Shown: one piece after another, positions 1 to 64,000 of the stretch | Layout: every line of letters begins with the position of its first letter | How positions within the stretch are numbered: position 1 is the stretch's first letter | Notes under the pieces: generated by a model | Database searches by the model: none | The model's input: only the letters and a program-made list of their open reading frames with translations | What the model was told of the DNA's origin: nothing | NCBI GenBank assembly: GCA_964534175.1 | Contig: CAZHNS010000003.1 | Coordinates: forward strand, 63,939-127,938 | Length of the DNA stretch: 64,000 nt | Direction of reading: 5' to 3' | DNA from: an uncultured bacterium | GTDB lineage: Bacteria; Hydrothermota; UBA3072 | Program-made: the position numbers and the translations under genes

Positions 1-3
1 AGG

Positions 4-402
4 ATGACTGTTCAGAATATTGGTAAGCGACCCTACATACGAAGGCTTTTTAATATATGTATTACGTACGATTCTTCGCCTGAAAAAGTCGAGAGAGCTT
101 TGGAAATAATAAAAGATATACTGAAAGATCATGAAGGTATGAAGCCAGACTTTCCGCCGCGAGTTTTCTTTAACGAGTTCAACAGTGATTCTCTTAATAT
201 TCTTGTTATATATTGGTATCATCCTCCTGAGTACTGGGATTTTATGCAATTTAGCGAGAAAGTTAATTTTGAAATTTTAAATCGATTTAATTCCGAAGGC
301 ATCGATTTTGCGTTTCCAACGCAGACTTTGTATCTTGCGGGAGATGAAAAGCGCCCTCTCAACATCGATCTCTCGAGAGACGAACCGCATAATAAAAGTT
401 AG
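4..402 (+). CDS. Mechanosensitive ion channel (MscS family) protein, C-terminal portion; 5' end lies outside the window
   Basis: ORF runs from window edge; C-terminal beta/alpha domain pattern typical of MscS-family cytoplasmic domain; no upstream start within window. Confidence 0.5.
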   Translation: MTVQNIGKRPYIRRLFNICITYDSSPEKVERALEIIKDILKDHEGMKPDFPPRVFFNEFNSDSLNILVIYWYHPPEYWDFMQFSEKVNFEILNRFNSEGIDFAFPTQTLYLAGDEKRPLNIDLSRDEPHNKS

Positions 403-502
403 CAGTTTTAGATTCGAAGTCAGGAATTAAATTTTTTAGACAACGAAGGTTTTTATTTTTGTTTTAACTAAAGTCTGAAATCTGGGATCTGAGACCTAAT
501 GA

Positions 503-946
503 TTATTGTTTAGCTTTTCTCTCACTAAACATTAACAAGGAAATTAGTGTTCCGTAGAAGAAAAAATAGAAACATCCTTCGATAACTATTTTTTTTGTAT
601 CGAGATACAGGGGTCTAAAAAAAAACAAGCCTACAAGTATAGAAAAAGCACCTAAAAGGCAGGTGGTAAGTGACCTGAAAGAGGCTATTCTGTTTGCTAC
701 ATTGTTTTTGTCAATGTAGTGTGCGCAAAGGAAATCTGTGGCCGTTAGTACGGGAGTAAACATAAAGAGCACAAAAAAGTAGAGGAAATGTAGGGAAGGG
801 GGAGCTGAATCGGATAAGAAAAAGATAATGACGGCTAAGGGAATTATACCATTAAAGCCTATTCTTGTGCCGACGAGAATATAAATAAACGTTATTAGAG
901 TAACTACCCCACTTATATAAAGGAGAACCTTTATGCTTTTTATCAT
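503..946 (-). CDS. Hypothetical integral membrane protein (about 4 TM helices)
   Basis: 147-aa ORF with alternating long hydrophobic stretches; no recognisable family. Confidence 0.35.
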   Translation of the reverse strand: MIKSIKVLLYISGVVTLITFIYILVGTRIGFNGIIPLAVIIFFLSDSAPPSLHFLYFFVLFMFTPVLTATDFLCAHYIDKNNVANRIASFRSLTTCLLGAFSILVGLFFFRPLYLDTKKIVIEGCFYFFFYGTLISLLMFSERKAKQ

Positions 947-1136
947 TAAAACCCCCTCATGAATATTTACATAATCATATCAATAAAGTGAAAAAAATCA
1001 AGGACTGAATATGTGGCGAAAAATACAGAAATAATGCACTACCGTTTTATAACTATTTACTTACAGCAAGAACAAATTAAAAAGATAAAAAGTACAGGGT
1101 GTAAGGAATTTTTCAAATTTTTTTAGAATTTACCTC

Positions 1137-1165
1137 TTGACGTATCTTTACAATTTTTATATAAG
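1137..1165 (+). promoter_or_regulatory. Sigma70-like promoter (TTGACG -17nt- TATAAG) for the 1189 gene
   Basis: TTGACG at 1137-1142, 17-nt spacer, TATAAG at 1160-1165, then AAGGAG RBS and ATG at 1189. Confidence 0.4.
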
Positions 1166-1188
1166 TATTATAAAAAGGAGAAAAAAAA

Positions 1189-3372
1189 ATGAAAATATTT
1201 ATACGTAATCTTTGTTTAGGTTTTGTCTTAGTTTTATTGTTATTTAGTTCTTTTAATATCTTTAGTTGGCCTAATATTCCTAAAATTCCCGAAGTTAAGG
1301 GTATAACGGATAAAATTGCTGATAAACTTCCAGGGTTGGACAAAATATTAAAAAGTGATCCTCCGGTAACAACAAATCTAAAGGATGCAATAACTGAAGT
1401 ATCCATACTGGATGATTATGAGCCTGCTTCACTGGATTTTTTATGGATGGGAGACCTGCCCAGAAGTAAGAAAGGTGCTTTTAAACTTGAGCGTCCAGGA
1501 TTATTCGAGTTCACGGCGCAGAGTTACTGCCTTAAAGCTGGAACATATTCTCCCGGGCAGGGTAATGGTTATCTTTATGCTCCGCTTAAAGGTCCTCAGG
1601 GTGATATTGTAGGAAATGTTCTGAGGAATTCATATGAACATCCGGAAATAGAGCAAAGGAAGGTTCAGGTTTTACTGTGGGCGATTATTGCTCGTACTAA
1701 ACTTACGGATATGTCGACAGAGAATCAGTTGACTGCTTCGAAACTATTGACGCCAGAAGAAATGTTTGAACTCAACGGAGGCGCGCTTGGGCTTGTTCCT
1801 GAAGATATGAAAGAAGAAGCATTTGGTAAAGTTCCGGAAGAGGTGAGGACGGTTCTCGAAGCGGAAGCAAAATTACGTGAAAAACTTACTTCTGTTGAAT
1901 CAAAATATGAGGATCTTGAACGCATCGCCGTTTTGACTGGAAAGGTCCCGATGGGCAAAGACAGTAGGGCAGTGCCTTCCGGAAGATGGTCCTATCATGG
2001 GGACGGATACTTTATAAGGTTCTTTCCTGCTGGGTATTCGCAGGATAAAATTCAGATTTCTATTGCTCCTAAAATTACAATTAAAAAAGATAGCAAAGGT
2101 AGAATAATTTCTCTTTCGGATGATGATGGAAATCTGATTGAAGTCGAATACGATGAAGCAAGTTCTATGAATGTAAATAAAGATTCGAAAGTGAAAGCTT
2201 ACGCTTTTAAAAAAGTCCATTTCGTTAAAATGCTCACCGTTCCACCGGAGATGGTTTTAGACCTTGAAGCCGATTGGACAGGAAAAGGATGGGTTTTTAA
2301 AGGGGAACCTTCAGGTAAGGGTTCGCCTTCAACTACGACAAAATTTACTGGTACTTCAAAACGTTATAAAGAAGCATCGGGATATAGAGAAGAGTTAAAG
2401 AATCTGGATAAGGTTTTGAAACTGAAAGGTGGCGTAGAAGATTTAATGAATCTTGTCCATTTTAAAATGGCAATAAAAGATTTAGTTGTTAATAATTCCG
2501 CCAGTAATCGAATTTGGGCAAAAGGACATGCCGATCTGGCAAATGAAGCAATTCAGTATCTTATAACTGAAAAAGAAGGTAGTTACGTATGGGCTTTTGC
2601 CGATTACGATAATTACTATGGAAAGGGGCTAAGAGAGACATTCTTTTCTATATTGAAGTCTTTTATTTCTTTGCCTGTTTATGCTGATGCGGATAAGATA
2701 CCCTGGTTCAACCCAGGTGATAATGTCGGGACACCGGGCAATACTTCGAGGCAGCGAATTGGTAATTCCGGACGTCCTGCATTAAGTGATGAGGAGAAGC
2801 AAAAAGCATGTGACAAGTTGAATGAGGAAATACAAAACGAACAGACTATTTTAGATGCATATTCTGATAAAGGTTTACTCGATGCGGCTAAAGCCAATGG
2901 ATATGATGGTTATGAGTACAATAACTGTGTTAAAAATTTTCTTGAAAAAACTTTTGGTGATGAGCAATTTACTCCTTTCGAGGATTTGAGCCCGAGCGAA
3001 CAGTCAGATGTACTTAAACAACCTTCAGGAGCTGATTCCGGTCCGAATTTTGATGCTCCCATGCACACAACTCCTGACTGCAGAATTGTAGAAAACTGGA
3101 CCACTCAGGACTATATAGATAAATTCGGAGAGACGGCTGGTAAGGCCCTGCAGCATGCTCACCGGGCACATGAAGGTTCACATCAAAAAACATGTAAGGA
3201 TAAAACCAATTATCATGATGTGCCTCCCGGACAGGGATCTGGTTGGCCGATCGACCCGGATGGATATGATGATTATATGAAAGATCCTGACAATTATAGT
3301 AAAGATGAACAGGAAGCATATAAGGCAGGTATTGCTGACAAGGAAAAATCCCTGGCGGATTTAGGATGCTGA
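1189..3372 (+). CDS. Large secreted hypothetical protein (signal peptide; Cys/His/Asp-rich C-terminal region)
   Basis: 727-aa ORF, N-terminal hydrophobic signal peptide after MKIFIRNL, strong RBS AAAGGAG; no family recognised. Confidence 0.55.
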   Translation: MKIFIRNLCLGFVLVLLLFSSFNIFSWPNIPKIPEVKGITDKIADKLPGLDKILKSDPPVTTNLKDAITEVSILDDYEPASLDFLWMGDLPRSKKGAFKLERPGLFEFTAQSYCLKAGTYSPGQGNGYLYAPLKGPQGDIVGNVLRNSYEHPEIEQRKVQVLLWAIIARTKLTDMSTENQLTASKLLTPEEMFELNGGALGLVPEDMKEEAFGKVPEEVRTVLEAEAKLREKLTSVESKYEDLERIAVLTGKVPMGKDSRAVPSGRWSYHGDGYFIRFFPAGYSQDKIQISIAPKITIKKDSKGRIISLSDDDGNLIEVEYDEASSMNVNKDSKVKAYAFKKVHFVKMLTVPPEMVLDLEADWTGKGWVFKGEPSGKGSPSTTTKFTGTSKRYKEASGYREELKNLDKVLKLKGGVEDLMNLVHFKMAIKDLVVNNSASNRIWAKGHADLANEAIQYLITEKEGSYVWAFADYDNYYGKGLRETFFSILKSFISLPVYADADKIPWFNPGDNVGTPGNTSRQRIGNSGRPALSDEEKQKACDKLNEEIQNEQTILDAYSDKGLLDAAKANGYDGYEYNNCVKNFLEKTFGDEQFTPFEDLSPSEQSDVLKQPSGADSGPNFDAPMHTTPDCRIVENWTTQDYIDKFGETAGKALQHAHRAHEGSHQKTCKDKTNYHDVPPGQGSGWPIDPDGYDDYMKDPDNYSKDEQEAYKAGIADKEKSLADLGC

Positions 3373-3410
3373 GGTTAGTGATTGGTATATTGGTTAATTG
3401 GTTGATTGGT
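3373..3410 (+). repeat. 8-bp periodic GTTAG/ATTGG array immediately after stop codon of the 1189-3372 gene
   Basis: ggttagtg attggtat attggtta attggttg attggt - 5 units at 8-bp period starting 1 nt after TGA. Confidence 0.6.
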
Positions 3411-3466
3411 AAAAATAAAATTTTATTCATTTATTGTAGAATCCTGTAGGGGATTAGAGAATTTTA

Positions 3467-4123
3467 ATGGGCGATTATACGAATGAGATGAGAGAGTATT
3501 GGAATAAGAGATTTTCCGAGGGTGCTGAAATCTGGGGTGTTAAACCGAGTAAGACCGCTCACTATGCCCTTAAATTATTTAAAAGTCTTAATGTAAGATC
3601 GGTGATTGTTCCGGGTTCGGGATATGGGAGAAATACAAAATTATTTGGGGAAGCGGGATTTAAGGTTGTAGGAGTAGAAATATCAGATAACGCAGTTAAA
3701 CGGGCGCGAAAATTTGACACGAAAAGTAAATTTTATCGTAGAACGGCACTTGAAATAGATTCATTAGTCGAAAAATTTGACGCCATATACTGTTTCAATA
3801 TGCTGCATCTTTTTAAAGAGAAAGAAAGATTACTATTTATAGATAAATGCAATGAAATATTAAATGATCATGGATTTACTTTTTTTGTGATGTTTTCAGA
3901 TAAGGAAGAGAGTTTTGGCAAAGGCAAGAAAATTGAGAAAAATACTTTTGAAAGTAAACCAGGAAGAATAGCACATTATTTTACCAGGGAAGACTTATTG
4001 GCTCATTTTAAGAATTTTGACGTTATTGAGATAGGGAAGATGACCGACGAGGAAAACCATGGTGAGGTAGGTAAACATATACATCGGTTAAGATATGTTT
4101 TTTGTTCAAAGCGGGATTACTGA
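3467..4123 (+). CDS. Class I SAM-dependent methyltransferase
   Basis: Motif I-like VIVPGSGYGRN and downstream acidic/aromatic motifs typical of Rossmann-fold methyltransferases. Confidence 0.55.
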   Translation: MGDYTNEMREYWNKRFSEGAEIWGVKPSKTAHYALKLFKSLNVRSVIVPGSGYGRNTKLFGEAGFKVVGVEISDNAVKRARKFDTKSKFYRRTALEIDSLVEKFDAIYCFNMLHLFKEKERLLFIDKCNEILNDHGFTFFVMFSDKEESFGKGKKIEKNTFESKPGRIAHYFTREDLLAHFKNFDVIEIGKMTDEENHGEVGKHIHRLRYVFCSKRDY

Positions 4124-4161
4124 TTTTTTGAGAACAGGGTACCAGTATTTTACTGCTTCTA

Positions 4162-4560
4162 CTAGGAGCCCCCGATAAGTTTTTTGATTTCTTTTAATAA
4201 GTCTTTAGCTTCGATAGGCTTTTCCATAAAAACGTTTACAGGCATATATTCCATGTCTTCATTCTGTCCAAGGTGGAATTTGGCCATTTCTGAGTCCTGA
4301 TTTACAGCGGTTATCATGATAATAGGAATTTCCTTTAACTTATCGTCAGACCTAATTTTTTCGCTCACCCATATACCGTCGGTCTTTGTTTTCATCATAA
4401 TATCCAACAATATAATATGGGGAGTTTTCTTTTTAACTTGTTTGAATGCTTCTTCACCGTTTCTGGCAGTCCGAGTCTCATAACCATTACCTTGCAATAT
4501 TATTTCTATCGTTTCTACGAAATCGGGGTCATCATCCACAATAAGTATTTCTTTTGACAT
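4162..4560 (-). CDS. Response regulator, stand-alone receiver (CheY-like) domain
   Basis: ILIVDDDPDFVETIEIIL...LLDIMM phospho-acceptor Asp context; 132 aa single domain; start overlaps upstream kinase stop (operon). Confidence 0.75.
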   Translation of the reverse strand: MSKEILIVDDDPDFVETIEIILQGNGYETRTARNGEEAFKQVKKKTPHIILLDIMMKTKTDGIWVSEKIRSDDKLKEIPIIMITAVNQDSEMAKFHLGQNEDMEYMPVNVFMEKPIEAKDLLKEIKKLIGGS

Positions 4561-5489
4561 TATTTCTCCTTTTTTTGAATTACGGGAAAGCTCACTTCTA
4601 CTGTAGTTCCTTTATTTAAATTACTTTTCACTTTTATGGTCCCACCATGAGCATCGATTATTCTTTTGACGAGAGAAAGTCCGAGCCCCATACCTTCCTT
4701 TTTATGTTCGGGACGCGCGTTTTCGCCACGGAAGAAGATATTAAATATCATTGGTAGTTCTTTTTTCTTTATACCTATACCCTGGTCTTTCACTCGTAGC
4801 AATAAAGAGTTGTTTTTTTTGTTTTCAGTTATCTTCACCTGATTTCCCGGGTTACTGTATTTGATTGCGTTATGAATTATATTTACAAAAGCTCTTCTTA
4901 AGAGTTCCGGATTCCCATAAATGGGAGGTATATCATCGGAGATATCCCAGTTCATTTTAATATTGTTTTCAGCTGCGAATGAATCCATTTCTTCGTTCAG
5001 AGAAGATAGTAATTCTCCCATGTTGATTTTTTCTATTTCTATTTCACCTGTTCCTTCTTCGAGGTGAGAAAACATTAACAGATCGTTCAAAAGTTTTATA
5101 ACGTCGTTTATCCTTACTTTTGCTCTGTTGAGAAGTTCTTTTTGTTTTTTAACATCTTTTTCGAGGTAACCATCCAGTATTACGTTTAAAATATTATAAA
5201 CTGAAGCCAGTGGTGCCTTTAATTCATGTGATACTTCATAAGTGAATCTGGTTTTGGCTTTTGTTAGCTCGACGGTTTTCGCGTAATGTTCGCTGCACGC
5301 AGCCTTGGCTTCCTTGGAATGTTTTCTAATGCCTTTTAGATTTTTAATTAAGGATGTTATGTCGGATTCAAGCTTCCCATGCCAGTCCCTGATTCTATCA
5401 AGGTGGCATTCCGGATCGTTAATATTACATATTTTAGGTTCCATGCTCTTTTCTCTCTTTAATATTAGGTAAATTAAGAAAAAATGCAA
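4560..5489 (-). CDS. Cytoplasmic sensor histidine kinase (HisKA + HATPase_c), Cys-containing N-terminal region
   Basis: H-box SHELKAPL, N-box IIHNAIKYS, G-boxes DQGIGI / GMGLGLSLV; no TM segment. Confidence 0.75.
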   Translation of the reverse strand: MHFFLIYLILKREKSMEPKICNINDPECHLDRIRDWHGKLESDITSLIKNLKGIRKHSKEAKAACSEHYAKTVELTKAKTRFTYEVSHELKAPLASVYNILNVILDGYLEKDVKKQKELLNRAKVRINDVIKLLNDLLMFSHLEEGTGEIEIEKINMGELLSSLNEEMDSFAAENNIKMNWDISDDIPPIYGNPELLRRAFVNIIHNAIKYSNPGNQVKITENKKNNSLLLRVKDQGIGIKKKELPMIFNIFFRGENARPEHKKEGMGLGLSLVKRIIDAHGGTIKVKSNLNKGTTVEVSFPVIQKKEK

Positions 5490-5547
5490 GCGTGTTCAGA
5501 GTAACCCAAAACTCTATTTTCCGCTCCAATATTACTTATTTAGCTGT

Positions 5548-5567
5548 AATGTGATTTTTTTCACAAC
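5548..5567 (+). promoter_or_regulatory. Rex-type operator (TGTGA-N6-TCACA) abutting the -35 box of the Ehr-like operon promoter
   Basis: aaTGTGAttttttTCACAAc at 5548-5567; TTGACA at 5568-5573 then 17-nt spacer and TATTAA; rex gene encoded at operon end; a TTGTGAA half-site also at 5602-5608. Confidence 0.4.
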
Positions 5568-5671
5568 TTGACAAACTTCTAAATTATTATTATTAAACTT
5601 TGTGAATTAAATATTTAAGTTAATTAATTCTTTTTTCATTTAGATAAAGAGTTGAAGTAACGGAGGGTTAA

Positions 5672-6196
5672 TTGTATAAAAATGAGGGTTTTACTGTAAA
5701 AGAAAGAATAAAAAGTTTCTGCTGGTTGTTTTTCTTCCTTGTTATCCTCTGGTTACTGCTTACCTCGACTTTTAATTCTCAGGAATTAATAGTTGGTGTT
5801 TTTGTTTGTTCTGTAATTGCTCTTGTAACTTATAAATTTTATATTAAATTAGGTTTTCCTTCTGTAAGCCTTAAGAAGTTTTACTTTTCTCTTGTTTATA
5901 TATTAGTTCTTTTTTTTGAGATATTGAAAGCCAATATAGATGTAGCCCTGCGAGTTATCCGTCCCTCCCTGCCAATAAATCCCGGTGTAATAATTATAAA
6001 GACAGGCCTTAGATCAGATATCGCAAAAACAATTCTGGCTAATTCCATAACTCTAACGCCCGGTACATTTACTCTGGATATTCAAGGAAATAAATTACTA
6101 ATTCACTGGATAGATGTAGAAGCGACTGATATTGATGCCGCGACTAATATTATAGGCGAAAGATTCGAAAAATATTTGAGGGTTATATTCCAATGA
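5672..6196 (+). CDS. Mrp/Mnh antiporter subunit E-like (MbhA-like)
   Basis: MrpE-type membrane N-terminus and LTPGT motif; TTG start with GGAGGG RBS; first gene of 13-gene operon. Confidence 0.65.
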   Translation: MYKNEGFTVKERIKSFCWLFFFLVILWLLLTSTFNSQELIVGVFVCSVIALVTYKFYIKLGFPSVSLKKFYFSLVYILVLFFEILKANIDVALRVIRPSLPINPGVIIIKTGLRSDIAKTILANSITLTPGTFTLDIQGNKLLIHWIDVEATDIDAATNIIGERFEKYLRVIFQ

Positions 6197-6447
6197 TTGC
6201 AACAATTTATTTTGTAGTTATAGGCTTAGGGGTTGTCTTATGTTTGCTCAGGATGATTAAAGGTCCTACTGCTCCTGATCGTGCTGTCGCGCTGGATACA
6301 GCGGTGACAGTCACAGTCGCGTTGTTGGTCCTTATTGGTCTTGTCCTCCGAAGAAGAATATATCTTGATGTTTCATTGGTATATGCTGTTCTAACCTTTA
6401 TAGGTTCAGTTGCAATAGCAAGATATCTTGAGGGAGGAATCGAATGA
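6193..6447 (+). CDS. Mrp/Mnh antiporter subunit F-like
   Basis: 84 aa, 3 TM, MrpF/PhaF-like pattern (LLRMIKGPTAPDRAVALD); overlaps neighbours by 4 nt. Confidence 0.65.
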   Translation: MIATIYFVVIGLGVVLCLLRMIKGPTAPDRAVALDTAVTVTVALLVLIGLVLRRRIYLDVSLVYAVLTFIGSVAIARYLEGGIE

Positions 6448-6782
6448 TCTGGGGCTGGTGGGTTACGGGGTTTGGTGTAATATTTTTGTTCCTGGGGAGC
6501 CTCGGCGTATATAGGATGCCTGACGTATACAATAGATTGCAGGCGGGAACAAAATGTACGACACTTGGCGCTTTCTGTACCATTATTGGTGTTGGAATAA
6601 TAGAGCCTTCCTGGTTCTGGACAACTTTTATAATCGCGGTATTTGTATTATTGACTAACCCAATATCGAGTCATGCACTTGGAAGAGCGTCCTGTATTTC
6701 AAAAGTCAAACTCTGTAAAAAAACAAAGGTTGATCAATCGGAAGGTTTTTGTAGCGAAGGGGATGATGAAGATGATTCTTGA
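6444..6782 (+). CDS. Mrp/Mnh antiporter subunit G-like
   Basis: MnhG-like N-terminus (FLFLGSLGVYRMPDVYNRLQAGTK...); translational coupling. Confidence 0.65.
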   Translation: MIWGWWVTGFGVIFLFLGSLGVYRMPDVYNRLQAGTKCTTLGAFCTIIGVGIIEPSWFWTTFIIAVFVLLTNPISSHALGRASCISKVKLCKKTKVDQSEGFCSEGDDEDDS

Positions 6783-7017
6783 AGTAATCCTGGTTTTCGT
6801 AATGCTTGTGGGTGCCGTTGCTGCCGGTTTTTTTAAAGATTTGTTAAACGCGGTAATCGCTGCCGGCTTTGTTAGTTTTATTGCGGCGATACTCTTCTAT
6901 TTTCTTCATGCTCCCGATGTAGCTATGGCTGAAGCTTCTATTGGTGCTGCCTTAACTGTAGCAATTTTCATAATAGCTATTAAGAAAACAAAAAGATTCG
7001 AGGAAGATGATGCGTAA
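6763..7017 (+). CDS. MnhB-domain small membrane subunit (MbhD-like); start taken at internal ATG 6763 rather than ORF-track 6673
   Basis: ORF 6673-7017 overlaps MrpG-like gene for 110 nt; ATGATGAAGATG at 6763 gives 84-aa 3-TM protein matching MnhB-like DUF4040 proteins of Mbh/Mbx clusters. Confidence 0.5.
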   Translation: MMKMILEVILVFVMLVGAVAAGFFKDLLNAVIAAGFVSFIAAILFYFLHAPDVAMAEASIGAALTVAIFIIAIKKTKRFEEDDA

Positions 7018-7693
7018 GATAATTAGTTTTATTTTAATAACAATAATAGCAGCAGGTATCTTTTTCTCACTGGAGGAAGTACCTTTTGGAGCCACGAAAA
7101 GCAGAGTGAGAGAGTATTATCTTGATAACGGTATAAAACAAACAGGAGCTACAAATATAGTGACATCTGTGGTGGTTAATTATCGTGGTTTTGATACTCT
7201 CGGAGAAGTAACTGTACTGTTCCTCGCGAGTATTGGTCTTTCCGCGGTTCTTTACAGAAAAAAAGAAGAGAGAGGAAAAAAGAGAAGAGAGAGCAGTTTG
7301 ATTTTATATACCGGCTGCAGGTTTTTGTTTCCTCTTATTCTCCTTTTCGGTTCATACATATTTATTCATGGCCATTTGACTCCCGGAGGAGGTTTTCAGG
7401 GAGGAGCTATCATAGCATCCGGGTTTTTGCTAACCATGCTTGGTTGTTGGGGATGGGAAGGAATTAACAGGAACAGATTTAAGATAACAGAATCTCTCTC
7501 GGGTCTTGCCTTTGTTGTTATAGGTCTTCTTGGATTACTTTACGGAGGGTATTTCCTTTTTAATTATCTGCCCAAAGGAATACCTAATCAGCTTTTTAGC
7601 GCCGGAATTATTCCTCTTGTGTATATTGCCATAGGATTCAAAGTGGGTTCGGAGATTGCGGGTATAATAAATGATATGGTGAGGAGCGGGTAA
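7007..7693 (+). CDS. Mrp/Mnh antiporter subunit B-like (MbhE/F-like)
   Basis: MnhB-domain pattern (GATNIVTSVVVNYRGFDTLGEVTVLF); multi-TM. Confidence 0.6.
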   Translation: MMRKIISFILITIIAAGIFFSLEEVPFGATKSRVREYYLDNGIKQTGATNIVTSVVVNYRGFDTLGEVTVLFLASIGLSAVLYRKKEERGKKRRESSLILYTGCRFLFPLILLFGSYIFIHGHLTPGGGFQGGAIIASGFLLTMLGCWGWEGINRNRFKITESLSGLAFVVIGLLGLLYGGYFLFNYLPKGIPNQLFSAGIIPLVYIAIGFKVGSEIAGIINDMVRSG

Positions 7694-8052
7694 TGGAATT
7701 CATAGAAAATTATCTGTATTATATCGCATCCTTTGGTTTAATCCTTATAGGTCTTTATATAATGCTTATCAAGAAAAATTTGATAAAAATTATTATAGGT
7801 CTTTCAATTATAGATACGGGAGTAAATATTTTATTAATTACTATGGGTTATTTAAAAGAAGGAACCGCTCCTATTTTCTCACGTGAGGGTTTACTGCCTT
7901 CAAGGATGGTAGATCCCGTGCCACAGGCACTGGTTCTGACTGCTATTGTGATAGGAGTTGCAATTCTTGCGCTTGCATTGACTCTGGCGGTAGTCCTTTA
8001 CCGTCATTACGGAACTCTCAATGTTAGAAAAATAAGGAATCTTAAATGGTAA
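7693..8052 (+). CDS. Mrp subunit C / NuoK-like small membrane subunit
   Basis: 119 aa, 3 TM; NuoK/MrpC-like fold; coupled ATG overlapping previous stop. Confidence 0.65.
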   Translation: MEFIENYLYYIASFGLILIGLYIMLIKKNLIKIIIGLSIIDTGVNILLITMGYLKEGTAPIFSREGLLPSRMVDPVPQALVLTAIVIGVAILALALTLAVVLYRHYGTLNVRKIRNLKW

Positions 8053-9524
8053 ATCCTGTTTTACTTATAATTATTCCTTTAGCCGGAGCTTTTGCTATAC
8101 CGTTATTTGGTTTTATTTCCAAACACATATCAAAATATATTTCTTTAATTTCTACTCTGGTAATGGCTGTAATTGTGGGTTTTTTAGTTCCGCAAGTTAT
8201 AAACAATCCCATAATTGTTTTGATTGGAGGTTTTAAGCCACCTTTTGGTATCAACCTTGTTGTAAGCCCCTTTTCTCTGTTTTTCGCGGGTGTTATAAGC
8301 TTGCTTGGTTTTCTTGTGTCCATTTATGCTATAAAATATATCGATGATGGAGATATCGAAAAGTATCACCTTTTATTTCTGCTTTTCATAACAGGAGCCA
8401 CAGGAGTTGTCCTTACAGGTGACATATTTAACTTATTTGTTTTCTTTGAGATACTCTGTATTTCTTCCTACGCTCTGGTTGCTTATAACAGGGATAGGGA
8501 TGGAGTGGAAGCCGGTATAAAATACCTCATTCAGGGTTCTGTGGGTTCGTCTTTTATTCTTATTGGAATAGCCCTAATTTATGGACTTTGCGGCTCATTG
8601 AATATGGCAGATATAGCAAGTCAAATTCATTCCGTAAATTCCCCCTTATTATCTCTTGCGCTGTTTCTTTTTCTTACAGGTTTTGGAATCGAAGGAGCTA
8701 TATTTCCACTGAATGCCTGGTTACCCGATGCTCACGCGAGTGCTCCCTCGACTATAAGCGCTGTACTTTCCGGTTTTGCAATCGAAGTAGGAGTATATGC
8801 AGTCGTGCGGTTTGTCTGGACCATATTCGGAGCGTTAAGTATTCTTCATTTTCTTGCAGGACTTGGAGTTCTGACACTGCTTGTTGGTGAACTAGCAGCT
8901 TTCAGGCAAAATCGTATTAAGCGCATGCTTGCTTATTCATCAATAGGGCAGATAGGTCTTATTGTTTTTGCTTTTGGGATAGCTTCTACTGCAGGAGTTA
9001 AAGGAGCTTTATTACAAATTGCATCTCATGCAATGGCAAAAGCTTTGCTCTTTTTGGCTGCAGGTTATATGATATATAGAGCGGGATCTAAGGATATTTC
9101 TTCGCTGGAAGGAATGGGGAGAAGAATGCCTTTTACTTCTTTAGCTTTCACGGTAGGAGCTTTTTCGCTTGTGGGTTTTCCGCCTTTTGTAGGGTTCTCC
9201 AGTAAGTTTTTAGTAATAAAAGCTGCATTGGCTGAAGGACAGCTTATATTTACCATTCTTATCGGGTTTGTTTTATTAGGCACAATAATCGAAGGATCTT
9301 ATTTCCTAAAAGTAATTCAAACAATTTATTTTAAAGGGGGAGAAGTTAATTCTAATAAAAGAATAGAAGCTCCTATCTGTGCTTTGATTCCCATGGTTAT
9401 TTTGCTTATGCTAATCGTAGTTGTAGGGGTATATCCAGGCTTAATAAATAGCGTTTTAGACTCGGCAGCTTCAGGGTTCCTGGATAGAATGCAGTATATT
9501 AAGACCGTATTGGTAGGAATATAA
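8046..9524 (+). CDS. MrpD/NuoM/NuoN-family proton-translocating antiporter-like subunit
   Basis: 492 aa, about 14 TM; conserved WLPDAHA motif region (AWLPDAHASAPSTISA). Confidence 0.75.
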   Translation: MVNPVLLIIIPLAGAFAIPLFGFISKHISKYISLISTLVMAVIVGFLVPQVINNPIIVLIGGFKPPFGINLVVSPFSLFFAGVISLLGFLVSIYAIKYIDDGDIEKYHLLFLLFITGATGVVLTGDIFNLFVFFEILCISSYALVAYNRDRDGVEAGIKYLIQGSVGSSFILIGIALIYGLCGSLNMADIASQIHSVNSPLLSLALFLFLTGFGIEGAIFPLNAWLPDAHASAPSTISAVLSGFAIEVGVYAVVRFVWTIFGALSILHFLAGLGVLTLLVGELAAFRQNRIKRMLAYSSIGQIGLIVFAFGIASTAGVKGALLQIASHAMAKALLFLAAGYMIYRAGSKDISSLEGMGRRMPFTSLAFTVGAFSLVGFPPFVGFSSKFLVIKAALAEGQLIFTILIGFVLLGTIIEGSYFLKVIQTIYFKGGEVNSNKRIEAPICALIPMVILLMLIVVVGVYPGLINSVLDSAASGFLDRMQYIKTVLVGI

Positions 9525-9536
9525 AGGAGTTAAGAG

Positions 9537-11390
9537 ATGCTTTTAGAGGTACTGCTTATAGTCGCATTTGGGGGAGCGTTTCTGACCTATCTCCTTGGGA
9601 AAATTTCTTCCAGATTACGCGATGTATTTGCAGTTCTTGTCTCTTTAGCTTTGGTAGTTATTACCTGTTTGCTTTACAACAAGCAACAGCAAATAGTTTA
9701 CTTTGCATTCTTCGACAACCCTCTTATTCTTAGATCGAATATGCTTTCCTGGTTTTTCGGTATTACAATCGTAGGGATTGGTTTTCTGTCGGTAATTTAT
9801 TCTTTGGGATACATGGGGAAAGAAGAAAAATTGGATTATTATTACTTTATAGTGATACTTATTAATGCATCTATGATTGGAACTGTTTTTAGTGGTGACT
9901 TTATATCATTTTTTATGTTTTGGGAAATAATGAGTTGGAGTACCTTTCTTTTAATAAGCTATAAGGGAGGTAAGGCGTTATCTGCTGGAATGAAGTATAT
10001 AATTATGTCAATTATTGGGTCCATGACTATGTTAATTGCTATTATTAGTTTATATGTTACCTGTGGTACTCTGGAATTTTCTTCCCTGGTTTCTCAAGTG
10101 GAAATTACTTCAATGAGCTACAATTTATTCCTTCTCATTATGTTTGGGGTTGTCTTTACCATTATTAATGCATTCTGGCCACTTCACACCTGGCTTCCTG
10201 ATGCACATGCGGAAGCCGTGAGTCCCTTTTCATCGATTCTTTCAGCAGTACTTGTAAGAAAGGGGTTGTATGGACTCTACCTCGTTATGTATATAATATT
10301 AGGTTTAAATGTCTTGAATAGGTTGACTTTCGGATTTATAAGTTATAATAATGTGTTCTGCTTCATTGGTGCGGTGACTATAGTTTTTGCGGCATTTAGT
10401 GCTTTTCTTCAGGATGATAGTAAGAGAATTCTTGCCTGGAGTACGGTTGGTCAGGGTGGTTATATGATTTTGGGAATTGCGTTTACCACAGCTATTGGGC
10501 TTGCTGGAGGTATGTTCCACGTTTTGAATCATTGTATTTATATAGGTTTACTTTTCTTCGTGGCTGGCGCAGTGGAACGCCAAACCGGAGGGATAAGAGA
10601 TATAAATAAGTTAGGTGGATTAATTAAAAGAATGCCTGTTACTTTTATTGGAGGCGTGGTGGGTATATCTGGTTTAATTGGGCTGCCCTTAACCTGTGGT
10701 TTTGTTTCCAAATGGTTAATATATAAAGCGTTAATTTTGGGAAACCGTCCATTTTTAGCATTTGCTGCATTTATGGGAACCTGGGGAACCATTTTGTACG
10801 GATATAAATTTATTCATAACATTTTCTTAGGTCAGTTGCCGAAAGAATTCGAAGATGTCAAAGAAGTTCCCTTTTCAATGAGATTCCCCATAATTTTATT
10901 GACAATAGCGGTTATTTTAATTGGCGTTCTTCCCGGCATACCCCTTAAAGTCATAAATATTATTAATGTTTCTGCCGGTTTTAAAGCTTTATCGATAAAT
11001 ATATCAGGTGTTATTTCGGAGACGGGTGTGTTAAATACTGTAAATATCTTTACCGCCATTTTAGCGGCTTTGTTAGTAATTTATTTATTATTCCGTACAG
11101 GTGCCGAATCAGAGAGAGTCTCCCAGGAAGATTCTTATGCTGCAGGTTCATATATTCCTGTAGGGAAATATCATTACACTGTTAAATTTTACGATCCGTT
11201 TTCCAGACTTGCGAAACCATGGCTGAAGGATAGGATAGATAATTTTTACGAATGGTTAACCCGCATAGTGGAGAAAATAGCTGAAAGACAAAGGCGTATT
11301 TATACAGGAGATTTAGGTTTTTACCTCGTATACATTGTTCTTTTTCTGGCAGCATTGATTTTTGTGCGGATTATATGTAGGCAATGGTGA
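9537..11390 (+). CDS. MrpA/NuoL-family antiporter-like subunit (second large antiporter subunit, MbxH'-like)
   Basis: 617 aa; TWLPDAHAEAVSPFSSILSAV motif of complex-I subunit L/M/N superfamily; long C-terminal extension. Confidence 0.75.
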   Translation: MLLEVLLIVAFGGAFLTYLLGKISSRLRDVFAVLVSLALVVITCLLYNKQQQIVYFAFFDNPLILRSNMLSWFFGITIVGIGFLSVIYSLGYMGKEEKLDYYYFIVILINASMIGTVFSGDFISFFMFWEIMSWSTFLLISYKGGKALSAGMKYIIMSIIGSMTMLIAIISLYVTCGTLEFSSLVSQVEITSMSYNLFLLIMFGVVFTIINAFWPLHTWLPDAHAEAVSPFSSILSAVLVRKGLYGLYLVMYIILGLNVLNRLTFGFISYNNVFCFIGAVTIVFAAFSAFLQDDSKRILAWSTVGQGGYMILGIAFTTAIGLAGGMFHVLNHCIYIGLLFFVAGAVERQTGGIRDINKLGGLIKRMPVTFIGGVVGISGLIGLPLTCGFVSKWLIYKALILGNRPFLAFAAFMGTWGTILYGYKFIHNIFLGQLPKEFEDVKEVPFSMRFPIILLTIAVILIGVLPGIPLKVINIINVSAGFKALSINISGVISETGVLNTVNIFTAILAALLVIYLLFRTGAESERVSQEDSYAAGSYIPVGKYHYTVKFYDPFSRLAKPWLKDRIDNFYEWLTRIVEKIAERQRRIYTGDLGFYLVYIVLFLAALIFVRIICRQW

Positions 11391-11394
11391 TATT

Positions 11395-12276
11395 ATGAAG
11401 GTTGCTTCGTTTTTCATCTTACCTATTATCGGCTTTACAGTTGGTATATTTTTCATGGGTTTATCCAGAAGAATAATGGCTAGGATACATTGGAGATATG
11501 GTCCTCCTCTGGTTCAACCACTTCTTGATATCATAAAGCTCTTTCACCAAAGAAGTATATCCCATGGAGTTATTTTTGAACTTGGTCTTCTTCTTTCCTT
11601 AGCCGGGAGTATAGTTACTCTTCTTTTTATTCCTATAGGCAATATATGTGCACTCGATATGTCTGGAGGACTTCTGGTAATTTTATATCTTATGCTTTTA
11701 GCGCCTTTCGGCATAGCTTTATCAGGAGGAGAAGCGGCAAATCCAAACGCGAGTATTGGAATTTCCCGAAAGATGCTTTTGGCTTTGAGTTATGAAGTTC
11801 CATTTCTTTTAGCTCTTCTGGCGGTTATGATAGAATATAACACGATCTCTATAGTTGAAATAGTTGAGCTTCAGAGGGCTTCGAGTTGGGGAATTGTTTC
11901 TCTACCTTTATCGGCTATAGCTCTTTTCCTTATTTTACCAGCAATGCTCGGCATAAGACCCTTTGATGTGGTAGGAGCACCGCAGGAGATCGCTTCCGGT
12001 CCAAAAGTTGAATATGGCGGTAAATTTTTAGCATTATATAATATTGAACGAGCTTTTCATGAGTTTATTATTATTGCGCTATTTGTTAATTTGTTCCTTG
12101 GGGGGGCTAATGACCCATTCACTTTCTTTCTAAAGATGTTAATAATATTTGTACCTTTTATCAGTGTTAGTGCTGTTTTTCCAAGATTTAGAATTGAACA
12201 AGCAATTCGCTTCTGCTGGAGATTGCCGACTATTTTGGCTCTTATAGGTTTGATTATTGCAAGTGTGTGGAGGTAA
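11395..12276 (+). CDS. NuoH/HycD/MbhM-like membrane subunit (respiratory complex I subunit 1 family)
   Basis: RIMARIHWRYGPPLVQPLLDIIKLF matches NuoH/HyfC N-terminal signature; ATG 11395 chosen over ORF-track 11362. Confidence 0.7.
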   Translation: MKVASFFILPIIGFTVGIFFMGLSRRIMARIHWRYGPPLVQPLLDIIKLFHQRSISHGVIFELGLLLSLAGSIVTLLFIPIGNICALDMSGGLLVILYLMLLAPFGIALSGGEAANPNASIGISRKMLLALSYEVPFLLALLAVMIEYNTISIVEIVELQRASSWGIVSLPLSAIALFLILPAMLGIRPFDVVGAPQEIASGPKVEYGGKFLALYNIERAFHEFIIIALFVNLFLGGANDPFTFFLKMLIIFVPFISVSAVFPRFRIEQAIRFCWRLPTILALIGLIIASVWR

Positions 12277-12836
12277 AAATGGATAGAAAAGTTGTAAGGA
12301 AATGGTTGAAGGATCCAGAAAAAATGGGTAATAAGTATTCTCTCTGGGCTGTTTATTTCTGCACGGGCTGTGGAATAATTGAAGTTCCTCCGGTTATAAC
12401 TTCTCGCTGGGATGCAGAGAGATTTGGCGTTATTCCTGTAGCGACCCCAAGACAGGCAAATTTGTTTTTAATTACGGGTTATGTCTCTCTGAAAACTTTA
12501 AGAGCTATCATAAGGACCTATGAGCAGATGCGAGAGCCAAAATATACAGTAGGGTTTGGTTCATGTCCGATAAACGGAGGTATGTACTGGGATTCATACA
12601 ACACCATCAAACACCTTGATAAATATATACCGATTGATGGTTGGATTGCCGGTTGTATGCCTAGACCTGAAGCGATATTTATTGCAGTAACGCATCTATG
12701 GACTTTGATCGATAAGGGTATGGCAAACGCATACAAAAAGTACAGAAAACAATATAAATATTATCGAAGGAATCAGGAAATGGCGCTGGGAAAACTCGAA
12801 TGGCCACCCCTGTACCCAATAATTGAAGATGAATAA
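12267..12836 (+). CDS. NuoB/hydrogenase-small-subunit-like [4Fe-4S] subunit (MbhJ-like)
   Basis: Four Cys in CTGCGIIE ... GSCP ... AGCMPRPE arrangement; CxxC (hydrogenase-small-subunit type) rather than CC (NuoB type). Confidence 0.75.
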   Translation: MEVKMDRKVVRKWLKDPEKMGNKYSLWAVYFCTGCGIIEVPPVITSRWDAERFGVIPVATPRQANLFLITGYVSLKTLRAIIRTYEQMREPKYTVGFGSCPINGGMYWDSYNTIKHLDKYIPIDGWIAGCMPRPEAIFIAVTHLWTLIDKGMANAYKKYRKQYKYYRRNQEMALGKLEWPPLYPIIEDE

Positions 12837-13338
12837 AAAGATAATTACAGAATTAGAAACGACGTTTAAAGATATTGAAGTAAATGCTTCTAAGGATACC
12901 AGAATGGAAATTTGTGCTCGTGAAGAGCAGATTTTAGCAATTTTGAGATTCATTGCCAATAAGGGTTATGACCATTTAGCCCTTATCTCCTGTGTGGATT
13001 GGATTGAAGAAGAGGAATTTGAATTGGTTTATATAATTACCTCTTACTCGCAGGAAAATAAGGTATACCTGGATAAGGGAGATATTTTTCTCAAGACAAG
13101 AATTGCAAGAGAAAATCCGGAAGCACGAACGGTAATTCCGATTTTTGCCAATGCTGAGCCGTATGAACGAGAGATTCATGAGCTCTTCGGAGTGAAGTTT
13201 AACGGTCATCCAAGATTAACACATCTTCTGTTAGAAAGAGATTATGAAATACCCCCATTCAGGAAAGATTTTGATACAAGAAAGTATGTTAAGGAAGTTT
13301 TTGATTCAATTCCTGCAATCACAGAGGAGGAAGAGTGA
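12823..13338 (+). CDS. NuoC-like (30-kDa subunit; MbhK-like)
   Basis: EREIHELFGVKFNGHPRL matches NuoC ERE..D(L/M)FG signature. Confidence 0.7.
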   Translation: MKMNKKIITELETTFKDIEVNASKDTRMEICAREEQILAILRFIANKGYDHLALISCVDWIEEEEFELVYIITSYSQENKVYLDKGDIFLKTRIARENPEARTVIPIFANAEPYEREIHELFGVKFNGHPRLTHLLLERDYEIPPFRKDFDTRKYVKEVFDSIPAITEEEE

Positions 13339-14432
13339 GAGAAGTTGAACTCTATTTTGGTCCGCAGCACCTCGGGATGGTAGGAAATTTTAGTATAACG
13401 TTGAAGGTAGAGGGAGATCGTATTTTAGAAGCTACTGCGAATCCGGGATTTCTTCATCGTGGATTTGAGAAGTTGATGGAATGTCGAACCTGGATACAAA
13501 ATTTTCCCATGGTTTGTAGAATAAACGTTGTAGAGCCTGATCATATGGAAATGGTGTATGCAATGGGAGTGGAGAAATTAGCAAATATAGAAGTGCCGGA
13601 AAGGGCGCAGTGGATAAGAAGTATATACCTTGAACTTGCTAGAGTTGGTTCGCATCTTTTTGGTTTGTGGGCTTATTCCAATATGTTGGGTTTTGATACT
13701 GTTGCTCAGTGGGCGATGTACCATAGAGACCTGATTCTGGATCTTTTCGAGGAATTAACAGGCGGGAGGGTATATCATATTTATATCTGGCCTGGTGGGG
13801 TAAGACGTGACTTTCCGAAGGGTTTTACAGATAAAGTCGTAGAGACTTTACATTCAATAGGGAAGTGTGTTCCCGATTATAACGATACATTTTTCAAAAA
13901 TCCGCTGTTTTATGAGAGAACTCATGATATAGGAAAAGTAACGAGAGAAGAAGCAGAGAAATGGGGAGGAGTAGGACAGGTATTAAGAGCTACAGGAAAG
14001 TCCTTTGATATAAGGAAGGTGGAGTCCTATGCAGCTTATGATAAAGTGGATTTTAACATACCCACAAGAGAAGACGGAGACGCGTATTCGAGGATTATGG
14101 TGATAAGAGATGAAATGATAGAATCCGTTCATTTGATTTTTAAACTAATTGAAGGATTACCGAAGGGAGAAGTTTATAACAAAGTACCCAATCCTTTTAA
14201 GTGGAATATCGAAGAAGGTGAATCTTATGTAAGAGTTGAATCTTCGAGAGGAGAATTAGGGCTTTATCTGGTAAGTGATGGCGGAGATAAACCTTATAGA
14301 GTCCATTTTAGAACGCCTTCTTATTCTCATGGTCTAACAATATTAGAGAAAGTCTTAGAAGGCGCTAATATCTCGGATGTAGGAAATATCATGATTAGTA
14401 TGTACGTTGTCGCTCCTGAGATAGATAGATGA
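13335..14432 (+). CDS. NuoD-like / [NiFe]-hydrogenase-large-subunit-like catalytic subunit LACKING both Ni-Fe cysteine motifs
   Basis: GFLHRGFEKLME (NuoD/EchE-type HRG.EK) but no RxCGxCxxxH after it and C-terminus ...YVVAPEIDR has no DPCxxCxxH. Confidence 0.7.
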   Translation: MREVELYFGPQHLGMVGNFSITLKVEGDRILEATANPGFLHRGFEKLMECRTWIQNFPMVCRINVVEPDHMEMVYAMGVEKLANIEVPERAQWIRSIYLELARVGSHLFGLWAYSNMLGFDTVAQWAMYHRDLILDLFEELTGGRVYHIYIWPGGVRRDFPKGFTDKVVETLHSIGKCVPDYNDTFFKNPLFYERTHDIGKVTREEAEKWGGVGQVLRATGKSFDIRKVESYAAYDKVDFNIPTREDGDAYSRIMVIRDEMIESVHLIFKLIEGLPKGEVYNKVPNPFKWNIEEGESYVRVESSRGELGLYLVSDGGDKPYRVHFRTPSYSHGLTILEKVLEGANISDVGNIMISMYVVAPEIDR

Positions 14433-14456
14433 GAAAAATGAGTAATTTAAATTTAG

Positions 14457-16331
14457 GTGAGGTTTACAGAAATGGATAAAAAAACTTCAATTCTGAGTCC
14501 GTTAAAGGCGTTAAAATATCTTTTCAAAAAACCAAAAACTTTAAGATATCCGTTTGAACTTAAAGAGCCTGCAGAAAGATATAGAGGTTTACATCTAAAT
14601 GATTGGGATCAGTGCACGGGTTGCGGAAACTGTGCAGATATTTGTCCTAATGAGGCAATTCTTATGAAAGAAATACCGGAAATCGAGGCAAAAGACGGAG
14701 AGAGAAATGAGCGCCCCGAAATAGATTACGGTAGATGCTGTTTTTGCGGATTATGTGTTGATATTTGTCCGACAGGTTCCATCCGGCTATCCAGAGATTA
14801 TTTTCATATCCATTTTGACCCCAAGACTTTCAAGCTTCTGGCAAAAGATGAAAAAACGGACGGGGAACACTTCCTTCCTGAGGGGAAATATTCTATTCTT
14901 AAAGCATCGCTTGCCCATCGAAGAAAAAATTATGAGGGTTTTAGTTCTGACTTAGAATACGCACTGTTTGACCCTGAAAGAGTACAGATGTCTCAGGCTT
15001 CACCCAAAGAGAGAAAATCCTCTTTTATTGAACAGGTAAAGGGTTTCAGCGCACAGGAGGCTCTAAAAGAAGCGAGTCGATGTTTGGAGTGTAAGTTATG
15101 CGAGGAAGTCTGTCCTGCCGGTATGGATATAGTTGATTATGTACGCAATTTATGGGAAGGTGATTTAGAGGAAGCGGTCAGGGATATTTACAAAACAAAT
15201 CCCTTACCCGGCGTTTGTGGTAGAGTTTGCACGCATAATTGTGAGTCTGCCTGTGTACTTAGTCATCGAGGTGAACCTGTATCTATAAGATGGTTAAAGC
15301 GTTATGTTGTGGATAATCTTTCTCTTTCCGAATATCAAAAGGTGCTTGAAACAGAAAAAATTAAATCTATAGGGAAAAAAGTTGCTATAATTGGCGCGGG
15401 TCCGGGAGGCTTATCGGCTGCTTATTATCTCAGATTGATGGGTTATAAGGTCGTTATCTTTGAGAAGTTGCCCGAACCCGGTGGGATGCTGAGATATGGT
15501 ATTCCTGAATACCGACTTCCCTATGAAGCTTTAAATAAAGATATTGAATATATAAAATCTGTAGGAGTAGATATTAGATGTGATAATACTGTTGGCGAGG
15601 ATATTTCACTTGCTGAACTTCGGGATAATTATGACGCGGTTTTTGTGTCTACTGGTTTTCATGCCGGGCGGAGTACCGGAGTTCCGGGAAGTAAAAACCC
15701 TCACGTTTTTCAGGCAATAGAATTACTCAGAAAGGTGACGATGGGAGAAGAGATTGAAGTTACCGATAAGATTGTGGTAATAGGTGGGGGAGATGTTGCT
15801 ATGGATATTTCGAGAACACTTGCCCGATTGCAGATGAAGAAATTTGGAGCTGTAGATATTACTCTCAGTTGCTTGGAAACGAGGGACATTATGCCCGCTA
15901 CTCCGGAAGAAATAGAGGAAGCTCTTGAAGAAGGCATTAAAATGTATCCGGGATGGGGTCCGGAGAAGATTATTATAGAAAAAGAAAAAGTTAAGGGTAT
16001 AGTTATGAAAAAGTGCCTCAGGGTTTTTGACGAAGAAGGAAAGTTTAATCCTGAATTTGATGATAAGGAGAAAAAGGATTTTGAGTGTTCGATGGTCGTT
16101 GAAGCAATAGGGCAGGCACCTGATTTTACTTTTATATCAGAAGATATAAAAGTAAAACTTAAATATGAGGGAAGAAGGATGAAAGTTAATGAGTATGGTC
16201 AAACTTCATTGCCTTGGTTATTCATCGGAGGAGATATCCTGAGGGGTCCCGATGTAATTAACGCTATCGATACCGGACATAAGGCCGCAAGAGGTATCGA
16301 TAAATTTATCTCCTCCAAAGAGAAAAAATAA
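14457..16331 (+). CDS. Fusion protein: NuoI-type 2x[4Fe-4S] ferredoxin (N-term) + GltD/NfnB/SudA-like FAD/NAD(P)H oxidoreductase (C-term)
   Basis: CTGCGNCADICP and CCFCGLCVDICP (NuoI-like); then CLECKLCEEVCP + CGRVCTHNCESAC (GltD-type Fe-S), GXGXXG FAD site VAIIGAGPGGLSAAYYL and second dinucleotide site VVIGGGDVAMD. Confidence 0.75.
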   Translation: MRFTEMDKKTSILSPLKALKYLFKKPKTLRYPFELKEPAERYRGLHLNDWDQCTGCGNCADICPNEAILMKEIPEIEAKDGERNERPEIDYGRCCFCGLCVDICPTGSIRLSRDYFHIHFDPKTFKLLAKDEKTDGEHFLPEGKYSILKASLAHRRKNYEGFSSDLEYALFDPERVQMSQASPKERKSSFIEQVKGFSAQEALKEASRCLECKLCEEVCPAGMDIVDYVRNLWEGDLEEAVRDIYKTNPLPGVCGRVCTHNCESACVLSHRGEPVSIRWLKRYVVDNLSLSEYQKVLETEKIKSIGKKVAIIGAGPGGLSAAYYLRLMGYKVVIFEKLPEPGGMLRYGIPEYRLPYEALNKDIEYIKSVGVDIRCDNTVGEDISLAELRDNYDAVFVSTGFHAGRSTGVPGSKNPHVFQAIELLRKVTMGEEIEVTDKIVVIGGGDVAMDISRTLARLQMKKFGAVDITLSCLETRDIMPATPEEIEEALEEGIKMYPGWGPEKIIIEKEKVKGIVMKKCLRVFDEEGKFNPEFDDKEKKDFECSMVVEAIGQAPDFTFISEDIKVKLKYEGRRMKVNEYGQTSLPWLFIGGDILRGPDVINAIDTGHKAARGIDKFISSKEKK

Positions 16332-16341
16332 TTTCGAGAGA

Positions 16342-16974
16342 ATGGACAAAGAAGATATCCCAAAAGAGACAATAGAAAGACTTCTATTTTATACAAAGTG
16401 CCTATCGACTTTTAAACAATCAGGCAAGGAACAGTTTTCATCAGCGGATATTGCCAGGAGGTTAAAACTTAAGCCCACATTGGTGAGGAAAGATCTCTCT
16501 TATATTGGACGGATTGGCAGAAGAGGGATTGGCTATAATGTTGAAAGAGTTCTGGACAAGATAAATCGAGTCGTTTATTATGAAAAAGAGCATCAGGTTG
16601 CTCTTATAGGTGTGGGGAATATCGGAAAAGCATTAATAAATTATCCCGGATTTCAAGCACACGGATTGGTTATAAAACTCGCTTTCGAGAAAGACAAGGA
16701 AAAAATCGGTAAGGAAATTTATGGCGTTAAAATTGAAGATATAAAAACACTTAAAAAAAGAGTGGCAGAGGAAGAGATAAAAGTCGGAATTATAGCTGTT
16801 CCTCCTATTCAGATTAAAGAAGTTATTGATATTGTTAAAGACTCAGAAATAAAAGCGATTCTTAATTTTACCTCCACATGTATGATGCCCTATGACGATT
16901 TAAAAGGGAAGTTAAAGATAAAAAATATCGATCTAGCGGTTGAGATGCAAAGATTGGTGTATTATTCATCATAA
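16342..16974 (+). CDS. rex: Redox-sensing transcriptional repressor Rex
   Basis: N-terminal winged-helix IPKETIERLLFYTKCL...RKDLSYIGRIGRRGIGYNV and Rossmann VALIGVGNIGKAL typical of Rex; 10 nt after the NuoI-GltD gene. Confidence 0.8.
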   Translation: MDKEDIPKETIERLLFYTKCLSTFKQSGKEQFSSADIARRLKLKPTLVRKDLSYIGRIGRRGIGYNVERVLDKINRVVYYEKEHQVALIGVGNIGKALINYPGFQAHGLVIKLAFEKDKEKIGKEIYGVKIEDIKTLKKRVAEEEIKVGIIAVPPIQIKEVIDIVKDSEIKAILNFTSTCMMPYDDLKGKLKIKNIDLAVEMQRLVYYSS

Positions 16975-17034
16975 AGAAAAAAACTGACCCAGTCGTAAGT
17001 CATAGACATATACCTAGATTTTACTATTCAGAAC

Positions 17035-19581
17035 CTAATTTGATATTTGCCTTAAAACAAATTCTCCCGTGAGTCTTATATCTTTTGATGAGCTTCCTAT
17101 TAAAACTTTAAATTTACCTTTTTCGGCAATCCAGTCTTTGCTTGCGATATCATAAAAAGAAAGAGCACTTTTATCCAATTCGAAACTGATTTTCTTCTTC
17201 TCGCCGTGTTTTAAAAAGACCTTCTTAAATCCTTTTAGTTCTTTAACCGGGCGTTCCACACTCGCTTTTATATCCTGGACGTATAGCTGGACTATTTCTG
17301 CGCCTGCACGCTCACCCGTATTTTCTATCGTCAAGTTTATTTTAACCGTCTCGTTTTCTTTTATATTCTTTTTATCTATTTTTAGATCGCTGTATTTAAA
17401 AGACGTATATGAAAGCCCATAGCCGAAAGGGAATAAAGGTTCGACTTTTTCTTTGTCAAAGTGGCGATAGCCTACAAAAATGCCTTCTTCGTAATGAACT
17501 TCCCCCTCTTTTTCCGGGTAATTACCGTAGGCTGGTGAATCTTCCCATTTTTTTATGAAAGTTGTTGGTAGTTTTCCCGATGGATTTACGTCTCCTAGTA
17601 TTATATCCGCCAGAGCATTTCCGCCTTCCTGCCCCGGATACCACGCGGCTATTAATGCGGGAACCTCATCTAACCACTCGTTCATAAGAACCGCAGCTCC
17701 ACCGTTTACGACCACTATAACGTTCTTATTAACTGAAGCGATATTTTTAATAAGTTTTACCTGTTCTGTTGGCAATGTCAATTCCTTTCTGTCTCCTCCT
17801 TCATGTTCTCTTACACCCACACAGACAATTGCTGCGTCAGCGCTTTTAGCCGCGGTTATTGCGGCATTAATCGCGGCCTCTTCTTTGTCCAGTTTTTTCT
17901 CTTCTAACTTCGTCCATCCAAGTACAACAGACGCACCGCCTATATTTTCAAAGTACTCAACTTTTATATCGTAAGATTCGCCTTTTTTAAGTTCAACAGT
18001 ATCTATTTTTGTGACTACACCATGCGGACCCCAGTTATCCACAATTTTTTTTCCATTTAGGTATAAATAACTTCCATCGTCGCTACTGGTCCCAATTATG
18101 TATTTACCGCTTGAAGGAGTAAGTAATTTTCCAGTCCATATTATGGAAAATTCATCTTTGTTAAGTTTTTCATCGGGTGAATCCAGATGGAAAATAAAAT
18201 TGATCTGTTTATCAATTCTACTAAGAACCGGTTTTCCTTCGAATGTTGGATTGTTATAATATTTGCCCAGTAAGCCCACTTCTCCAGATTTTCCTTTTGG
18301 AGGTCTAAGGTACGAAGATTCTATAGGTCTTATCAATTTTTCTTTAAATAGTCCTCTTTCATATATTACCTCAATATCTTTGCCGAGTTTGTTTTTGAGA
18401 CCGTCTAAAATGCTTACAGAATAAAAAGGATCAACATTTGAACTGCCTCCGCCTCCGATTATTGCTTCTTTAGCATTGGGACCGATAACAGCTATCTTGC
18501 TTATTTTTTCTTTGCTCAAAGGCAGCAGATTTTTTTCGTTCTTAAGCAGTACTGTTCCTTCCTCTGCAACTTTTAAAGCTAATTTTTGATGCTCTGGTGT
18601 ATTTATTGCTCCTTTGTCGAGTTTTTTATCAAAAATACCGGTTACGAACATTGTTCTCAGCATTCTTCTAATTTTATCGTTTATTTCTTTTTCTCTTATT
18701 AGTTCTCCTTGTACTGCTTGAAGTACTGCTTTTTTCTGCAGGTATCCCGCGGTTGGCATTTCGATATCCAGTCCGGCATAAAGAGTCGGAATTACGCTGT
18801 GGACAGCGCCCCAATCCGACATTATAAAACCTTTAAAGTTCCATTTGCCTTTTAAAATATCCTTCAGTAAATAAGTGTTTGCACAGCAATAATGTCCGTT
18901 TACTCTATTGTAAGCAGCCATCACAGACAAACAGCCTCCTTCGGTTACTGCGGCTTTAAAGGCTGGCAGGTATATTTCATGAAGGGTTCTTTCGTCTACT
19001 TTAACATCGACCCTGAATCTATTGTATTCCTGATTGTTGCAGGCATAATGTTTCGCGGTTGCTACGACATTTTCGCTCTGGACTCCTTTAACAAATGAGA
19101 CTGTCATTCTGGAAGCGAGGTATGGGTCTTCGCCGTAACTCTCAAAATTTCTGCCGCCGTGCGGGACGCGGTGAATACAAATACAGGGACCCAGAAGCAC
19201 ATTTCTGTCCCTTGCTTTTGTTTCTTTACCGATAGCTTTTCCTACTTCATAAATTAAATCTGTATTCCAGGTAGATGCCATCGATATGCTTGCCGGAAAA
19301 GCTGTCGCTTTCTCCCAGCGAACTCCGACAGGACCGTCTGTCATATTCATAGGAGGAATTCCGAGTCTCTCATTTGCCGGAGAATTAAATCCTTCTCCCT
19401 CTAACATTTCAACCTTTTCTTCCAATGTCATCCTGCCTAAAAGGTCTTCTACTCTTTTCTCTATTGGTTGGCTCTGGTCTTTATAAATCGGACTTCCATA
19501 AAGATTGCTATTGATAAAAGTTGTTATAAGTGTGAGTACTAATAATGAAATTTTTTTTAAAAAAGAAATTCTTGCTTTCAT
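17035..19581 (-). CDS. bglX: Secreted GH3 beta-glucosidase (BglX-like) with PA14 insertion and Fn3-like C-terminal domain
   Basis: Signal peptide; GH3 N-terminal motifs (RMTLEEK, GFIMSDWGAVHS, catalytic Asp region); PA14-like GLLGKYYNNPTFEGKPV. Confidence 0.85.
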   Translation of the reverse strand: MKARISFLKKISLLVLTLITTFINSNLYGSPIYKDQSQPIEKRVEDLLGRMTLEEKVEMLEGEGFNSPANERLGIPPMNMTDGPVGVRWEKATAFPASISMASTWNTDLIYEVGKAIGKETKARDRNVLLGPCICIHRVPHGGRNFESYGEDPYLASRMTVSFVKGVQSENVVATAKHYACNNQEYNRFRVDVKVDERTLHEIYLPAFKAAVTEGGCLSVMAAYNRVNGHYCCANTYLLKDILKGKWNFKGFIMSDWGAVHSVIPTLYAGLDIEMPTAGYLQKKAVLQAVQGELIREKEINDKIRRMLRTMFVTGIFDKKLDKGAINTPEHQKLALKVAEEGTVLLKNEKNLLPLSKEKISKIAVIGPNAKEAIIGGGGSSNVDPFYSVSILDGLKNKLGKDIEVIYERGLFKEKLIRPIESSYLRPPKGKSGEVGLLGKYYNNPTFEGKPVLSRIDKQINFIFHLDSPDEKLNKDEFSIIWTGKLLTPSSGKYIIGTSSDDGSYLYLNGKKIVDNWGPHGVVTKIDTVELKKGESYDIKVEYFENIGGASVVLGWTKLEEKKLDKEEAAINAAITAAKSADAAIVCVGVREHEGGDRKELTLPTEQVKLIKNIASVNKNVIVVVNGGAAVLMNEWLDEVPALIAAWYPGQEGGNALADIILGDVNPSGKLPTTFIKKWEDSPAYGNYPEKEGEVHYEEGIFVGYRHFDKEKVEPLFPFGYGLSYTSFKYSDLKIDKKNIKENETVKINLTIENTGERAGAEIVQLYVQDIKASVERPVKELKGFKKVFLKHGEKKKISFELDKSALSFYDIASKDWIAEKGKFKVLIGSSSKDIRLTGEFVLRQISN

Positions 19582-19623
19582 TCTACCTCCCTGATTATAT
19601 TTTTTGTTCAGGAAAATTTGATT

Positions 19624-20787
19624 TTAAAATGCGTCTTTTATAATTCCTCTTAATTCTTCATCGGTTAAAACTATTGGGTTACCCTGCATACTGTTTGATA
19701 TTTTTGCTTTGCCTATCAATTCTTCGATTTGTTCTTCTTTTAAATCGACTTCTGAAAGATGAGGCATATTTAGTTTTTCGTAGAGTTCATCTGTCCATTG
19801 GATTAAGTCTTTCGGTTTTGCTTTTTCGTTTTTTGTTACTATTCTTGCGATTTTTTCATATTTTTTGAATACTACAGATGAAGGTTTACGTTCCTCGAGG
19901 GCTTTGATATTTGCTTTTATAACATAGGGCAGAAGGATGCCGCAAACTACGCCATGGGGAGCGCCTATCATACCTCCCATTGGTCCTGCGAATCCGTGGA
20001 CTGCTCCGAGTTTCGCGTTCGCGAGGGCTATTCCGCCAAAGAGACTTCCTATGCACATATCTTCCCTTGCTTTTGCTTCGGTAGGATTGTTAAATGCTTT
20101 TAGAAGGGAGCGGCTTATTCTTTTTATTCCTTCCTTGCAGATTGCGTCTGTTAACATATTCGCTTTTATTGAAACATAGGGTTCTATTACCTGCGTGAAA
20201 GCGTCGAGTCCGGTACTTGCCGTTACCTCTTTCGGCATCGAATAGGTTAGTACTGGATCGAGTATAGCAATATCCGGGAGCATAAAAGGACTCCTGAGAC
20301 TAACCTTTACGGAGTGTTCATTTGATTTTATTACTGCGTTTTTAGTCACTTCCGTTCCTGTTCCCGCGGTTGTCGGTACCGCTATAAACGGAATAGTAGG
20401 GTTCTTTATGGGTTTGCCTCTGCCTATTACCTCTAGATAATCAAAGAGATCTCCTCCGTTTGTTACGAGAGCGGATACCGCTTTACCCGTATCTATGGCA
20501 CTCCCTCCTCCTATTCCAATTATTACGTCGGTTTTACTTCGACTGGCTAGTTTTAGACATTCGGTAACAACATTGGTTGTGGGTTCACCGTTTACGGAGA
20601 ACGTTTCGAATTTTATTTTTTTCTTTGTGAAATCGTCGAGTAAAAATTTACACCTGTTTTGATTTTTACCTGTGACGATGAGAGGCTTTTCCCCGAGATT
20701 TAAAGCATTATCCGGGATTTTTTCTGCGGATCCGTCCCCAAAAATTATCCATTTCGCGGTTGCGAATTCAAAGCGAGTTGCGTTCAC
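19624..20787 (-). CDS. Iron-containing (group III) alcohol dehydrogenase
   Basis: [16 protein letters not shown]-binding motif and His-rich metal site (HGVVCG / HGFAGP) of Fe-ADH family. Confidence 0.85.
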
Positions 20788-21089
20788 CAGTCTGAATCTT
20801 CCGGAAATAAGTTTGAGAATTTAACACTGAATCTGGGTTCTGCCATCATGTCGGCAACCGAGTCTCTCCACTTTTTATAGTGGTCTGTTTCTTTATGTTT
20901 GGCTGGGTCGTCCGGGGTTTTATAAACTTCATTGAGAACGAATTTACTTTTATCATCATTTTGCTGAAGCACGTCGAATTGTGCTATTCCCGGTTCTTGT
21001 ATGCTGTTTTGGGCATTCTCGATTGATATTTTTTTGAATTCTTCGATTTTATCTTCTTTTACATGAACATGTACATGTACCACAAGCAT
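20784..21089 (-). CDS. ABM-domain (antibiotic biosynthesis monooxygenase-like) small protein
   Basis: 101-aa ferredoxin-like ABM pattern; stop overlaps ADH start (co-transcribed). Confidence 0.55.
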
Positions 21090-21227
21090 AAATCCCTCCC
21101 TTATTTTTAAACAAAGGTAGTTTTATATAATATTGAAGTTCATTGTATAGTCAAGGTCTGGGAGGTTTGGAGTTTCTTACTTTTTTAAATCGTAATTTCT
21201 TGAAAAATAGAAATTATGATAGTTCCC

Positions 21228-21600
21228 TCACCCAATTTCCCGTTCAGGGTACCGTTCTTAAAAATCGTAGTCAATTTCCCCGACGGTCTTATTCGTAAGG
21301 AGTACTGTTCGAGAAAACCAGAGTCAATTCTCCCGGCGAGAGAATTGCTCTTTATCTCTCGCTCTCACTCTTTTCGATTTCTTCAAAATCGAAAAACCGT
21401 GCCCGTTCGAGCTCCGAGGTATTTTCCTGAACAGTACTCCTTACTCATTTTGAAGTTTAAGTCCATGCCCGCTCAGTCTGCGAGACATTTTTTATGAAAG
21501 GCATACCTGGACTTTTAAGATTTGAAGAAAACAAAAAGAAAAACCATGCCCGCTCGGTCTCCGAGGCATTTTTCCTGAACGGTACCCTTCACTTTTTTTT
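21228..21600. repeat. Composite hairpin-rich dispersed element, copy 1 (family A)
   Basis: Shares multiple blocks with 54418-54725 (gtcaatttcccc.acgg; aaggagtactgt...acag(t/c)actcctt outer inverted repeat; ccatgcccgctcg-hairpin-ttttttatgaaaggcat.cctg.acttttaag). Confidence 0.7.
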
Positions 21601-21667
21601 ATTTATGCTGAAATATATGTTATATCTTATTTAATAAAAAAAGCATGAAACTCCAATTGGGAGGGGG

Positions 21668-22849
21668 TTAGTCTATTAGATGTTCTTCTTCGACTTTTGA
21701 AAATAAAGCGCAGATTATGGTAAGAGTCCCTAATATAATAAAAGAATAGTTTAAAGACCACTCTACCATTAATCCGACAAGGGGATATATTACTGCACAC
21801 ACGAGACTTCTTACCATCGATATAGTAGAAATGACCGTTGCTCTGTTGTGCGATTCTATATATTTATTCATATAGCTTTGGAATAGTACCATTCTAGAAA
21901 GCCCAAATCCTGCTGTAAGACATATAATTACTATTGCCAGAGGTATATTGTTATTTATACCGAGCAGTATAAAACAGATACCCGGAAAAAGAGCACTGAA
22001 AAACAAATAACGTTTTTTTGAACCGAACAATTTTTCCAATTTATCAAAACCGTTCATTATGGGTATCTGAGAACCCGACATAAGAGAGCTAACCAGACCA
22101 AAATATATTATAGGGACGCCAAGCTCACCTAATAGTGGCTGGTACATCCATATTATAAAGAAGACCAGAGCACTTATTGAGACTAAATCGAAAGTGAGTA
22201 TTTTGAGGATCTTATGACCTTTGAAATATCTGATTCCGCTTTTCAGAGTGTCTATATATTTCCCTTTTTCCTCTTTTTCGCTTTTTATGTGTGGTTCTTT
22301 AAAAGTTAAAGCTACCAGGAAAGCACTGAAGAAAGGAAAGAATACAAACATCATCGCATATCTTAATCCAATTTTGGATGCTATAAGACTTCCTATCGGA
22401 GCTGCAATCATGATAGCGGACATTTCAAAACTTCTCAATCTTCCGATAATCTTTTTCGAATTAGATTCAAGGTCGATTTCTTTTAGGGTATCGTAGAGCA
22501 TAGCTTCATCACTGCCTGAGAGTAGAGAAAATCCCAGTGCCCAGAAAAATTCTCCCACAAAGAAGATGTAAAAATTAGGGACTGAAGAATACACAAGAGT
22601 CGCTATCGATGAAGATATTGCGGCTAGAACCAGAGAGGTTTTTCTTCCGAAACGATCTGCGATTGCTCCTGTAGGAATTTCCAGTAGTAATACGACGATA
22701 ACGTAGAATGATTGCAGAATCATTATCTGTGTGTAGCTCACTTTACCCCAATCAAGATAGAAGGGTACGAGTACACCCGAGATAAACATCAGCATATATA
22801 AAAACTTATATGTATAAATTTTCCAGATATTTGCTCTATAGGTTTGCAT
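21668..22849 (-). CDS. MFS transporter
   Basis: 12-TM topology, MFS loop motif (GAIADRFGRK). Confidence 0.75.
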   Translation of the reverse strand: MQTYRANIWKIYTYKFLYMLMFISGVLVPFYLDWGKVSYTQIMILQSFYVIVVLLLEIPTGAIADRFGRKTSLVLAAISSSIATLVYSSVPNFYIFFVGEFFWALGFSLLSGSDEAMLYDTLKEIDLESNSKKIIGRLRSFEMSAIMIAAPIGSLIASKIGLRYAMMFVFFPFFSAFLVALTFKEPHIKSEKEEKGKYIDTLKSGIRYFKGHKILKILTFDLVSISALVFFIIWMYQPLLGELGVPIIYFGLVSSLMSGSQIPIMNGFDKLEKLFGSKKRYLFFSALFPGICFILLGINNNIPLAIVIICLTAGFGLSRMVLFQSYMNKYIESHNRATVISTISMVRSLVCAVIYPLVGLMVEWSLNYSFIILGTLTIICALFSKVEEEHLID

Positions 22850-22917
22850 AGGGCTTATATTATATGATTGGAGAGAACAAAGGCAAGGTGTTAGGTATTA
22901 AGTCTTAGGTTTTAGAT

Positions 22918-23433
22918 TTAGTTGCCTAATTTTTTATCGATTCTCTTTATAAAACTCTCTTTCCCTTCCTGGTACTTGTCGATATCGTAACGATATTTTT
23001 TTGCCAATTTTTCTTTAAGGCGTGAATATTCTCCGGCGATCTTCGGATGTGAAATTAAATAATCTCTAAAATCGATATGCCTTTTGATTTGTGGACTTCG
23101 GCTTTGAAATATATGTACGTGGTGCGTTCGGTTATTTCCTCCTTTTTGGAAAAATCGTCTTTTCGGTATACCATATTCACCTAACGCAACATATCCTAAT
23201 TTTTCCATTTGTTTATTGTAGCTATCAACTTTGTTTATATCTTTAACTTCTACAATAATATCTATTACAGGTTTAGCTTTAACCAGCGGAATAGCAGTGC
23301 TTCCTATATGATGTATACTTATAAATATTTCTTTAAATATCTTTTCTATTTTCTTTGATTCTTCATTAAACTTTTGTTTCCAGGTTGGATTGTGGGGAAC
23401 GACTTTAACGATTCTTTTATTTTCCGGTGGCAT
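22918..23433 (-). CDS. GrpB-family (UPF0157, nucleotidyltransferase-fold) protein
   Basis: HHIGSTAIPLVKAKPVIDIIVEV and downstream HHVHIF motif typical of GrpB. Confidence 0.65.
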   Translation of the reverse strand: MPPENKRIVKVVPHNPTWKQKFNEESKKIEKIFKEIFISIHHIGSTAIPLVKAKPVIDIIVEVKDINKVDSYNKQMEKLGYVALGEYGIPKRRFFQKGGNNRTHHVHIFQSRSPQIKRHIDFRDYLISHPKIAGEYSRLKEKLAKKYRYDIDKYQEGKESFIKRIDKKLGN

Positions 23434-23476
23434 AGTAGATTATAAATATTATAAATTTGTTGTCAATTACTTATTT

Positions 23477-23573
23477 GATTGGTGCGTAGAAGCGTTAGTG
23501 CGTGAGCCTCTCCTTCCATCCAAGTATTTGGAATTTTAACTCTCTAACACTCTAACGCTCTAACCCTCTAACG
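23477..23573. repeat. Inverted pair of 8-bp-periodic arrays (GTTAG-type then CTAAC-type)
   Basis: gattggtg cgtagaag cgttagtg cgtgagcc (23477-23510) then ctctaaca ctctaacg ctctaacc ctctaacg (23542-23573). Confidence 0.6.
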
Positions 23574-23596
23574 ATTTTGTGTCTTCGTGGCTAAAA

Positions 23597-24112
23597 TTAT
23601 TTTTCTTTATTAAACATTTTCTCCGCGGGGCAGTTGATTTCTCTTTGCTTACAATATTTACACGCTAGAGAGCCACGAACGAGTTCGTTGCCTTTAGAAA
23701 CGAGTAAAAAAAGTAAAATTACGAATAATAATAATAACCAATTAAAATCCATAATCAATCTTACTATCCCTATTATCACGGGTATTATAGCGACAAGCAT
23801 ATCGGGTATAAGGTCTTTCCAGGTTATATTGTCGGACCAAGCGAATTTTTTTATGTCCCCCTTTTTGAAGAACAAGGAACATAATTTACCTTTTCCGAAA
23901 GCACATCTTTTGCCATAGTAATAGCAATTAATACAGCTTTTTCGAAGAAGACGGACTTCCAAAAAGACAATATACGCAAGATAGATTAGCAGCCAGATTA
24001 TTCCGAGCGGTTTGATTATTATTATACCAATTGTGTAGATGGATAATTGTAAGAGGTTCGAAATGATTATAATCCAGTAAGGATAATTTTCAAAACATTC
24101 AAATTCTTTCAT
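23597..24112 (-). CDS. Hypothetical membrane protein with Cys-cluster (zinc-ribbon-like) loops
   Basis: 171 aa, about 4 TM; CINCYYYGKRCAFGKGKLC and CKYCKQREINCP motifs. Confidence 0.4.
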   Translation of the reverse strand: MKEFECFENYPYWIIIISNLLQLSIYTIGIIIIKPLGIIWLLIYLAYIVFLEVRLLRKSCINCYYYGKRCAFGKGKLCSLFFKKGDIKKFAWSDNITWKDLIPDMLVAIIPVIIGIVRLIMDFNWLLLLFVILLFLLVSKGNELVRGSLACKYCKQREINCPAEKMFNKEK

Positions 24113-24218
24113 ATATAAATTATAAAAATTATTGATTTAATGTCAATTGTTTTTTTAATATTCCTTGAAACAAATAACAGACTCTCACGTCTAACTAATA
24201 AATAAACGGAGGTTAAAA

Positions 24219-24287
24219 ATGAAATTAACAAATAAAAGATTCGGAAAATTCAGAGAAGAGTATCAAATAGCAGACGAGTTAAAGTAG
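24219..24287 (+). CDS. Possible small ORF (22 aa, MKLTNKRFGKFREEYQIADELK) with strong RBS
   Basis: GGAGGT 5 nt upstream of ATG; followed within 30 nt by intrinsic terminator; no homology recognisable. Confidence 0.2.
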   Translation: MKLTNKRFGKFREEYQIADELK

Positions 24288-24315
24288 AAAACGAAAAATT
24301 GAGGAGAATAAAAAA

Positions 24316-24345
24316 GGCGGGTTCTTCCCCGCCTTTTTTGTTTTG
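24316..24345. terminator. Bidirectional intrinsic terminator (aaaaaaGGCGGGttcttcCCCGCCtttttt)
   Basis: Perfect 6-bp GC stem, 6-nt loop, A-run upstream and T-run downstream; lies 14 nt past stop of the 24359-26989 minus-strand gene. Confidence 0.65.
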
Positions 24346-24358
24346 ATTATGTCTGTAT

Positions 24359-26989
24359 CTATTTAATCAACACCATTTTTTGTTTTTCGCTTTTATTATC
24401 CGATGATACACTTATAAAATACGCGCCATTGGGAAGATTGCTCATATCGATATTTAGATCATAAGTGCCCTGTCTGTCTCCTACAATTTTTTCATCCAAC
24501 CTTATTCCAGCTGTATTGAAAATCTTAAGTTTAACTTGTTCGGAAGCTGAATTGACGAATGAAATATTGCAGATTCCCTTGCTTATTGGGGAAACTTTAA
24601 GGTCAAATTTACCGTTTTCTGACTTGATGTCATTGTCTTCATCGATTCCGGCAGATGCGCGTAACTTACCCCAGATGCGTATGGCATTCGCGGGATTATC
24701 GTTGATGTCTTCTGCCCAGTTTGGGAAAACAACCAGTATTTGAGAACCTCCGCCACTGGCGGCAGCAGGATTTGTTTGGTATGGTTCTATATCAAAAGAT
24801 GCGATTGGATATATTTCGATTATTGATCCGCCGGTGTTCACCGCTGCTCCCAGTACATTCTGAACTGTTTCGCTTTGACTATTTTGGCAGCCTACAAGAT
24901 AGTTTGTACCGTCGAAAACAATAAATGTTAATGATTGGGTCCCTGAATATGGAATAATGGGAACTCCGGAAGCATCGAGAACAGTGCCGTTTTGATGAAC
25001 CCTTGCCCCGTATATATCGGACGCGTTGCTGGTACGTCTGTCTTCCCATGCTACAAGATAATTCGTTCCGTCAAATGCTACTGCCGGTAGATACTGTCCA
25101 TTGTCGGCTGTTGAAATAGCGATACTGCTCGCGTCGATTGGATTTCCGGATTGATTTACTCTTACACCATATATATCCTCCTCAAAAGTACCGGAGCTAT
25201 TATCATACCATACTACAAGGTAATTGGTTCCGTCAAAGGCGACCGAGGGATAATCCTGCGCGAGAGCATCATCGGATATTACAGTTCCGGAAGGACTTAG
25301 AAGGCTGCCGTCCGGTTCTACGAGTGTACCGTAAATATCACGGGCACCATAACCATTACGTTCGTCTGACCATACTACTAGAAAGTTTGTGCCGTCAAAA
25401 GCAACGGAAGGGTATCTCTGTCTGCCTGTTGCAGTAGAAATGGCAATTCCTGGCGGATCGAGAACATTTCCGGATGTAGTAACGCGGGCGCCATAAATAT
25501 CGTTAGTACCACTTCGGTCATCCTGCCATACGACCAGATAAGTAGAATCGTTATCAAAAGCGACCGCGGGGTAACTTTGATTTCCTGTACTTGTGGAAAT
25601 CGCTATCGCGTCCTCATTAAGTTGTTCTCCCGAAGCATCGATAAGCATTCCATATATGTCTGGAGAGAATCCTCCGCTTCGAGCTTCCTCCCAGACTACA
25701 AGATAATTTGTTCCGTCGGACGCGACTGCGGGGTTACTCTGGGACTGAGCAGAAGACGAAATTAGAATTCCATCTCCGTCGGTTACTGTACCTGATGAGC
25801 TTATCCGGCAACCGTAAATATCAGTATAACCTCCGTTTCGGTTGTCTCTCCATGCAGCTAGCCATTGACCGCTGTAAGATATTACTGCTGGTGCTACCTG
25901 TTGAGCATCAATATTGACAATAGGAATGCCCGATGGATCCTGGACTGTTCCTGATGTGTTTACCCTGGTACCGTATATATCGGGATTGCCCGCCACATCT
26001 CTATTGTCATACCATACCACGAGATAGTTTGTACCGTCGAAGCTTACGGAAGGCATGTACTGGTAATCTGCTGCAGTTGATATTGCGATTCCTGCCGGGT
26101 TAAGGACAGTTCCGTCTGTATCAAGAAGAGTACCATAAATATTGTAGTCGGAGCCCGATCGCTTGTCATACCAGACAACGAGATAATTTGTGCCGTCAAA
26201 GTCGATGGAAGGACGATTTTGTTCATCGGAAGCGATTGAAATCTCGATTCCGGACGGATCGAGGACAATACCGTCTTGATCTACCCGTGACCCGTAGATA
26301 TCGTAAGTACCGTTTCGCTTGTCCTGCCATACCACCATATAATTGGTTCCGTCAAAAGAAACGTCGGGAAAATATTTGATAGAGTCAGTAACCGATATGG
26401 CAATTCCCTCGTTGAGTACAGTACCATCTTGAGCAACTCTTGCGCCGTAGATATCATAAGAGGAACCGCCCCTGCTGTCATACCAGACTACAAGATAATT
26501 GGTTCCGTCGAAAGCAACTCTTGGACTCATCTGAGAGCCGGCCGCGTCGCTGACTGCAAAGGGCTCATCATCTAAAAGTTCTCCCTCTTTAGAAACTCTT
26601 GCACCATAAATATTATGCGGGTTAGCTCCCTCTCTATCATGCCATACTACAAGATAATTAGTTCCGTCGAAAGCAACGTCCGGGTAAGGATCAGTGTAGT
26701 CGCATTTTGCGATTAATATACCGGCGGGATCGAGAAGATTACCGTTTTCGTCGATTCGAGCTCCATAGATATCCCAACCCCCGGCACGGCAATCATTCCA
26801 GACGACAAACGCCGTTGTATCGTCGGTCGCAATACGTGAACCAGCCTGGTTTTTTATAGCCGGAACATACACAAGAGTCGTATCGATTAAAAATCCGCCA
26901 GCTCGGAGATCCCTTGATTGTGGCCAAATATTTACCGTTGCAAGAAAAGTAAATAACAGAATAGCAATAGCAATCAATTTTTTATTCAT
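24359..26989 (-). CDS. Secreted protein with about 13 tandem ~50-aa beta-propeller-type repeats (FDGTNYLVVW.D.R.G..DIYG.RV) and T9SS C-terminal sorting domain
   Basis: Signal peptide; repeat consensus resembling TolB/PD40-like blades; C-terminal ...LKIFNTAGIRLDEKIV...YDLNIDMSNLPNGAYFISV...K matches Por-secretion tail. Confidence 0.7.
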   Translation of the reverse strand: MNKKLIAIAILLFTFLATVNIWPQSRDLRAGGFLIDTTLVYVPAIKNQAGSRIATDDTTAFVVWNDCRAGGWDIYGARIDENGNLLDPAGILIAKCDYTDPYPDVAFDGTNYLVVWHDREGANPHNIYGARVSKEGELLDDEPFAVSDAAGSQMSPRVAFDGTNYLVVWYDSRGGSSYDIYGARVAQDGTVLNEGIAISVTDSIKYFPDVSFDGTNYMVVWQDKRNGTYDIYGSRVDQDGIVLDPSGIEISIASDEQNRPSIDFDGTNYLVVWYDKRSGSDYNIYGTLLDTDGTVLNPAGIAISTAADYQYMPSVSFDGTNYLVVWYDNRDVAGNPDIYGTRVNTSGTVQDPSGIPIVNIDAQQVAPAVISYSGQWLAAWRDNRNGGYTDIYGCRISSSGTVTDGDGILISSSAQSQSNPAVASDGTNYLVVWEEARSGGFSPDIYGMLIDASGEQLNEDAIAISTSTGNQSYPAVAFDNDSTYLVVWQDDRSGTNDIYGARVTTSGNVLDPPGIAISTATGRQRYPSVAFDGTNFLVVWSDERNGYGARDIYGTLVEPDGSLLSPSGTVISDDALAQDYPSVAFDGTNYLVVWYDNSSGTFEEDIYGVRVNQSGNPIDASSIAISTADNGQYLPAVAFDGTNYLVAWEDRRTSNASDIYGARVHQNGTVLDASGVPIIPYSGTQSLTFIVFDGTNYLVGCQNSQSETVQNVLGAAVNTGGSIIEIYPIASFDIEPYQTNPAAASGGGSQILVVFPNWAEDINDNPANAIRIWGKLRASAGIDEDNDIKSENGKFDLKVSPISKGICNISFVNSASEQVKLKIFNTAGIRLDEKIVGDRQGTYDLNIDMSNLPNGAYFISVSSDNKSEKQKMVLIK
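24900..26700 (-). repeat. Intragenic tandem DNA repeats (~150-bp period) encoding the blade repeats
   Basis: Recurring g(t/g)(t/g)ccgtc(a/g)aa(a/g)gc(a/g)ac...gggta blocks roughly every 150 bp. Confidence 0.55.
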
Positions 26990-27076
26990 TAAAGCCTCCT
27001 TTTTGTTTTTTAACTTAGTATATAAATGTAATGTTATTGTACTGTTTTTTTATTATTTAGTCAAGAGTTTTTTAAT

Positions 27077-27146
27077 GGTTAGTCTGTTAGTGTGTTAGGC
27101 TGTTTTTTTTACGCACTAACGCACCAACCGACCAACGGACTAACTG
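27077..27146. repeat. Inverted pair of 8-bp-periodic arrays: GTTAG x3 then CTAAC/CCAAC x4 (potential long imperfect hairpin) in divergent intergenic region
   Basis: ggttagtc tgttagtg tgttaggc tg tttttttt acg cactaacg caccaacc gaccaacg gactaactg. Confidence 0.6.
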
Positions 27147-27266
27147 GGTTGCATTGTGTATTGGGAGATAAAGGGGTTGACATGGAAATCATATACCTTA
27201 AGATTACAACAATCTGGAAAGAAATAATTATAACTAAATTCTAAATAAAGGAAAAAGGGAGGGAAA

Positions 27267-27776
27267 ATGAAAATTTTAAAAAGAGTTTTAATCGTGATTG
27301 GTGTTCTGATTGCTTTGATGGTTATTGCTTTTGGAGTTTATTTGCTGGTTAATCGTCAGAGTGTTGCAGAGCCTTTCGAAGTAGGTTCTCCCGACTCGGC
27401 CAGGAAAATTTTGATTGTCACACAGGGTAGCGATTATAAAAATCTTATGGTAGATACTCTTATTTCCCGGTTAAAAGGAGAGGACGTTTATATAAGCGTA
27501 ATAGATATATCAGGATTAAACGAAATTTCTCAGGAAGATTGGGACGCGGAGATTATCATTCACACCACTGAAGGTTATAGATTGCCCGAGAGTGTTAAGG
27601 AATATCTTTTGCGAATAGAAAACCCTGATGAGGTTATGCTTCTTATTACTTCGGGTAGCGGAGAATGGAAGCCGGAAGATTGTAAGGTCGATGTCCTTAC
27701 TTCAGCTTCGAGAGTTACCGATATACCTGAAAAGGCAAATTATATAAAAGATAAAATAAATTCACTTTTTGAGTGA
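27267..27776 (+). CDS. Hypothetical membrane-anchored protein (N-terminal TM, flavodoxin-like beta-alpha-beta pattern)
   Basis: 169 aa; single N-terminal TM; no family recognised. Confidence 0.4.
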   Translation: MKILKRVLIVIGVLIALMVIAFGVYLLVNRQSVAEPFEVGSPDSARKILIVTQGSDYKNLMVDTLISRLKGEDVYISVIDISGLNEISQEDWDAEIIIHTTEGYRLPESVKEYLLRIENPDEVMLLITSGSGEWKPEDCKVDVLTSASRVTDIPEKANYIKDKINSLFE

Positions 27777-27787
27777 TAAAGACTAAA

Positions 27788-28132
27788 TTAGCTTTTTAGA
27801 GCGCCACCTACCGCTCCGCCTATAAGGCCGAGTAATCCGCAGTACAGCATAGCGACAATAATAGTGCCGCCCGATATGGCGCCTAAAATTACTCCGAGTA
27901 ATGCGCCCGGAGGACCTCCGAACATTGCGCCCCATACTCCACCCGCAGCGGTGAAGAATAGAGTAGCAATTACTCCTAGTATTGTTCCGCTCAAGAAACC
28001 TGCAAAAGCTCCTCTTCCGGCACCTTTAGCGATAATACCCGCAATAAAACCTGCGAGTATATAGCCTATAACTGGAATATGCCCAAGAAATGCCATAGCT
28101 ACCGCCCCTACGAAAACAGCCAGCAAAAACAT
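27788..28132 (-). CDS. Small Gly-zipper-rich membrane protein
   Basis: 114 aa, GxxxG-rich TM helices; antisense ORF 27864-28064 considered spurious. Confidence 0.4.
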   Translation of the reverse strand: MFLLAVFVGAVAMAFLGHIPVIGYILAGFIAGIIAKGAGRGAFAGFLSGTILGVIATLFFTAAGGVWGAMFGGPPGALLGVILGAISGGTIIVAMLYCGLLGLIGGAVGGALKS

Positions 28133-28218
28133 TACAACCTCCTTAAATTTTTTCTTATTTTATTCCTGTACTGTTATCTGTCAAGTAGGAAATCTCCTAT
28201 CCTTATTCCATTTTTTAC

Positions 28219-28250
28219 CACAGAGAACACAGAGAAACACAGAGAAAAAA
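28219..28250. repeat. Short tandem repeat cacagagaa x3 preceded by ttttttaccacag motif
   Basis: cacagagaa cacagagaaa cacagagaaaaaa; ttttttaccacag also at 33668. Confidence 0.5.
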
Positions 28251-28343
28251 AGGAATACGTTGTTGTTTAAAACCCTCCCCACAGCCCTAAAATTAGCTAC
28301 TGATTTACACGGATAAGCACGGATTTTTTTTGTTTTTTTCTTC

Positions 28344-28374
28344 CTAACTTACTAACATTCTAACGATCTAACTG
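28344..28374. repeat. 8-bp periodic CTAAC array (GTTAG on minus strand) ending 4 nt from stop of the 28378 minus-strand gene
   Basis: ctaactta ctaacatt ctaacgat ctaactg. Confidence 0.6.
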
Positions 28375-28377
28375 TTA

Positions 28378-29799
28378 TTATTTAATAATTAGTAACTTGT
28401 AGCTTTTTCCTGAATTATGAACTTTAACTATGAAAATTCCTGAAGGAAGTTTATTTATATCTGTAATAGCAATTTTTCTTCCTGTTACGGAAAAGATACT
28501 TATTTCCTCTGTGTAAACTAATCTTTGTATGTCTGGCAGGAATAAAGTATTTTTTCTACTTTCCAGTAATTCTTCTACCGGCTGGTGATTTGGGAAGAGA
28601 TCATTCCATTTGTACCACTGTGGAGAAAAGTAGGAAGCATCATGCGCGGAATCCGCGAATGAAACCGCGAATAGTGAATCATTTGGCAGGAAAAAAAGTG
28701 TGTGCAAAGTATTTTCGCACGCCAAGGATTTCATTAAATTTTCCATTCTATTGAAAGTTATATCTGGGTTAGTCCGCAGTGAATCTAAGACGGTATAGTA
28801 TCGCGAGTCGAACAAAGGTGCATAATTAACTTCTTCGTGATTTAAGGCTAAGAGATACCATGGGTAAAGATTTTCGTCATTTTCAGAGGTTCTGAAGGTA
28901 TCTCCTGATTCGTTGACACACTCTAAAACGGCTGCCGAAATTGTTGAAGAATCTACGTATGGTATAACTGTATGCAAAAGCCATGCGCCGCCGTTATTCA
29001 CTTCGAGAACTTTTTCGTATGCGTCTCGAAAGTTTACTATATGGTCTTTGTTATAATCGGAAATTTCGAGGATTTCCCTCAAGATAAATTGCATAGGCAT
29101 AACTCTTGGTTTTTTATTTGGAGTGCTAGTATGATAACCGGCGTTTATTGCCAAAGTGAGCATATCTTCGTTTACTCCTGAAATAGTCGAAATTATTCCC
29201 GGAAAACCAAAACCTACCCAGGCTTTTCCGCTATCGGGTTCGAAAGTCATTATGAGTCCTCGTTCTGCATCACTCATTTCGTGGGTTAAATCAAGATTTC
29301 TTCCCAGAATAATGTTTCCTTTTATTAAAGTATCGTTTATGGTTGCCTTACCCCAGGCAGAAAGAGAACTGCAGCCGAGGCTCTCTATGCTTAAAAAAAC
29401 ATAGTTTATATCGAATGTTGAATTTCCAAGTAGAATGTCGATTACATCCAGGTCACGGAGCAGTTCGGGAATATAAATATCCTCTCCAGAGGCTATTATT
29501 CCGTCTATTATTCCTTCGGCTTCTTTTTGATATTTTTTGGGAACAGTGAAGTAATTCCTATAATTTAGATGCAAATACTCGTATTCAAAGTAAGATAAAT
29601 CAATGATTTGAAAGCAAAATTCAGTAAGAAAATCAACTATTCTTTTATTTAATAGATATCCCTGTGCAAATCCCATTTCATAGTTGTTTCCCCAGACATT
29701 AAGAATCTCCTGCTCTCCATTGTATCGGAGAGAACCATTGATTGCAGTAGCTTCAGAAGTTATAATTAGGAAGGACAAGATAAGAATGAATTTTTTCAT
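28378..29799 (-). CDS. Secreted Ntn-hydrolase-like (peptidase C45 / acyl-CoA:6-APA acyltransferase-like) protein with T9SS C-terminal sorting domain
   Basis: Signal peptide; internal Gly-Cys (LGCSSLSAWG) resembling the autoproteolytic G-C site of C45/AAT-family precursors; C-terminus ...INKLPSGIFIVKVHNSGKSYKLLIIK Por-tail-like. Confidence 0.45.
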   Translation of the reverse strand: MKKFILILSFLIITSEATAINGSLRYNGEQEILNVWGNNYEMGFAQGYLLNKRIVDFLTEFCFQIIDLSYFEYEYLHLNYRNYFTVPKKYQKEAEGIIDGIIASGEDIYIPELLRDLDVIDILLGNSTFDINYVFLSIESLGCSSLSAWGKATINDTLIKGNIILGRNLDLTHEMSDAERGLIMTFEPDSGKAWVGFGFPGIISTISGVNEDMLTLAINAGYHTSTPNKKPRVMPMQFILREILEISDYNKDHIVNFRDAYEKVLEVNNGGAWLLHTVIPYVDSSTISAAVLECVNESGDTFRTSENDENLYPWYLLALNHEEVNYAPLFDSRYYTVLDSLRTNPDITFNRMENLMKSLACENTLHTLFFLPNDSLFAVSFADSAHDASYFSPQWYKWNDLFPNHQPVEELLESRKNTLFLPDIQRLVYTEEISIFSVTGRKIAITDINKLPSGIFIVKVHNSGKSYKLLIIK

Positions 29800-29821
29800 T
29801 CCTGATTTTTAGTGTAAATAA

Positions 29822-30304
29822 TTAATTGCTGAATTGGTCAAGATTGATTCTGATATCTGCTGTTATTTCATGTTCATCAAACCATCCCCCTATCATCTCA
29901 AGAGCGTATTTTATGGTTGTTGATTGGGAAGGGTAGGTTGTTAAGGATTCCGGAGGTGTATCTAAAGGCTCTTTTTCCATTGTAATTATTTCTGAAATTG
30001 TTCCGTCTGATTCTATATATGCGAGGTCTATGTCAAAGTTGCATCCTTTCATCCAGAAAACTCTTCTGCTTTCGTTTGGAAAAACAAATAACATTCCGTG
30101 GTTCACTGCCAGTGTGTCTCTATAGGATAATCCCATTTCCCACTCTTCTGGTGAATCTGCTACTTCTACCTGTATTATTTGTTCACCTACTTCTATATTC
30201 CAGGTATCGTTCTCATCTGGAACCGAACTGTTACATCCAGTGAAAGATACAAATAAAAAAAGAAATAATATTGGAATTTTACTTTTGCTAAGAAATGATT
30301 TCAT
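29822..30304 (-). CDS. DUF192-family lipoprotein
   Basis: Lipobox FTGC; MLFVFP...WMKGCNFDIDLAYIESDG pattern of DUF192/COG1430. Confidence 0.55.
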   Translation of the reverse strand: MKSFLSKSKIPILFLFLFVSFTGCNSSVPDENDTWNIEVGEQIIQVEVADSPEEWEMGLSYRDTLAVNHGMLFVFPNESRRVFWMKGCNFDIDLAYIESDGTISEIITMEKEPLDTPPESLTTYPSQSTTIKYALEMIGGWFDEHEITADIRINLDQFSN

Positions 30305-30331
30305 AACTATTTCTCCCTTTTTAAGATAAAG

Positions 30332-33300
30332 TTATATTTTTTCCACATCTATCGATAAAGCTGTAGAGACACCGCTTTCTTCCATTGTTATCCCGTAGAT
30401 GAAATCAGAACGTTCCATAGTTGCTCTATTGTGGGTGACTATTAGAATCTGAGAAGTCTTTGAGAATTCACGCAAGATATCGCTAAACCTCTCTATATTA
30501 TTTTCATCCAGGGGGGCATCGATTTCGTCCATAATATAAATAGGCGACTGCCTTTTCCGCATAATCGAAAGAAGAAGAGCAACAGCAGCAAGAGTCTTTT
30601 CTCCGGTGGAAAATAATTCCATGCTTTTAAGTCTTTTTCCCTTGGGCCTGACAAGAATTTCTATGTTGGATTCGAGAATATTTGTACTGGGTAATCTTAT
30701 ATCGGCTGCTCCTCCGGGAGAGAGTTTACTATAAATGGATTTAAAATCTTCTTTGATGCCTAAAATTGTTTCCTTGAATTCCCTTGTTGCTTTTGTATCG
30801 ATTTCTTCTATGGTTTCTTCAATATCCTTTTTGGATGAGACTAAATCGGAGCGCTCCGCCTCTATTTTATCTAATTCGGACTGCTTTTCTTCATATTGGT
30901 TTAATGCCAGTGGATTTATAGGATATAAAGAATCTATCTTCTTTTTTAGTTTTTCTATATTTTCGTCGATGTTTTCCTCTATTTCTACTTCTTCTCCCTT
31001 TATTTCTTCTCCAAATTCTTTGAATATTTCACTTTGAATACTGTCTTTTTTGTATTTTTGTTCAGACAATGCCATTTTTAATTCGGAAATTTCTTTTTCT
31101 AATTTACTGTTTTCTTCCTGCCTGGATTTATATTTAGTCTTTTTATCGGATAAGATTTCCTCTGATTTTTGTATTTTTTCGTTCAGAGAAGAATTTTTTT
31201 TCTTTAATTCCTCGAGTTTTTCTGTTTTATTCTTAATTATTATTTCCAATTCCTTAATTTCCTTTTCAAGAACGGATTTTCTATCTATTAATCTAATAGC
31301 CTCTTTAAGTCTACTTATTTCTTCTTTTGTTTCGCTTTCCCTGTCCGTAATTTTTTCTTTCTTTTTTTCTACTTTTGCGAGTTCTTTTTCGGCTTCTCCT
31401 TTTTTGTCTTGAATTTCTGTCTGCTTCTTATAATCGAGAGAAAGATTCTTCTTCGCATTTTCTTTTTCTTTTTCTTCCTCTTTAATCATTTTATTTATAT
31501 CCCGGATTTCTTTCTTTGCATCATTTATATTATTCTCAATCGATTCTATTTTAACTTCTACACGGCTGATTTCGAATTCGTATTCTGCTTTTTCAGCTGT
31601 TATCTTTTCCCTTTCGTTATTTTCTACTTTAAGCTTTTTTTCAAGTTCACTCAGAATATTTATAATTTCGTTTCTCTTTTCTTCCAGTTTTTTAATCTGT
31701 TTTTCGTATTCTTTTTCCTTAAGAGTTAGTTCCTTTTCTTTTGCTCTTCTTATTAGTATTCCTTCTTTATTTTTAGAAAGTAAAATAAAATTATTGACTA
31801 TTACGTCGCCCCTTTTTGTTACCCAGAAGCCGCCTTTTTCTTTTGCTTTTTCTAAAGCTCCTTCCAGGGTTTCCGCGAAGTTGTATTGAGAGAGTTCTTT
31901 TTTTATAAGATGAGCAAATTTTCCCGATACGACTTCCGAAAGGCTACTTTCTTTAACAGATTCTTCTTTGTCTTTTGTTGCGAATATACCACCTTTCAAT
32001 GATTCTTTTTTTATGAAATTGAGTACTTCTTTCATTTCGGATGCTTTTACAACGGCACTTTTTACTCTTTCTCCGAATATGGCTTCTATTGCTGCCTCGT
32101 AGCCTTTTTTAACTTCTAAATTATCCGAAAGTGAAGGTAATCCAAACTTTGCGTTGATTTTTTTCATTTCATTTGATATTTCAATATCTCTATTCTTATA
32201 AAACTCTATTTCTTTTTTTGTCTTTTCGTTTTCAGAGGTTAGAGAGGTGAGTTTTCTTAAGCCCGCAGTCTTTTCATTTTCGTATTTTTCGATCGATTGT
32301 GCAAGGTCGTTTATTCTTTTTGTATTTTCTTTTAATCTTTTCTCAATTTCTTTTGTGTTTGAATCTAATCCCTTTATTTTCGTATTTTCTTTCTCGATTT
32401 CTTTTTTGTATTCTTCCTGGCTTTTTAAAAGGGAAGTCACGCGTGAGCTTTGCTCTTCTTTTTTTACCGTAAGAGAGAGCTCCTTTTCTTTTAGTGTTTC
32501 GATTTCTCCTGTGATTTCTGAATATTCCTTATCTATTTCCGCTATTTTTTCTTTGTGAATTTGTATCTGGGCGTTCAACTTTGCTTCAGCTTCTTCTATA
32601 TTATCCATTTCTTGTTGTAGTTCAGCTATGATGGAAGAAATGTCTTCCGGCAGGTCTTTGGTAAAATTATCTATATGTTTTAATTCGCCGGCATTTCCCG
32701 CTTTCTTTTCCCTGATGGATGATATTTCTTCCTGGGTATTCTGTATATTATTTCCTCTTTCTCTGTATTCTTCTCTATCTTCTTTTAAATCTTCTTCTCC
32801 GATTTTTATTTCGCTTTCCAATTTTTTTATTATACTACGAATCTCGTCGGTTTTTTCGGAGAGTTCTCCGATTTTATTTTCTCTTTCTTTTAATATATTT
32901 TCTATTTCTAATAACCGGTGTTTTGCTAATAAAATCGATTTTTCTTTCAATTCACTTTTATGTTTATGGTATCTTTTTGCCCTATTTGCTTCAGTTTTAA
33001 GAGAGCGGGCGATACTTCTCTTCTCGTTTAGTAGGATTTCGATTTTTTCGAGAGAATTGGACACGGAGTTTAACTTGTTTTGAGCTTCTTTTCTATCGCC
33101 TCTATATCTTTTTATGCCAGATATGGATTCAAAAATTTCTCTTCTCAGTTCCGAATCCGATATAAGAAAATCTTCGACCAATCCCTGATTTAGAATAGCT
33201 GACCGCAGGCCCGTATTAGCAAACAAATCCTGAATGTCGCGAAGACGGCAAGGAGTATTGTTAATAAGAAATTCCCCTTCTCCCGAACGGAAGAACCGCC

Positions 33301-33601
33301 TTTTTATTTCTACTTCATCGAAATCCATAGGAATCCCGCCGTTGTTTTCAAAGGTTAGGACAACTTCAGCCATACCTACAGGCGGACGCGTTTCTGTGCC
33401 TGTGAAGATTAGGTCTTCCATTCCTTCTGCCCTTAAAGATTTTATACTCATTTCACCCAGAGTCCATTTTATGGCATCGATTATATTACTCTTGCCGCAC
33501 CCGTTAGGGCCAACAAAAGCGGTAATGCCTTCTTTTAAATCGAATGTTGTTTTCCTGGGAAAGGATTTGAATCCCGATAATTTAATTTCCTTTAAGCGCA
33601 T
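30332..33601 (-). CDS. smc: Chromosome segregation protein SMC
   Basis: Canonical SMC N-terminus (MRLKEIKLSGFKSFP...FVGPNGCGKSNIIDAIKWTLGE), long coiled coils, C-terminal signature/Walker B (LDEIDAPLDENN). Confidence 0.85.
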   Translation of the reverse strand: MRLKEIKLSGFKSFPRKTTFDLKEGITAFVGPNGCGKSNIIDAIKWTLGEMSIKSLRAEGMEDLIFTGTETRPPVGMAEVVLTFENNGGIPMDFDEVEIKRRFFRSGEGEFLINNTPCRLRDIQDLFANTGLRSAILNQGLVEDFLISDSELRREIFESISGIKRYRGDRKEAQNKLNSVSNSLEKIEILLNEKRSIARSLKTEANRAKRYHKHKSELKEKSILLAKHRLLEIENILKERENKIGELSEKTDEIRSIIKKLESEIKIGEEDLKEDREEYRERGNNIQNTQEEISSIREKKAGNAGELKHIDNFTKDLPEDISSIIAELQQEMDNIEEAEAKLNAQIQIHKEKIAEIDKEYSEITGEIETLKEKELSLTVKKEEQSSRVTSLLKSQEEYKKEIEKENTKIKGLDSNTKEIEKRLKENTKRINDLAQSIEKYENEKTAGLRKLTSLTSENEKTKKEIEFYKNRDIEISNEMKKINAKFGLPSLSDNLEVKKGYEAAIEAIFGERVKSAVVKASEMKEVLNFIKKESLKGGIFATKDKEESVKESSLSEVVSGKFAHLIKKELSQYNFAETLEGALEKAKEKGGFWVTKRGDVIVNNFILLSKNKEGILIRRAKEKELTLKEKEYEKQIKKLEEKRNEIINILSELEKKLKVENNEREKITAEKAEYEFEISRVEVKIESIENNINDAKKEIRDINKMIKEEEKEKENAKKNLSLDYKKQTEIQDKKGEAEKELAKVEKKKEKITDRESETKEEISRLKEAIRLIDRKSVLEKEIKELEIIIKNKTEKLEELKKKNSSLNEKIQKSEEILSDKKTKYKSRQEENSKLEKEISELKMALSEQKYKKDSIQSEIFKEFGEEIKGEEVEIEENIDENIEKLKKKIDSLYPINPLALNQYEEKQSELDKIEAERSDLVSSKKDIEETIEEIDTKATREFKETILGIKEDFKSIYSKLSPGGAADIRLPSTNILESNIEILVRPKGKRLKSMELFSTGEKTLAAVALLLSIMRKRQSPIYIMDEIDAPLDENNIERFSDILREFSKTSQILIVTHNRATMERSDFIYGITMEESGVSTALSIDVEKI

Positions 33602-33695
33602 ATCGGTTTTAATTTATAAAAACAGTCGAAATAGTCAAGAGGAATAAAAAGCCTCTACAGCACATTTTTTTACCACAGCCCACACAGGATTTAAC

Positions 33696-33714
33696 CCGTT
33701 AGTCCGTTGGTCTG
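33696..33714. repeat. Short 8-bp periodic GTTAG/GTTGG unit pair, preceded by ttttttaccacag motif
   Basis: ccgttagt ccgttggt ctg. Confidence 0.4.
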
Positions 33715-33761
33715 TTTTCTGCGTGTCAACTAATTAAACAATTAACCAGTATATCAGTTGT

Positions 33762-34811
33762 CTACAACCAAAAAGAAAGCTTGACGAGAGGGCCCGAAAA
33801 GTCGACTCCCGCGTAATTATTATAGTTGAACCCCAGACCAATATTAAATCTATAAAATTCGCGATTTAAGGAAGCCGAAAAATTATTGAAGTTTAGCGAA
33901 CCATAAGACGAATTTAATGTATATAAATCCAAGTTGTAATTATCGGGGAAGAAAATCTGTAAATTAGCTCCATAAGATAATCGGGCTTCCTCGAGGGGTT
34001 CGATATAAAGAGCTCCCACAAAAGGCGTTAAAATAAAATGATTAGTTGCAAAATAGAAACCGCCATTTATTGAATAAAGAGTAAGAGATTCCTCGCTTGA
34101 AAAAACACTCTGATAAAAACAATTAAAATGCAAGCTATAAAGATTTGCGGAAATTTTTGCCGTAGCTCCATAAGTATCCCGAATATCTTTTCCCAGATAA
34201 GCAGCTTCGACTGAAGAATAAAGAAATGCGATCCTTCTCGGCTGTTTATGCTCGTATATAGGCCTCCTAAGAATCAAGTCTGAATTATCTACATAAGTGT
34301 AATCATCATATATCACATCATAAGAAGGATTATCGTAAATCCAATAAATATCTGAATAATAATCATCTCTATATATCTTATGGTGCTTTCTGTTGTAATC
34401 ATTAACATAGTCGTGTTTATCCTTATCCTTTTCTTTTGCTTTCACTTTTTCTTTCTCTTTCTTCTTTTCTTCGGCTTTCGCTTCTATTTTTTTCTTCTCC
34501 TCTGTAATCTTATCTTTAACTTCCTTGATACGGCTCGTTTCTTGAACGCGTTCTTCCTTCTCATTTTTCTTTTCCTTCTCTTTTCCCTTTTCTTTCACTT
34601 TCTCTTTGCTTTTAAATTCTATTTTTTCTTCCGTTTTTACTTTCTCCTGTTCTTTTTCATTGTTTTTCTCTTCTACTTTTTCCTTTTCCTTTGAAATCTT
34701 CTCTTTAATTTCTTGAATAAAGCTCCTTCCTCCGTTGGATTTTCCCTCTGCAAACAATGGAATGAAAAGTAATAATGAAACTAGAAATATTTTATTGTTT
34801 AAATTTTTCAT
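33762..34811 (-). CDS. Secreted protein: Lys/Glu-rich low-complexity N-terminal half, Tyr/Asn-rich beta-barrel-like C-terminal half (possible outer-membrane protein)
   Basis: Signal peptide; KEKEKV... repeats; C-terminal alternating hydrophobic/aromatic pattern ending ...KLSFWL. Confidence 0.4.
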   Translation of the reverse strand: MKNLNNKIFLVSLLLFIPLFAEGKSNGGRSFIQEIKEKISKEKEKVEEKNNEKEQEKVKTEEKIEFKSKEKVKEKGKEKEKKNEKEERVQETSRIKEVKDKITEEKKKIEAKAEEKKKEKEKVKAKEKDKDKHDYVNDYNRKHHKIYRDDYYSDIYWIYDNPSYDVIYDDYTYVDNSDLILRRPIYEHKQPRRIAFLYSSVEAAYLGKDIRDTYGATAKISANLYSLHFNCFYQSVFSSEESLTLYSINGGFYFATNHFILTPFVGALYIEPLEEARLSYGANLQIFFPDNYNLDLYTLNSSYGSLNFNNFSASLNREFYRFNIGLGFNYNNYAGVDFSGPLVKLSFWL

Positions 34812-34927
34812 TTTATCCTCCTTTACAAATGAGACCTTGCGAAACCGCTCCCGGTTTCATTTGAAAACTAGAGATTGCACAGATTAACACAATATTCTTA
34901 CCGCACAGACTTGCAGTACGCATTTGT

Positions 34928-34960
34928 AGGGATTGACAGATTATATTTGGGGAATATGAT
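34928..34960 (+). promoter_or_regulatory. Sigma70-like promoter TTGACA-16nt-TATGAT upstream of 35120 gene
   Basis: ttgacagattatatttggggaatatgat. Confidence 0.35.
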
Positions 34961-35018
34961 AAAATTATGGAGATAGGACGAATGTTTTTAAGCTTTAAAA
35001 TTAAAAACGGCTAATTTA

Positions 35019-35105
35019 AAATGAGTTTTATAACCATTTTTGGAATCGGTTTAGGGCTATCGACGGATACTCTCGCCGTATCGGTGATAATTGACTCATT
35101 AAGGT
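35019..35105 (+). pseudogene. 28-codon remnant resembling the N-terminus of an MntP-type manganese exporter
   Basis: MSFITIFGIGLGLSTDTLAVSVIIDSLR* resembles MntP N-terminus (...GMSMDAFAASI...); stops after 28 codons, 15 nt before next gene. Confidence 0.25.
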
Positions 35106-35119
35106 AATGGAAATCAGTT

Positions 35120-35911
35120 ATGAAAATTATCGAGCGAGAGGCGAAATCGATATACACCAGAACAAAACTTCCCGGCATAGAATATACAATTAACCAGTAC
35201 GTAGGATGCGGATATAGATGTGTTTACTGTTATGCCCGTTACATGAGCAGATGGAAAAAGTACGGACAGTGGGGAACTTGGATTGAAGTAAAGGTAAACG
35301 CCCCGGAACTTGCCAGAGAAAAAGTTGAAGGAGAGGTGTCGATGAGTTCGGTTTCCGACCCCTATCAACCTATTGAGAAGAAATTTATGTTAACCAGAAA
35401 GGTTCTTGATAATATGAACAAAGATACTGAAATATCTATTCTTACCAAGTCCGAACTGGTTTTAAGGGATATTGATATACTCAAAAAATTTAAAAACTTA
35501 AACGTTGGCTTAACTATAAATTGTTTTCCGGAAACAACGAGGAAGATTCTCGAGCCGCATGCGCCGTCCAATGAGAGACGAATTGAAGCGCTTAAAAAAT
35601 TAAATGAGGAAGGAATAAAAACCTTCTGTTTTATAAGTCCTATTATTCCTGAACTTACAGAAGTTAGAAAAACACTGCGTGAAACTAAAAAAATAGTAGA
35701 CTATTATATAATTGAAGTTTTGAATACTCATCTTGGAGGAGAAAATTTGAAAAAGATTTTAGAAGATAAATTTCCGGAAAGTTACGAGTATTTGAGAGAC
35801 AGAAAAAAGATGGAAAAGTTTGTCGAATCGCTTAAAAATTATTTAGAAGAACAAAAAGTTCCTCTCACAGCATTTGTCAGCCACTGGGAAGAAAATTACT
35901 ATAAGCAGTAA
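35120..35911 (+). CDS. Radical SAM protein, SplB/COG1533 (DNA-repair photolyase-like) family
   Basis: TINQYVGCGYRCVYCYAR - CxxxCxxC in the context conserved in COG1533. Confidence 0.65.
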   Translation: MKIIEREAKSIYTRTKLPGIEYTINQYVGCGYRCVYCYARYMSRWKKYGQWGTWIEVKVNAPELAREKVEGEVSMSSVSDPYQPIEKKFMLTRKVLDNMNKDTEISILTKSELVLRDIDILKKFKNLNVGLTINCFPETTRKILEPHAPSNERRIEALKKLNEEGIKTFCFISPIIPELTEVRKTLRETKKIVDYYIIEVLNTHLGGENLKKILEDKFPESYEYLRDRKKMEKFVESLKNYLEEQKVPLTAFVSHWEENYYKQ

Positions 35912-36003
35912 ATATTATAACTAAAAAGAAACAATTATTCCCTTGCAAAGTCTTATTACTTTTTTATATTTAGCTGTAAGCCTTAAACTTAAAAAAGGAG
36001 GAG

Positions 36004-37152
36004 GTGAAGTATATGTTTTTTAAAGTATTTAACAAATCTACGAGAATCTTATTTTTGGTATTTTTTGTTATTTCTTTACTCCCGTATGAAATTAAAGCGA
36101 ATGATTGTAGTAAAGGTTTCGAGGAATACGCTGCCCTCACAGGGCATAAGCAGGGAGTTATTGAAGCTGTATTCAGTCCGGATGGAAAATACATATCTTT
36201 AAGCAACAAAGATTTTCATGTTAATATCTGGGATGTTTCAACAGGTAAGTCTCTCGCAATGATAAATGGTTTTAACGAATGGCCCGCACAGGTTGCTTAT
36301 AGCCCTGATAACAAACTCTTATTAACCTCGGATTATGAAAAAATAAAAATATGGGAAGTGCCTTCCGGTAAGTCTTATAAAATAATTGAGAAAGTAGAAG
36401 AACCGTTTGCTTTAAGTCCCGATGGGCAGTCTCTTGTGGGCAAGTTTAAACCCTCTGACGGGGCTTATCAGTTAAAACTTTATTCTTTTCCCTCGGGTGA
36501 GTTGAAAAAGAGTATTGATAATGCTCATGAAAAGATAATTAGATGTGTAAGATGGAGTCCCGATGGTTCCCTGTTTGCTTCTTCTGGCGATGATGGTACT
36601 CTTAAATTGTGGAATGGTAAAACCGGTGAATTGATAAAGGCAATATCTGCGGGTAAAAAAGTAGGGTTGTTTGAATTTTGTCCGAAAGGAATTTTTATCG
36701 CCGCGATTGTAGGTGAAGATCCTGGTAGTTTTTTTAAACCTGCGGAGGTTGCCATCTGGGAAGTCTCCAGCGGTAACCTAATTAAAACTTTGGAAGGTTT
36801 TAATAAAGGGCTTGAGGATTTGTCTTTCAGTTCTGACGGAAATTATCTTATCACAGGTGAACGCGGTCCAAAGGCTTCGCTATGGAAAATTTCCTCATGG
36901 GAACTTGCAAAAGCATTTGATGGACATAAATACTGGGTATCTCATGTATCTTTTAGCCCTGATGGTAAATGTTTATTGACCGGGACAGCTGACGAATTCA
37001 TATTATGGGATGTTGCTACTGGAACGAAAGTCGAATCCTCTGTCGCTGCCAAACAGGGTTTGACTTCGGTCGTTTTTAGCCCCGATGGCAAAGTTATAGC
37101 TACGACAAGTACGGATAATACCGTTAAACTCTGGAAGATTAAAGAAGAATAA
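36004..37152 (+). CDS. Secreted WD40 beta-propeller repeat protein
   Basis: Signal peptide; about 7 WD-like repeats (SPDGK...IWDV, SPDGS...LWN, SPDGK...LWK). Confidence 0.7.
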   Translation: MKYMFFKVFNKSTRILFLVFFVISLLPYEIKANDCSKGFEEYAALTGHKQGVIEAVFSPDGKYISLSNKDFHVNIWDVSTGKSLAMINGFNEWPAQVAYSPDNKLLLTSDYEKIKIWEVPSGKSYKIIEKVEEPFALSPDGQSLVGKFKPSDGAYQLKLYSFPSGELKKSIDNAHEKIIRCVRWSPDGSLFASSGDDGTLKLWNGKTGELIKAISAGKKVGLFEFCPKGIFIAAIVGEDPGSFFKPAEVAIWEVSSGNLIKTLEGFNKGLEDLSFSSDGNYLITGERGPKASLWKISSWELAKAFDGHKYWVSHVSFSPDGKCLLTGTADEFILWDVATGTKVESSVAAKQGLTSVVFSPDGKVIATTSTDNTVKLWKIKEE

Positions 37153-37249
37153 ATAAAAAAAAGTAAATGAATTAAGAACAGTTTAAAATTGCAGGGTCTA
37201 ACCTGTTGGTGCAAAAAGATAAACTGCTAAATCAAAAATCTTTAAGGAG

Positions 37250-38488
37250 TTGATTTTTATGTTAACAAGGAAATGTATTTTTTTATTTGTTCTTAGTATA
37301 TCTATGCTTGTATTTCAATCATGTAAATTGTTTTCTGGTCCGGATTATGATATTTTAGCCAGAAGTACATCTTTTGAGGATGTTCAAGCGGCGGTTGATT
37401 CGGCTGAAAGCGGGGATGTTGTGAGAATTCCGGAGGGCAGCAGCACCTGGACTTCTAGACTGGAAATACCTGACGATAAAAGGATAACTTTATATGGCAG
37501 TGGACAGGGTACAACCGTTATTTCATCCGACACATTAGCGCCCAGCAGTTTAATCAATATGGGCAGTTCCGGCTCACGTGTTACCAATATGGGATTTATG
37601 CTTGCTAACGATAACGGAAATGGTATTACGGTTAGAGGAGAAGGTTGGAGGGTAGATCACTGCAGGTTTGACAATATGATTGAACACATTATTGAAGGCG
37701 TCAGCGCACGTGGATATCGCTCTGAAGGAGGATGTCCGGTCGGAGTGGTCGATCATTGTGAATTTAATAATACCAGGGCATTGGTTGTAGGTGATGCAAG
37801 CCTTATGGCCAATAGTATATGGGCTGAGCCTCTCGGACTCGGAACTAATAACGCCGTCTTTATTGAAGATTGTGTATTCGATTATACTCAATTTAGCAAC
37901 GCGATTGATGCTAATTACGGCGGAAGATATGTGTTTCGTTATAATATTATAAATGATGCCTATATTGAAGCTCATTCTCTTCAAGGAACACACAGAGCTA
38001 CCAGAAGCTGGGAGATTTACGGAAATACAATTAACCAGGTGGAAAGAGCTATGTGGGCACCTTTTTTCTTACGTGGGGGGACCGGCGTTGTTTTTAACAA
38101 CACTATAACCGGAGACTGGTCCTCGGGACCGGCAATAGTTGTCGATAACCGAAGAACTTTTGAGGCTTTAGGTGAAGGTGGGTTGTGTGATGGTACCTCA
38201 CCCTGGGATGGCAATGAAGATTCGACAGGATATCCTGCCCGTGACCAGATTGGACGGTCTACAGACGAGTGGCTATGGACAGATGAAAACCCCTACCCGC
38301 CACAGGAACATGATCCTTTTTACCAGTGGAATAATACACATGAAGGAAACAATATTAATGTCTATGTGCATAATGATTGCGGTGTTCATATAAAGGAAAA
38401 CAGAGATTATTATAACAATGTAGAAAAACCAGATTATACCCCTTACACTTACCCTCATCCGTTAATAGAGGAATGGGGCGGTAATTAG
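37250..38488 (+). CDS. Secreted right-handed parallel beta-helix (pectate-lyase-fold) protein
   Basis: Signal peptide; repeated NGITVRGEGWRVDHCRF / VVDHCEFNNT / VFIEDCVFDYT coils typical of PbH1 repeats. Confidence 0.5.
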   Translation: MIFMLTRKCIFLFVLSISMLVFQSCKLFSGPDYDILARSTSFEDVQAAVDSAESGDVVRIPEGSSTWTSRLEIPDDKRITLYGSGQGTTVISSDTLAPSSLINMGSSGSRVTNMGFMLANDNGNGITVRGEGWRVDHCRFDNMIEHIIEGVSARGYRSEGGCPVGVVDHCEFNNTRALVVGDASLMANSIWAEPLGLGTNNAVFIEDCVFDYTQFSNAIDANYGGRYVFRYNIINDAYIEAHSLQGTHRATRSWEIYGNTINQVERAMWAPFFLRGGTGVVFNNTITGDWSSGPAIVVDNRRTFEALGEGGLCDGTSPWDGNEDSTGYPARDQIGRSTDEWLWTDENPYPPQEHDPFYQWNNTHEGNNINVYVHNDCGVHIKENRDYYNNVEKPDYTPYTYPHPLIEEWGGN

Positions 38489-38589
38489 CGGTGATCTTGT
38501 GTTAATCTTTGTAGTCTCGAGGTTTTAGTTTAAGGTTGGGCTTGACAATGAGTTTTTAAAGGGTATATTTTTATGAAATTGGAGGCTAA

Positions 38590-38832
38590 ATGCCCACTTA
38601 TGAGTATGAATGTCTAAAATGTAAATATAAATTTGAAAAATTTCAAAATATGACAGAAGAGCCCTTAAAGGTCTGTCCACAATGTGGTGGTAAATTGCAT
38701 AGATTGATTGGTACAGGCGCGGGTATCATTTTTAAAGGTGAGGGTTTTTATCATACGGATTATAAAAAACAGGGCAGCAGTGATGCGGTTAAGAAGGGTA
38801 AAAGAGAAAGTAAAAGTGAGAGTAAAGACTAA
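38590..38832 (+). CDS. FmdB-family zinc-ribbon protein
   Basis: MPTYEYECLKCKYKFE...CPQCGG signature. Confidence 0.7.
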   Translation: MPTYEYECLKCKYKFEKFQNMTEEPLKVCPQCGGKLHRLIGTGAGIIFKGEGFYHTDYKKQGSSDAVKKGKRESKSESKD

Positions 38833-38859
38833 AAGTAAGCAATCCCTAATACTTTTTTA

Positions 38860-39654
38860 ATGCTGTTTTTTCTTTTTTCTTTTTTTCTTCTTTTATTATA
38901 TTTAGCGTTTAAGTGTTATGAACATTTTAAGGTCTATCGTCCGAGAGACAATTTAGTTGCTTTTCCTGACAGCTACAATATAGAATTTGAAGACGTAAAT
39001 TTTTCATCTCGCGATAAAGTTTTGCTCAACGGCTGGTTCATTAAAGGAACTTCCGGGAGAGTTATTCTTTTCTTTCACGGCAATTTTGGTAACATTTCGC
39101 AAAGATTGGATATTATCAATGAGTTGTATTCTCTTGGATATAATGTTTTTATCTTTGATTATAGAGGTTTTGGCAGGAGCAATGGTGTCCCTTCTGAGAA
39201 AGGTTTATACAATGATGCCTTAGGAGCTTATGATTACCTTAAGGAAAGAGGATATAAAAATGAAGATATTATTCTTTTTGGTAGATCTCTGGGCGGTGTT
39301 GTTGCAATATTCCTCGCAAGTGCGGTTAAGGATTTTAGAGGTTTAATAGTCGACAGTTCTTTCTCTTCTGCACAAGATTTAAGTTATGATTTCTTCGGTT
39401 TTAAATTTCCGAGGTTTATAATATCAAACAGGCTTGAGTCCATAAAAAGAATAAAAGATATAAAAATTCCGAAATTAATTGTACACAGTGAAGATGATAA
39501 TTTAATACCTTTTCATCATGGAAAGAGGTTATTTGAGATAGCAAGCGAACCTAAGAAATTTCTAAAGATTAAAGGTTTTCATAATTCTTGTATCCAGGAT
39601 TCTAAAGATATATACATGGCTGGAATTAAGAATTTTTTGGAGAGTTTAGAATGA
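38860..39654 (+). CDS. Alpha/beta hydrolase (BAAT/dienelactone-hydrolase-like)
   Basis: HGNFGN oxyanion region, GRSLGG nucleophile elbow, downstream Asp/His. Confidence 0.7.
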   Translation: MLFFLFSFFLLLLYLAFKCYEHFKVYRPRDNLVAFPDSYNIEFEDVNFSSRDKVLLNGWFIKGTSGRVILFFHGNFGNISQRLDIINELYSLGYNVFIFDYRGFGRSNGVPSEKGLYNDALGAYDYLKERGYKNEDIILFGRSLGGVVAIFLASAVKDFRGLIVDSSFSSAQDLSYDFFGFKFPRFIISNRLESIKRIKDIKIPKLIVHSEDDNLIPFHHGKRLFEIASEPKKFLKIKGFHNSCIQDSKDIYMAGIKNFLESLE

Positions 39655-39929
39655 TGTTTAACCACGAAATACAGTAAACCCCATTCGCTCTTTTTAATTT
39701 GCGTTAAAAAAAACACACGAGAAAACATAATTGATGATTTTAACTCCGTACTCATCATAATTCAGGCATTTATCTTTGCTTTTTTCAAAAACTTATTGAA
39801 TCTGTTATATCCTTCTTTATGCCTGAGGGTTGACATAAATTAAATCCTTAAGTATTTTTAATAATAAAAAGTTAATGCCATTAGATGTTTTTGGTAAAGA
39901 CAAAACTATCACAAAAAAGGAGGTTTTGT

Positions 39930-41240
39930 ATGATTGCTAAATATAAGTTCATGGTACTCTGTTCGGCAATTCTTGTAACTGTGTTGCTTTTTACTTCCTG
40001 CGGCGGTGACATTAGTGGACTTGATCTTATTGAACCAACTGGCGGAGAGGAAGTTTCGTTGCCTGTGTCACTATTCTGGACAAAAGTTGAAGATGCCTCT
40101 GGTTATGCAGTAGAAGTTGATACCGCTACTAATTTTGAATTCCCTGTGGTTTCCGTTGAGGTTTCTGATACCACTTATACTCTGACGGACCTAAATACGC
40201 TTAAATATTACTGGCAGGTCTTTGCGCTTGATGGAAATGGCAGGATGAATGATTTCTCGGCTCTGGACTCCTTTGTGGTCTCAGGCGCTGCGTATCCAAG
40301 GAATCTATTAACAAGTATTCAGGTTTTAGAAGATCCTCAGTCGCTTGACATTACTCCGAATGGTGCAGAGATCTGGGTCAACCACTGGGGGCAGTACGAT
40401 ACCCTTGTTTATGTTATATCGACAGTGAGCAATCAGGTGACCCATACGATTCCGGTTACCAATGTCGGTGATAATGAGTTGAGAATTACCAGTGATGGTA
40501 ATTTTGCCTACTACTGCGGTGTCTGGAATATGGATAGTGCCGGTATCCTCGAAATTTCTACGTCTGGTTATAACCAGACGAGGGTACTCGGATATCTTGA
40601 AGGTGAAGATCCGCCGGTTAAGGTTGGCCCGGAAGGCTACGGGGTGGCATTGACCCAAGTGAACGACATCATCTATGCAGCGCATATGGCGACGGCCGGG
40701 GACGGCTGTATCACGAAGTTCGATGTCTCGAGCGGGGCATTGATCGACAGCGTTCTTCTGCCCTGGATCATGGATGTCGACCTGAACCACGCCGAGACAA
40801 AACTCTATGCGGTCAACCAGAGCGATGACATCTTCTATGAACTCGATCCAACGACGATGACTGTCAACCGACAACTTTCGGTCGGTAACGGACCCGAGCT
40901 TATTCTGATCACTTCTGATGATGAATATGCTTTTATTTCGCATCTTAATGATGATGTTTATGTTGTTGATCTCTCAAGTCTTACGAAAGTTACTCAATTT
41001 GATCCGGATATTGGGGAATTTGGTATGGCTTTTACCCCGGATGAGAAATATCTTTTCTTGTGCGATTACGGTTCTGATTATATCAGCGTTTACGATGTTG
41101 ACGACCCAACGAATCCGGTTATGATTGAGAAACTCGAGTTTACGGATGCTGGTTCGTTCACTGAACTTGTTTTTAATGCCGATGGTTCCCGAGCCTATGT
41201 AGTCGAGTCTCACGGCTATATATATGTTTTAGAGAAGTAA
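39930..41240 (+). CDS. Lipoprotein with beta-propeller (YVTN/lactonase-like) repeats; contains ~320-bp high-GC mosaic segment
   Basis: Lipobox LFTSCGG; start at ATG 39930 (RBS AAGGAGG) rather than ORF-track 39885; segment ~40590-40910 is ~55% GC with GC3-rich codons. Confidence 0.5.
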   Translation: MIAKYKFMVLCSAILVTVLLFTSCGGDISGLDLIEPTGGEEVSLPVSLFWTKVEDASGYAVEVDTATNFEFPVVSVEVSDTTYTLTDLNTLKYYWQVFALDGNGRMNDFSALDSFVVSGAAYPRNLLTSIQVLEDPQSLDITPNGAEIWVNHWGQYDTLVYVISTVSNQVTHTIPVTNVGDNELRITSDGNFAYYCGVWNMDSAGILEISTSGYNQTRVLGYLEGEDPPVKVGPEGYGVALTQVNDIIYAAHMATAGDGCITKFDVSSGALIDSVLLPWIMDVDLNHAETKLYAVNQSDDIFYELDPTTMTVNRQLSVGNGPELILITSDDEYAFISHLNDDVYVVDLSSLTKVTQFDPDIGEFGMAFTPDEKYLFLCDYGSDYISVYDVDDPTNPVMIEKLEFTDAGSFTELVFNADGSRAYVVESHGYIYVLEK

Positions 41241-41248
41241 TCTGCTCC

Positions 41249-41299
41249 GAAGATATTTATATAGCTGGAATTAAGGATTTTCTGGATAGCCTGGAATAG
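41249..41299 (+). pseudogene. Remnant duplicate of the 3' end of the alpha/beta hydrolase gene (EDIYIAGIKDFLDSLE*)
   Basis: About 80% nucleotide identity to 39603-39654 (KDIYMAGIKNFLESLE*) including stop; no upstream ORF. Confidence 0.5.
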
Positions 41300-41365
41300 T
41301 GAGACGGAAAAGGATTGATACGGATATTCAAAGAGAGAAAGGAGCATAAAGAGAAGTCAGAGCCG

Positions 41366-41510
41366 TCGAAAATTAAAAATCAAATATCAAAGTGCAAAAT
41401 TACAAATCAAAGTTCAAAAATGAAATAAAAACGAAAAACTTTAAAGGACATGATGTAATTTTGCATTTTTATTTGGCGTTTTACTTTTTAAATTTTAATA
41501 TTTAAATTTC
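41366..41510. repeat. AT-rich imperfect palindromic dispersed element, copy 1 (family B), ~110 nt upstream of lolC/E
   Basis: aaattaaaaatcaaa...acaaatcaaagttcaaaaatgaa / ...attttgcatttttat...ttttaaattttaatattt; arms are mutual reverse complements; shared with 50942-51090 and 56306-56485. Confidence 0.65.
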
Positions 41511-41621
41511 ATAAAAAATTTGGGAGTTCTTACAGCATATTTTGGTGTATTTGTTTGAAATTCAATGCTATGATACACATTACCCCCTTGCCCAAAGATA
41601 TAAAAAGGATATACTGATTAT

Positions 41622-42848
41622 ATGAAAAAGCTGTTTAATATCGAATATTTTCTTGCTAAAAGATATATACGAATTAAAAAAGGAGAGGGTTTCAGGTCTT
41701 TAATAACACTTTTTGCAGCCGGAGGCATATCTTTGGGAGTTGCTACGCTTTTAGTTGTTATGTCTGTAATGAATGGTATGCAGACTGACCTTAAAAACAA
41801 AGTTCTTGGAGCAAGCGCCCCTCTTACAGTTTTGACAATAGATCAAAAATTTATAAAAGATTGGGAAGGTATAGTGGATACTTTGAAAGAAAGAGTGCCA
41901 GAGATTAGGGATGCGACACCTTATATTTTTGAAAAAGCACTTTTGAAACATGAGGATAGAACTGACGGAGCTATAATAAGAGGAGTTGACCCTGCTTCCT
42001 TTTCTCTGGTTTCGGATATTCCCGATAATATTGAAAAAGGAGAGTTTGATCTTTCCGGTAGAAAAGTCGTTCTCGGAAATTATCTGGCGAGAAGATTGTG
42101 GGCTCATGTAGGAGATACGATAACCATTTCATCTCCTTTTTCTTCTGCTCCTACTCCATTTGGTTTTCTTCTGCCTGCGGAAGATTTTGTTCTCTCCGGG
42201 GTTTTTGACATGGGGATGTACGAATACAACGCGACTATTGCAATAATATCGATTGAGAATGCAAAAAGTCTTTTTGGGATCGACGGAGTTACCGGTATAG
42301 ATTTTACAGTGAGTGATCCCTACCGGGCTCCTGATCTTGCAATTGATATCGTAGCCCAGCTTGGATATCCTTATCGGGTAATGAATTGGATGGAAAGGAA
42401 TAGAATCCTTCTTAGAGCTCTTGAAATCGAAAAAAAGGTAATGTTTATAATACTTACTTTAATAATAATTGTTGCCGCTTTCAATATTATTTCTTCTCTG
42501 GTTCTAATTGTGCTGGCAAAGATGAGAGAAATAGGAATCCTTAAAGCTCTGGGTGCTTCTGCTTCTTCTGTTACAAGAATATTTCTGATAGATGGTTTGA
42601 TTGTGGGTGGGGGAGGTGCCTTTTTTGGGGTTTTGATTGCCTGGATATTATGTTTTCTTCTCGGTAAGTATAAGTTCATTGATTTACCTTCTGATGTTTA
42701 TTTCCTTACAAAACTACCGGTGGAAATGCAGTTACCTGATTTTCTTTTAGTTATATTTTCAGCTATAGCTTTATCTCTCCTGGCTGCTTTGTATCCGGCA
42801 AGAAAAGCTGCCGGACTTGATCCTGTAGAGGCGATAAGAAATGAGTAA
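41622..42848 (+). CDS. lolE: Lipoprotein-releasing system permease LolC/LolE (FtsX-like)
   Basis: N-terminal TM, large periplasmic MacB-like domain, C-terminal 3 TM FtsX module; adjacent lolD. Confidence 0.8.
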   Translation: MKKLFNIEYFLAKRYIRIKKGEGFRSLITLFAAGGISLGVATLLVVMSVMNGMQTDLKNKVLGASAPLTVLTIDQKFIKDWEGIVDTLKERVPEIRDATPYIFEKALLKHEDRTDGAIIRGVDPASFSLVSDIPDNIEKGEFDLSGRKVVLGNYLARRLWAHVGDTITISSPFSSAPTPFGFLLPAEDFVLSGVFDMGMYEYNATIAIISIENAKSLFGIDGVTGIDFTVSDPYRAPDLAIDIVAQLGYPYRVMNWMERNRILLRALEIEKKVMFIILTLIIIVAAFNIISSLVLIVLAKMREIGILKALGASASSVTRIFLIDGLIVGGGGAFFGVLIAWILCFLLGKYKFIDLPSDVYFLTKLPVEMQLPDFLLVIFSAIALSLLAALYPARKAAGLDPVEAIRNE

Positions 42849-43515
42849 TATTATAACGGCACTAAAGGATGTTAAAAAAGGTTTTTTGTCCGGAAAAGAG
42901 GAAATAAACGTTCTGCAGGGTATAAATTTGGAAGTCGAGGAAGGCGATTTCATTACAATAAGCGGTCCATCTGGTTCAGGAAAGAGTACACTTCTCCACA
43001 TATTAGGCGGTCTTCTGCATCCTGACCAAGGAGATGTTATTCTTCAGAATAAATCTCTTTATGCGCATTCGGATCAGGAACTTGCGAAGATAAGGAATGA
43101 AAAAATAGGATTTATATTTCAGTTCCATCATCTCCTTCTTGATTTTACTGTGATAGAAAACTTGGTGATACCTCTTTTGATAAAAGGCACCACTTTTGGA
43201 AAAGCTTCTAAAAAGGCGGAGGAATTATTAGGCCTTGTGGATCTTAGACACAGGGTACATGCCAAGCCCAGAACTCTTTCAGGAGGAGAAAGACAGAGAG
43301 TCGCAGTCCTTCGAGCTATTATAAATGATCCCTTATTGCTGCTTGCAGATGAACCCACGGGCGATTTGGATCGGGCACACTCAAATGTGGTTTTAGAGAT
43401 GTTGCGCCAAATTCATCGCGATAAAGGTATGACAGTGATTCTCGTAAGTCATAATCAGAGGGTTGCAAAAATGGGCGAAAAAACATATAATTTAATAGAA
43501 GGAAAATTAAAATGA
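42841..43515 (+). CDS. lolD: Lipoprotein-releasing system ATP-binding protein LolD
   Basis: Walker A GPSGSGKST, signature LSGGERQRVAV, Walker B LLLADEPTGDLD. Confidence 0.85.
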   Translation: MSNIITALKDVKKGFLSGKEEINVLQGINLEVEEGDFITISGPSGSGKSTLLHILGGLLHPDQGDVILQNKSLYAHSDQELAKIRNEKIGFIFQFHHLLLDFTVIENLVIPLLIKGTTFGKASKKAEELLGLVDLRHRVHAKPRTLSGGERQRVAVLRAIINDPLLLLADEPTGDLDRAHSNVVLEMLRQIHRDKGMTVILVSHNQRVAKMGEKTYNLIEGKLK

Positions 43516-43979
43516 AATGTGAATTATGCGGAGCAAATAACGCAAAATACAAATATTATGAAGTAGATTCTGATACAGTTCGAGAAATAAATATATGCGA
43601 ACAGTGCGCCAGAGAAAAAGGCGTAGATATTAAGAGTAAAGAGGAATCCGTTGTGGTTGAAAGCAAGACGTGCCCTGGTTGTGGTCTTACTTTTGGGGAA
43701 TATAAAGATTCGGGAAGCCTGGGGTGTGCTGAGTGTTATAAGAATTTTCAAGATCAAATCAAGGTATTTCTCAAAGAATCACAGTTGGGAATATTGCATA
43801 AAGGGAAAGAACCTGTTAGAAATAGTAAGGTTATTTTTGTGAAGAAGGAAATTATGGAGATGAAAAAGAAGCTGGATGATTATGTGGAAGATGAAAAGTT
43901 TGAGGAAGCTGTAAAGTTAAGGGATAAAATTGAAGCAAGAAAAGAAGAACTTAAAACTATCAGGGAAAAAAATGATTGA
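43512..43979 (+). CDS. mcsA: McsA-like protein-arginine kinase activator (zinc fingers + UVR motif)
   Basis: CELCG...CEQC and CPGCG...CAECY zinc fingers, C-terminal UVR-like EEAVKLRDKIEARKEEL; precedes mcsB-clpC. Confidence 0.7.
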   Translation: MKCELCGANNAKYKYYEVDSDTVREINICEQCAREKGVDIKSKEESVVVESKTCPGCGLTFGEYKDSGSLGCAECYKNFQDQIKVFLKESQLGILHKGKEPVRNSKVIFVKKEIMEMKKKLDDYVEDEKFEEAVKLRDKIEARKEELKTIREKND

Positions 43980-45012
43980 TTCTCTCATAGATCATTTTCC
44001 GGTTTGGTTAGAAAACATAGGACCTTATTCGGAGATTATTTTATTTTCTAAGGTTTCTCTTTATCGTAACTTAGGAGGATATAAGTTCAATAAGAGAAAT
44101 TCGGATAAGGAAAGAGAAGAAATTTTGGATTTGCTTATTGAGGGTATGGACGCGCTTTCTTCTTTTGAGAAAGTCATTCCCTTGAAGGGCCTTAAAGATA
44201 ATGAAAGAGAACTTTTTGCCGAAAGGGATTTTCTCTCGAGAGATGACTTGAGGGATTCCCGCTTTCTCGGGTTAGGTCTAAACGACCTGCAAAACAATGT
44301 TATTGTTTTAAACTCGAAGGAACACATTAAAATATCTTGTGTGTCAGGCGAATTGTCCCTCAAAGAGACTTATTCTAAGTGTGATAGTCTTGATGATGAG
44401 CTAAATGATGAATTTGGATTTGCGTATGATAAAAGAATAGGTTTTCTTACTTCTTCGACCGATAAGGTCGGAACAGGAATGGTTGTTTCAGCAGTTGTTC
44501 ATCTGCCGGCTCTTGTTATTACCGGTAAATTCATAGACGTCATCGATGATCTTGAAGATTCTCTTTTTTCTATAGGAGGAGTTTTTAACGTAGGTGAAAC
44601 TGTCGAAGGAAGTTATTTTAAATTAAGCAATAAATTTACATTGGGTGTTTCTGAAGAAGAAATATTGAAAATGTTCGAAAACAAGATTAAGAGTATAATT
44701 GAAAAGGAAGTGGATAGTAGAGAATATTTAACTCAAAAAGTGGGTTATGAGACTGAAGATAAGATATGGAGATCTTATGGTATCTTAAAGAATGCCAGAC
44801 TTCTATCCGTAACAGACTTCCTTAATTTAACTGCTGCCGTAAGACTTGGTGTAAGTTTGGGAATTGTAAAGGATATTAGTATTAAGGATTTGAACATATG
44901 GCTTTTCCAAGGGCTTCCGGGTCATTTAAGCGTCCTAAATGAAGAGGTCAAGAATAAAAAAGAAGAAAATATTCTGAGAGCGAGATTAATAAGGAACAAT
45001 TTAGGAGGATAA
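43972..45012 (+). CDS. mcsB: McsB-like ATP:guanido phosphotransferase (protein arginine kinase) with non-canonical signature
   Basis: Phosphagen-kinase-like fold (RNLGGYKF..., DKVGTGMVVSAVVHLPALV); start at ATG 43972 overlapping mcsA stop by 8 nt. Confidence 0.65.
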   Translation: MIDSLIDHFPVWLENIGPYSEIILFSKVSLYRNLGGYKFNKRNSDKEREEILDLLIEGMDALSSFEKVIPLKGLKDNERELFAERDFLSRDDLRDSRFLGLGLNDLQNNVIVLNSKEHIKISCVSGELSLKETYSKCDSLDDELNDEFGFAYDKRIGFLTSSTDKVGTGMVVSAVVHLPALVITGKFIDVIDDLEDSLFSIGGVFNVGETVEGSYFKLSNKFTLGVSEEEILKMFENKIKSIIEKEVDSREYLTQKVGYETEDKIWRSYGILKNARLLSVTDFLNLTAAVRLGVSLGIVKDISIKDLNIWLFQGLPGHLSVLNEEVKNKKEENILRARLIRNNLGG

Positions 45013-45016
45013 AAAT

Positions 45017-47467
45017 ATGTTTATGGATGAGCGTTTTACAAAAAAGTTAATAGACGTTGTTAAAATATCAAAGGATTTGGCGCGTGAAGCCGGGTTGGGC
45101 GAAGTAACGCCAGTTATCCTTTTACTTGCTATATTAAGACACGGAAACAATATCGCAGTTACCGTTATCGAAGAAGTGGGTGTGGATGTTGAGATACTTG
45201 AGAATAGGATTTTAAAACTCGTTAAAAGTAATAGAGATATATTGATCGTAGAACAGCCCATTGGATTGTCAGAGGATTCTCTGAATATCCTTGAGGAGGC
45301 TAAAGAAGAGGCTTTGATGCTTGGTAGGCAGATAATAGGCACGGAGCATCTTTTGCTTTCTTTGCTTAAGGCAAAAGAAGGTGCGTTTATCGAAATTTTA
45401 AAACCAGAAGAGCTCGATTACTATTTAGCGAAGCAGATGCTGCTTGACCTTTTTGATAAGGAAAAATCGCCCGATAAGGTACAAGAAAAATCAAAACCTT
45501 CTGTTGATAGGGCCTTGGAATTTTATACAAGAGATTTAACCGATCTTGCAAAGAGAGGAAGAATTGACCCTGTTATTGGTAGAGAATCTGAGATGGAGAG
45601 AGTCATTCAGACTTTATGTCGAAGAAAAAAGAATAATCCGGTGCTTGTAGGTGAGCCCGGGGTTGGTAAAACCGCAATAGTTGAAGGTCTTGCGCAGAGA
45701 ATTATTATCGGTGCGGTACCCAAGATGCTGCAAAACAAGAAAATACTTTCTATGGATCTCGCTTCTGTTATAGCCGGAACTAAATATCGCGGTCAATTTG
45801 AAAAGAGGTTAAAACAGATTTTAGAATCATTGAAAGATTCCGAGAACATACTTTTTATTGATGAGATGCATACTATCGTAGGAGCAGGGGCGGCTGAAGG
45901 AGCCATAGATGCTTCTAATATGCTTAAGCCTGTTTTAGCCAGGGGAGAAATTCAGACCATTGGAGCGACTACCACTGAGGAATATAGAAAATATATAGAA
46001 AAAGATGGAGCTCTGGAACGCCGTTTGCAGATGGTTCTTATAGATCCTCCTACAATAGATGAAACAATAGATATATTAAATGGTATTAAACGTAAATATG
46101 AAGATTTTCATAAAGTTACGTATACTGATGAAGTAGTTAAAGCAACGGTTAAACTTTCCTGTCAATATATAGCTGATAGAAATCTTCCTGATAAAGCGAT
46201 TGATGTCTTAGACGAGACGGGAGCCAAGGTTAGGTTAAGGGAGACAAAAGTTCCTGATGAAATAGTATCACTTGAGGAAGAGTTGCGTAAAGTTAAGGAA
46301 GAGCTTCTGAGAGCCAGAGAAGAAGGAAAATATGAAGTTGCAATAGAACTGCGGGATAGAAGAGATGAAATCGAAGGTAAATTGGAGAAGAGTCTAGAAG
46401 ATTGGGGAAAATACGGTGCTCTAAAGAGGGTTGAGGTCTTGGAAGAAGATATAAGAGAAGTTATCTCTCTCTGGACAGGAATTCCTCTAAAGAGACTCAG
46501 AGAGGAAGAGACCGAACGACTTCTTTCTATGGAGGATGAAATTAAAAAGAGACTTGTTGGACAAAGTGAAGCAATCAGAGTGGTCTCTAAGGCGATTAGA
46601 AGAAGCAGGGCTGGTCTTCGGGATATGCGAAGGCCGCTGGGGGCTTTTCTTTTCCTTGGCCCTACGGGAGTAGGAAAAACCGAGCTTGCGAAACAACTTG
46701 CAAGATTTCTCTTTAACACCGAAGAGTCTCTAGTCAGGATTGATATGAGTGAGTTTATGGAAAGATTTAATGTTTCCAAGTTGATAGGGGCTCCTCCGGG
46801 GTATGTAGGATATGATGAAGGTGGACTTTTGACCGAAGCCGTCAGAAGGAGACCTTATTCTGTAATTCTTTTGGATGAAATAGAAAAAGCTCATCCTGAT
46901 GTATATAATATCCTTCTTCAGGTTTTTGATGAAGGTATGCTTACGGATGCATATGGAAGAAAAATCTCCTTTAAAAATGCAGTTATTATTATGACTTCGA
47001 ATATAGGAACGAAGGAGATAATGCGAGGAACGTATGTTGGGTTTAAAAAACCCGATAAAGGAATTAAATATGAGGAAATGAGAGAATATCTGCTGGAGGA
47101 AATTAAAGAAAGATTCAGTCCTGAATTCCTAAACAGAATAGATGAAAGCATTGTTTTTAAATCACTCCACCGGGAAACGATGGCTTCTATTGTCGATATA
47201 TTTTTCAATGAGGTCAGAGAAAGAGTTGAGGAGAAAGGATTCGAAATTTCTCTCACAGACGAAGCAAAAGAGTTCTTAATCGAAAAAGGTTTTGATCTGG
47301 AATATGGGGCGCGACCTCTGAAAAGAGTTATGCAGAGACAATTGGAGGATAAATTAGCAGAAGGATTTTTAAAGGGGAAGTGGAAAAAGGGAAACAAAAT
47401 TGTAGTTTCCAGAGAGGGTGATGACTTAATATTCTTCTCGTCTCGTCCTGTTGCAGAAGTTCTCTAA
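45017..47467 (+). CDS. clpC: ATP-dependent Clp protease ATP-binding subunit ClpC
   Basis: Two Clp_N repeats, two AAA+ modules (GEPGVGKT; GPTGVGKT), UVR linker, ClpB/C signature. Confidence 0.9.
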   Translation: MFMDERFTKKLIDVVKISKDLAREAGLGEVTPVILLLAILRHGNNIAVTVIEEVGVDVEILENRILKLVKSNRDILIVEQPIGLSEDSLNILEEAKEEALMLGRQIIGTEHLLLSLLKAKEGAFIEILKPEELDYYLAKQMLLDLFDKEKSPDKVQEKSKPSVDRALEFYTRDLTDLAKRGRIDPVIGRESEMERVIQTLCRRKKNNPVLVGEPGVGKTAIVEGLAQRIIIGAVPKMLQNKKILSMDLASVIAGTKYRGQFEKRLKQILESLKDSENILFIDEMHTIVGAGAAEGAIDASNMLKPVLARGEIQTIGATTTEEYRKYIEKDGALERRLQMVLIDPPTIDETIDILNGIKRKYEDFHKVTYTDEVVKATVKLSCQYIADRNLPDKAIDVLDETGAKVRLRETKVPDEIVSLEEELRKVKEELLRAREEGKYEVAIELRDRRDEIEGKLEKSLEDWGKYGALKRVEVLEEDIREVISLWTGIPLKRLREEETERLLSMEDEIKKRLVGQSEAIRVVSKAIRRSRAGLRDMRRPLGAFLFLGPTGVGKTELAKQLARFLFNTEESLVRIDMSEFMERFNVSKLIGAPPGYVGYDEGGLLTEAVRRRPYSVILLDEIEKAHPDVYNILLQVFDEGMLTDAYGRKISFKNAVIIMTSNIGTKEIMRGTYVGFKKPDKGIKYEEMREYLLEEIKERFSPEFLNRIDESIVFKSLHRETMASIVDIFFNEVRERVEEKGFEISLTDEAKEFLIEKGFDLEYGARPLKRVMQRQLEDKLAEGFLKGKWKKGNKIVVSREGDDLIFFSSRPVAEVL

Positions 47468-47473
47468 TTTGAA

Positions 47474-48256
47474 ATGGGAAAGAGCATTTCGATAGTTAAT
47501 CAGAAAGGTGGGGTGGGTAAAACAACGACTGCAGTAAATTTAGGGGCCGCTCTCGCTCTTTACAATCAGCATTGTCTGATAATTGACATGGACCCACAGT
47601 CGAATGCTACAAGTGGTTTAGGACTTACGGGTGTATCACCTACTATATACGATGTACTCGTAAAAGGGAAAGATCCCAAAAAAATAATTAAAAAAACAAA
47701 CGTTGAAAACTTGGATGTTATACCCTCGGATATCTCTCTCGTAGGCGCCGAAGTTGAACTTGTAGATGTTAGAGGGAGAGAAATGCAACTCAAGAGAAGG
47801 ATAATGCCTCTTAAAAGGGAATATGATTTTATTTTAATCGATTCTCCCCCCTCACTTGGTTTGCTTACTGTAAATTCTCTGGTTGGGGCGGATTCTGTTT
47901 TAATTCCAATCCAGGCTGAATTTTATGCGATGGAAGGTTTAAGTAAACTTTTAAATACGGTCAGAAATATCCAGCGGGAGTTGAATTCCAGATTGACTAT
48001 CGAAGGTGTACTTCTGACACTTTTTGATACAAGATTGAATCTCGCTCATGAGGTTACAGACGAGGTCTGTAAATATTTCGGAGATAAGGTATATGAAGTA
48101 ATAATTCCAAGAAATGTTACGTTGGCAGAAGCGCCAAGTTATGGAAAGAACATTTTTGATTACGATTCAAGATCAAGAGGTGCTGAGGTATATAAAATGC
48201 TTGCAGAAGAGGTAATAAGAAGGAATGGCAAGAAGGGCGCTTGGCAAAGGGTTTAA
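47474..48256 (+). CDS. parA: Chromosome partitioning ATPase ParA/Soj
   Basis: Deviant Walker A KGGVGKTT. Confidence 0.85.
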   Translation: MGKSISIVNQKGGVGKTTTAVNLGAALALYNQHCLIIDMDPQSNATSGLGLTGVSPTIYDVLVKGKDPKKIIKKTNVENLDVIPSDISLVGAEVELVDVRGREMQLKRRIMPLKREYDFILIDSPPSLGLLTVNSLVGADSVLIPIQAEFYAMEGLSKLLNTVRNIQRELNSRLTIEGVLLTLFDTRLNLAHEVTDEVCKYFGDKVYEVIIPRNVTLAEAPSYGKNIFDYDSRSRGAEVYKMLAEEVIRRNGKKGAWQRV

Positions 48257-49034
48257 TGCCCTAATCCCATCGGTAGAAGAAGATAAAGTACCGATAGGAA
48301 AGGTCTTTCATTCTCCCTTACAGCCCAGGAAAAAGATTAATGAAGAGGATTTAAAAGAGCTGGTTGCTTCTATAAAGCAGAATGGTATCCTGCAGCCTGT
48401 TCTACTCAGAAAGATCGAAGAGAATAAATATGAGTTAGTGTATGGCCACCGTCGTTTTGAAGCAGCAAAGAGAGCAGGCCTTAAAGAAATCCCCGCAGTT
48501 TTCCGGCGTCTTTCTGACAGAGAAGTTCTCGAAATTGCTATTATTGAAAATATACAAAGGGAAGATTTAAACCCTATGGAGGAAGCTAACGCTTATTATA
48601 ACCTGAATGTGGAATTCGATCTTACTCAGGAAGAAATAGCCAAGAGAGTTGGTAAAGCAAGGACAACTATAACCAACAAGATGAGATTGCTATCACTTCC
48701 GAAAGAAGCTCAGCAAGCTTTGTCCGAAAATAAAATAACTGAGGGTCATGCAAGAGCTCTTTTAGGTTTTAAAGATGAAAATAGAATTTTAAAAGAGTTG
48801 AAAAGTATTATAAGTGGAGATAAAACTGTAAGGGAAGCAGAAAAAGCTTCCAGAGTTAAGAAGAAAAAAAGGCAGATATCTTCCGAGTATGAAGACTTAA
48901 GGGAAGAACTTATGCATTTGTTTGGCACTGAAGTGAGAGTAGAGACCGGGAAAAAAAGAAATAAATTGATTATAGAATTTTATTCAGATCAGGATTTAGA
49001 GAGAATCTATAATATAATAAAAGGAAAGAAATAA
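48225..49034 (+). CDS. parB: Chromosome partitioning protein ParB/Spo0J
   Basis: ParB box GILQPVLLRK..YELVYGHRRFEAAKRAG and HTH region. Confidence 0.85.
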   Translation: MARRALGKGFNALIPSVEEDKVPIGKVFHSPLQPRKKINEEDLKELVASIKQNGILQPVLLRKIEENKYELVYGHRRFEAAKRAGLKEIPAVFRRLSDREVLEIAIIENIQREDLNPMEEANAYYNLNVEFDLTQEEIAKRVGKARTTITNKMRLLSLPKEAQQALSENKITEGHARALLGFKDENRILKELKSIISGDKTVREAEKASRVKKKKRQISSEYEDLREELMHLFGTEVRVETGKKRNKLIIEFYSDQDLERIYNIIKGKK

Positions 49035-49048
49035 GGTTTTTGGGGTAG

Positions 49049-49825
49049 GTGATGGGAATTAAGAAGTATACTATACAAATTATTCCTGAAGACGGTGAGG
49101 TCAGGGAGATAGATTTAACGAGAAGGAAGATTGTGTTGTTGGGTTCTATTCTTTTTCTGATAATAGTAACGATTTTATATCTATCGGTGAATATTGGCAG
49201 GCTGGCCGTGGATAAAGCAGAGTATACTTTATTGAAAAAAAAGATTACCAATCTTGAGAATAGAGAACTGGAGATAGAAAAATTAAATAGTAGAATGAGA
49301 AAGTTTTACGATTTTGCTAATAAGTTAAACAAATCTCTCGGTCTTGAAATTTCCCTCGAGGACTTTTTTGAAGCTGAAAAGGAAAAAGTGCCCGCGGAGA
49401 CTTATAATATACAGGAAAACGGAACAATGGAAACCGAAGCTCTCCGGTTGCAGAATTTTATTCCGAATATACTTCCCACTACTGAAGGCTGGGTAAGTAA
49501 AAAGTTTTCTGATGGGCATCAGGCAATAGATATATCTCTAAAAGAAGGAACTCCTCTTTTTTCTACTATGGAAGGGGAGGTTGCCTTTACGGGAGATAGA
49601 AAATATCTTGGAATAACACTGGAGATTCGAAATGACGAAGGTTTTGGATTGATTTACAGCCATTTAAGTGAAATTCTGGTTAAAGAAGGAGAAGAGGTTA
49701 AAAAAAATCAGTTGATTGCTCTCTCCGGTAATAGTGGAAGAAGTGATGCCCCTCATCTGCACTATGGTGTACAAATACAAGGTAAATGGGTTAACCCAAT
49801 TGATTATTTACTTATCAGGAGGTAA
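49049..49825 (+). CDS. M23-family (LytM-domain) peptidase, membrane-anchored
   Basis: HQAIDIS..G.PLFST.EGEV and HLHYGVQIQGKWVNP motifs. Confidence 0.75.
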   Translation: MMGIKKYTIQIIPEDGEVREIDLTRRKIVLLGSILFLIIVTILYLSVNIGRLAVDKAEYTLLKKKITNLENRELEIEKLNSRMRKFYDFANKLNKSLGLEISLEDFFEAEKEKVPAETYNIQENGTMETEALRLQNFIPNILPTTEGWVSKKFSDGHQAIDISLKEGTPLFSTMEGEVAFTGDRKYLGITLEIRNDEGFGLIYSHLSEILVKEGEEVKKNQLIALSGNSGRSDAPHLHYGVQIQGKWVNPIDYLLIRR

Positions 49826-49827
49826 TT

Positions 49828-50190
49828 ATGCGACAGGACGCAATAATGAATGTTTTTCATAAAGGGTCTACAATTGATGGCAAAATAAGGATAAATGGTT
49901 CTATTAGAATAGACGGAAAGTTGAAAGGACAGGTTGAGGCGACAGAAGCGGTTATAATTGGTGAAACCGGAGTAATTGAAGGAGATATAAAAGCCAAGGA
50001 AACAAATATTTCTGGTAAATGTACTGGCCAAATATTGGCGGAAAATACTGTTCTTCTTCATGCTTCTGCTGTAATAAATGGTGATGTGAAATGCAAAAAA
50101 TTAGTCGTTGATGAAGGTGTAATTATCGATGGGAATATATCGATGAGAGATAAGAGCAGGAATGTCCCGGAAGAAAAAGAAAAGACATAA
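49828..50190 (+). CDS. Bactofilin
   Basis: Beta-helical repeat IDGK.KG.VEATEAVIIGETGVIEGDI... typical of bactofilin DUF583. Confidence 0.75.
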   Translation: MRQDAIMNVFHKGSTIDGKIRINGSIRIDGKLKGQVEATEAVIIGETGVIEGDIKAKETNISGKCTGQILAENTVLLHASAVINGDVKCKKLVVDEGVIIDGNISMRDKSRNVPEEKEKT

Positions 50191-50875
50191 AATACGCCCA
50201 GTCGAAATCAAAGTTAACTATCTTAAGTTAATTCCAGCTTCTGTTCTAATAAAACAGGGTGACACAATTGTACTTGTTTCTTCTACTCTTAATGATACCG
50301 TGCCACCTTTCCTAAAAGGTTTAGGTCGGGGATGGATAACTGCTCAGTATGGTATGTTGCCAAAAAGTTCGAGTTCAAGGATAAACAGAGAAAGAAACGG
50401 GTTGTCCGGCAGAAGTTATGAAATTCAGAGGTTGATTGGAAGATCCATTAGACAGGCTTTTGATTTAAACATGTTAGGAGAAAGAACCATTATTGTGGAT
50501 TGTGATGTAATTCAAGCTGATGGAGGAACGAGGGCAGCATCGGTAACAGCTGGAGTTGTCTCGGTCTATGAGCTTTTCAGACAGATGGTTGCAATGGGAG
50601 AGATAAAAGGGATTCCTTTGAGACGCTGGGTTGCGGCTATCTCGGGTGGTATTGTTAATGGAGAAATCATGCTCGACCTTAATTTCGAGGAAGATTCAGG
50701 AGCGGATGCCGATGTCAATCTTGTGATGGACGAAAATGGGGGTTTGATTGAGATTCAGGGTACCGCGGAGAGAAAGCCCATAGAACAAGAAGATTTGGAT
50801 CGACTGGTTGAAATCGGTAAAGAAGGTATAAAAGGCCTTATTGCCAAACAGAAGGAAGCACTCGGGATACTTTGA
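50162..50875 (+). CDS. rph: Ribonuclease PH
   Basis: IRPVEI...GSVLV..GDT.VL and GWITAQYGMLPKSS...YEIQRLIGRS conserved blocks. Confidence 0.85.
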   Translation: MSRKKKKRHKIRPVEIKVNYLKLIPASVLIKQGDTIVLVSSTLNDTVPPFLKGLGRGWITAQYGMLPKSSSSRINRERNGLSGRSYEIQRLIGRSIRQAFDLNMLGERTIIVDCDVIQADGGTRAASVTAGVVSVYELFRQMVAMGEIKGIPLRRWVAAISGGIVNGEIMLDLNFEEDSGADADVNLVMDENGGLIEIQGTAERKPIEQEDLDRLVEIGKEGIKGLIAKQKEALGIL

Positions 50876-50941
50876 AATTCTTACTTTTTAAAGTTGAGTC
50901 GGGTGCAAACAAATAAGCGACTCGGGTATCCAAATTTGTCG

Positions 50942-51090
50942 AAATTTAAAAATCAAAAATCAAAATGTAAAAATACAAATCAAAGTTCAAAAATGAATAC
51001 AAGAATCCGCAAGAATTTAAAAAGCATGAGACAATTTTGCATTTTTATATGTAATTTTGCTTTTTAATTTTTAATATTTTATTTCCCATG
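50942..51090. repeat. AT-rich imperfect palindromic dispersed element, copy 2 (family B), ~40 nt upstream of rluD
   Basis: aaatttaaaaatcaaaaatcaaaatgtaaaaatacaaatcaaagttcaaaaatgaata...attttgcatttttatatgtaattttgctttttaatttttaatatttt. Confidence 0.65.
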
Positions 51091-51128
51091 AAATCAAATC
51101 AATTATTTGAGAATCTTTTATAGGTTTT

Positions 51129-52136
51129 ATGAAAAATAAAGAAATCGAAGAGTATAGTAATGATGAGGTTTGGCAAGAAGAATCCAGGACTGAGAATGTA
51201 AGGCTCGATACATATTTGTCTAAAAGCAGTCTCCCGTTTAGTAGAAGTAGAGTCAACAAAAAAATAAAGGATGGAGAGGTTTTAGTAAACGGAGAGAAGA
51301 CGAAGCCATCCTATTCTGTAAAAAGGGGAGATGTTATTCAGGTTTTTTATAAACCCCGTGTACCTTTTGAAATAAAACCCGAGAAAATACCAATTTCAAT
51401 TTTATATGAAGACCGGGATATTATTGTTTTAAACAAGCAGAAAGGTATAGTGGTTCACCCGGCAAAAGGAAATTCTGATGGCACGTTAGTTAACGCGCTA
51501 CTTCATCATTGTGCTACTCTTCCGGAAGGTTTTGATATGGATAGGCCCGGTGTTATCCATAGGTTAGATGAAGATACAACAGGTGTTATTGTGTTCGCAA
51601 AAAGCGAGAGAGTTCATTCTAAAATCGCGGTACAATTTCAGGAAAGACAAGTTGAAAAGATTTATCTGGCGGTGGTTTGGGGTGAACCTCCTATGAAAGA
51701 AGGGAAAATAAGTTCTCCAATAGGCAGAAGTCCTCTGGATAGGACTTTGATGGCGGTTACCCCGTTAAAATCCAGAGATTCTTTAACAAAATTTAAGGTG
51801 CTCCGTTCGTATGGTTTTGCTTCAATCCTCAAGGTGTTACTTGAAACCGGGAGAACTCACCAAATAAGAGTTCATCTTTCTCACTTGGGTTATCCTGTGA
51901 TTGGTGATGCGGATTATGGGGGAAGGGATAAAAGAATTTTAAGAAGAATAGGGCTTGACTATACGGATGTTTTTGATAAGATAATGGGGATTATTGATAG
52001 GCAGGCTCTTCACGCTGCATCTATTGAGTTTACTCATCCCATAAAGAAGAGGAGAATTCGAATCGCTGCACCGCTTCATGAAGACATGAAGAAGCTTATT
52101 GATTTTTTAAATGAAAATGCTGCCACTAAGACATAA
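51129..52136 (+). CDS. rluD: RluA-family 23S rRNA pseudouridine synthase (RluD-like, S4 domain)
   Basis: S4 domain N-terminus; catalytic HRLDEDTTGVIVFAK. Confidence 0.85.
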   Translation: MKNKEIEEYSNDEVWQEESRTENVRLDTYLSKSSLPFSRSRVNKKIKDGEVLVNGEKTKPSYSVKRGDVIQVFYKPRVPFEIKPEKIPISILYEDRDIIVLNKQKGIVVHPAKGNSDGTLVNALLHHCATLPEGFDMDRPGVIHRLDEDTTGVIVFAKSERVHSKIAVQFQERQVEKIYLAVVWGEPPMKEGKISSPIGRSPLDRTLMAVTPLKSRDSLTKFKVLRSYGFASILKVLLETGRTHQIRVHLSHLGYPVIGDADYGGRDKRILRRIGLDYTDVFDKIMGIIDRQALHAASIEFTHPIKKRRIRIAAPLHEDMKKLIDFLNENAATKT

Positions 52137-52211
52137 AGACACAAAGGAGTGTTGGGTGAATAAATTATTTTCAAAAATAAATTATAAAGATTTAGTGTTC
52201 TTTATGCCTTT

Positions 52212-54386
52212 GTGGCTAATAAAAAGATGGATTTAGTAATAGTTGAATCCCCTGCTAAAGCCAGGTCAATAACCCATTATCTTAAAAAAACAAAAGTGAT
52301 GGCAACTATGGGCCATATTAAAGATCTTCCCAAGAGCAAGATGGGTATAGATATAGATAACGGTTTTAATCCAGATTATAAAATAATAAGAGGAAAAGGT
52401 AAAATTGTTAAGGATATAGTAAAAGAAAGTAAGAAAAGTGATAGAGTTTTTATCGCAACTGATCCGGACAGAGAGGGGGAGGCAATCGCTTTCCACCTTC
52501 AGGAAGAACTTCCTGTTGAGCCTAAAAGGGTAATGTTCTATGAAATGACAAAAAGTGGGATAAATAAGGGAATCGGAGAACCGGGTAGTATCGATATGAA
52601 TAAGGTTTTCTCTCAAAGAACCAGGAGAATCTTAGACAGGCTTGTCGGATATAAGATAAGTCCTTTGCTATGGAAGGCTATTAGAAGAGGTTTATCTGCA
52701 GGAAGGGTGCAGAGTGTGGTCTTAAGGCTTATTTGTGAAAGGGAAGAAGAAATAGACAATTTCGTTCCGGAAGATTATTGGGTTTTTGATGGTCATTTTG
52801 TGCATAAAAACGGTGAATTTAAGGCAAATCTTGAAAGAATAGATGGTAAAAAAGCGAGTATTAGAAGTAAAGAAGAAGCAGAAAAGGTAAGAAAAGATTT
52901 AAAGGACGCTAATTTTCAGGTAGGAGAATTTAAAGAGACAGACGTTAAACAATCTGCATTTCCGCCTTTGATAACAAGTACACTGCAGAGAGCTGCTTCC
53001 AATAATTTCGGGTTTCCTATAAAGAAGACGATGTATGTTGCGCAAAGGTTATATGAAGGCATTGAACTTCCCGGTGGTACTACGGGACTGATTACTTACA
53101 TGAGAACGGATTCTTTCAGGCTGTCTAAAGATGCTGAGATGAGTATGCGGAAATTCATTAAAGATAACTACGGAGAAAATTATGTGCCTGCAAAGCCCAA
53201 TGTTTATAAATCAAAAAAAGGCGCTCAGGAAGCTCATGAAGCCATTAGACCTACAGATATAAATAAAACACCGGAATCTATCAGGGAATATTTGAAGGCA
53301 GATGAGTATAAAATCTATAAACTTATATGGGAACGGGCTCTTGCGAGTCAGTTCGAGGACGCTATTTTTGATTCCAGAAAGGTTTCAGTTGTGACTTCTT
53401 CTTATGAATTCAGAGGTTCTTCGAAGAATTTGAAGTTCGATGGTTTTTATAAAATTCTTCCCGCCCCGAAAGAACAAGACATTATCCCATTGATGAAAGC
53501 AGATGATCCGGTGGAATTGAAAAAGCTTAATGATGAGAAGAAGACGACCGAGCCTCCTGCAAGATATTCGGAAGCTACAATGGTCAGAGAAATGGAAAAG
53601 AGAGGTATCGGAAGACCCAGCACTTATTCTCCTACTATATCTACTTTATTGGTTAGAACTTATATAAAAAAGATAAAGGGTTTTTTGGTCCCTCAGGAGA
53701 TTGGTAAGATCGTGAATAAAGTTTTGGTTTCTAATTTTGGTTCAACAATAATTAACTGTGATTTTACCTCTTCTATGGAGGAAACTCTTGATAAAATTGA
53801 AGATGGTAAAGGAGATTGGCAAAAGTCTATAGAGGAATTTTATGATTCTTTTAAAAATAGTATTGATGCAGTAGAAAAAAAGATTCCCGAAATTAGAGAT
53901 AGTATAAGTGAGAAAACAGACAAAGAATGTCCCAAGTGCGGTAAGAATTTAATAGTTAAATGGGGACGCTATGGTAAATTCCTGGCTTGTCCGGGTTATC
54001 CTGAAGATTGCGAAGGTTATACTGAACCTCACTCTGATGACATTTTAGATGAGAAATGTCCCAAATGCGGGGGTAAGGTAATCTTAAGGCAGGGGAGATT
54101 CGGACGATTTAAAGCCTGCGGTAATTATCCTGATTGTGATTGGAGTGCTCCGGTTTCTACCGGTGTTAAATGCCCTAAGTGTGGTAAAGGTGAATTTATT
54201 GAAAGAAAGTCCAAAAAAGGAAGGATGTTTTATCCCTGTTCCGAAGAAGAATGTGATAATGTTTTATGGAATAAACCGGTTCCTGAAGAGTGTTCCAAGT
54301 GCGGGGCGCCTTTTATGGTAGAGAAATGGAATGCGAGGGCAAATTACCTTTACTGCCTTGAATGTAAGAACAAAGAAACTTTTTAA
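52212..54386 (+). CDS. topA: DNA topoisomerase I
   Basis: Toprim N-terminus LVIVESPAKA, catalytic Tyr region, three C-terminal CxxC...CxxC zinc ribbons; start GTG 52212 or ATG 52227. Confidence 0.9.
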   Translation: MANKKMDLVIVESPAKARSITHYLKKTKVMATMGHIKDLPKSKMGIDIDNGFNPDYKIIRGKGKIVKDIVKESKKSDRVFIATDPDREGEAIAFHLQEELPVEPKRVMFYEMTKSGINKGIGEPGSIDMNKVFSQRTRRILDRLVGYKISPLLWKAIRRGLSAGRVQSVVLRLICEREEEIDNFVPEDYWVFDGHFVHKNGEFKANLERIDGKKASIRSKEEAEKVRKDLKDANFQVGEFKETDVKQSAFPPLITSTLQRAASNNFGFPIKKTMYVAQRLYEGIELPGGTTGLITYMRTDSFRLSKDAEMSMRKFIKDNYGENYVPAKPNVYKSKKGAQEAHEAIRPTDINKTPESIREYLKADEYKIYKLIWERALASQFEDAIFDSRKVSVVTSSYEFRGSSKNLKFDGFYKILPAPKEQDIIPLMKADDPVELKKLNDEKKTTEPPARYSEATMVREMEKRGIGRPSTYSPTISTLLVRTYIKKIKGFLVPQEIGKIVNKVLVSNFGSTIINCDFTSSMEETLDKIEDGKGDWQKSIEEFYDSFKNSIDAVEKKIPEIRDSISEKTDKECPKCGKNLIVKWGRYGKFLACPGYPEDCEGYTEPHSDDILDEKCPKCGGKVILRQGRFGRFKACGNYPDCDWSAPVSTGVKCPKCGKGEFIERKSKKGRMFYPCSEEECDNVLWNKPVPEECSKCGAPFMVEKWNARANYLYCLECKNKETF

Positions 54387-54417
54387 TCATTACTTATATC
54401 AGAAGATTTTATAGACT

Positions 54418-54725
54418 TGGTCAATTTCCCCAACGGTGACCGTTCGGGGTACCACTACGAAAAACCGCAGTCAGTTTCCCCTGCGGGTGATTCGCAAGGA
54501 GTACTGTCCTAGAAAGACGTGGTCAATTTCCCCAGCGAGGAAATTGCCACTCGGCTCTCGGGTTCGCTCCTCTTAAAATGCAAGCATTTTAAGAGACCAT
54601 GCTCGCTCACCCTGCGAGACGCTTTCTTGGACAGCACTCCTTGTTCATTTTATTGATAAAAATCCATGCCCGCTCGTCTCCGAGCATTTTTTATGAAAGG
54701 CATTCCTGTACTTTTGGAATTTAAA
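54418..54725. repeat. Composite hairpin-rich dispersed element, copy 2 (family A), between topA and gltX
   Basis: Block-wise homology to 21228-21600; inner stems differ in sequence but stay complementary. Confidence 0.7.
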
Positions 54726-54811
54726 GAAGATAAAGTGGTGGGGGGAGGTGGAAATGCCCTTGACTTGTCTTATAAAGGACGTATATATGTAAACTATGAG
54801 GAAGTCAATAA

Positions 54812-56266
54812 ATGAGTGAAAGTAAGGTTCCTGTAAGATTAAGGATAGCGCCTTCGCCGACCGGATATTTGCATTTGGGTACGGCAAGGACAGCTCTTTT
54901 CAACTATCTTTTTGCCCGCGCAAATGGGGGGAAGTTCCTTCTTCGAATTGAAGATACGGATTTAAAAAGGTCGAGCGATTCTATGGTTAAATCTATTGTT
55001 GAGGGGCTTAAGTGGCTTGGTTTTAAATGGGATGAAGAAATTTTATTTCAATCTGACCATTTCAAGGAGTACCGAGAGAAAGCCATTGATTTATATAATA
55101 AAGGCCTTGCCTACTGGTGTTACTGTAACCATGAGGAAATAAAAGAAAGAAAAAATAAATATTTGAAGTCAAAAAAAAGATGGATGTATGATAGAAGATG
55201 CTATAATCTATCGGAAGAGGAAAAAGAAAAATTTGAGAAAGAGGGAAGGCCCAAAGCGCTGCGTTTTTTGGTCGAGGAAGGCACCACAGCTTTCAATGAT
55301 TTAATTCATGGCGAAATAAAAAGAGAAAATTCGGAAATAGAGGATTTTGTATTGATTAAGTCTGATAATTCTCCGGCGTATAACTTAGCCGTGGTTGTTG
55401 ATGATCACCGAATGAACATAAGTCACATCTTAAGGGGTGATGACCATATTTCCAATACTCCGAAACAAATTTTATTATACAAAGCTTTCAAATGGAATAT
55501 TCCTGAATTTGGGCATATGCCTTTGATACTTAGTAAGGACAAAACAAAACTTTCCAAAAGAAAAGATGCGGTTGATATCTTCGATTATAAAAAAGAAGGT
55601 TTTTTCCCGGAAGGGATGATAAATTGCCTTGTTCTTCTCGGTTGGTCTCCTAAAACAGAAGAAGAAATATTTTCTCTTGTAGAATTGGAAAAGATTTTTA
55701 CACTTGAGAATGTTCATATGACTCCCGCCGTTTTTGATAGAGAAAAGCTCGAATGGATAAACGGCGAGTGGCTAAGGAAATTGAACAGAGATGAAGTTGT
55801 AGTCAGGCTTAAGACTTATTTAAAGGAAAATGAATTCGAGGTGGACGATTCCAATTATCTTGCTCGTATCATTGAGGCGATGGGGAATAGGGCTAATAAA
55901 TTAAAAGATTTTATAGAAATTGGAAGGTATTTTTTTACAGATGATTTTACTTATGATGAGAAAGGATTAAAAAAGCGAATTTATCCTGGCGTAGAAGACA
56001 GGTTAAAGAAGTTAATAGTAAAATTTAAGAGTTTGGATTCTTTTGATAAAGAAAATATGGAAAATGCTTTACGGGAGCTTTCTAATGAGTTCGGATGCAA
56101 AGCGGGAGAACTTATACATCCTGTGCGGCTTGGGGTTAGCGGAATGACTTTTGGCCCTGGCTTATTTGAACTTTTGGAGGTTCTGGGTAAAGAAAAGGTT
56201 ATTGAAAGATTGGAAAGATTCGTTTCTTATATTGAAAACGGAGATATAGCTAAAATTGATAAATAG
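54812..56266 (+). CDS. gltX: Glutamyl-tRNA synthetase
   Basis: HIGH motif PSPTGYLHLG; KMSKS-type TKLSKRK. Confidence 0.9.
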   Translation: MSESKVPVRLRIAPSPTGYLHLGTARTALFNYLFARANGGKFLLRIEDTDLKRSSDSMVKSIVEGLKWLGFKWDEEILFQSDHFKEYREKAIDLYNKGLAYWCYCNHEEIKERKNKYLKSKKRWMYDRRCYNLSEEEKEKFEKEGRPKALRFLVEEGTTAFNDLIHGEIKRENSEIEDFVLIKSDNSPAYNLAVVVDDHRMNISHILRGDDHISNTPKQILLYKAFKWNIPEFGHMPLILSKDKTKLSKRKDAVDIFDYKKEGFFPEGMINCLVLLGWSPKTEEEIFSLVELEKIFTLENVHMTPAVFDREKLEWINGEWLRKLNRDEVVVRLKTYLKENEFEVDDSNYLARIIEAMGNRANKLKDFIEIGRYFFTDDFTYDEKGLKKRIYPGVEDRLKKLIVKFKSLDSFDKENMENALRELSNEFGCKAGELIHPVRLGVSGMTFGPGLFELLEVLGKEKVIERLERFVSYIENGDIAKIDK

Positions 56267-56305
56267 AATTGTATATGTAGAACCAGGCTAGGCAACACCG
56301 CTACA

Positions 56306-56485
56306 ATTTAAAAATTAAATATTAAAATGAAAAATGACAAATCAAAGTTCAAAATGAATAAAAAAACAGAGAAACAACTAATCACACGAATAATACAAAT
56401 ATTTTTTTTGTGGTTAGGGTAGGGGTATGATTTTGCATTTTTATATGTCATTTTGCTTTTTGAATTTTGATATTTGATTTACTAA
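56306..56485. repeat. AT-rich imperfect palindromic dispersed element, copy 3 (family B), ~80 nt upstream of ppiD-like gene
   Basis: aaaaattaaatattaaaatgaaaaatgacaaatcaaagttcaaaatgaata...gattttgcatttttatatgtcattttgctttttgaattttgatattt; variable centre contains gtggttagggtaggg. Confidence 0.65.
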
Positions 56486-56567
56486 TAGAAAGCTGTATAA
56501 TTAAAGAAGATTTTTTTTGCAAAAAAACAAAAAGTTGATTGATAATACTGTAAGGAGGTAAGTGGTT

Positions 56568-58295
56568 ATGTTAATGGAAAAAGTTAGATCGGTAACCAAG
56601 TATTTTATGTGGTTTGCTGCGTTGGCTTTTGTTTTTTCTATGGCAATCGGGTTTGGCACGAATATTTTTTGGAAAAGCGGTCAAAAAGATGAAAATGTTA
56701 TCGCAAAAGTAAATAGGGAAACCATTACAATCAAAGAATATGGTGAAGCTTTAAGAAGTAGACTTCAAAGTATAAGCGGTTCTCTGGGATCGGATCCTAT
56801 AAAAGAGAGGCAGATGTCTGAAGCAGTTATAAATCAATTGATAACGGATAAAATAATTGAAGACCTGCTTCGAAAGAGACAAATATCTGTTTCTGAAGAT
56901 CAATTAATAAATATAATCAGGGAAAACCCGCCTCCGGAAATTATGCAGAATCCGGATTTTTGGATGGGTGGTCAGTTTGATTACGATAAGTATTTCGAAT
57001 TACTTAGAGACCCGCGCGCCAGTGAGTTTATCAGAACTTATGCATATCAGATAATGGAAAATTTACCTATGAGTATATTACGCGGAGAGATTTCCTCCAT
57101 GGCTAGAGTTACCAGTGGGGAAGCTATTGAGGAATTGTTTAAGGACTCGGTTAAGGTTAGAATCGAGTATATAAAATTACCTCTGGAAGAATGGAAATCC
57201 GAAGAAACTTCTATGTCTGAAGAAGATTTTTATGCGGAACACAGTGAAATGTTTAGAAGGAATTACCTTATTAAGTTAGGTTATGTTTCTTTCCCCATCT
57301 CTATAGACGAAGAAATGATTCAAATAAGGAAGGAAGATGCTGATGAAGTTTTGGAAAGAGCCAAAACCGACTCTTTTGATTTGTTAGTAAGACATTATTC
57401 CTATTTTCCGGACAACAGAGCTCTTTTGAATGGTTGGGTTAAAGTTAAGAATTTGAGCCATGTTTTTGCATCCACTTTAGCCGGATTACGCGAAGGGAAA
57501 ATATCCAGACCTATTAAAACTGTTGAAGGTTTTCATATTTTAAAGCTTGAGGATAGAAAAAGAGACTCTGTTAAGGTTAAGGAAATTTTTCTTCCCGTGT
57601 TTCCTTCGTTTGAGAGTTTCCAGAAAAGCGAATCTGAAGCCTGGAAATTGGTAAAGAAACTTCGGTCTGATTCCGCCTTTAGTCTTACTGAAGAATATGA
57701 TCCTCAGTATATTTCTCTCGGTAAAGGTGATTTTCCTGATATCCCGGTAAATTTCGGAACATTCCTTGTTGATCCTAAAGAGGGTAATGTTTCCTATCCG
57801 CTTATAGGTGAAGAGGCTTTTTATGTTTTTTGGGTGGAGGAGAAAGAAGAGGGTATACCACCGCTTTCTGATATAAAAGAGGAGGTTCGGGATTCTCTTA
57901 TAGTTTATGAAGCGGGGAAAAGGGCTAAGAATTATGCTCTTGGTAAATTTTCCGGAGAAAATTTACCCCGTAGTCCCGAGAAAGGCAAATGGAATAGAAC
58001 CTCTTACTTTACGTTAGCAACCCATGATAAATTCAATATTCCGGAGAAGATTGCTTATTTAGCTCTTAATATCAGAAAAAACACGGTTTTACCTCCGGTT
58101 AGGGCAGGAGATTATGTTTATGTAATCAAACAAATAGATTTTAAAATGCCCAAGGATGAAGAGCTCAGGAATATTATAAATAGTATTGCCGTGGAGCTGC
58201 AAAGAGTGAAAGATATCTCTTATTTTCAGAGGTGGTTTTATCATAAAAGAAAGGAATATGATATCAAGGATATGAGAGAAAGATTGTATGAATAG
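56568..58295 (+). CDS. PpiD/SurA-family periplasmic chaperone peptidyl-prolyl isomerase (N-terminal TM anchor)
   Basis: N-terminal TM then SurA_N-like region and parvulin-like block (ISRPIKTVEGFHILKLE); ATG 56568 preferred over GTG 56562 by RBS spacing. Confidence 0.65.
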   Translation: MLMEKVRSVTKYFMWFAALAFVFSMAIGFGTNIFWKSGQKDENVIAKVNRETITIKEYGEALRSRLQSISGSLGSDPIKERQMSEAVINQLITDKIIEDLLRKRQISVSEDQLINIIRENPPPEIMQNPDFWMGGQFDYDKYFELLRDPRASEFIRTYAYQIMENLPMSILRGEISSMARVTSGEAIEELFKDSVKVRIEYIKLPLEEWKSEETSMSEEDFYAEHSEMFRRNYLIKLGYVSFPISIDEEMIQIRKEDADEVLERAKTDSFDLLVRHYSYFPDNRALLNGWVKVKNLSHVFASTLAGLREGKISRPIKTVEGFHILKLEDRKRDSVKVKEIFLPVFPSFESFQKSESEAWKLVKKLRSDSAFSLTEEYDPQYISLGKGDFPDIPVNFGTFLVDPKEGNVSYPLIGEEAFYVFWVEEKEEGIPPLSDIKEEVRDSLIVYEAGKRAKNYALGKFSGENLPRSPEKGKWNRTSYFTLATHDKFNIPEKIAYLALNIRKNTVLPPVRAGDYVYVIKQIDFKMPKDEELRNIINSIAVELQRVKDISYFQRWFYHKRKEYDIKDMRERLYE

Positions 58296-58824
58296 AAGCA
58301 GCTATCGGCTAACAGCTGACGGCTTTCGGCTTAGTAAAATTTTGGATTTTTTGCGTTGGGCTGTTTTATTAATGCCTGCGTTAATTATGTCTTTTCTATC
58401 CTGTGTTTATACTTTCAGAGAAAGTTCTTTTGGCGGCACTTTATCTATATTGTCTTTGGAAAATAAGACACAGAGCGCAGATATTGGCAGAATATTAACC
58501 GAGGGTTTGATAGATGCATTTATCAGCGATGGTAGAGTAAAACTGGAAACAGGGTCCGAGGGGGATTACCTTCTGGATGGGATAATTAATGCTTACGAAA
58601 GGAGTCCGGAATCGTACACGCCGGATGGTGAAGTCGAAAAATACCGTTTGTCGGTAAGTGCGGATTTTTTCCTTAAGAAAAAAGATAAAGAAAAGAATGA
58701 ATGGGATAAAGTTATTAATGAATCGTTTATTTATTCATCTGATTTTGATGAATTAGATGCAGTTGATTCCGTGGCCACCAAGGTTAAAAACTCCTTACTT
58801 CGTTTGATGCTGGAAGATTGGTAA
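58288..58824 (+). CDS. Hypothetical lipoprotein (possibly LptE-like)
   Basis: Lipobox FLSC after hydrophobic segment; ~180 aa; overlaps ppiD-like stop by 8 nt; family assignment weak. Confidence 0.3.
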   Translation: MNRSSYRLTADGFRLSKILDFLRWAVLLMPALIMSFLSCVYTFRESSFGGTLSILSLENKTQSADIGRILTEGLIDAFISDGRVKLETGSEGDYLLDGIINAYERSPESYTPDGEVEKYRLSVSADFFLKKKDKEKNEWDKVINESFIYSSDFDELDAVDSVATKVKNSLLRLMLEDW

Positions 58825-58830
58825 ATTAAT

Positions 58831-58868
58831 TTAGTTGATTAGTCGATTAGTTGATTGGTTAATTAGTG
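58831..58868 (+). repeat. 8-bp periodic GATTAG/ATTGG array 7 nt after stop of the 58288-58824 gene
   Basis: ttagttga ttagtcga ttagttga ttggttaa ttagtg. Confidence 0.6.
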
Positions 58869-58982
58869 TAGAATAGAATAAATTAATAGGGTAGAGGCAA
58901 CTACGAAACTATTTAACAACTTAACAACTTAACTTTTTTTTCGACTAAAGTCTAAAAACAATGTAAGCGGGATGCGGTTTTG

Positions 58983-60077
58983 TCACCTCTTTGGTATAAA
59001 GATTGTGAACATTGAACCTTTGTTTTCCTTGCTTTCTACTTCGATCCACCCGCCCATTTCTTTTACCGAGTTATAAACGAAATAAAGGCCAAGACCGGTT
59101 CCCCCATTTCCTGATTTTGTTGTGAAGAAAAGTTCGAAAATTTTATCTTTAACTACTTTACTCATACCGCAGCCTGTATCTGAAATGGAAATCGAAACAT
59201 AATCTTTTTCTTTTTCATCTTTTTCGGGACGCAGAACATTTTTTACTTCTACTTTTATCTCTCCTTTATCAGAAATAGCATCTTTTGCGTTTATAATAAG
59301 ATTAAGTAAAATTTGGTGAAGTTGATCCTGATCCCCTAAGATTTTAGCCCCAGAGTCGAGATAGTTTGCTGTAATTTTTATTTTCTTCGGTAGTATCTGT
59401 CTGGAGAAATTCGCCACACCTTTTACTATTTCATTCACGTCGAACAAGCTTTTTTCCTCCCTGATTTTTCTTATATTGGAGAGTAAACTTTTAAGAAGAG
59501 ACCTTATCTTTTGAGCTCCTTCCATAGCTGTACTAATATCTTCTAAAACTTTTACGTCTTTTGAGTTGCTTTCTGCTGCACTAAGCCCGCACATTACTTC
59601 CATCAGAAGGTTATTTGCTTCGTGGGATACTCTACCTATTAGTTGACCAACAGTTGCGAGTCTTCTTGTCTCGAGCATTTTTTTCTGTAAGAGTTCTATC
59701 CGTGAGATGTCTTTTGCCATTGAAAGTCCTCTTAAAGGAGCAGCAGAACTTAAAAGAAAAGAGACCCATTCATATATTTTTTCCTCAGTAGTTTCGGATT
59801 TTAGTTCGGTGCGCTGGATTATGGTTGGCGGTTCCTTTTTTGAGTTGGAATTTCCATTTTCTTCTTCGCCGTTTTCTTTATCTTCAGCGACAAAAGAACC
59901 GAGACTTTTGCTTATTTCTTTCATCAAGGGAGGACCGAGAAGTTTGGATATATCTTTCCCAAACTCATTTTCGGCTCTAGAGTTCCAGTAAACTATTTTA
60001 AAATTTCTATCCCATCCTACGACAGGTATTGGGATGAAATCCAGGACAATTGAGATATCTTTTTTTAAATTTATCAT
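58983..60077 (-). CDS. Cytoplasmic PAS-domain sensor histidine kinase
   Basis: N-terminal PAS-like (IPVVGWDRNFKIVYWNSRAE), H-box RVSHEANN, HATPase G-boxes DTGCGM / GTGLGLY. Confidence 0.75.
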   Translation of the reverse strand: MINLKKDISIVLDFIPIPVVGWDRNFKIVYWNSRAENEFGKDISKLLGPPLMKEISKSLGSFVAEDKENGEEENGNSNSKKEPPTIIQRTELKSETTEEKIYEWVSFLLSSAAPLRGLSMAKDISRIELLQKKMLETRRLATVGQLIGRVSHEANNLLMEVMCGLSAAESNSKDVKVLEDISTAMEGAQKIRSLLKSLLSNIRKIREEKSLFDVNEIVKGVANFSRQILPKKIKITANYLDSGAKILGDQDQLHQILLNLIINAKDAISDKGEIKVEVKNVLRPEKDEKEKDYVSISISDTGCGMSKVVKDKIFELFFTTKSGNGGTGLGLYFVYNSVKEMGGWIEVESKENKGSMFTIFIPKR

Positions 60078-60157
60078 AATATCATATTCTTAAAAATAAA
60101 AGGTGGAGCGTAGCGGATTACCACGCTCTCTATTTTACCTTTTAAGGTTTTATTTGT

Positions 60158-60355
60158 TTACTTCCAACCTTCTATCTCAAGATGAGAAATCGCCTTATGG
60201 GAGACAAAAACCGATCTATTATTTGCCATCGGTGTGTCAACTTTCAGAAACAGTCCTCTGTCATTTCTGCCCGTTACTTCGCCCTGAAACTTTGAGCCGT
60301 CCACCGTTACAATTTTGATCAGCCTTTTTGTTCTTTTGGTTGTCTGAGTGTCCAT
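60158..60355 (-). CDS. hfq: Hfq-like (Sm-fold) RNA chaperone, short form
   Basis: Sm1-like IKIVTVDGSKFQGEV...GLFLK and Sm2 HKAIS motif (compare E. coli [26 protein letters not shown]...YKHAIS); canonical N-terminal helix replaced. Confidence 0.55.
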   Translation of the reverse strand: MDTQTTKRTKRLIKIVTVDGSKFQGEVTGRNDRGLFLKVDTPMANNRSVFVSHKAISHLEIEGWK

Positions 60356-60410
60356 TATTCCTCCTTTACTTTAATGTTTAAATTACTCATTCAAATATTC
60401 ATTTAAGGTG

Positions 60411-60554
60411 TTAGCACCCGCCAACAGGTGGACCGTCAGGTCCTCCACAAAGTACTACTTCTCCAACATTCTGGGCGACGTCAACTTTAGTAGTTTTCTT
60501 ATTTATTGAATTTATGAAACTTAGTAAAATTAATAATATATTCAAACTTACCAT
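60411..60554 (-). CDS. Small ORF (47 aa) not in ORF track: hydrophobic N-terminus plus C-terminal CGGPDGPPVGGC
   Basis: ATG 7 nt downstream of AAAGGAGG RBS (rc of 60561-60568); MVSLNILLILLSFINSINKKTTKVDVAQNVGEVVLCGGPDGPPVGGC*. Confidence 0.3.
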   Translation of the reverse strand: MVSLNILLILLSFINSINKKTTKVDVAQNVGEVVLCGGPDGPPVGGC

Positions 60555-61111
60555 CAAAAACCTCCTTTAATTACTTATATAAATGCAATAATCATTCCAG
60601 AATTTAAGTTAATGGCAATCAAGTATTTAACTAAATTGGGTCTATGAGTATGTGACATTTATGTCGCAACCAATTAAGCGTATTGTTTGTTGAGCCTTGC
60701 AAATTAAGAATTGTTTTTGTGGCAGAAATGTCACTTAGGAGACAAAAATGTCACAAAAAGTCTATTTTGTTAGTAATTGCAAAGGTGTAAGGGAAATAGG
60801 GCGAAGATTGACCCGGATTTGACGTGATTTTTTCTTTTTTCTAAGGGGTTGTGAGATTAGCCGTCTCTAGAGTTCTTTGCGGGCTTGCTTCTCGCAATGT
60901 TGTTGTGATTAGGTTTTGTATGTTATAGATGAAAAAATAAGTTTTCATCTATTTCTGTTATCTGTATTTTTTATTATAATTTAACCTGCGAACAGACCAA
61001 CGATTTGTGTTATCTATGTTTAATCTTTTTTCTTTTTAATATGTATTTTGCGCTGTAATAAGGTTTATTGTTTTTTTTGCAAGTGGTTTTTCTGGGCGAT
61101 TTTTTCTTTTT

Positions 61112-64000
61112 TCAAAGAACGGTTTTTTGTCTCTTTATATCATGTTCTTTAATTAGACGGTATAAGTGTCTTCGGGAGATCTTGAGAGTTTTTGCCGCTT
61201 CGGTCACGTTGCCTCCGCTATCCTGAAGAGCTTCTATTATGGTTTCTTTTTTCCATGTTGTTTTTATTTTATCCCAGCTGGGAGTCTCTGCTTTTTTCTT
61301 TTTTCTCATTTCTTCGGGAAGGTCTTTTTGGTTTATGTAATTTCCTTTACATCTAATGAGTGAAATTTCCACGATATTTTTGAGCTCTCGTATATTTCCC
61401 GGAAAAGGATAATTTCTTAAAATTCTCATGGCATTCTCGTCAAAACCCTCTATCTTTTTTTCTTTTTTTCCGGAGAAAATCTTTAAATAATGTTTAAGCA
61501 GAAGAGTTACATCTATTTTCCGTTCACGGAGAGGCGGTATAGTTATATTTATCTGATTCAACCTGTATAAAAGGTCTTCTCTAAATTCCCGCAGCATCGC
61601 AGCCTGTTCAATGTCTCTGTTAGTTGCGGATATTATACGGACGTCCACTTTTTTGCTTTCGGTTTCTCCCACCCTTCTGATTTCTCCCCTGTCGGTAACC
61701 CGGAGAAGTCCCGCTTGTATGGAGTGAGGTGCGTCTCCGATTTCATCCAGGAAGAGAGTCCCGCCGTTTGCTTCTTCGAACATACCTTTTTTATCCTTTA
61801 TTGCTCCGGTGAATGAACCTTTTTTATGTCCGAATAATTCGCTCTGAAGGAGAGTTTCTGTAAGAGAACTGCAGTCCACCGTTATGAAGGGTCTATTGTT
61901 CCTCTTGCTCAATTTGTGAATAGTTCTGGCAACGAGTTCTTTTCCGGTTCCTGTTTCGCCCATAATTAGAACATTTACGTCAGTTTCTGCAATTTCTTCT
62001 ATTGTTCTGTAAATCTTCTGCATTTGTTCCGAGATGCCTATTATAGAATAAAAAGATTCGGGAGGAGAAGTCATCCGTTTTAGCTGTTTCACCTCTTCTC
62101 TCATTTTGTAAAGAAGATCGCCCTTCGAGAAAAGAACGCCCAGAATTCTTCCTATAGATTGCAGGAATTCCTTGTCCGAAGGTAAAAATATGTCCTTTTT
62201 TATGGTAGAATCCAGGTAAAGAACACCGTAAATTTCCTCTTCAGAAGTTATAGGAACGCATAGAATGGATCGAATTTTATTTCTCTGTATCGAATCCATC
62301 TCCAAAAATCTCGAGTCCTGAAAAGCATCTGCTGCGATTATTACCTCTCCTTTCGCGGCTTTTTTGGTTATTGTCGAGGATATTCTTCTTGCGTCTTCAA
62401 GAGTCGCATCATCGATGTTGTGAGAGGATACTATAATATTTCTTTCTTCTTCTTTTAGTATTATTGCGCCTCTTTCTGCTTTGAAAAAGTTTGTAAGCAC
62501 GGATAGAGCTTCATCGAACCTTTTCTCGGAGTCTATCGAGGAAAGAAGTTTACTTATTTCATCATAAGTGTGTATGTATCCGCTTCTAAGAGATGTTTTT
62601 TTTGCGCATTCCACAAAAAGGTCTCTCGTTTTTTCGAGAAAAAGAGCTGATTTTAATTCTTTGAATGTAATCTCGCTCTTTTTTAACTCTTCGATTGCTT
62701 CCTCGATTTTGTTTTCTCCTAAAAGGATTTTAGACTTATTAAGTCTTGCTCGTGCGGTGTAAAAAGGAAGACCTGTTCTAGTAAAAAGTCGAATAGCTTC
62801 ATTTACGGATTTAATATCTTCGCTAATAAGGCCCCAGGAAGAGAGTAATTTTCCCTTTTCAAAGTCTGATTGAATCGATTTGATTTTTTCTTTGTGAGGC
62901 TTTAAAACAGTTACAGCTTCTTCTTTTTTGCCCTGTGTGAGCAAAACTTCCGAAAGCCGCCAGGCAATATCTCTTTCTCTTCTGGGATCGTCTTTTGACT
63001 TTTTAATAAATTTTTTGAAAATTTCTTCCGCTTTTTCCCACTCGCCTTTAAAAGCAAAAAGTATGCCTTCCCCTTCTTCAAGGTTGTATTTTTCATCATT
63101 TAATTCACGTTTTATTTTCTCAGCCTCTTCCAAATTTCCTATAAAAAGCTTACTGAAAAAATATCTTTCCTTTAATGTTGGAGACAATTTCCCGTATCTA
63201 TTTTTAAAGTCTTCTATTCTTTCCTGTAGTTTTTCCCAATAGCCAATTCTCAAATAGACGATAGAAAGATTTGCTAGACAATGGTATTCAAAGTTTCCGA
63301 TTTTAAGTTTTTTGAACAAAGAAAGAGCTTCTTCTAATTCTTCTAAAGCCTCTTTGTATTTATCAAGTAAGAGAAGAGAAATCCCTTTGTAATTTGTAAA
63401 TGTTCCCTCATGCATGAGGTCTTTCTCTTCCTTTGCAATATCTATACATTTCTGGAAGTATTGGATTGCTTCTTTATGTTCTTCGTTTTGCTGTTTTGCT
63501 ATACCACCGAGAGTCAAAAAATGTTTTTTCATTTCAGGTGTAAGGTCTTTGGCTAGTTCTTCTTCGACGATTTTTAAAGTTTTTTCAAACTCTCCTTTGG
63601 TGCATAAAAGCCTGCCCTTGATAAACTTAAGTCGTAAAGGAAGTTGTCCTTCCGTCTTTTTAAAACCGGATAGGATTTTAGAGATTTCTTTTGTTTCCCC
63701 CTTTCTGATTAAAAGATATCCCAGGTGATAGATAGCCTGTTCTTTTGCTTTGCCTTTCGAAATTTTAACGGCTTTTCTGAAATATTTCTCGGCTTTTTCT
63801 TTATTCCCGGTTCTATCTTCTATCGTCCCCAATTTCAAAAGATAAAAGGGTTTTTCTTCCTTAGAGAGAAGTTCTTTATAAATAGATAATGACTCGTTAA
63901 TATTTCCGGTGCTCTCGAGAAGCCTTGCAAGAATAATACGATTATTCTTGTTATCCTGTAAGGAAAGAGCTTCTTTTAGGAATTTAATCGCCCCAGGATA
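61112..64000 (-). CDS. Sigma54-dependent transcriptional activator with N-terminal TPR repeats and GAF domain; 5' end beyond window
   Basis: AAA+ sigma54-interaction domain ([14 protein letters not shown]-like loop), C-terminal Fis HTH ([19 protein letters not shown]), central GAF, long TPR region; minus-strand frame stays open to 64000. Confidence 0.85.

Follow-up and report, generated by a model that had tools for sequence, protein, structure and literature searches.

What does the large subunit of a hydrogenase-like complex do once every cysteine that could hold a nickel-iron site is gone? This question is raised by an open reading frame (ORF) in the window analyzed here, a stretch of bacterial DNA of 64,000 nucleotides. 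The ORF (13335-14432) starts with GTG, encodes 365 aa, overlaps the stop of the NuoC-like gene upstream by 4 nt, and is the 12th gene of a 13-gene operon (5672-16331). By ORF order and by Pfam and NCBIfam matches, the 13 genes are colinear with those of P. furiosus MBS, in the order mbsABCDEGHH'MJKLN, and the same synteny was found in 80 related loci. The operon is flanked by a rex gene and a perfect Rex operator-like box. The features, in order along the window, are as follows.

5550..5565, no strand: Rex operator-like palindrome TGTGATTTTTTTCACA, ~107 bp upstream of the first operon gene
5672..6196, + strand: MbsA-like (MrpE/MnhE) membrane subunit (Pfam MNHE; best PDB match 6u8y_A, E=2e-42)
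6193..6447, + strand: MbsB-like subunit (MrpF; Pfam MrpF_PhaF)
6444..6782, + strand: MbsC-like subunit (MrpG/MnhG; Pfam PhaG_MnhG_YufB)
6763..7017, + strand: MbsD-like small membrane subunit (Pfam MbhD; frame open from 6673, likely start near 6763)
7007..7693, + strand: MbsE-like subunit (MrpB/MnhB + MbhE; Pfam MnhB, MbhE)
7693..8052, + strand: MbsG-like subunit (MrpC/NuoK-like; Pfam Oxidored_q2)
8046..9524, + strand: MbsH-like antiporter-type subunit (MrpD-like; 6u8y_H, E=3e-108, full length; Pfam Proton_antipo_M)
9537..11390, + strand: MbsH'-like second antiporter-type subunit with a long C-terminal extension (MrpA-like; 6u8y_X, 618 aa, E=6e-67, residues 12-609)
11362..12276, + strand: MbsM-like (NuoH-like) membrane anchor of the peripheral arm (6u8y_M, E=9e-57); the real start may be an ATG ~33 nt further downstream
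12267..12836, + strand: MbsJ-like small subunit with the proximal [4Fe-4S] (C32, C35, C100, C130; 6u8y_J, E=2e-63)
12823..13338, + strand: MbsK-like (NuoC-like) subunit (Pfam Complex1_30kDa)
13335..14432, + strand: MbsL-like large subunit without any Ni-Fe cysteine (best PDB match 6u8y_L, E=4e-100; alignment columns; phylogeny)
14457..16331, + strand: fusion of an MbsN/NuoI-like and an NfnB/GltD-like part (Pfam Fer4_7, Fer4_20, Pyr_redox_2; PRK13984)
16342..16974, + strand: Rex, NADH/NAD+-sensing repressor (NF003995, 213.6 bits against a cut-off of 126; Pfam Put_DNA-bind_N, CoA_binding)

The first-pass annotation had described the product as carrying an HRG.EK block and lacking both Ni-Fe cysteine pairs, and both observations were borne out. 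We aligned the product in MAFFT with E. coli HycE, E. coli NuoCD, P. furiosus MbsL, and 150 diverse homologues and read five columns, C1, G, C2, C3, and C4. These hold C/G/C/C/C in HycE, C85/V/E/C385/D in P. furiosus MbsL, E/Y/G/V/D in NuoCD, and N64/V65/E67/V359/E362 in the present protein. The shared block is LHRGFEKL at residues 40-47; VCRINVVEPDH (residues 60-70) takes the place of the N-terminal motif RxCGxCxxxH and VAPEIDR (residues 359-365) that of the C-terminal DPCxxCxxH, as had been proposed. None of the four Ni-Fe ligand positions holds a cysteine, and the alignment contains neither shifted cysteine motifs nor mis-registration. C61, which lies 3 residues ahead of the C1 column, was considered as a shifted or compensating ligand and rejected: roughly half of the relatives with an intact C1 also carry a cysteine there (VC-RICVPEPD), so that C61 is an older family feature. 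The protein ends in ...EIDR, where the cleaved extension of HycE begins; HycE runs 32 residues further.

In 34 close homologues (79-87% identity), N64, V65, E67, Y357, and E362 are invariant and V359 nearly so, and none of the four ligand cysteines occurs in any of them. A look-up of the exact protein sequence found no entry. The large subunit is represented by more than 120 protein clusters of ≥79% identity (79-93%), and judging from this conservation the cysteine-free state is no sequencing accident. Equivalents of P. furiosus C85 and C385 (N64 and V359 here) are absent throughout a tight clade (77-93% identical) from many uncultured phyla, with N and V/T/A in these two columns across the whole subclade. 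The bacterial mbx-like operons described so far and most relatives, in contrast, keep two cysteines (RICVPEPD ... CPPE[IV][DE]R). Among the relatives, all thiols of the MbsL pocket have been lost in two independent lineages.

With group-4 hydrogenases (MBH 6CFW, HycE 7Z0S, Ech), the complex shares ancestry, the LHRGxEK block, and the CxxC spacing of the small subunit. It differs from them in the missing cysteines of L1 (RxCGxCxxxH) and L2 (DPCxxCxxH/R), the missing C-terminal extension, a shorter small-subunit loop, a second antiporter-like subunit, and a complete Mrp module. A group-4 [NiFe] hydrogenase still active through unconventional ligands, or a decaying pseudogene relic, is highly improbable: homology to HycE (E=1e-28) and MbhL (E=6e-37) would suit either, but the first is opposed by the absence of ligand cysteines from all 34 homologues, by the absent C-terminal maturation extension, and by the lack of hyp genes among the scanned window ORFs (small ORFs aside), and the second by an intact frame, the many conserved clusters, and the place of L among the most conserved subunits.

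We then asked to which class the large subunit belongs. The subunits searched against solved structures were A, H, H', M, J, L, and, of N, the N-terminal part; all of them had their best match in P. furiosus MBS (6U8Y), and the large subunit scored 339 bits to 6u8y_L, against at most 235 bits to any NuoD or 49-kDa chain and 131 bits to MbhL. In a neighbor-joining tree, it lies inside the MbsL clade, beside the group-4 hydrogenases and apart from true NuoD. Nesting within MbsL and not NuoD was recovered in 100/100 bootstraps, as were the monophyly of its own clade (100/100) and a sister group composed exclusively of C1/C3-retaining MbsL-type sequences (100/100). A strictly monophyletic grouping of the clade and six selected MbsL sequences reached only 44/100 because other MbsL-like sequences interleave, and the sister-group test was used instead. 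Clustering with bona fide NuoD, which the first-pass annotation had marked as a point to check, was not found. The product is very likely the MbsL-type subunit of a respiratory complex of the bacterial MBX/MBS class, with a hydrogenase-derived peripheral arm that has no Ni-Fe site left and can neither make nor use H2, and with an Mrp-antiporter-derived membrane arm. The initial proposal of descent from an energy-converting hydrogenase that lost its H2 chemistry is supported by the 6U8Y best matches and the MbsL-clade placement. Such a pattern is expected rather than new, as the MBX/MBS complex is already known as a kind; the present complex departs from textbook MBS in its fully cysteine-free large subunit, its fused flavoprotein, and its flanking rex gene and operator.

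Automatic annotation would instead make the protein an ordinary NuoD of a standard complex I. Homologues carry the name "NADH-quinone oxidoreductase subunit D" at NCBI and JGI, and the large subunit passes the NCBIfam NuoD model NF004739 (414.9 bits against a cut-off of 360), which explains the database name. This pass is outweighed by the residues at the quinone-ligand positions, the lack of a tandem CC, and the content of the operon. MrpE, F, G, and B subunits are encoded, the membrane arm being of MnhE/F/G/B/C type by Pfam, and NuoA, E, F, G, and J are all absent from the operon. Together with the bit scores and the bootstrapped sister group, these results refute the NuoD assignment, to which we attach next to no probability. 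Fold alone does not discriminate MbsL from NuoD, since in a Foldseek search against the PDB, MbsL ranked first and complex I 49-kDa chains tied with it on TM-score (0.72-0.76). Modeling the large subunit in AlphaFold2, with a shallow alignment (34 sequences), gave a mean pLDDT of 69.5 and a pTM of 0.75; confidence was low in the pocket segments 9-17, 39-67, 145-155, and 359-365, and the model was rejected as a guide to pocket geometry.

The small subunit carries C32-T-G-C35, GSC100P, and GC130MP, and its segments FCTGCG, GSCPINGG, and AGCMPRPEA are identical to those of P. furiosus MbsJ. CTGC stands at the position of SCC in NuoB, and the tandem CC of cluster N2 is absent. The first-pass annotation was right that CTGCG...GSCP...GCMP is not the CC arrangement of NuoB; its description of the CxxC as hydrogenase-type did not hold, for the loop is shorter than that of HycG and takes the MbsJ form. 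Across 71 relatives, the three ligand cysteines are invariant in 70-71, and the first, non-ligand cysteine is Gly in 25. Work on MBS showed from its structure that the first MbsJ cysteine is no cluster ligand; catalysis takes place at the proximal cluster, and activity does not require C85, C385, or MbsJ C25 (PMC7684303). At the level of its motifs, the subunit would be a shortened-loop MbsJ with a three-cysteine proximal [4Fe-4S].

The likeness to P. furiosus MBS extends from gene order and MbsJ cluster motifs to the missing Ni-Fe site, the two antiporter-like pumps, and the full Mrp module. In the coupling loop of the MbsM-like subunit, the equivalents of P. furiosus D196, E203, and E211 are kept; E193 and E104 are not conserved, being replaced by R and L, respectively. 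Conservation within the operon is highest for J (83%), L (79%), and the NuoI part of the fusion (72%), and lowest for its GltD part (47%). The pocket and the Fe-S wire are thus the most constrained parts of the complex, which argues against a vestigial pocket.

The most informative neighbors of the large-subunit gene, overlooked in the first-pass annotation, are the fused flavoprotein gene (14457-16331) and rex with its operator. Residues 1 to ~120 of the 624-aa fusion form the MbsN/NuoI-like part with 2x[4Fe-4S], and residues ~175-624 (~450 aa) the NfnB/GltD-like module with 2x[4Fe-4S], FAD, and an NAD(P)H site. NCBIfam PRK13984 matches the whole at 854 bits; among PDB chains, the N-terminal part matches 6u8y_N and the C-terminal part NfnB 4ylf_B (E=7e-76) and 5jca_L (E=7e-73). 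The motifs CLECKLCEEVCP and CGRVCTHNCESAC can be read directly in the flavoprotein module, in which Fer4_20 bears two [4Fe-4S] motifs and is accompanied by one Rossmann fold for FAD and another for NAD(P)H. In P. furiosus MBS, MbsN is instead free-standing (~200 aa) and serves as the ferredoxin entry. The NuoI-GltD fusion is found in ~68 of 74 assessable bacterial loci, and N is unfused only in archaeal, Synergistota, and Sulfurovum relatives. The fusion has already been noted for Thermotoga, a gltD-related flavoprotein at the NuoI position has been described for bacterial mbx-like operons (Thermotoga, proteobacteria), which share the architecture seen here (PMC4758237), and T. maritima MBX has 13 subunits (PMC9431562), as does the present operon.

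Nucleotide preference was read from the segment SCLETRD, which aligns with AYRRDEE in GltD and VYRRSEK in NfnB. The NADPH-type YRR is absent, with Leu-Glu in place of the Arg-Arg of GltD and NfnB, and the Glu matches that of NADH-dependent E. coli PreT (VAREELD, ARE). The motif looks NADH-type, and an NADH preference would follow from it. In contrast to the LE found here, the NADPH-type YRRR motif is carried by about half of the relatives, Mesoaciditoga (Thermotogota) among them, and some of these are rex-linked too, which weighs against an NADH-linked complex. No NfnA-type partner, which would offer a second, high-potential exit, is encoded in the operon. We therefore set aside electron bifurcation at the NfnB-like flavin and assume a simple, non-bifurcating wire.

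The Rex box, TGTGA-N6-TCACA, occurs in one exact copy in the 64 kb window, with 0.03 copies expected, and this copy lies in the promoter region of the operon. A box before the first structural gene is not a general rule among relatives, having been found in 3 of 46 loci at ≤1 mismatch; in rex-first loci, it lies upstream of rex instead, as in the five operons L004, L014, L018, L046, and L078, and in L052 it lies between rex and the first structural gene. From this recurring pair of gene and box, we predict that the operon is under Rex control, in a bacterial host, as opposed to the archaeal SurR of P. furiosus.

Another reading is a convergent complex I, an NAD(P)H:quinone oxidoreductase in which GltD replaces NuoEFG and menaquinone occupies the cysteine-free pocket. 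Like NuoD, Nqo4, and the 49-kDa subunit, the large subunit has lost the four hydrogenase cysteines, ends in EIDR (VVAPEIDR, resembling vvfGEIDR of NuoD), and has a fold matching complex I as well as MbsL (TM ~0.75); the excess over the NF004739 cut-off and a nucleotide-oxidizing module at the far end of the Fe-S chain add to the resemblance. The quinone ligands of NuoD are nevertheless missing: V65 aligns with the Tyr of RLDY (Tyr87) and V16 with the second His of HPAAHG (His38), as numbered in T. thermophilus. The small subunit has the MbsJ motif and no tandem CC, the input is of GltD/NfnB type and not NuoEFG, the membrane arm is of Mrp/MBS type with neither NuoA nor NuoJ, and the phylogeny places the protein in a separate clade with MbsL. 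We consider quinone reduction improbable.

Our preferred reading, to which we give a probability of roughly 0.4 to 0.45, is an NAD(H)-linked, ion-translocating MBS-type complex with its chemistry at the three-cysteine proximal [4Fe-4S], probably sulfane-sulfur reduction. Ferredoxin-dependent polysulfide reduction coupled to Na+/H+ translocation is a feature of the MBS/MBX class. The NfnB/GltD-type module fused to the NuoI-like subunit would be the NADH-oxidizing input, comparable to NuoEFG in complex I. Electrons would pass from NADH to FAD, through the two [4Fe-4S] of the GltD part and the two of the MbsN part, to the proximal [4Fe-4S] of MbsJ. There, as in P. furiosus MBS, a free iron left by three cysteine ligands would reduce the substrate, most probably sulfane sulfur (polysulfide or persulfide), in the hydrophobic pocket between MbsL, MbsJ, and MbsM. 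Chemistry in this pocket would power the pumping of H+/Na+ by MbsM, MbsH, MbsH', and the Mrp module, and ferredoxin may stay as an additional donor. A build-up of NADH would switch the operon on via Rex, making the complex an energy-conserving NADH sink. Donor, acceptor, and pumped ion are all what we infer from these features.

Energetically, the step from NADH (~-320 mV) to polysulfide (~-260 to -270 mV) yields just ~10 kJ per 2 e-. This is scant for a complex with two antiporter-like pumps and counts against sulfane-sulfur reduction; with so little free energy released, the machine may run near equilibrium and may be reversible. In favor of this substrate, T. maritima mbxA is up 4.4-fold with S0 (PMC9431562), and many relatives appear to come from sulfur-storing or sulfur-oxidizing Gammaproteobacteria and sulfidic habitats. 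Against it, Melioribacter roseus has a relative of the complex, but its growth is not stimulated by S0 (PMC3534657). No sulfur-metabolism genes adjoin the operon, either in this window or in the 26 loci inspected, where the only recurrent downstream neighbors are nfnAB in Mesoaciditoga (L074) and, in Gammaproteobacteria, a ferritin/rubrerythrin-like ORF. In the literature searched, we found no biochemical study in which a bacterial MBX complex had been purified or assayed, and no open-access papers tying "Mbx" to WOR-3, Sumerlaeota, Melioribacter, or sulfur-oxidizer symbionts.

The main rival, which we regard as possible though on balance unlikely, is a ferredoxin:NAD(P)+ oxidoreductase ion pump. 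Reduced ferredoxin would deliver electrons at the MbsN part and on through the fused GltD to NAD+ (NADP+ in the YRRR relatives), leaving the MbsJ/MbsL pocket as a coupling element without catalysis. Such a complex would be analogous to Rnf, which likewise translocates ions while connecting low-potential electrons with the NAD(H) pool, but only in function, as there is no homology. About 25 kJ per 2 e- would fit a pump moving one or two ions, fermentative anaerobes predominate among the host lineages, and the pocket thiols can all be lost, as the two independent lineages show. Electrons would, however, bypass the proximal cluster, although its three ligands are invariant and no subunits are better conserved than J and L. 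To our knowledge, no member of the complex I/MBH/MBS superfamily couples without chemistry in that pocket. Rex control would also fit an NADH consumer better than a producer. Ferredoxin:NAD(P)+ oxidoreduction is the usual assignment for bacterial mbx-like operons with a gltD-like subunit (PMC4758237; bioRxiv 10.1101/322537, citing Schut 2013). P. furiosus MBX was once assigned likewise, and this was later replaced by sulfane reduction (PMC7684303). M. roseus bears on both sides: its growth gains nothing from S0, which favors this rival, but it has Rnf too, so the function would be redundant there (PMC3534657).

The complex is very common: at least 593 stretches among the 600 matches listed encode a large-subunit relative (E ≤ 1e-3). 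It is strongly conserved and appears linked to the NAD(H) pool by the fused flavoprotein and Rex. The lineage occurs in WOR-3/Stahlbacteria-like bacteria, Bacteroidales, spirochaetes, Planctomycetota, and sulfur-oxidizing symbionts of clams and tubeworms. Because it keeps two of the four Ni-Fe cysteines, MBS has been cast as the "missing link" from hydrogenases to complex I. The MBS lineage has lost these remaining two on its own, at least twice, in agreement with the mutant result that they are dispensable (PMC7684303). Counting cysteines is unsafe for separating MbsL from NuoD, and databases already name such proteins NuoD.

Tentatively, a "complex I-like" NADH dehydrogenase may have arisen a second time, independently, in this widespread bacterial lineage, a conjecture we consider less likely than not. 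An Mrp-based, MBS-type pump would have lost the four cysteines and gained an NfnB/GltD-type NADH input in parallel with complex I, with its terminal chemistry at a site-differentiated [4Fe-4S] and not at quinone. If true, it would be an uncharacterized, NADH-linked, ion-pumping sulfane-sulfur reductase, or an oxidase in reverse. The question of substrate bears on anaerobic bioenergetics and on the metabolism of sulfur-oxidizing symbionts; such an enzyme could explain the dark reduction of stored sulfur in sulfur-storing bacteria or, run the other way, the feeding of NAD+ from sulfide.

The large-subunit gene is the twelfth of 13 co-directional, closely packed genes (5672-16331). By Pfam, the first six products are MnhE-, MrpF-, MnhG-, MbhD-, MnhB/MbhE-, and NuoK/MnhC-like, followed by two antiporter-like proteins of 492 and 617 aa and then by NuoH-, NuoB-, NuoC-, NuoD-, and NuoI-like subunits. 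Three of these genes are central here:

12267-12836: small subunit, with C32-x-x-C35, C100, and C130
13335-14432, forward strand: large subunit, 365 aa, Pfam Complex1_49kDa (245 bits)
14457-16331: thirteenth gene, a 624-aa fusion of an MbsN/NuoI-like two-cluster domain and an NfnB/GltD/SudA-like module

All subunits compared with solved structures matched one entry best, 6U8Y, the P. furiosus membrane-bound sulfane reductase MBS, whose subunit names we adopt: A (E=2e-42), H (E=3e-108), H' (E=6e-67, full length), M (E=9e-57), J (E=2e-63), L (E=4e-100), and the N-terminal part of N (E=8e-32). In a distance-based neighbor-joining tree, the large subunit belonged to a tight clade inside the MbsL type, beside group-4 hydrogenases and apart from NuoD. 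This cysteine-free clade was monophyletic (100/100 bootstraps), and its sister group contained only MbsL-type sequences that retain C1 and C3 of the four Ni-Fe ligand columns C1–C4 (100/100 bootstraps). The first-pass annotation had read the locus as a hydrogenase-derived complex without H2 chemistry, and both the structural matches and the tree bear this out; the class, MBS, is already known. The large subunit nevertheless passes the NCBI NuoD profile (414.9 vs a cut-off of 360) and its public homologues carry the name NuoD, which is an annotation trap. The AlphaFold prediction was poor in the pocket region, and fold searching did not separate MbsL from NuoD.

The large subunit, with motifs LHRGFEKL (residues 40-47), VCRINVVEPDH (60-70), and VAPEIDR (359-365), was aligned with E. 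coli HycE and NuoCD, P. furiosus MbsL, and 150 representatives of diverse homologues. At C1/C2/C3/C4, HycE has C, C, C, C; MbsL has C85, E, C385, D; NuoCD has E, G, V, D; and the window protein has N64, E67, V359, E362. The motifs and the absence of both Ni-Fe cysteine pairs thus stand as first described, and the cysteines are not merely shifted: flanking R62 and the terminal ...IDR occur in all aligned sequences and fix the registration without ambiguity. C61, three residues before C1, was considered as a displaced ligand and rejected, since many relatives that keep C1 also carry it (VC-RICVPEPD). The protein stops where HycE bears its cleavable C-terminal extension.

The CxxC and other cysteine motifs first noted in the small subunit are present, but the hydrogenase-like character given to them does not hold: the cluster motifs match those of P. 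furiosus MbsJ exactly, with a shorter loop than in HycG, so that, judged by its motifs, the subunit is MbsJ-type. The three ligand cysteines are kept in 70-71 of 71 relatives. In 25 of the 71, Gly replaces the first cysteine (P. furiosus C25), which at sequence level is natural confirmation that this cysteine is no ligand.

A scan of species-representative genomes returned at least 593 stretches encoding a large-subunit relative, of which the best 80 were examined. Most of these keep C1 and C3 (RICVPEPD ... CPPE[IV][DE]R). In the window and scan loci L003-L019, C1 is replaced by N and C3 by V, T, or A. Another group (L076, L081, L082), not related to this one, shows A and Y at these two columns, and L071 and L079 have lost C3 alone. 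Two of the four cysteines survive in MbsL and none in complex I, a pattern interpreted as stepwise loss (PMC7684303); with two unrelated cysteine-free groups, complete loss has therefore occurred at least twice within the MBS lineage. Y357, two residues before the former C3, is invariant in the window's clade and missing from L016 and L018, and the second cysteine-losing lineage has its Tyr at C3 itself (HTYPPEIER); an aromatic hydroxyl close to the proximal cluster may be a recurring substitution.

The cysteine-free clade is highly uniform, comprising >120 protein clusters at 79-93% identity. Its next relatives in the representative library share at most 48%, and among the best 80 of at least 593 scan loci the intermediates are two metagenome-assembled genomes (MAGs), L016 (59%) and L018 (56%). 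Members are labeled Stahlbacteria/WOR-3, Sumerlaeota, Planctomycetota, Spirochaetales, Bacteroidales, Thermotogae, Elusimicrobia, KSB1, Coatesbacteria, and Eisenbacteria, though MAG labels may be unreliable. Subject to the same caution, the large subunit (window and library homologues P0001-P0120) is 77-86% identical across genomes labeled as different phyla; the membrane subunits of those operons are only 50-66% identical. This suggests that either the J/L pocket is constrained to an unusual degree or horizontal spread was recent. Gene arrangement varies among relatives: in a Thermotogae-labeled MAG (L012:2670-13485) the operon is circularly permuted, with J-K-L-N preceding A-B-C-D-E-G-H-H'-M, and two MbsL relatives that keep C1 and C3 are a 668-aa NuoI-NuoB-NuoD-like polypeptide (P0126) and a 566-aa NuoC-NuoD-type fusion (P0122).

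Besides two more [4Fe-4S] motifs, the flavoprotein module of the N gene carries FAD and a site for a nicotinamide nucleotide. Previously noted for Thermotoga and proteobacteria (PMC4758237), the NuoI-GltD fusion was found in ~68 of 74 assessable bacterial loci among the best 80 of at least 593, being missing only in archaeal relatives (DHVE2, Thermoplasmata), one Synergistota locus, and two Sulfurovum loci. Across L003-L082 the module has two discrete forms (window motif region 15800-15860). One has the YRRR motif of NADPH enzymes; the other has a 6-residue insertion with Leu-Glu replacing Arg-Arg (LE[TDS][RW]) and is carried by the window, the whole cysteine-free clade, gammaproteobacterial sulfur oxidizers, and some spirochaetes. 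Its Glu aligns with NADH-dependent E. coli PreT (VAREELD) and is unmatched in NADPH-dependent GltD (AYRRDEE) and an NfnB (VYRRSEK), from which we infer that the window's module prefers NADH. The two forms, together with the lowest conservation in the complex, suggest that nucleotide specificity was switched or swapped repeatedly. Directly 3' of the fused gene, gammaproteobacterial sulfur-oxidizer loci (L021, L025, L033, L038, L049, L051, L053, L056, L058) have a conserved ~150-190 aa ORF that resembles ferritin or rubrerythrin and contains two E-x-x-H motifs; a similar ORF occurs in L031 (Marinimicrobia), and Mesoaciditoga (L074) has nfnA-nfnB there instead.

A rex gene lies directly 3' of the operon (213.6 bits vs a cut-off of 126), and the sole perfect TGTGA-N6-TCACA in the 64 kb is in the operon promoter region (5550-5565; 0.03 expected). 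In relatives, rex is often the first operon gene with a box ahead of it, exact in L004 and L014 and with one mismatch in L018, L046, and L078 (background 0.024 per kb at ≤1 mismatch); in L052 an exact box separates rex from the first structural gene.

Elsewhere in the window, an 876-aa protein (24359-26989, reverse strand) has ~14 tandem repeats 'FDGTNYLVVW...DIYG(A/T)R' with a C-terminal Por_Secre_tail (type IX secretion sorting) domain, its other Pfam matches being faint (DUF3659, GH43). Its appearance is that of a secreted, beta-propeller-type protein, and its sorting domain indicates that the host is FCB-group-like and has type IX secretion. Positions 43512-47467 and 47474-49034 (both forward strand) encode a McsB-like arginine kinase (ATP:guanido phosphotransferase), immediately after it a ClpC/ClpB-type AAA+ chaperone, and then parA-parB, a Gram-positive-style protein-quality-control module in an apparent diderm with type IX secretion. 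Pfam gave no match at E ≤ 1e-5 for 1189-3372 (forward, 727 aa), 28378-29799 (reverse, 473 aa), 33762-34811 (reverse, 349 aa), 37250-38488 (forward, 412 aa), or 27267-27776 (forward, 169 aa). None of the neighboring genes in the window and 26 inspected related loci hints at the substrate.

The encoded membrane arm is complete and MBS-type, with two antiporter-like pumps. The MbsM coupling loop is intact, retaining P. furiosus D196, E203, and E211, with R in place of E193 and L in place of E104, and the chain of Fe-S motifs runs unbroken to the MbsJ cluster. In MBS, polysulfide is reduced at a proximal [4Fe-4S] cluster held by three cysteines, and C85, C385, and MbsJ C25 are dispensable (PMC7684303). 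Conservation is highest in J (83%), L (79%), and the NuoI part (72%), against 54-66% in the membrane subunits and 47% in the GltD part. Since the pocket subunits and proximal-cluster ligands are the most conserved, electrons presumably must still reach that cluster and react there. A quinone-reducing, convergent complex I is unlikely, as the large subunit has Val where both the Tyr and the His ligand would be and the small subunit has no CC motif.

The main rival, a ferredoxin:NAD(P)+ pump, is the usual assignment in the literature (PMC4758237; bioRxiv 10.1101/322537). It has the better energetics, and S0 is of no benefit to M. roseus even though this species has a relative (PMC3534657). It would, however, give the most conserved part of the complex no redox role, and P. 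furiosus MBX was once given the same function before sulfane reduction superseded it; we consider it somewhat less likely than the reading given below. The flavoprotein occupies the distal end of the Fe-S chain, like the N-module of complex I, and Rex control fits an NADH-consuming enzyme; together with the constraint on the cluster, this favors NADH as donor. In the reading we prefer, NADH, possibly with ferredoxin, would reduce a pocket substrate at the proximal cluster's free iron. The most probable candidate would be sulfane sulfur, because it is the sole chemistry demonstrated for this cluster motif, because S0 induces T. maritima mbxA 4.4-fold (PMC9431562), and because many carriers among the best 80 of at least 593 loci are sulfur-storing or sulfur-oxidizing Gammaproteobacteria or come from sulfidic sites. 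We give NADH-linked sulfane reduction as a whole a probability of roughly 0.4-0.45. Its weak point is energetic: NADH to polysulfide yields only ~10 kJ per 2 e-, which may mean that the enzyme operates near equilibrium or in reverse. Among the papers searched, none described a purified bacterial MBX. Taken together, a cysteine-free MbsL, an NADH-type fused flavoprotein, and Rex control make this a new variant of the MBS system, not a new class, and the substrate reduced by these very common complexes is the part worth following.

Follow-up and report, generated by a model that had tools for sequence, protein, structure and literature searches.

The final structural gene of a 13-gene cluster (positions 5672-16331) in the 64-kb stretch of DNA analysed here (the window) very probably encodes the N subunit of an MBS/Mbx-type complex fused to an NfnB/GltD-like flavoprotein. 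The fusion is already catalogued and is present in many bacterial phyla, and the window copy is a further member. As an explanation of the whole we propose a 13-subunit MBS/Mbx-type complex in which the fused N subunit would act as the NADH input and whose expression would be released by Rex; we give this composite proposal an even chance. The features are collected in Table 1.

Table 1. Genes, protein modules and putative operator of the cluster (positions in the window)
Feature	Position	Strand	Basis or remark
Rex-operator-like palindrome TGTGATTTTTTTCACA	5550..5565	.	intergenic, upstream of operon; exact TGTGA-N6-TCACA
MbsA-like (MrpE/MnhE) membrane subunit	5672..6196	+	Pfam MNHE, 2.8e-39
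MbsB-like (MrpF)	6193..6447	+	Pfam MrpF_PhaF, 2.3e-19
MbsC-like (MrpG)	6444..6782	+	Pfam PhaG_MnhG_YufB, 3.2e-25
MbsD-like (MbhD)	6673..7017	+	Pfam MbhD, 2.7e-19, residues 43-108
MbsE-like (MbhE and MnhB domains)	7007..7693	+	Pfam MnhB 2.9e-24, MbhE 3.8e-11
MbsG-like (NuoK/MrpC-like)	7693..8052	+	Pfam Oxidored_q2, 1.5e-28
MbsH-like antiporter-type subunit (MrpD/NuoN-like)	8046..9524	+	Pfam Proton_antipo_M, 2.6e-64
MbsH'-like second antiporter-type subunit	9537..11390	+	Pfam Proton_antipo_M, 1e-56
MbsM-like (NuoH-like) membrane anchor	11362..12276	+	Pfam NADHdh, 4.7e-62
MbsJ-like (NuoB-like), proximal [4Fe-4S] cluster subunit	12267..12836	+	6u8y_J, 217 bits
MbsK-like (NuoC-like)	12823..13338	+	Pfam Complex1_30kDa, 3.5e-31
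MbsL-like (NuoD-like), without NiFe or quinone ligands	13335..14432	+	6u8y_L, 339 bits
MbsN/NuoI-like module of the fusion	14472..14807	+	residues 6-117 of 624-aa ORF; two [4Fe-4S] motifs; 6u8y_N
Family-specific linker of the fusion	14808..15014	+	residues 118-186; alignable in family; no Pfam domain
NfnB/GltD-like module of the fusion	15015..16331	+	Fer4_20 (two Cys clusters), FAD fold, NAD(H) fold
rex, redox-sensing NADH/NAD+ repressor	16342..16974	+	Pfam Put_DNA-bind_N and CoA_binding

Continuity and modules of the fused ORF

The ORF at 14457..16331 (+) comprises 624 aa and is stop-free throughout. Judging from the sequence context, translation probably starts at ATG 14472, which gives 619 aa, rather than at GTG 14457, since the GTG lies inside a Shine-Dalgarno-like AGGTGAGG (14454-14461) and an identical database protein (P0001) has 619 aa. 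The Logan assembly of run SRR26074165 (L081) aligned with window positions 12979-17358 over 4380 nt without a gap and with a single mismatch (99.98% identical), a match that is not necessarily independent because this run may share its sample with the window. The gene called in L081 yields an identical 619-aa protein and, as in the window, has the NuoD-like and Rex genes on either side. More than 120 homologous database clusters are full-length (609-630 aa) at 53-100% identity and 96-100% query coverage. A frameshift or chimeric join of separate nuoI-like and gltD-like genes is therefore effectively excluded by the gap-free second assembly and by homologues of the same length range; the architecture also recurs at 45 genome loci, an NCBIfam model of 611 positions covers both halves, and no point in favour of an artefact was found. 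The initial annotation of a continuous ORF that joins two NuoI-type 4Fe-4S motifs to a complete GltD-type module was thus borne out, both by the alignments above and by the motifs and Pfam domains described next.

Direct counting in the 624-aa numbering gave two NuoI/MbsN-type Cys motifs (C53xxC56xxC59xxxC63P and C94xxC97xxC100xxxC104P), two Cys clusters in the GltD/NfnB Fer4_20 region (C209xxC212xxC215xxxC219P and C254xxxC258xxxC262xxxC266), the FAD fold motif G313AGPGG and a second dinucleotide fold motif, G443GGDVA. Pfam detected Fer4_7 (residues 52-107; 3.5e-14), Fer4_20 (187-288; 3.4e-30; 104.6 bits) and Pyr_redox_2 (307-603; 4.7e-30; 105.4 bits), the latter two above the Pfam cut-offs, so that the combination of Fer4, Fer4_20 and Pyr_redox_2 for which a domain search had been suggested is present in full. 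NuoI models matched residues 6-116 and MbsN of PDB 6u8y matched residues 6-115 (E 7.8e-32). The latter was the best NuoI-type PDB match of the N-terminal module (6u8y_N, 114 bits; Nqo9 60, MbhN 51), and the NuoI model TIGR01971 scored 101.9 bits, under its curated cut-off of 113.05. All eight Cys of the N-terminal module (53, 56, 59, 63, 94, 97, 100 and 104) are invariant or nearly so in 20 homologues.

The GltD module matched NfnB (4ylf_B), NfnI (5jca_L), a StnC-type chain (8oh5_C) and GltD (2vdc_G) with E values of 1e-53 to 1e-77. In the linker, F125, G161 and M178 are invariant in the family alignment. A search with the linker only (residues 112-200) against 1.84 billion representatives returned 4 matches; the linker diverges too fast for such a search to serve as a census of the family. 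An AlphaFold2 model built on a 20-sequence alignment reached a pLDDT of 80-95 in the GltD module and fell below 50 in residues 1-52 and 90-173. Because the N-terminal module and the linker are unresolved in this model, it gives no module placement or inter-cluster distances.

Family membership and distribution

According to the initial annotation the protein was not a described subunit. This did not hold, as NCBIfam NF010590 (PRK13984, 'putative oxidoreductase') models the whole fusion; the family thus has a name, though a generic one that conveys no function. Residues 5-622 of the fusion match profile positions 5-610 of 611 in a single stretch (854.3 bits, where the curated equivalog cut-off is 946). 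End-to-end matches to NF010590, at 588-897 bits and again under 946, were also obtained with five more family members from four phyla.

Among the 45 genome loci with the fusion architecture, 41 have upstream DNA, and at each of these 41, from at least 12 phyla, the full-length fusion directly follows L-K-J-M on the same strand. A distribution survey beside the complex genes, as had been proposed for this fusion, thus gave the same neighbourhood throughout. GltD-only homologues never sit after L-K-J-M. The carriers include gut and digester Bacteroidales, Spirochaetes, Thermotogae and chemosynthetic symbionts. Among those that can be cultivated are T. maritima (TM1211-1217 region / THEMA_RS08165 operon) and Mesotoga prima (Theba_1796-1808). 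Complete fused clusters were found in Candidatus Thiodiazotropha, Sedimenticola, lucinid and tubeworm gamma-proteobacterial symbionts, Hydrogenophilales, Gallionellaceae and Thiobacillaceae, in which the gene after the fusion is rubrerythrin-like. The window fusion is 77-79% identical to WOR-3 proteins. In a Thermotogae MAG, locus L042 combines a complete cluster, whose fusion is 41% identical, with a Rex-like box.

A gltD-like flavoprotein in place of NuoI, often with rubrerythrin after it, was described for Thermotoga's mbx-like operon (Degli Esposti 2015). The window cluster resembles this Thermotogae/proteobacterial Mbx-like operon (Degli Esposti 2015; Liang et al. 2022 for T. maritima MBX) in ending in a GltD-related flavoprotein that replaces NuoI, and differs from it in having rex instead of rubrerythrin downstream and an MbsL-like subunit without both vestigial Cys. 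In the literature searched, the bacterial fused form was not taken up again after Mbx became the sulfane reductase MBS, and searches that paired Mbx with WOR-3, Acetothermia, Izimaplasma, Cloacimonetes or Fermentibacteria returned nothing relevant. Published Thermotogae work gives conflicting putative assignments, ferredoxin:NADP+ (citing Schut 2013) and ferredoxin:sulfur.

Relation of the complex to MBS

Pfam assignment of all 13 ORFs gave the order A-B-C-D-E-G-H-H'-M-J-K-L-N, with the fusion in the N position and no separate N-type gene; the 41 related loci all share this order. The real start of the MbsD-like gene is probably downstream of the listed ORF start at 6673, as the listed ORF overlaps the preceding MbsC-like gene. 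The sequence comparisons indicate that the complex is specifically of the MBS/Mbx type and nearer to Pyrococcus furiosus MBS than to complex I or MBH. Against P. furiosus MBS, the J, L and N modules scored 217, 339 and 114 bits, whereas the runner-up unrelated chains reached 127, 235 and 66 bits; for the MbsL-like subunit, complex I reached 235 bits and MbhL 131. The initial annotation had placed a NuoI-like ferredoxin and a GltD/NfnB-like FAD/NAD(P)H module beside nuoB/C/D/H and mrp genes, which stands, but its generic complex I/Mbh framing does not, since J, L and the N module match P. furiosus MBS best.

The MbsJ-like protein aligns ungapped with 6u8y_J over residues 21-176 and keeps FCTGCG, GSCPINGG and AGCMPRPE, the motifs that hold C25/C28, C93 and C123 of MbsJ. 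In MBS, the first Cys of the MbsJ CxxC is not a ligand, and the proximal cluster is held by three Cys (C28, C93 and C123) with one open Fe (PMC7684303). The first Cys of the shortened CxxC is Gly in 15 of 38 related loci, which fits its role as a non-ligand in MbsJ, and the fused clusters of different phyla keep the MBS-type three-Cys site. MBS activity does not require the vestigial Cys of MbsL (C85 and C385). They are present in most other fused clusters and align with Asn and Val in the window protein, in which no NiFe Cys is left. His38 and Tyr87, the quinone ligands of the 49-kDa subunit of complex I, align with Val and Val. From these replacements and the absence of NiFe Cys, the complex is predicted to reduce neither quinone nor protons.

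The window cluster thus shares with P. furiosus MBS (formerly Mbx; PDB 6U8Y) the 13-subunit set, the gene order, the shortened MbsJ CxxC, the lack of a NiFe site, and the two antiporter-like subunits (H and H') with the Mrp module. It differs in its bacterial host, in the Asn and Val at C85 and C385 of MbsL in the window's clade, and above all in the N subunit, which in P. furiosus has 208 aa and receives electrons from ferredoxin, whereas the window protein carries ~500 extra residues (the linker and an NfnB/GltD-like FAD/NAD(H)/2x[4Fe-4S] module).

Rex and a putative operator

The rex gene starts 10 nt past the stop codon of the fusion. Its product matched T. maritima Rex best in the PDB (5zz5_A, E 2.9e-39), and the recognition motif RKDLSY is conserved. 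Within the 64-kb window, TGTGA-N6-TCACA (≤1 mismatch) matches just once, at a candidate Rex box that precedes the first gene by 107 nt; as ~1.1 such matches per window are expected by chance, only the position of a single box is informative. The candidate overlaps a promoter-like TTCACA-16-AATTAT, and it has the same half-sites and spacing as TGAGAAATTTATCACA, the operator of T. maritima TM0201. Of 23 other loci, 3 have a similar box ≤100 nt from the first gene, one of them from Thermotogae, against about 0.16 expected, and one further locus (L005) likewise has rex beside the cluster. Rex would release expression of the operon as NADH/NAD+ rises. Rex regulons are not confined to simple consumers of NADH; that of C. 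kluyveri includes nfn.

Nicotinamide preference and proposed electron path

In NfnB, the YRR motif binds the 2'-phosphate of NADP(H); it is replaced in DsrL-1 enzymes, where the replacement is paired with NAD(H) use (PMC7596348). YRR aligns with C472-L473-E474 of the fusion, of which L473 and E474 are invariant in 20 homologues. By analogy with the NAD(H)-using DsrL-1, this exchange favours NADH rather than NADPH as the donor, an assignment that rests on one motif and the DsrL comparison.

The flavoprotein module resembles the large subunit of NfnB/NfnI, StnC and GltD (4YLF, 5JCA, 8OH5 and 2VDC; NADPH-dependent) in having Fer4_20 and Pyr_redox_2, both Cys clusters and the FAD and dinucleotide folds, and is alignable over residues 174-622. 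Unlike these proteins, it has C-L-E for YRR and a 5-6-residue insertion after the GGGDVAMD helix, and it is fused to an MbsN module and encoded within a membrane-complex operon. A further difference is that no NfnA-like partner (FAD and [2Fe-2S]) was found in or beside the operon, nor as a recurrent downstream gene in the related loci. Electron bifurcation was set aside, since neither such a partner nor a second branch is encoded nearby.

We propose that NADH would reduce the FAD and that electrons would then pass through the two GltD-type clusters and the two MbsN-type clusters to the three-Cys MbsJ-like proximal cluster, the fused subunit being docked such that the chain of clusters is continuous. 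A small non-quinone acceptor would be reduced at the proximal cluster, at the J/L/M interface, and its reduction would drive the Mrp-type membrane arm to translocate Na+/H+. With MBS as the model, this acceptor would most likely be sulfane sulfur or polysulfide. The route from NADH to the three-Cys site is favoured by the Leu-Glu in place of YRR, the rex gene downstream, the sole Rex box upstream and the absence of quinone ligands; for the direction and the acceptor together, our confidence stays a little below even. The wiring suggested by the initial annotation, in which NAD(P)H would feed the NuoI/NuoB cluster chain, is plausible and is the one we favour. Its logic would be that of NuoEFG in complex I, where a flavin takes the hydride of NADH and passes single electrons to the NuoI/NuoB chain. 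Unlike NuoEFG, the module has an FAD-binding fold with two dinucleotide-binding domains, unrelated to the FMN-containing NuoF; it is fused to the I subunit instead of being docked via NuoG, and the acceptor site lacks quinone ligands.

A link to sulfur is suggested by mbxA of T. maritima, which rose 4.4-fold when S0 was added. The span from NADH to S0/HS- is ~50 mV at standard conditions (E0' values), which we deem about equal to the energy span of MBH, which conserves energy on 12 kJ/mol per 2 electrons. At a physiological NADH/NAD+ potential of about -280 mV, the drive from NADH to S0/H2S would be small unless sulfide is kept low. The 64-kb window holds no sulfur, hydrogenase or ferredoxin genes able to fix the acceptor, its remainder consisting of housekeeping and carbohydrate genes; the lack of sulfur-handling genes near the operon counts against the proposal of a sulfane acceptor. 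The GH3, GH43-like and Fe-ADH genes of the window give the appearance of a saccharolytic WOR-3-like anaerobe.

Alternative readings of electron flow and membership

The flavoprotein might serve as an output module, in an ion-translocating ferredoxin:NAD(P)+ oxidoreductase, Rnf-like in function, in which ferredoxin would reduce the MbsN-type clusters and the GltD/NfnB module would reduce NAD(P)+. MbsN is the ferredoxin entry point in MBS, the span from ferredoxin to NAD+ is large, similar to the value of 42 kJ/mol per 2 electrons given for MBS, and the Thermotogae literature names an 'NADP:ferredoxin oxidoreductase complex (Mbx ... Schut et al., 2013)'. That published reading, however, was made before Mbx/MBS was found, in 2018-2020, to reduce polysulfide at its proximal cluster. 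Moreover, electrons that reached FAD from ferredoxin by way of the N clusters would not pass the J/L/M interface, the redox/ion coupling point of complex-I-type enzymes, although the three-Cys site is conserved; the YRR to LE exchange speaks against NADP+; T. maritima already owns Rnf for ferredoxin:NAD+; and derepression by Rex at high NADH would fit an NADH consumer better than a module that reduces NAD(P)+. We consider this output role unlikely, while taking it seriously. Alternatively, the complex might work in reverse or reversibly, the ion gradient pushing electrons from sulfide/polysulfide, or another donor at ~-260 mV, onto NAD+ and so providing cheap NADH, at least in the sulfur-oxidising autotroph carriers. 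The potential gap between NADH and sulfide is small (E0' values), so that either direction is feasible. The complete fused clusters with adjacent rubrerythrin-like genes in sulfur-oxidising autotrophs and symbionts agree with reverse operation, and a bias of an NfnB-like module towards NAD+ reduction has a precedent in DsrL-1A. This support is purely distributional, however, the saccharolytic anaerobe suggested by the window would have NADH disposal as its more obvious need, and sulfur-oxidation genes are absent from the window; we rate reverse operation as distinctly improbable. Somewhat less improbable, and still doubtful, is a reversible ion-coupled NADH:sulfane-sulfur oxidoreductase as a fourth input/output variant of the complex I superfamily, which would run forward in fermenters (NADH disposal on sulfur with ion pumping) and backward in sulfur oxidisers.

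Two further readings concern membership. The H, B, C, D and K subunits and the antiporter-like subunits of a complex I-like enzyme are all there, and some carriers are proteobacteria that have quinones, which would suit a minimal NADH:quinone oxidoreductase with the GltD module standing in for NuoEFG. Val, however, takes the place of both the His and the Tyr that bind quinone, J and L resemble MBS far more closely than complex I, an Mrp A-B-C-D-E module is characteristic of MBH/MBS and not of complex I, and Thermotoga reportedly lacks quinones. We regard such an enzyme as highly improbable and rejected it on the absent quinone ligands. Soluble ferredoxin-GltD fusions, or ones from other systems, also exist, and AegA, YgfT and DsrL were among the weaker matches, so that the fusion might be a soluble AegA/NfnB-like oxidoreductase with an N-terminal ferredoxin domain, outside the membrane complex. 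We give this very little credence, as the MbsN/NuoI match takes in residues 6-50, before the Cys motifs, the fusion fills the otherwise vacant N position with the same synteny at all 41 loci, and the scores for AegA (245.5 bits; cut-off 1003) and YgfT (200.1; cut-off 1154) are low.

Significance

A membrane-bound MBS/Mbx-type complex with a fused NADH input would be a natural experiment in which the complex I superfamily gained an electron-input module, a GltD/NfnB-type flavoprotein having been joined to the NuoI-type subunit where other members use NuoEFG or dock ferredoxin (Mbh, MBS and NDH-1). If the reversible variant were true, Thiodiazotropha, Sedimenticola, Gallionellaceae and Hydrogenophilales would lift electrons from sulfide/polysulfide onto NAD+ per one translocated ion, which would short-cut classical reverse electron transport. 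Metabolic reconstructions label the family 'glutamate synthase small chain' or 'FAD-dependent oxidoreductase', and energy-metabolism models in print for Thermotoga and Mesotoga give it conflicting reactions. The donor, acceptor and direction of the fused complex would alter the ATP and redox balances in many genome-based models, and T. maritima is a cultivable source of the fused complex.

A single gene in two modules

The initial annotation described one ORF with NuoI-type motifs followed by a GltD-type module, and this description was correct. ORF 14457..16331 (+ strand) runs through 624 codons without a stop. By direct count, it encodes four cysteine motifs (C53xxC56xxC59xxxC63P, C94xxC97xxC100xxxC104P, C209xxC212xxC215xxxC219P and C254x3C258x3C262x3C266) and two glycine-rich folds (G313AGPGG and G443GGDVA). 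The domain search proposed at that stage found Fer4_7, Fer4_20 and Pyr_redox_2 in Pfam (Table), and residues 6-116 were matched by NuoI models. The Shine-Dalgarno-like stretch AGGTGAGG at 14454-14461 contains the GTG at 14457, the ATG at 14472 follows it at the usual distance, and the identical database protein (P0001) has 619 aa; the real gene is therefore most likely 14472..16331.

No sign was found of the split-gene artefact that the annotation had considered. A second assembly (L081; Logan assembly, run SRR26074165) matched positions 12979-17358 over 4380 nt with one mismatch and no gaps, and contains the 619-aa fusion gene with neighbours as in the window. More than 120 database clusters (53-100% identity, 96-100% query coverage) share the length of the fusion. 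Its continuity is independent of the window's single assembly.

Features of the window and of related loci (window positions unless a locus, L, is named; residues follow the 624-aa ORF)
Feature	Position	Strand	Match or remark
Histidine kinase and stand-alone response-regulator receiver genes	4162-5489	-	divergent from operon promoter region
Gene 1, MrpE-like
Gene 2, MrpF-like
Gene 3, MrpG-like
Gene 4, MbhD-like
Gene 5, MbhE/MnhB-like
Gene 6, NuoK-like
Genes 7 and 8, two MrpD-like antiporter subunits
Gene 9, NuoH-like (M)
Gene 10, NuoB-like (J)	12267-12836		MbsJ (6u8y) 217 bits, ungapped; next 127 (chloroplast NdhK); MbhJ (6cfw) 95
Gene 11, NuoC-like (K)
Gene 12, NuoD-like (L)	13335-14432		MbsL (6u8y) 339 bits; next 235 (complex I); MbhL (6cfw) 131
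Gene 13, fusion			N-terminal module: MbsN (6u8y) 114 bits; next 60 (Nqo9); MbhN (6cfw) 51
Fer4_7	residues 52-107		Pfam E 3.5e-14
Fer4_20	residues 187-288		Pfam E 3.4e-30
Pyr_redox_2	residues 307-603		Pfam E 4.7e-30
rex, 210-aa repressor	10 nt after fusion stop codon		best structural match T. maritima Rex, E 2.9e-39
GH3 with PA14 insert	17035-19581	-
Iron-containing alcohol dehydrogenase	19624-20787	-
876-aa protein, GH43-like region, type IX secretion C-terminal sorting domain	24359-26989	-
McsB-like ATP:guanido phosphotransferase gene, directly upstream of ClpC/ClpB-type AAA+ chaperone gene	43930-47467	+
Rubrerythrin-like, ~170-190 aa	right after fusion in L018, L022, L028, L029, L031, L035, L036, L038		Pfam Rubrerythrin 2.3e-12
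DHO_dh-like (PreA-like), ~329 aa	L008:11816-12805, L010:11809-12798, L012:11779-12756, L013:11823-12812, L040:10863-11849		directly after fusion
NSR/CoA-disulfide-reductase-like flavoprotein	L023:4665-5357, L024:14178-15542 (-), L025:2203-3534		Pyr_redox_2 + Pyr_redox_dim

An MBS-type cluster and its distribution

The cluster (5672-16331) has 13 structural genes in one orientation, the fusion being the last. They correspond to the subunits A, B, C, D, E, G, H, H', M, J, K, L and N of MBS, the membrane-bound sulfane reductase of Pyrococcus furiosus formerly called Mbx (PMC7684303), and the window cluster contains no separate N gene. As listed, the MrpG-like and MbhD-like ORFs (6444-7017) share 110 nt (6673-6782). 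Since Pfam recognises MbhD from residue 43 onwards, the true start of the MbhD-like gene is probably downstream of the one called mechanically.

The distribution survey that the annotation had also suggested used one genome per species and covered up to 600 pattern matches; the distribution it gives is a lower bound. At least 45 loci carried a full-length or contig-truncated fusion. Among the matches listed were Verrucomicrobiota, Planctomycetota, Bacteroidales, Sumerlaeota, Cloacimonadota, Fermentibacteraceae, Spirochaetes, Leptospira-labelled and Treponema bins, Brevinematales, Izemoplasmatales and other Tenericutes, Anaerofustis, Thermotogae and many sulfur-oxidising Gamma- and Betaproteobacteria (Candidatus Thiodiazotropha, Sedimenticola, Hydrogenophilales, Gallionellaceae and Thiobacillaceae). 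The closest relatives (77-79% identity) carry the database name candidate division WOR-3. By tblastn with the window's 14 proteins, the nuo-like L, K, J and M genes directly preceded the fusion on the same strand in 41/41 listed loci with upstream DNA, and the whole cluster was visible in ~27 of these. These four genes were found in none of the 35 listed loci that matched only residues ~215-618 (ordinary NfnB/GltD paralogues).

Genes recurring downstream vary by lineage: a rubrerythrin-like gene follows in 8 proteobacterial loci and a DHO_dh-like gene in 5 Bacteroidales-type loci. The latter arrangement recalls the PreT/PreA pairing (GltD-like + DHOD-like) and could point to an additional soluble partner or substrate in the Bacteroidales-type lineage. 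Two homologous proteins, P0079 (753 aa) and P0099 (747 aa), have a C-terminal, rubrerythrin-like third domain and lack ~20 linker residues. In 3 loci an NSR/CoA-disulfide-reductase-like gene is found a few kb or less from the cluster, which would fit a sulfur-related role, but such genes are too infrequent to weigh.

Catalytic-site signatures

The catalytic site of MBS is the proximal [4Fe-4S] cluster of MbsJ, at whose open iron polysulfide is reduced. C28, C93 and C123 are its only ligands: the loop with the CxxC is 3 residues shorter than that of the hydrogenase MBH, which leaves C25 too distant for binding (PMC7684303). The window J subunit aligned with MbsJ without a gap and keeps FCTGCG, GSCPINGG and AGCMPRPE. 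The first Cys of this motif is replaced by Gly (FGTGCG) in 15/38 related clusters, as expected if it is a non-ligand in the fused family too.

C85 and C385 of MbsL, vestigial NiFe cysteines that are dispensable for MBS activity (PMC7684303), have Asn and Val as their counterparts in the window L subunit. Most other fused clusters retain equivalents of these cysteines, but the window's clade (window, L002, L003, L005, L006 and L024) has neither. Across J and L of the window and L002-L045, the vestigial cysteines erode by lineage. His38 and Tyr87 of Thermus thermophilus Nqo4, the quinone head-group ligands of complex I, correspond to Val and Val in the alignment to 9f5x_E. Given both pairs of replacements, the acceptor site looks like neither a hydrogenase nor a quinone site.

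Proposed electron donor, acceptor and Rex control

One polypeptide combines a flavin/nicotinamide site with four [4Fe-4S] sites. In MBS, MbsN, the counterpart of its N-terminal half, passes electrons to the J cluster (PMC7684303). A linear wire would lead from nicotinamide through FAD, two GltD-type and two MbsN-type clusters to the three-Cys proximal cluster; in the AF2 model, the N module and linker, and with them the inter-module geometry, are unresolved.

In NfnB, Y310-R311-R312 holds the 2'-phosphate of NADPH, and in DsrL the change of YRR to S/T-L/V..-F/E.. accompanies measured NAD(H) use (PMC7596348). All NADP-linked structural homologues of the fusion have YRR here. The window fusion has C472-L473-E474, with L473-E474 invariant in 20 homologues. 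From this replacement and the DsrL precedent, we expect the fusion to use NAD(H).

The window Rex has a conserved RKDLSY recognition helix. The only TGTGA-N6-TCACA site in the 64 kb, an exact one at 5550-5565, is a candidate Rex box with the half-sites and spacing of the crystallised T. maritima operator. It lies within the ~180-nt region upstream of the first cluster gene, overlapping a promoter-like site; this location is the informative part, since ~1.1 sites per window are expected by chance at <=1 mismatch. Rex-like boxes occurred <100 nt from the first gene in 3/23 loci (Brevinematales, the window's sister clade and Thermotogae) versus ~0.16 expected, and rex adjoins the cluster in L005, a related locus. 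Rex lets go of its targets as NADH rises (T. maritima Rex operator structure paper), so that Rex control would best fit an NADH-oxidising enzyme. The histidine kinase/receiver pair could be a second regulatory input.

In T. maritima, mbxA was 4.4-fold up on S0 (2022 T. maritima paper). Together with the MBS-type open-iron cluster and the missing quinone and NiFe ligands, this induction points to sulfane sulfur as the putative acceptor. By textbook potentials, NADH to S0/HS- spans ~50 mV at standard conditions, a gap that widens when sulfide is scarce. This would lie within the energy-conserving range of MBH, which operates on 12 kJ/mol per 2 electrons (MBS/MBH review).

Direction of electron flow

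The annotation's idea of NAD(P)H feeding the NuoI/NuoB chain is reasonable. The published reading, a ferredoxin:NAD(P)+ oxidoreductase, is possible and would offer a larger energy span, but it is older than the redefinition of Mbx as MBS, its route would send electrons past the coupling site, and its role would duplicate the Rnf of T. maritima. It is also at odds with the lost NADP motif. This replacement of YRR, the linkage to rex and a catalytic cluster of MBS type argue for NADH input over NAD(P)+ output. Absence of the quinone ligands is relevant to the acceptor, not to the direction. Occurrence of the fusion in sulfur-oxidising autotrophs raises the possibility that in those hosts the wire runs in reverse, with the ion gradient driving electrons from sulfide to NAD+; for the window this is a minority possibility.

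Other readings were rejected: a soluble AegA-like protein is contradicted by model scores and synteny, a mini complex I by Val/Val at the quinone-ligand positions, and an assembly artefact by the gap-free L081 match.

Host context and standing of the family

The GH3, iron-containing alcohol dehydrogenase and GH43-like genes fit a saccharolytic, fermentative FCB-group member and the WOR-3 assignment. Pairing of arginine kinase and Clp is best known in Firmicutes, and the window also has such a McsB-like and Clp pair. At the thresholds used, ORFs 1189-3372 (+, 727 aa), 28378-29799 (-, 473 aa) and 37250-38488 (+, 412 aa) had no Pfam match.

The fusion had been taken for an undescribed subunit, which does not hold. 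NCBIfam NF010590 (PRK13984, 'putative oxidoreductase', 611 positions) covers the whole protein, matching residues 5-622 in a single stretch with 854 bits, below the equivalog cut-off of 946. Five homologues (Thermotogae, Gammaproteobacteria, Bacteroidales, Tenericutes and Planctomycetota) also matched this model over its full length (588-897 bits). Degli Esposti (2015) described the mbx-like operon with its gltD-like flavoprotein in place of NuoI, and noted that rubrerythrin is often the last gene of this operon. In a Mesotoga genomics paper the complex goes under the name 'NADP:ferredoxin oxidoreductase (Mbx; Schut et al. 2013)'. The 2022 T. maritima paper regards MBX, with its 13 subunits, as a sulfur reductase that depends on ferredoxin, and leaves the flavoprotein module unmentioned; the MBS structure paper (PMC7684303) and the later review mention neither Thermotoga nor a fused N subunit. 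In the literature searched, we found no report of an enzyme activity of the fused form. Both sequence-family collections and comparative genomics have already recorded the fusion. Its family is catalogued, widespread and never characterised, and the window adds to it a WOR-3-type member with rex attached.

Follow-up and report, generated by a model that had tools for sequence, protein, structure and literature searches.

A family of small inverted-repeat elements with nested palindromic modules, probably MITE-type mobile DNA, found just upstream of promoter-like -35 hexamers in WOR-3-type bacteria

Introduction

Bacterial MITEs, among them the Correia/NEMIS elements of Neisseria, MITEAba12 and ERIC, are small, non-coding sequences with inverted ends and target duplications, present in many intergenic copies that frequently lie just upstream of genes, and an entire element can form one long hairpin (PMC10969869). 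The family described here shares all of these properties but differs in having an interior built from paralogous modules that nest within one another and carry conserved L and R boxes, a centre more conserved than its ends, and no known cognate IS. Whereas Correia elements target TA, members of this family insert ∼13 bp from a -35 hexamer.

The pneumococcal elements BOX, RUP and SPRITE are likewise modular (boxA, a variable number of boxB, and boxC) with ends that pair; SPRITE is terminator-like, and all three cluster and insert into one another (PMC10969869). BOX modules, however, are arranged in tandem, while the modules here are nested and have cognate arm pairs; sequence similarity is absent, the hosts belong to a different phylum, and no -35-linked target rule has been reported for BOX, RUP or SPRITE. 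The BIMEs/REPINs of E. coli and the neisserial NIMEs are also mosaics of a few palindromic unit types, and strains differ in which units, and how many, occupy a given locus, probably through recombination between units. Their units have neither terminal inverted repeats nor target duplications and rely on RAYT or recombination, whereas the present family has transposon ends and duplications.

Among autonomous elements, members of the IS4 family generate target duplications of ∼10 bp (8-13 bp), and its IS10 and IS50 groups have CT/CW ends (PMC2266710). The IS4 family (IS10, IS50 and IS231 groups) and the family studied here are alike in their one-helical-turn duplications and CT/CW/YT termini, a likeness that comes down to duplication length and two terminal bases.

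Results

The window, i.e., the whole 64-kb stretch of DNA analysed, contains two hairpin-rich copies, both on the plus strand and thus co-oriented, which an earlier note made from the letters alone had located at 21228-21600 (copy 1) and 54418-54725 (copy 2). That note had described ordered blocks common to both, and these are present at 71-78% identity (78% mean column identity by MAFFT; 70.8% across 298 nt by blastn). No third copy was found in the 64-kb window by HMM or blastn. The repeated boxes it had noticed proved more numerous, with six L-boxes and five R-boxes in the window. L-boxes of the type GTCAATTTCCCC with at most 3 mismatches begin at 21270, 54420, 54470 and 54522 (chance expectation 0.14), and diverged ones at 21232 and 21323; the R-box, consisting of CCATGCCCGCTC and a GC hairpin, occurs at 21397, 21463, 21544, 54597 and 54664. 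The long inverted repeats and perfect inner hairpins lie where the note had placed them: 21295-21317 with 21422-21444 (23 nt, 91%) and 21371-21380 with 21386-21395 in copy 1, and 54495-54516 with 54622-54643 (22 nt, 91%) and 54570-54581 with 54584-54595 in copy 2. Both copies fold far more stably than shuffled sequence on each strand (z = -6.2 to -7.9). Rfam yielded no matches in the whole window at the gathering score and chance-level matches only at E values up to 10, so that the window copies correspond to no known Rfam family.

By Pfam, copy 1 is flanked by an ABM monooxygenase gene (minus strand, at its start side) and an MFS transporter gene (minus strand, at its stop side), and copy 2 by topA and gltX, both on the plus strand. 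The open reading frame at 21216-21497, already suspected of being an artefact, is one: it matches no Pfam family and spans modules that differ from copy to copy.

The extents originally given were too small. Copy 1 in full is a 488-bp element at 21168-21655, of which the segment first noticed is the interior; it carries 5' arms of types C and A and 3' arms of types A, B and C, and its features are as follows.

21149-21154, minus strand: -35 hexamer TTGACT of the ABM promoter, the landmark of the insertion site (promoter scan: TTGACT, 16 nt, TATTAT)
21158-21167, no strand: left target-site duplication CTGGGAGGTT; compared with 21657-21669, one substitution and a 3-nt G insertion
21168-21186, plus strand: 5' terminal inverted repeat TGGAGTTTCTTACTTTTTT; pairs with 21637-21655 (17/19) and is present in the orthologous L006 element
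21189-21220, plus strand: small subterminal hairpin ATCGTAATTTCT / AGAAATTATGAT (inverted repeat I6, 12 nt, 92% complementary)
21232-21265, plus strand: degenerate L-box CCAATTTCCC and type C 5' arm, which pairs with 21569-21592 (I3, I12)
21270-21317, plus strand: L-unit of L-box GTCAATTTCCCC, spacer and type A 5' arm (21295-21317); left junction of the cassette exchange at the L-box
21323-21395, plus strand: alpha core of L-box hairpin (21325-21347), middle segment and terminal hairpin (21371-21395)
21397-21462, plus strand: R-unit A of R-box hairpin, type A 3' arm (21422-21444) and tail; duplex with the type A 5' arm, -34.6 kcal/mol
21463-21543, plus strand: R-unit B of R-box hairpin, orphan type B 3' arm (21488-21512) and A-rich tail
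21544-21592, plus strand: R-unit C of R-box hairpin followed by a T-run, and type C 3' arm, which pairs with the type C 5' arm
21637-21655, minus strand: 3' terminal inverted repeat; pairs with 21168-21186
21657-21669, no strand: right target-site duplication TTGGGAGGGGGTT, overlapping the MFS stop codon

The ends of copy 1 are 19-bp inverted repeats, identical at 17 of 19 positions, that differ from those of the common form of the family (below) and are confined to a single orthologous locus (the window, L006 and, in part, L020). Target-site duplications at the copy edges had been raised as a possibility together with the original observation: copy 1 has an imperfect one, CTGGGAGGTT against TTGGGAGG(GGG)TT, weaker than those of the common form, and none is visible at copy 2. 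The TTGACT of the ABM promoter begins 13 nt beyond the last base of the element. Copy 1 is probably a complete element whose inverted ends are of another kind, and its insertion site lies 13 bp upstream of the -35 box of the ABM promoter. Because its ends were found at only one orthologous locus, this assignment leans on the spacing rule and on interior homology; given also the imperfect duplication, its status as a complete transposon is in part by analogy. The alpha core type is shared with L001, L009 and L016. A terminator-like site (21553-21565) precedes the T-run of R-unit C. Copy 1 contains no type B 5' arm, and its orphan type B 3' arm is a leftover of the B(gamma) cassette that still occupies this locus in L006 and L029.

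Copy 2 spans approximately 54398-54754, with 5' arms of types D (degenerate), C and A' and 3' arms of types A' and B.

54398-54419, plus strand: degenerate, internally deleted type D 5' arm, by eye against intact type D arms
54420-54464, plus strand: L-unit with type C 5' arm, whose cognate 3' arm is absent from copy 2
54470-54516, plus strand: L-unit with type A' 5' arm; pairs with 54622-54643, -34.2 kcal/mol
54522-54595, plus strand: beta core of L-box hairpin, middle segment CTCGG..CGGGT and terminal hairpin (54570-54595); row winB of alignment A2
54597-54663, plus strand: R-unit A' of R-box, 3' arm (54622-54643) and tail
54664-54735, plus strand: R-unit B of R-box hairpin followed by a T-run, orphan type B 3' arm and tail
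54736-54754, plus strand: G-rich box TGGTGGGGGGAGGTGGAAA, 5 nt before the -35 hexamer of the gltX promoter (TTGACT, 54760-54765)

The 5' end of copy 2 lies 11 nt past the topA stop codon (54386), and the 5' terminal repeat is absent. R-unit B contains a terminator-like site (54672-54685), and its arm is an orphan, a type B 5' arm being absent from copy 2. The G-rich box is probably a degenerate 3' terminal repeat, as it resembles the common-form 3' end ...ATGGGGGGCAGGCAA, an assignment made uncertain by its 5-nt spacing to TTGAC, which breaks the 13-nt rule described below. We read copy 2 as a putatively eroded and immobile, 5'-truncated relic upstream of the gltX promoter.

Pattern scans added 71 elements to the two window copies, for a family total of 73, all of them intergenic. 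A scan of one genome per species returned 30 loci, comprising 22 true members from ∼10 MAGs, all of low GC content (36-42%), and 8 chance tandem repeats. One strict pattern found seven loci in a single MAG labelled candidate division WOR-3 (Zod_Metabat.145) and five loci (six elements) in a second (binchicken_co34_518), and a 23-mer scan of JGI metagenomes gave 47 further loci, although some metagenome contigs appear chimeric across the repeat. Two scans of viral contigs were empty, and a phage origin was rejected. The genome of the window was not among the scan matches; its closest relative was the source of L006, with ∼89% nucleotide identity in the flanking genes.

The complete element is best seen in ∼20 single-module members of 299-351 bp, here called the common form. 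From its 5' end, CTGCCTACCCCCCAAAATTTTT, it runs through ∼110 less conserved nt to a type D 5' arm, the L-box hairpin with beta core, the R-box, the type D 3' arm and a 3' end of ...AAAAAAAATGGGGGGCAGGCAA. Its terminal inverted repeats are ∼20 bp long (5'-CTGCCTACCCCCCAA ... TTGGGGGGCAGGCAA-3'); ends of this length with TGCCTACCCCCCAAAATTTTT and its complement occur in more than 10 elements. Immediately outside the inverted ends, exact 10-bp direct repeats are present in four elements (L036, L043, L044 and L077), an 11/12 match in L039, and repeats of 7-14 bp in about ten more (L005, L007, L024, L026/L054, L064, L068, L075 and L076), differing in sequence from site to site. Overall, the target-site duplications of the family measure 8-14 bp, with ∼10 bp the prevailing length. 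At L077, two different MITEs with the same ends stand in tandem, separated and flanked by three copies of ∼AATTATTTAA, which indicates that the same target was used twice. As single-stranded DNA the whole common form folds end to end (z = -7.2). The predicted empty site of L007 was not recovered by an exact-match scan, and the orthologous loci were all filled, with differing modules.

Inside the ends, the element is organized as a stack of modules. The 5' half consists of ∼52-nt units, each with an L-box, spacer, 5' arm and short linker; the core at the centre contains a self-folded L-box, followed by a middle segment and a perfect terminal hairpin; and the 3' half consists of 66-81-nt units, each with an R-box hairpin, 3' arm and A-rich tail. 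The arms fall into diverged but recognizably homologous types (A, A', B, C and D) and the cores into three (alpha, beta and gamma). Arms mostly pair in nested order, with exceptions; non-cognate arm series were seen in winA, winB, L001, L014 and L016. The core (alignment columns ∼20-80 and 107-135) hardly varies between genomes with genes that are 11-18% divergent, so that its conservation exceeds that of both the flanking genes and the terminal parts, the terminal 5' part being much more variable. In MITEs the usual pattern is that the ends are better conserved than the centre, and the present family shows the reverse.

Module content is not fixed at a given locus. Orthologs of the copy 1 locus are L006, L020 and L029, each of them occupied by an element and 82-89% identical in the flanks. 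From the L-box at 21270 to the R-box at 21463, a type A 5' arm, an alpha core and an A R-unit are found in the window, while in that interval all three orthologs have a type B 5' arm and a gamma core; the junctions of the swap fall exactly at the L-box and the R-box. In a second orthologous pair, L018 and L024, the outer layers differ, and in L014 the crossover lies within the L-box hairpin. The mosaicism and cassette swap are direct observations. L-boxes are direct repeats of one another, as are R-boxes.

Target position was determined at 19 independent sites, reading from the element's last base into the flank. At 17 of them, TTGAC (once TTGAT) begins 12-16 nt past the last base, most often at 13 nt (ten sites, including copy 1), the remainder being at 12 (two sites), 14 (three), 15 (one) and 16 (one); at the two exceptional sites the offsets are 10 and 6. 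By comparison, TTGAC at offsets 12-15 was seen for just 0.36% of positions chosen at random in this DNA. Inspection by eye shows TATAAT-like -10 boxes 16-17 nt after the hexamers, then a gene, an arrangement that the promoter scan confirmed for copy 1; given these -10-like boxes and downstream genes, the hexamers are taken to be promoter -35 boxes. Elements occur with either end towards the promoter. A G-rich box preceding TTGAC was also considered as a general promoter feature of the organism and rejected, being present at only 10 of the 94 TTGAC sites in the window, three of which are L-boxes.

Inside the elements, all L-units share the promoter-like minus-strand sequence GGGGAAATTGAC-N17-TAnnCC, and the inner modules start ∼18 nt after GTCAA, a spacing equal to that at the genomic targets.

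Pairing was assessed over 23 distinct beta modules (alignment A2) using 500 shuffles and slid controls. Paired cells amounted to 97.9%, and 13 pairs were changed on both sides; none of the 500 shuffles reached these values, and slid controls were 38-50% paired. The consensus fold is one long imperfect hairpin in which the L-box hairpin forms a side branch and the middle segment pairs with the R-box. The covariation inferred in the earlier note from the two window copies therefore stands as regards maintained pairing, which is family-wide, but not as regards the comparison itself, which set non-orthologous cassettes (an alpha against a beta core) side by side. Mismatches in the arms comprised 49 G·T and 48 A·C, i.e., equal numbers with no strand favoured; counts from alignment A2 lean to G·U, a bias owed to a small number of shared variants. 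Neither a consensus promoter nor a consensus terminator is present in the common form, and element orientation varies relative to the adjacent promoter and the flanking genes. In both window copies, R-units of types B and C have terminator-like hairpins with T-runs, on both strands, whereas no such site is present in the common type D (beta) form.

A partner transposase was sought in the ∼420 kb of fetched loci and the window. There, the YREK motif was found in none of 282 ORFs of at least 250 aa, and no pair of inverted ends enclosed a transposase gene; the sole long-range end pair, 2.5 kb apart, encloses an ordinary 890-aa protein. A partner gene may be located in another part of these genomes.

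Discussion

Our analysis indicates that the two window copies belong to a family of MITE-type mobile DNA, i.e., small non-coding transposon relics, and we hold this identification with good though not complete confidence because terminal inverted repeats and target-site duplications, both observed directly, are the defining features of such elements. The members are under ∼600 bp (299-351 bp; copy 1, 488 bp) and have no coding capacity; terminal inverted repeats bound the common form and copy 1, copy 2 having no 5' end; duplications are exact over 10 bp in four elements and span 7-14 bp in ∼10 more; and multiple dispersed copies are present per genome, two of them in the 64-kb window. A full-text literature search for the motif sequences and for promoter-targeted IS or MITEs found no description of the family, which is thus, with the same good confidence in its MITE-type nature, a new, previously undescribed MITE family in WOR-3-type bacteria.

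The partner transposase would be a DDE enzyme, possibly of the IS4 family, a suggestion made with less confidence than the identity of the family itself. It derives from the ∼10-bp duplications and CT/YT termini, both of which the family has and which are compatible with, but not specific to, IS4. The IS10 end CTGATGAATCCCCTAATGATTTT loosely resembles the common-form 5' end CTGCCTACCCCCCAAAATTTTT. We know of no IS4-family target preference, that of IS231 included, which is linked to promoters.

Three other readings deserve consideration. That the elements are genes for structured non-coding RNAs (small RNAs, or cis-acting leader or terminator RNAs), with the nested helices as the product and the copies as paralogs, would account for very stable folds on both strands, a near-invariant core, maintained pairing with 13 doubly changed pairs over 23 modules, and type B and C R-units that resemble intrinsic terminators. 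Against this, no Rfam match appeared even at E 10, the common form is devoid of a consensus promoter or terminator, G·T and A·C mismatches are balanced (49 and 48), arm series are often non-cognate, module number varies among orthologous loci, the elements occur in both orientations relative to promoter and flanking genes, and inverted ends and target duplications are features of DNA; we consider an RNA gene very unlikely. A DNA transposon fits better in view of the swapped and mismatched modules, the equal mismatch classes and the missing common-form promoter and terminator. Of the alternatives offered in the earlier note, a structured RNA or a structure-dependent, MITE-like DNA element, it is thus the second that gains support and the first that does not. 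A slightly less likely reading is that these are insulator or terminator cassettes, selected by the host to block read-through into the promoter and mobile only incidentally, or no longer. In its favour are hairpins of terminator type, each with a T-run, on both strands of copies 1 and 2, the constant location just upstream of promoters and a conservation above that of the flanking genes. Against it, the common type D (beta) form is devoid of terminator-like sites, divergent genes flank many copies, leaving nothing to terminate on the element strand, and the fixed 13-nt spacing and target duplications are explained by targeted insertion rather than by selection. The terminator-like hairpins of R-units B and C may nevertheless influence transcription through the elements that carry them.

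Least likely of the three, and in our view highly improbable, is that these are host palindromes of the REP/BIME (REPIN) kind, mobilized as single-stranded hairpins by a tyrosine (HUH) transposase of RAYT type. Such palindromes are similarly clustered mosaics in intergenic DNA; the arms here have conserved asymmetric mismatches (e.g., GA opposite CT at a fixed position) typical of protein-recognized hairpins, and module content differs at orthologous sites. However, HUH/RAYT enzymes make no target duplications, whereas duplications of ∼10 bp are present here; the units, at 50-80 nt, are far longer than 20-40-nt REPs and have no GTAG-type head; the elements are enriched upstream of promoters and not at gene 3' ends; and no RAYT-like gene adjoins, and no RAYT-flanking arrangement was seen at, any copy in the ∼420 kb of fetched loci, in which ORFs are only partly annotated.

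Two further candidates were rejected for individual copies: a T-box or riboswitch leader of gltX, since the promoter lies downstream of the element and copy 1 runs opposite to its neighbouring genes, and a CRISPR-like array, since the would-be spacers are the conserved arms and the CRISPR-like matches (e.g., to L013) are chance ones in unrelated genomes.

Returning to MITE-type mobile DNA, we picture the interior as one long imperfect palindrome of nested modules, in which 5' arm, L-box, core, R-box hairpin and 3' arm would follow one another. Its pairing may be kept because hairpin or cruciform DNA, or a single protein binding both arms, matters for transposition; inverted repeats of transposons can also stay complementary in other ways, through a shared protein on both arms or through self-correction by template switching. 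The non-cognate arm series argue against a need for the full nested fold. The near-invariant core hints at a further function, e.g., as a protein-binding site or an RNA.

Because L-boxes and R-boxes are dispersed direct repeats, recombination or gene conversion between copies could add, delete and swap modules, which would produce mosaics with mismatched arm series, and the boxes evidently serve as recombination anchors. The idea that nesting arose when one element simply inserted into another's L-box hairpin found no support: beyond the inner modules there is no core remnant or duplication, and no terminal repeat of the family lies inside any element. Neither duplications nor family ends were found around the inner modules.

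The targets are highly specific, and their position, itself a direct observation, places the insertion point 10 + 3 bp, i.e., the 10-bp duplication and 3 bp, upstream of a sigma-70-type -35 hexamer, TTGAC. Tentatively, the transposase of the family could pick its target by means of the -35 hexamer, either TTGAC itself or a promoter bound by RNA polymerase/sigma, cutting one helical turn of DNA from a point 3 bp upstream of the hexamer; how TTGAC would be recognized is a matter on which we are less confident than on the identity of the family. The literature, searched in full text, describes no such -35-spacing target rule. Because the inner modules begin ∼18 nt after GTCAA, as at the targets, the hyper-conserved L-box is suggested, as a lead, to mimic the -35 target, and it could be an internal binding site for the same protein. 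Such mimicry could account for the nesting of modules.

These findings bear on annotation as well as on mobility. The hairpin-rich pair is, on this identification, mobile DNA and not a new RNA class, a recognition that guards against annotating it wrongly as ORF, small RNA or riboswitch. The exchange of modules at conserved boxes makes the family a clean natural case of cassette exchange between dispersed repeats. If the transposase does pick its targets by means of the -35 hexamer, that would be promoter-guided transposition with base-pair precision in bacteria, and if the target rule reflects recognition of the -35 box or of bound RNA polymerase, it would be a bacterial counterpart of eukaryotic promoter-targeted integration, e.g., that of Ty3. 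The insertion sites, 17 of 19 of which are 12-16 bp upstream of TTGAC, mark real promoters to the base pair, and on the same condition the rule would provide free promoter annotation for uncultured genomes.

Repeats and promoter-like sequences in the window

Besides family A, the MITE family under study, the window holds a second repeat family in three intergenic copies, one of them immediately preceded by gltX, as well as an array of tandem repeats and a G-rich box:

41365-41508, 50938-51084 and 56300-56480: palindromic, A/T-rich copies of ~145-185 bp, in which AAATTTAAAAATCAAATATCAAAATG... pairs with ...ATTTTGCATTTTTATATG...TTTAAATTT
24894-26778: at least nine tandem repeats of 156-162 nt each, some spacings being doubled to 321; probably a minus-strand gene for a repeat-domain protein
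27147-27181: a G-rich box followed immediately by TTGACA (GGGAGATAAAGGGG, then TTGACATGG)

The last arrangement is among few in the window, besides those of the gltX promoter and the L-boxes, which are conserved boxes of the family-A modules. On its minus strand every L-unit (including window 21270-21317 and 54420-54516) carries GGGGAAATTGAC followed after 17 nt by TAnnCC, an arrangement similar to a -35 box plus a weak -10 box.

Flanks of family-A loci

Among the loci fetched from MAGs and JGI metagenomes, L029 (3110-3640) is orthologous to the site of window copy 1 (compared over 21140-22900) but lacks the MFS transporter gene; ABM and GrpB are the genes on either side of its element. The outer layer of inverted ends, present in the window, L006 and L020 elements, is absent from that of L029. 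In two pairs of metagenome contigs (L041 and L036; L060 and L077), the element and one flank are shared while the other flank differs, reflecting either chimeric assembly across the repeat or recombination between copies. L041, L060 and L059 are left out of the scoring of target-site duplications.

Small elements associated with family A

The ~50-nt hairpin CCCGTGGAATAG...CTATTCCACGGG is inserted into family-A elements at varying positions and is possibly mobile itself, as a third palindromic unit of very small size.

Positions of the hairpin within family-A elements
Within the beta core, one of three core types: L036, L041, L044, L060, L077
Within R-box loops: L017, L025
Within an R-box loop, as a shorter related hairpin: L010

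A distinct small element with many TCTCTGTG motifs was found at L077 (2694-2899 of that locus) and in the 3' flanks of the family-A elements of L001, L009, L016, L025 and L043. It often directly adjoins family-A copies, and its G-rich terminal repeats are the same as those of family A. Several MITE families seem to have one transposase in common.

Follow-up and report, generated by a model that had tools for sequence, protein, structure and literature searches.

A GC3-rich mosaic segment, probably imported by recombination, in a predicted beta-propeller lipoprotein gene of uncultured WOR-3-like bacteria

Mosaic genes that arose by homologous recombination between species are well known from naturally transformable pathogens, for example penA of Neisseria and pbp2x and pbp2b of Streptococcus. 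Allelic dimorphism and segment exchange are likewise known from surface lipoproteins and outer-surface proteins, such as ospC of Borrelia and tbpB and porB of Neisseria. The locus described here, a propeller lipoprotein gene in a 64-kb stretch of DNA (hereafter the window), has much in common with both groups. As in the penA and pbp mosaics, short and highly divergent in-frame blocks lie inside an otherwise closely related gene, the blocks are common to several species with breakpoints that are specific to each lineage, and the tree of the block conflicts with that of its flanks. It differs from those mosaics in that the hosts are uncultured WOR-3-like bacteria which are only ~75% identical in neighbouring genes, that the block is compositionally distinct (GC3 0.7 vs 0.33), that no selective agent is known and that the donor species is unsampled. 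With ospC, tbpB and porB it shares a predicted lipoprotein product, two deeply divergent allele classes in one species, exchange by recombination and the largest differences in a loop. However, two classes were found here rather than many, the amino-acid divergence is modest (~27%) with clear purifying selection, and surface exposure of the product is putative. A literature search for comparable metagenome cases returned nothing specific.

The features of the locus were collected in Table 1. The mechanical open reading frame starts upstream of the gene as given there, but the true start is almost certainly the listed ATG, judging from an AAGGAGG Shine-Dalgarno motif in front of it and from the database homologues, which also begin at this point (MIAKYK). 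A cysteine (C39, ORF numbering) is invariant in 23 sequences and is preceded by a hydrophobic helix (aa 20-36), and the lipobox carries F at position -3 in place of the canonical L/V/I. The product is thus a predicted lipoprotein, with signal peptide and lipobox. A Fn3/Ig-like domain (~aa 50-132) is followed by a beta-propeller of the YVTN/WD40 type (~aa 140-450). The AF2 model (pLDDT 82) has 28 strands beyond aa 140, the Foldseek matches were 7-bladed WD40/YVTN propellers (TMt 0.8-0.87), and Pfam gave a weak match to PF10282 that covers a single blade pair (28.9 bits, cut-off 21.7); a seven-bladed propeller of the YVTN/YncE type is accordingly predicted from the model. The family is small, comprising 22 clusters among 5.8 billion database proteins, and where members carry names the annotation is candidate division WOR-3 or Stahlbacteria. 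The gene order Zn-ribbon, alpha/beta hydrolase, propeller, LolC/E-like permease, LolD-like ATPase, McsB, ClpC, ParA, ParB is conserved.

Table 1. Features of the propeller lipoprotein gene and extents of allele A in the window and in related loci (window coordinates)
Feature	Coordinates	Strand	Remarks
Propeller lipoprotein gene	39930..41240	+	predicted 436 aa from ATG 39930; mechanical ORF begins 39885
Upstream conserved stretch	40455..40538	+	mean pairwise nt identity 0.90-0.97 among related species
5' junction interval	40614..40622	+	low-confidence loop; indel among relatives there
Recombinant patch (allele A)	40623..40869	+	aa 247-329, roughly propeller blades 3-4; from max-chi-square and informative sites
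A-core	40682..40739	+	58 bp common to every A carrier; encodes HMATAGD-GCITKFDVSSGAM
3' junction interval	40870..40892	+	loosely placed; just 5' of conserved GNGPE-ILIT
Downstream conserved stretch	40893..40949	+	mean pairwise nt identity 0.91-0.95 among related species
Antisense ORF, 205 aa	40326..40943	-	not a gene; composition by-product
Allele A in window, L070, L071, L078	40623-40867		
Allele A in L026	40623 to contig end		contig end ~40724
Allele A in L001, L075	40592-40867		
Allele A in L024	40592 to contig end		contig end ~40832
Allele A in L076 (P0003)	40592 to ~40772		
Allele A in L072 (P0006)	40592 to ~40732		
Allele A in L069, L002/L017	40679/40682-40739		allele A only here
L018, L067, L074			no allele A; B throughout

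A preliminary description of the window, made from the sequence alone, had pointed to a patch at 40590-40910 with high GC content, high GC3 and an intact reading frame. This was borne out. In a sliding scan no 320-bp stretch of the window was richer in GC than 40580-40899 (55.3% GC; 54.2% for the interval first named), which was ahead of a runner-up of 51.2% and far from the mean of all such stretches (37.4%, SD 4.7), and the reading frame runs unbroken through it. In windows of 30 codons, GC3 was 0.77-0.80 at 40635-40814 and 0.17-0.5 in the remainder of the gene, with the lowest value (0.17) towards the 3' part, and GC2 showed no rise in the patch (0.2-0.47). The GC excess of the patch is synonymous and restricted to third codon positions. 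The proposed scan of codon usage also placed the patch at the extreme: the best 60-codon GC3 was 0.77 in the propeller gene and at most 0.53 in the 44 other long ORFs. The background had been put at 33-36% GC for gene and window alike, and this part needs correction, since the window has 37.4% and the whole gene also stands out from it (46% GC over 40001-41000; whole-gene GC3 0.45, the maximum among 45 long ORFs with mean 0.33 and SD 0.03).

Orthologous DNA was taken from ~30 contigs and aligned by codons. Related genomes with the same gene order were found to split into two classes, and they do so within the patch only. In both classes the rest of the gene has a nucleotide identity of 85-92% to the window, and sliding identity against close relatives shows an abrupt shift of divergence along the gene. 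In class A (L001/L016/L020, L075, L024, L026, L007) the patch is 94-98% identical to that of the window (94-100% for class A overall), with GC3 ~0.70, whereas in class B (L018/L019, L067/L068, L074) it is 63-69% identical, with GC3 0.38-0.44. A GC content typical of the conserved core of this protein family would have made the patch an ordinary one, but the class B sister lineages code the same core at these low GC3 values. The clearest pair is L019 and L020, which belong to one species and share 99-100% identity across flanks of more than 10 kb but are 63% identical in the patch, where GC3 is 0.6-0.9 in the A copy and 0.2-0.5 in the B copy. According to the codon alignment and the gene order, the block replaces, in frame, the orthologous part of a syntenic gene and is not an insertion, and consistent amino-acid differences between the alleles are found at only ~17 of 87 residues.

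The limits of the recombinant segment were set by informative sites and by the max-chi-square method. The window follows allele A at 77 of 80 informative sites, in an unbroken run, and the max-chi-square optimum (the patch in Table 1) was equalled in 0 of 200 permutations, with Fisher p values of 1e-15 to 1e-21. The patch noticed from composition is real, but the segment is slightly narrower than the interval first named; its GC3 is 0.71. On the 5' side the codons for GYLEGED, upstream of the junction, are of class B type (five such sites at 40592-40606, and a run reaching 40613 in triplet scans), and the A type starts at 40623. This junction falls in a loop modelled with pLDDT 57 (aa 241-250). 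On the 3' side the diagnostic A/B sites stop at 40867, with an A site, which leaves the end of the import only loosely placed; identity to class B is back at 87-98% from ~40863-40893. Going by the model, the import would span about two structural blades, with one junction in the loop at aa 241-250 and the other just before the next blade. The two conserved stretches of Table 1, which flank the patch, are the most conserved nucleotide stretches of the gene.

The preliminary description had left open whether such a patch was an assembly chimera. In that case, reads of a co-occurring organism of higher GC content would have been joined to this gene. Assemblers do seem to struggle here, as contigs L006/L007, L024 and L026 break inside or beside the patch and contig L028 has a 10-bp deletion at it. 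However, the same junctions recur in three independent assemblies of other runs, which are 99.1-100% identical to the window: L070 (SRR26074178) and L071 (SRR26074165) are colinear with it over 39044/39217-41402 at 99.1-99.5% identity, and L078 (SRR14802574) has the same allele painting. The 5' junction type of the window was also found in L026, from another lineage and another project. Moreover, at least five species from several projects carry allele A in frame at the orthologous position, and the databases hold no organism with a fully A-type, GC-rich gene that could have supplied chimeric reads. We give practically no credence to a chimera, and the patch is, nearly beyond doubt, no artefact but a genuine recombination mosaic.

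Neighbor-joining trees, calculated without bootstrap support, gave conflicting placements for the two parts of the gene: the window groups with P0002-P0009 in the tree of the flanks and with the distant P0012 in the tree of the patch, where class B groups with the outgroups P0010, P0011, P0013 and P0018. This conflict is backed by the patterns at diagnostic sites. Since class B falls with the outgroups in the patch tree, allele B is the resident type of the clade. The suggestion of a recombination patch in the preliminary description was therefore borne out by four lines of evidence, namely the shift of divergence, the conflict of trees, the max-chi-square result and the occurrence of two alleles in one species. 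Breakpoints, tree conflict, in-frame replacement and reproducibility, which are four of the five features of a mosaic gene considered, were all observed, and the fifth, an identified donor, was not.

The age of the alleles was read from four-fold degenerate sites. Between the window and L001/L020, 34 of 92 such sites differ in the N-terminal flank and 14 of 42 in the C-terminal flank (48 of 134 pooled over the gene outside the patch), compared with 1 of 37 in the patch (Fisher p = 2e-5). In the neighbouring genes, the four-fold divergence between the window and the L020 genome is 0.49-0.70, at a nucleotide identity of 70-78% (~75%). Because the four-fold sites of the patch are nearly identical despite hosts that are ~75% identical, allele A is much younger than the split of its hosts, and it has spread recently and horizontally. 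The two alleles could instead be an ancient balanced polymorphism, inherited vertically through the speciations, and one species does hold both of them while A and B are saturated at synonymous sites (four-fold divergence in the patch 0.69-0.77 between the window and class B). Nevertheless, vertical descent predicts that A copies are at least as diverged as their hosts, and the synonymous sites contradict this: across species that are ~75% identical, allele A copies have a four-fold divergence of 0.00-0.17, while the gene flanks have 0.33-0.42 and the neighbouring genes 0.5-0.7. The nested breakpoints described below also point to repeated exchange, and a balanced polymorphism is thus very unlikely.

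The source of the GC richness was approached through codon usage. The patch scores -1.50 to -1.69 log2 per codon with the codon tables of relatives of 46-52% GC and -1.99 with the host table, and the flanks of the gene have the reverse preference, with a better fit to the host table. A WOR-3 relative of 52.5% GC (L004) has GC3 of 0.58-0.73 across the three gene regions compared. We infer that the GC richness is probably the compositional signature of a donor lineage of ~50% GC, a signature that the AT-biased host has yet to erode. The changes derived among allele A copies, few in number and polarised by majority rule only, are just mildly AT-biased (15 from S to W, 8 from W to S). The donor of higher GC content that had been proposed at the outset thus agrees with the codon usage, but no donor sequence was found. 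A phmmer search of 1.84 billion representative proteins returned members of this family only and no donor, the best match outside the A carriers being 66% identical over the patch, and P0012 as query retrieved only the same 22 family clusters from the 5.8 billion proteins, among which no donor lineage with a native block was seen. The closest non-carrier block, that of P0012, lies inside a divergent gene on a background of 38% GC.

The same composition could in principle have been made in place. The gene would then be a recombination hotspot in which GC-biased gene conversion, or another local force favouring G and C, raised the GC3 of a native allele. This reading would fit the leading GC3 of the whole propeller gene among the 45 ORFs, the patchwork nature of the gene, whose nearest relative changes along its length, and its divergence at four-fold sites, which is lower than that of its neighbours. 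Recombining bacterial genes are reported to tend towards higher GC (Lassalle et al. 2015, PMC4450053), and to that extent the present gene, with intragenic recombination and a raised GC3 that extends over its whole length, is similar. Unlike there, the GC excess is here tied to one allele and not to the locus, the other allele being AT-rich at third positions. Allele B, which occupies this position in the same species as well as in many lineages, has an ordinary GC3 of 0.2-0.5, so GC3 is not raised regardless of the allele. In the L019/L020 pair the gene has another recombinant block, at 39948-40001, without any rise of GC, which speaks against enrichment in place, as does the patch tree, which sets allele A apart from its hosts. 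In addition, the jump of GC3 from ~0.4 to ~0.75 far exceeds the known genome-wide effects of GC-biased gene conversion. Enrichment in place is therefore considered unlikely, and the segment is probably a recombination import whose GC content reflects its foreign origin.

It was also considered that an overlapping functional element, such as an antisense gene, a structured RNA or a regulatory DNA site, forces and conserves G or C at the third positions. The 205-aa antisense ORF covers the patch, and allele A copies are nearly invariant at synonymous sites, as such an element would require. However, the sister lineages with allele B do without it, and a constraint of this kind is highly improbable. 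The antisense ORF is broken by TCA at 40728 in most of the close relatives tabulated, including the A carriers L001 and L075, and in L074 it is broken at 40782 instead; it has no Pfam match. It stays open because its stops correspond to sense TTA, CTA and TCA, which the G/C-ending patch avoids, and its early interpretation as a by-product of composition was confirmed. As for structured RNA, the fold z-score was -0.05 and 45 of 100 shuffled sequences folded as well, and Rfam gave no hit at gathering score in the window and none below E = 0.7 in 40300-41300.

Targets of diversity-generating retroelements (DGR), too, are genes for binding-type proteins that contain a short variable segment with sharp limits. 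Unlike in DGR targets, the 64 kb contains no template copy, all base types are involved in the differences, and discrete alleles are found rather than a cloud of variants. Conversion from a DGR template or a silent cassette was rejected, as the window contains neither a paralogue nor another copy of the patch, and no second (template) copy was found in the related loci fetched (up to +/-10 kb). Carriage by mobile elements was looked for as well: no exact 35-mer was found in viral contigs, and there was no blastn match in the phage and plasmid collections.

The structure of the imported segment was resolved further by painting the copies at 65 diagnostic A/B sites. Six arrangements of A and B were found in the segment, of which five include A (Table 1), and all of these share the A-core. 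The core holds the loop that diverges most between the allele classes, with an indel of one codon: it reads HMATAGD in A and N-x-G-x-P/A-D-D-H/N in B, and the strand order makes it probably a B-C loop at one face of blade 3. In L066 (P0012), the region 40681-40775 is 86% identical to allele A with GC3 0.65, while the other blocks of that gene are 66-75% identical with GC3 0.39-0.46, and its flanks are 64-69% identical to those of the carrier L001 and likewise to those of the window.

These facts can be joined into one course of events. A segment of ~250 bp probably entered the lipoprotein gene through homologous recombination (gene conversion), with a divergent member of the same orthologous family as its source. 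The exchange was likely anchored by homology in the two conserved stretches on either side of the patch. Breakpoints differ from lineage to lineage around the common 58-bp core, and A and B coexist within one species. The patch is a mosaic gene of a familiar kind and involves no new mechanism. Three points stand out: its clean resolution, the divergence of the genomes in which it occurs, and the common core, a hint but no proof that one propeller loop is under selection. The locus offers an unusually clean natural case of gene flow below the level of the gene between uncultured bacterial species, far outside the usual range of identity for homologous recombination and apparently enabled by two short conserved anchors. 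It also indicates that scans based on composition can detect such events at a scale of ~250 bp, and it is a caution that real mixtures of alleles can lie behind contig breaks and frameshifts at sites of this kind.

That the same core was kept in every mosaic suggests, without demonstrating it, that selection maintains the encoded loop, and questions about the selective forces on this lipoprotein family, to which no function is assigned, can now be directed at a concrete object, one propeller loop with two alleles within a species. As a tentative possibility, which we hold to be rather doubtful, the core may be a positively selected module of blade 3 that swept repeatedly across species and even genus-level boundaries, with the flanking imports trimmed by later recombination and the process perhaps driven by a phage or ligand that recognises the loop. 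If this were so, it would be a sweep specific to a gene segment in an uncultured phylum, and the coexisting B allele and the variant with the 10-bp frameshift (L028) would be other outcomes of the same conflict. The carriers that such a sweep would have to connect are genomes ~75% identical in neighbouring genes, together with the lineage whose gene flanks are 64-69% identical.

The propeller gene, predicted to encode a lipoprotein with a seven-bladed beta-propeller, was less divergent between species over its whole length than its neighbours (38590-49034). Against the orthologous loci of the relatives L020, L019 and L067, four-fold differences were 0.14-0.40 in the gene and 0.47-0.73 in the neighbours, and this gap was smaller against the closer relatives L017 and L069. 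The nearest relative of the window also switched every 100-200 bp along the gene. Judged from these sequence comparisons, the entire propeller gene, and not the GC-rich patch alone, thus resembles a mosaic of exchanges between species.

The same-species pair L019 (allele B, the version of the patch with ordinary GC3) and L020 (allele A, the GC3-rich version) differed in a second block (L019:1201-1650), which was 78-87% identical in the two contigs, while apart from the main patch they were 99-100% identical everywhere else. This block takes in the intergenic region 5' of the gene as well as the codons of the signal peptide and, in contrast to the main patch, showed no rise in GC3. Therefore, the 5' end of the gene and its promoter region also appear, from the alignment, to have been exchanged. 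The mechanical ORF start was 39885, but the likely start of the gene is the ATG at 39930. An AAGGAGG motif is located 6-7 nt 5' of this ATG, and in L006 and L026 an in-frame stop is found within the equivalent of the upstream extension (39885-39929).

Locations of the features in the window
Feature	Window position	Remark
Second divergent block	about 39560-40001	L019 vs L020
Propeller gene	39930-41240	+ strand
Secondary GC3 peak	40371-40460	GC3 0.60-0.77
Main patch	40623-40869	allele A
A-core	40682-40739	58 bp, common to all allele-A carriers
10-bp deletion	40691-40700	L028:690-700
Downstream repeat region	41369-41514	AT-rich, intergenic
GC-rich stretch 1	25216-26850	in ORF 24359-26989
GC-rich stretch 2	27802-28121	outside long ORFs tabulated
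GC-rich stretch 3	37984-38303	in ORF 37250-38488

Inside the A-core, contig L028 has a deletion (GACGGCCGGG) which is bracketed by two GACGGC direct repeats and shifts the frame of the propeller gene. The site is intact in both L026 and L007, each of which matches contigs of the same population at 100% identity; L007 starts exactly at the deletion point and L026 ends about 30 bp 3' of it. These facts suggest that intact and frameshifted variants exist side by side in one population, or else that there is a local assembly problem.

Two kinds of repeat occur in the region 3' of the gene: imperfect direct repeats of 23 nt with a spacing of 27 nt, and an imperfect inverted repeat of 36 nt. L070 and L071, contigs from other sequencing runs which reproduce the mosaic, both stop within this region at 41402/41403. 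Relatives differ in the distance from the propeller gene to the LolC/E gene: it is about 380 bp in the window and 133 bp in L067, and L069 has two additional genes in between. No Rfam family reached the gathering score in the whole window (1-64000), which therefore carries no tRNA, rRNA, riboswitch or other known RNA.

The secondary GC3 peak, which falls within a highly conserved protein stretch (WVNHWGQ...VISTxTNQVTH), was found in most relatives tabulated, whatever their genome GC (exceptions: 0.40 in L005 and L022, 0.53 in L023). Most of the family thus shares this peak, in contrast to the main patch. After the main patch, stretches 1-3 have the highest GC in the window (0.49-0.51). Since GC1 and GC2 were also raised in the ORFs containing stretches 1 and 3, the GC richness of these two probably comes from amino-acid composition rather than import.
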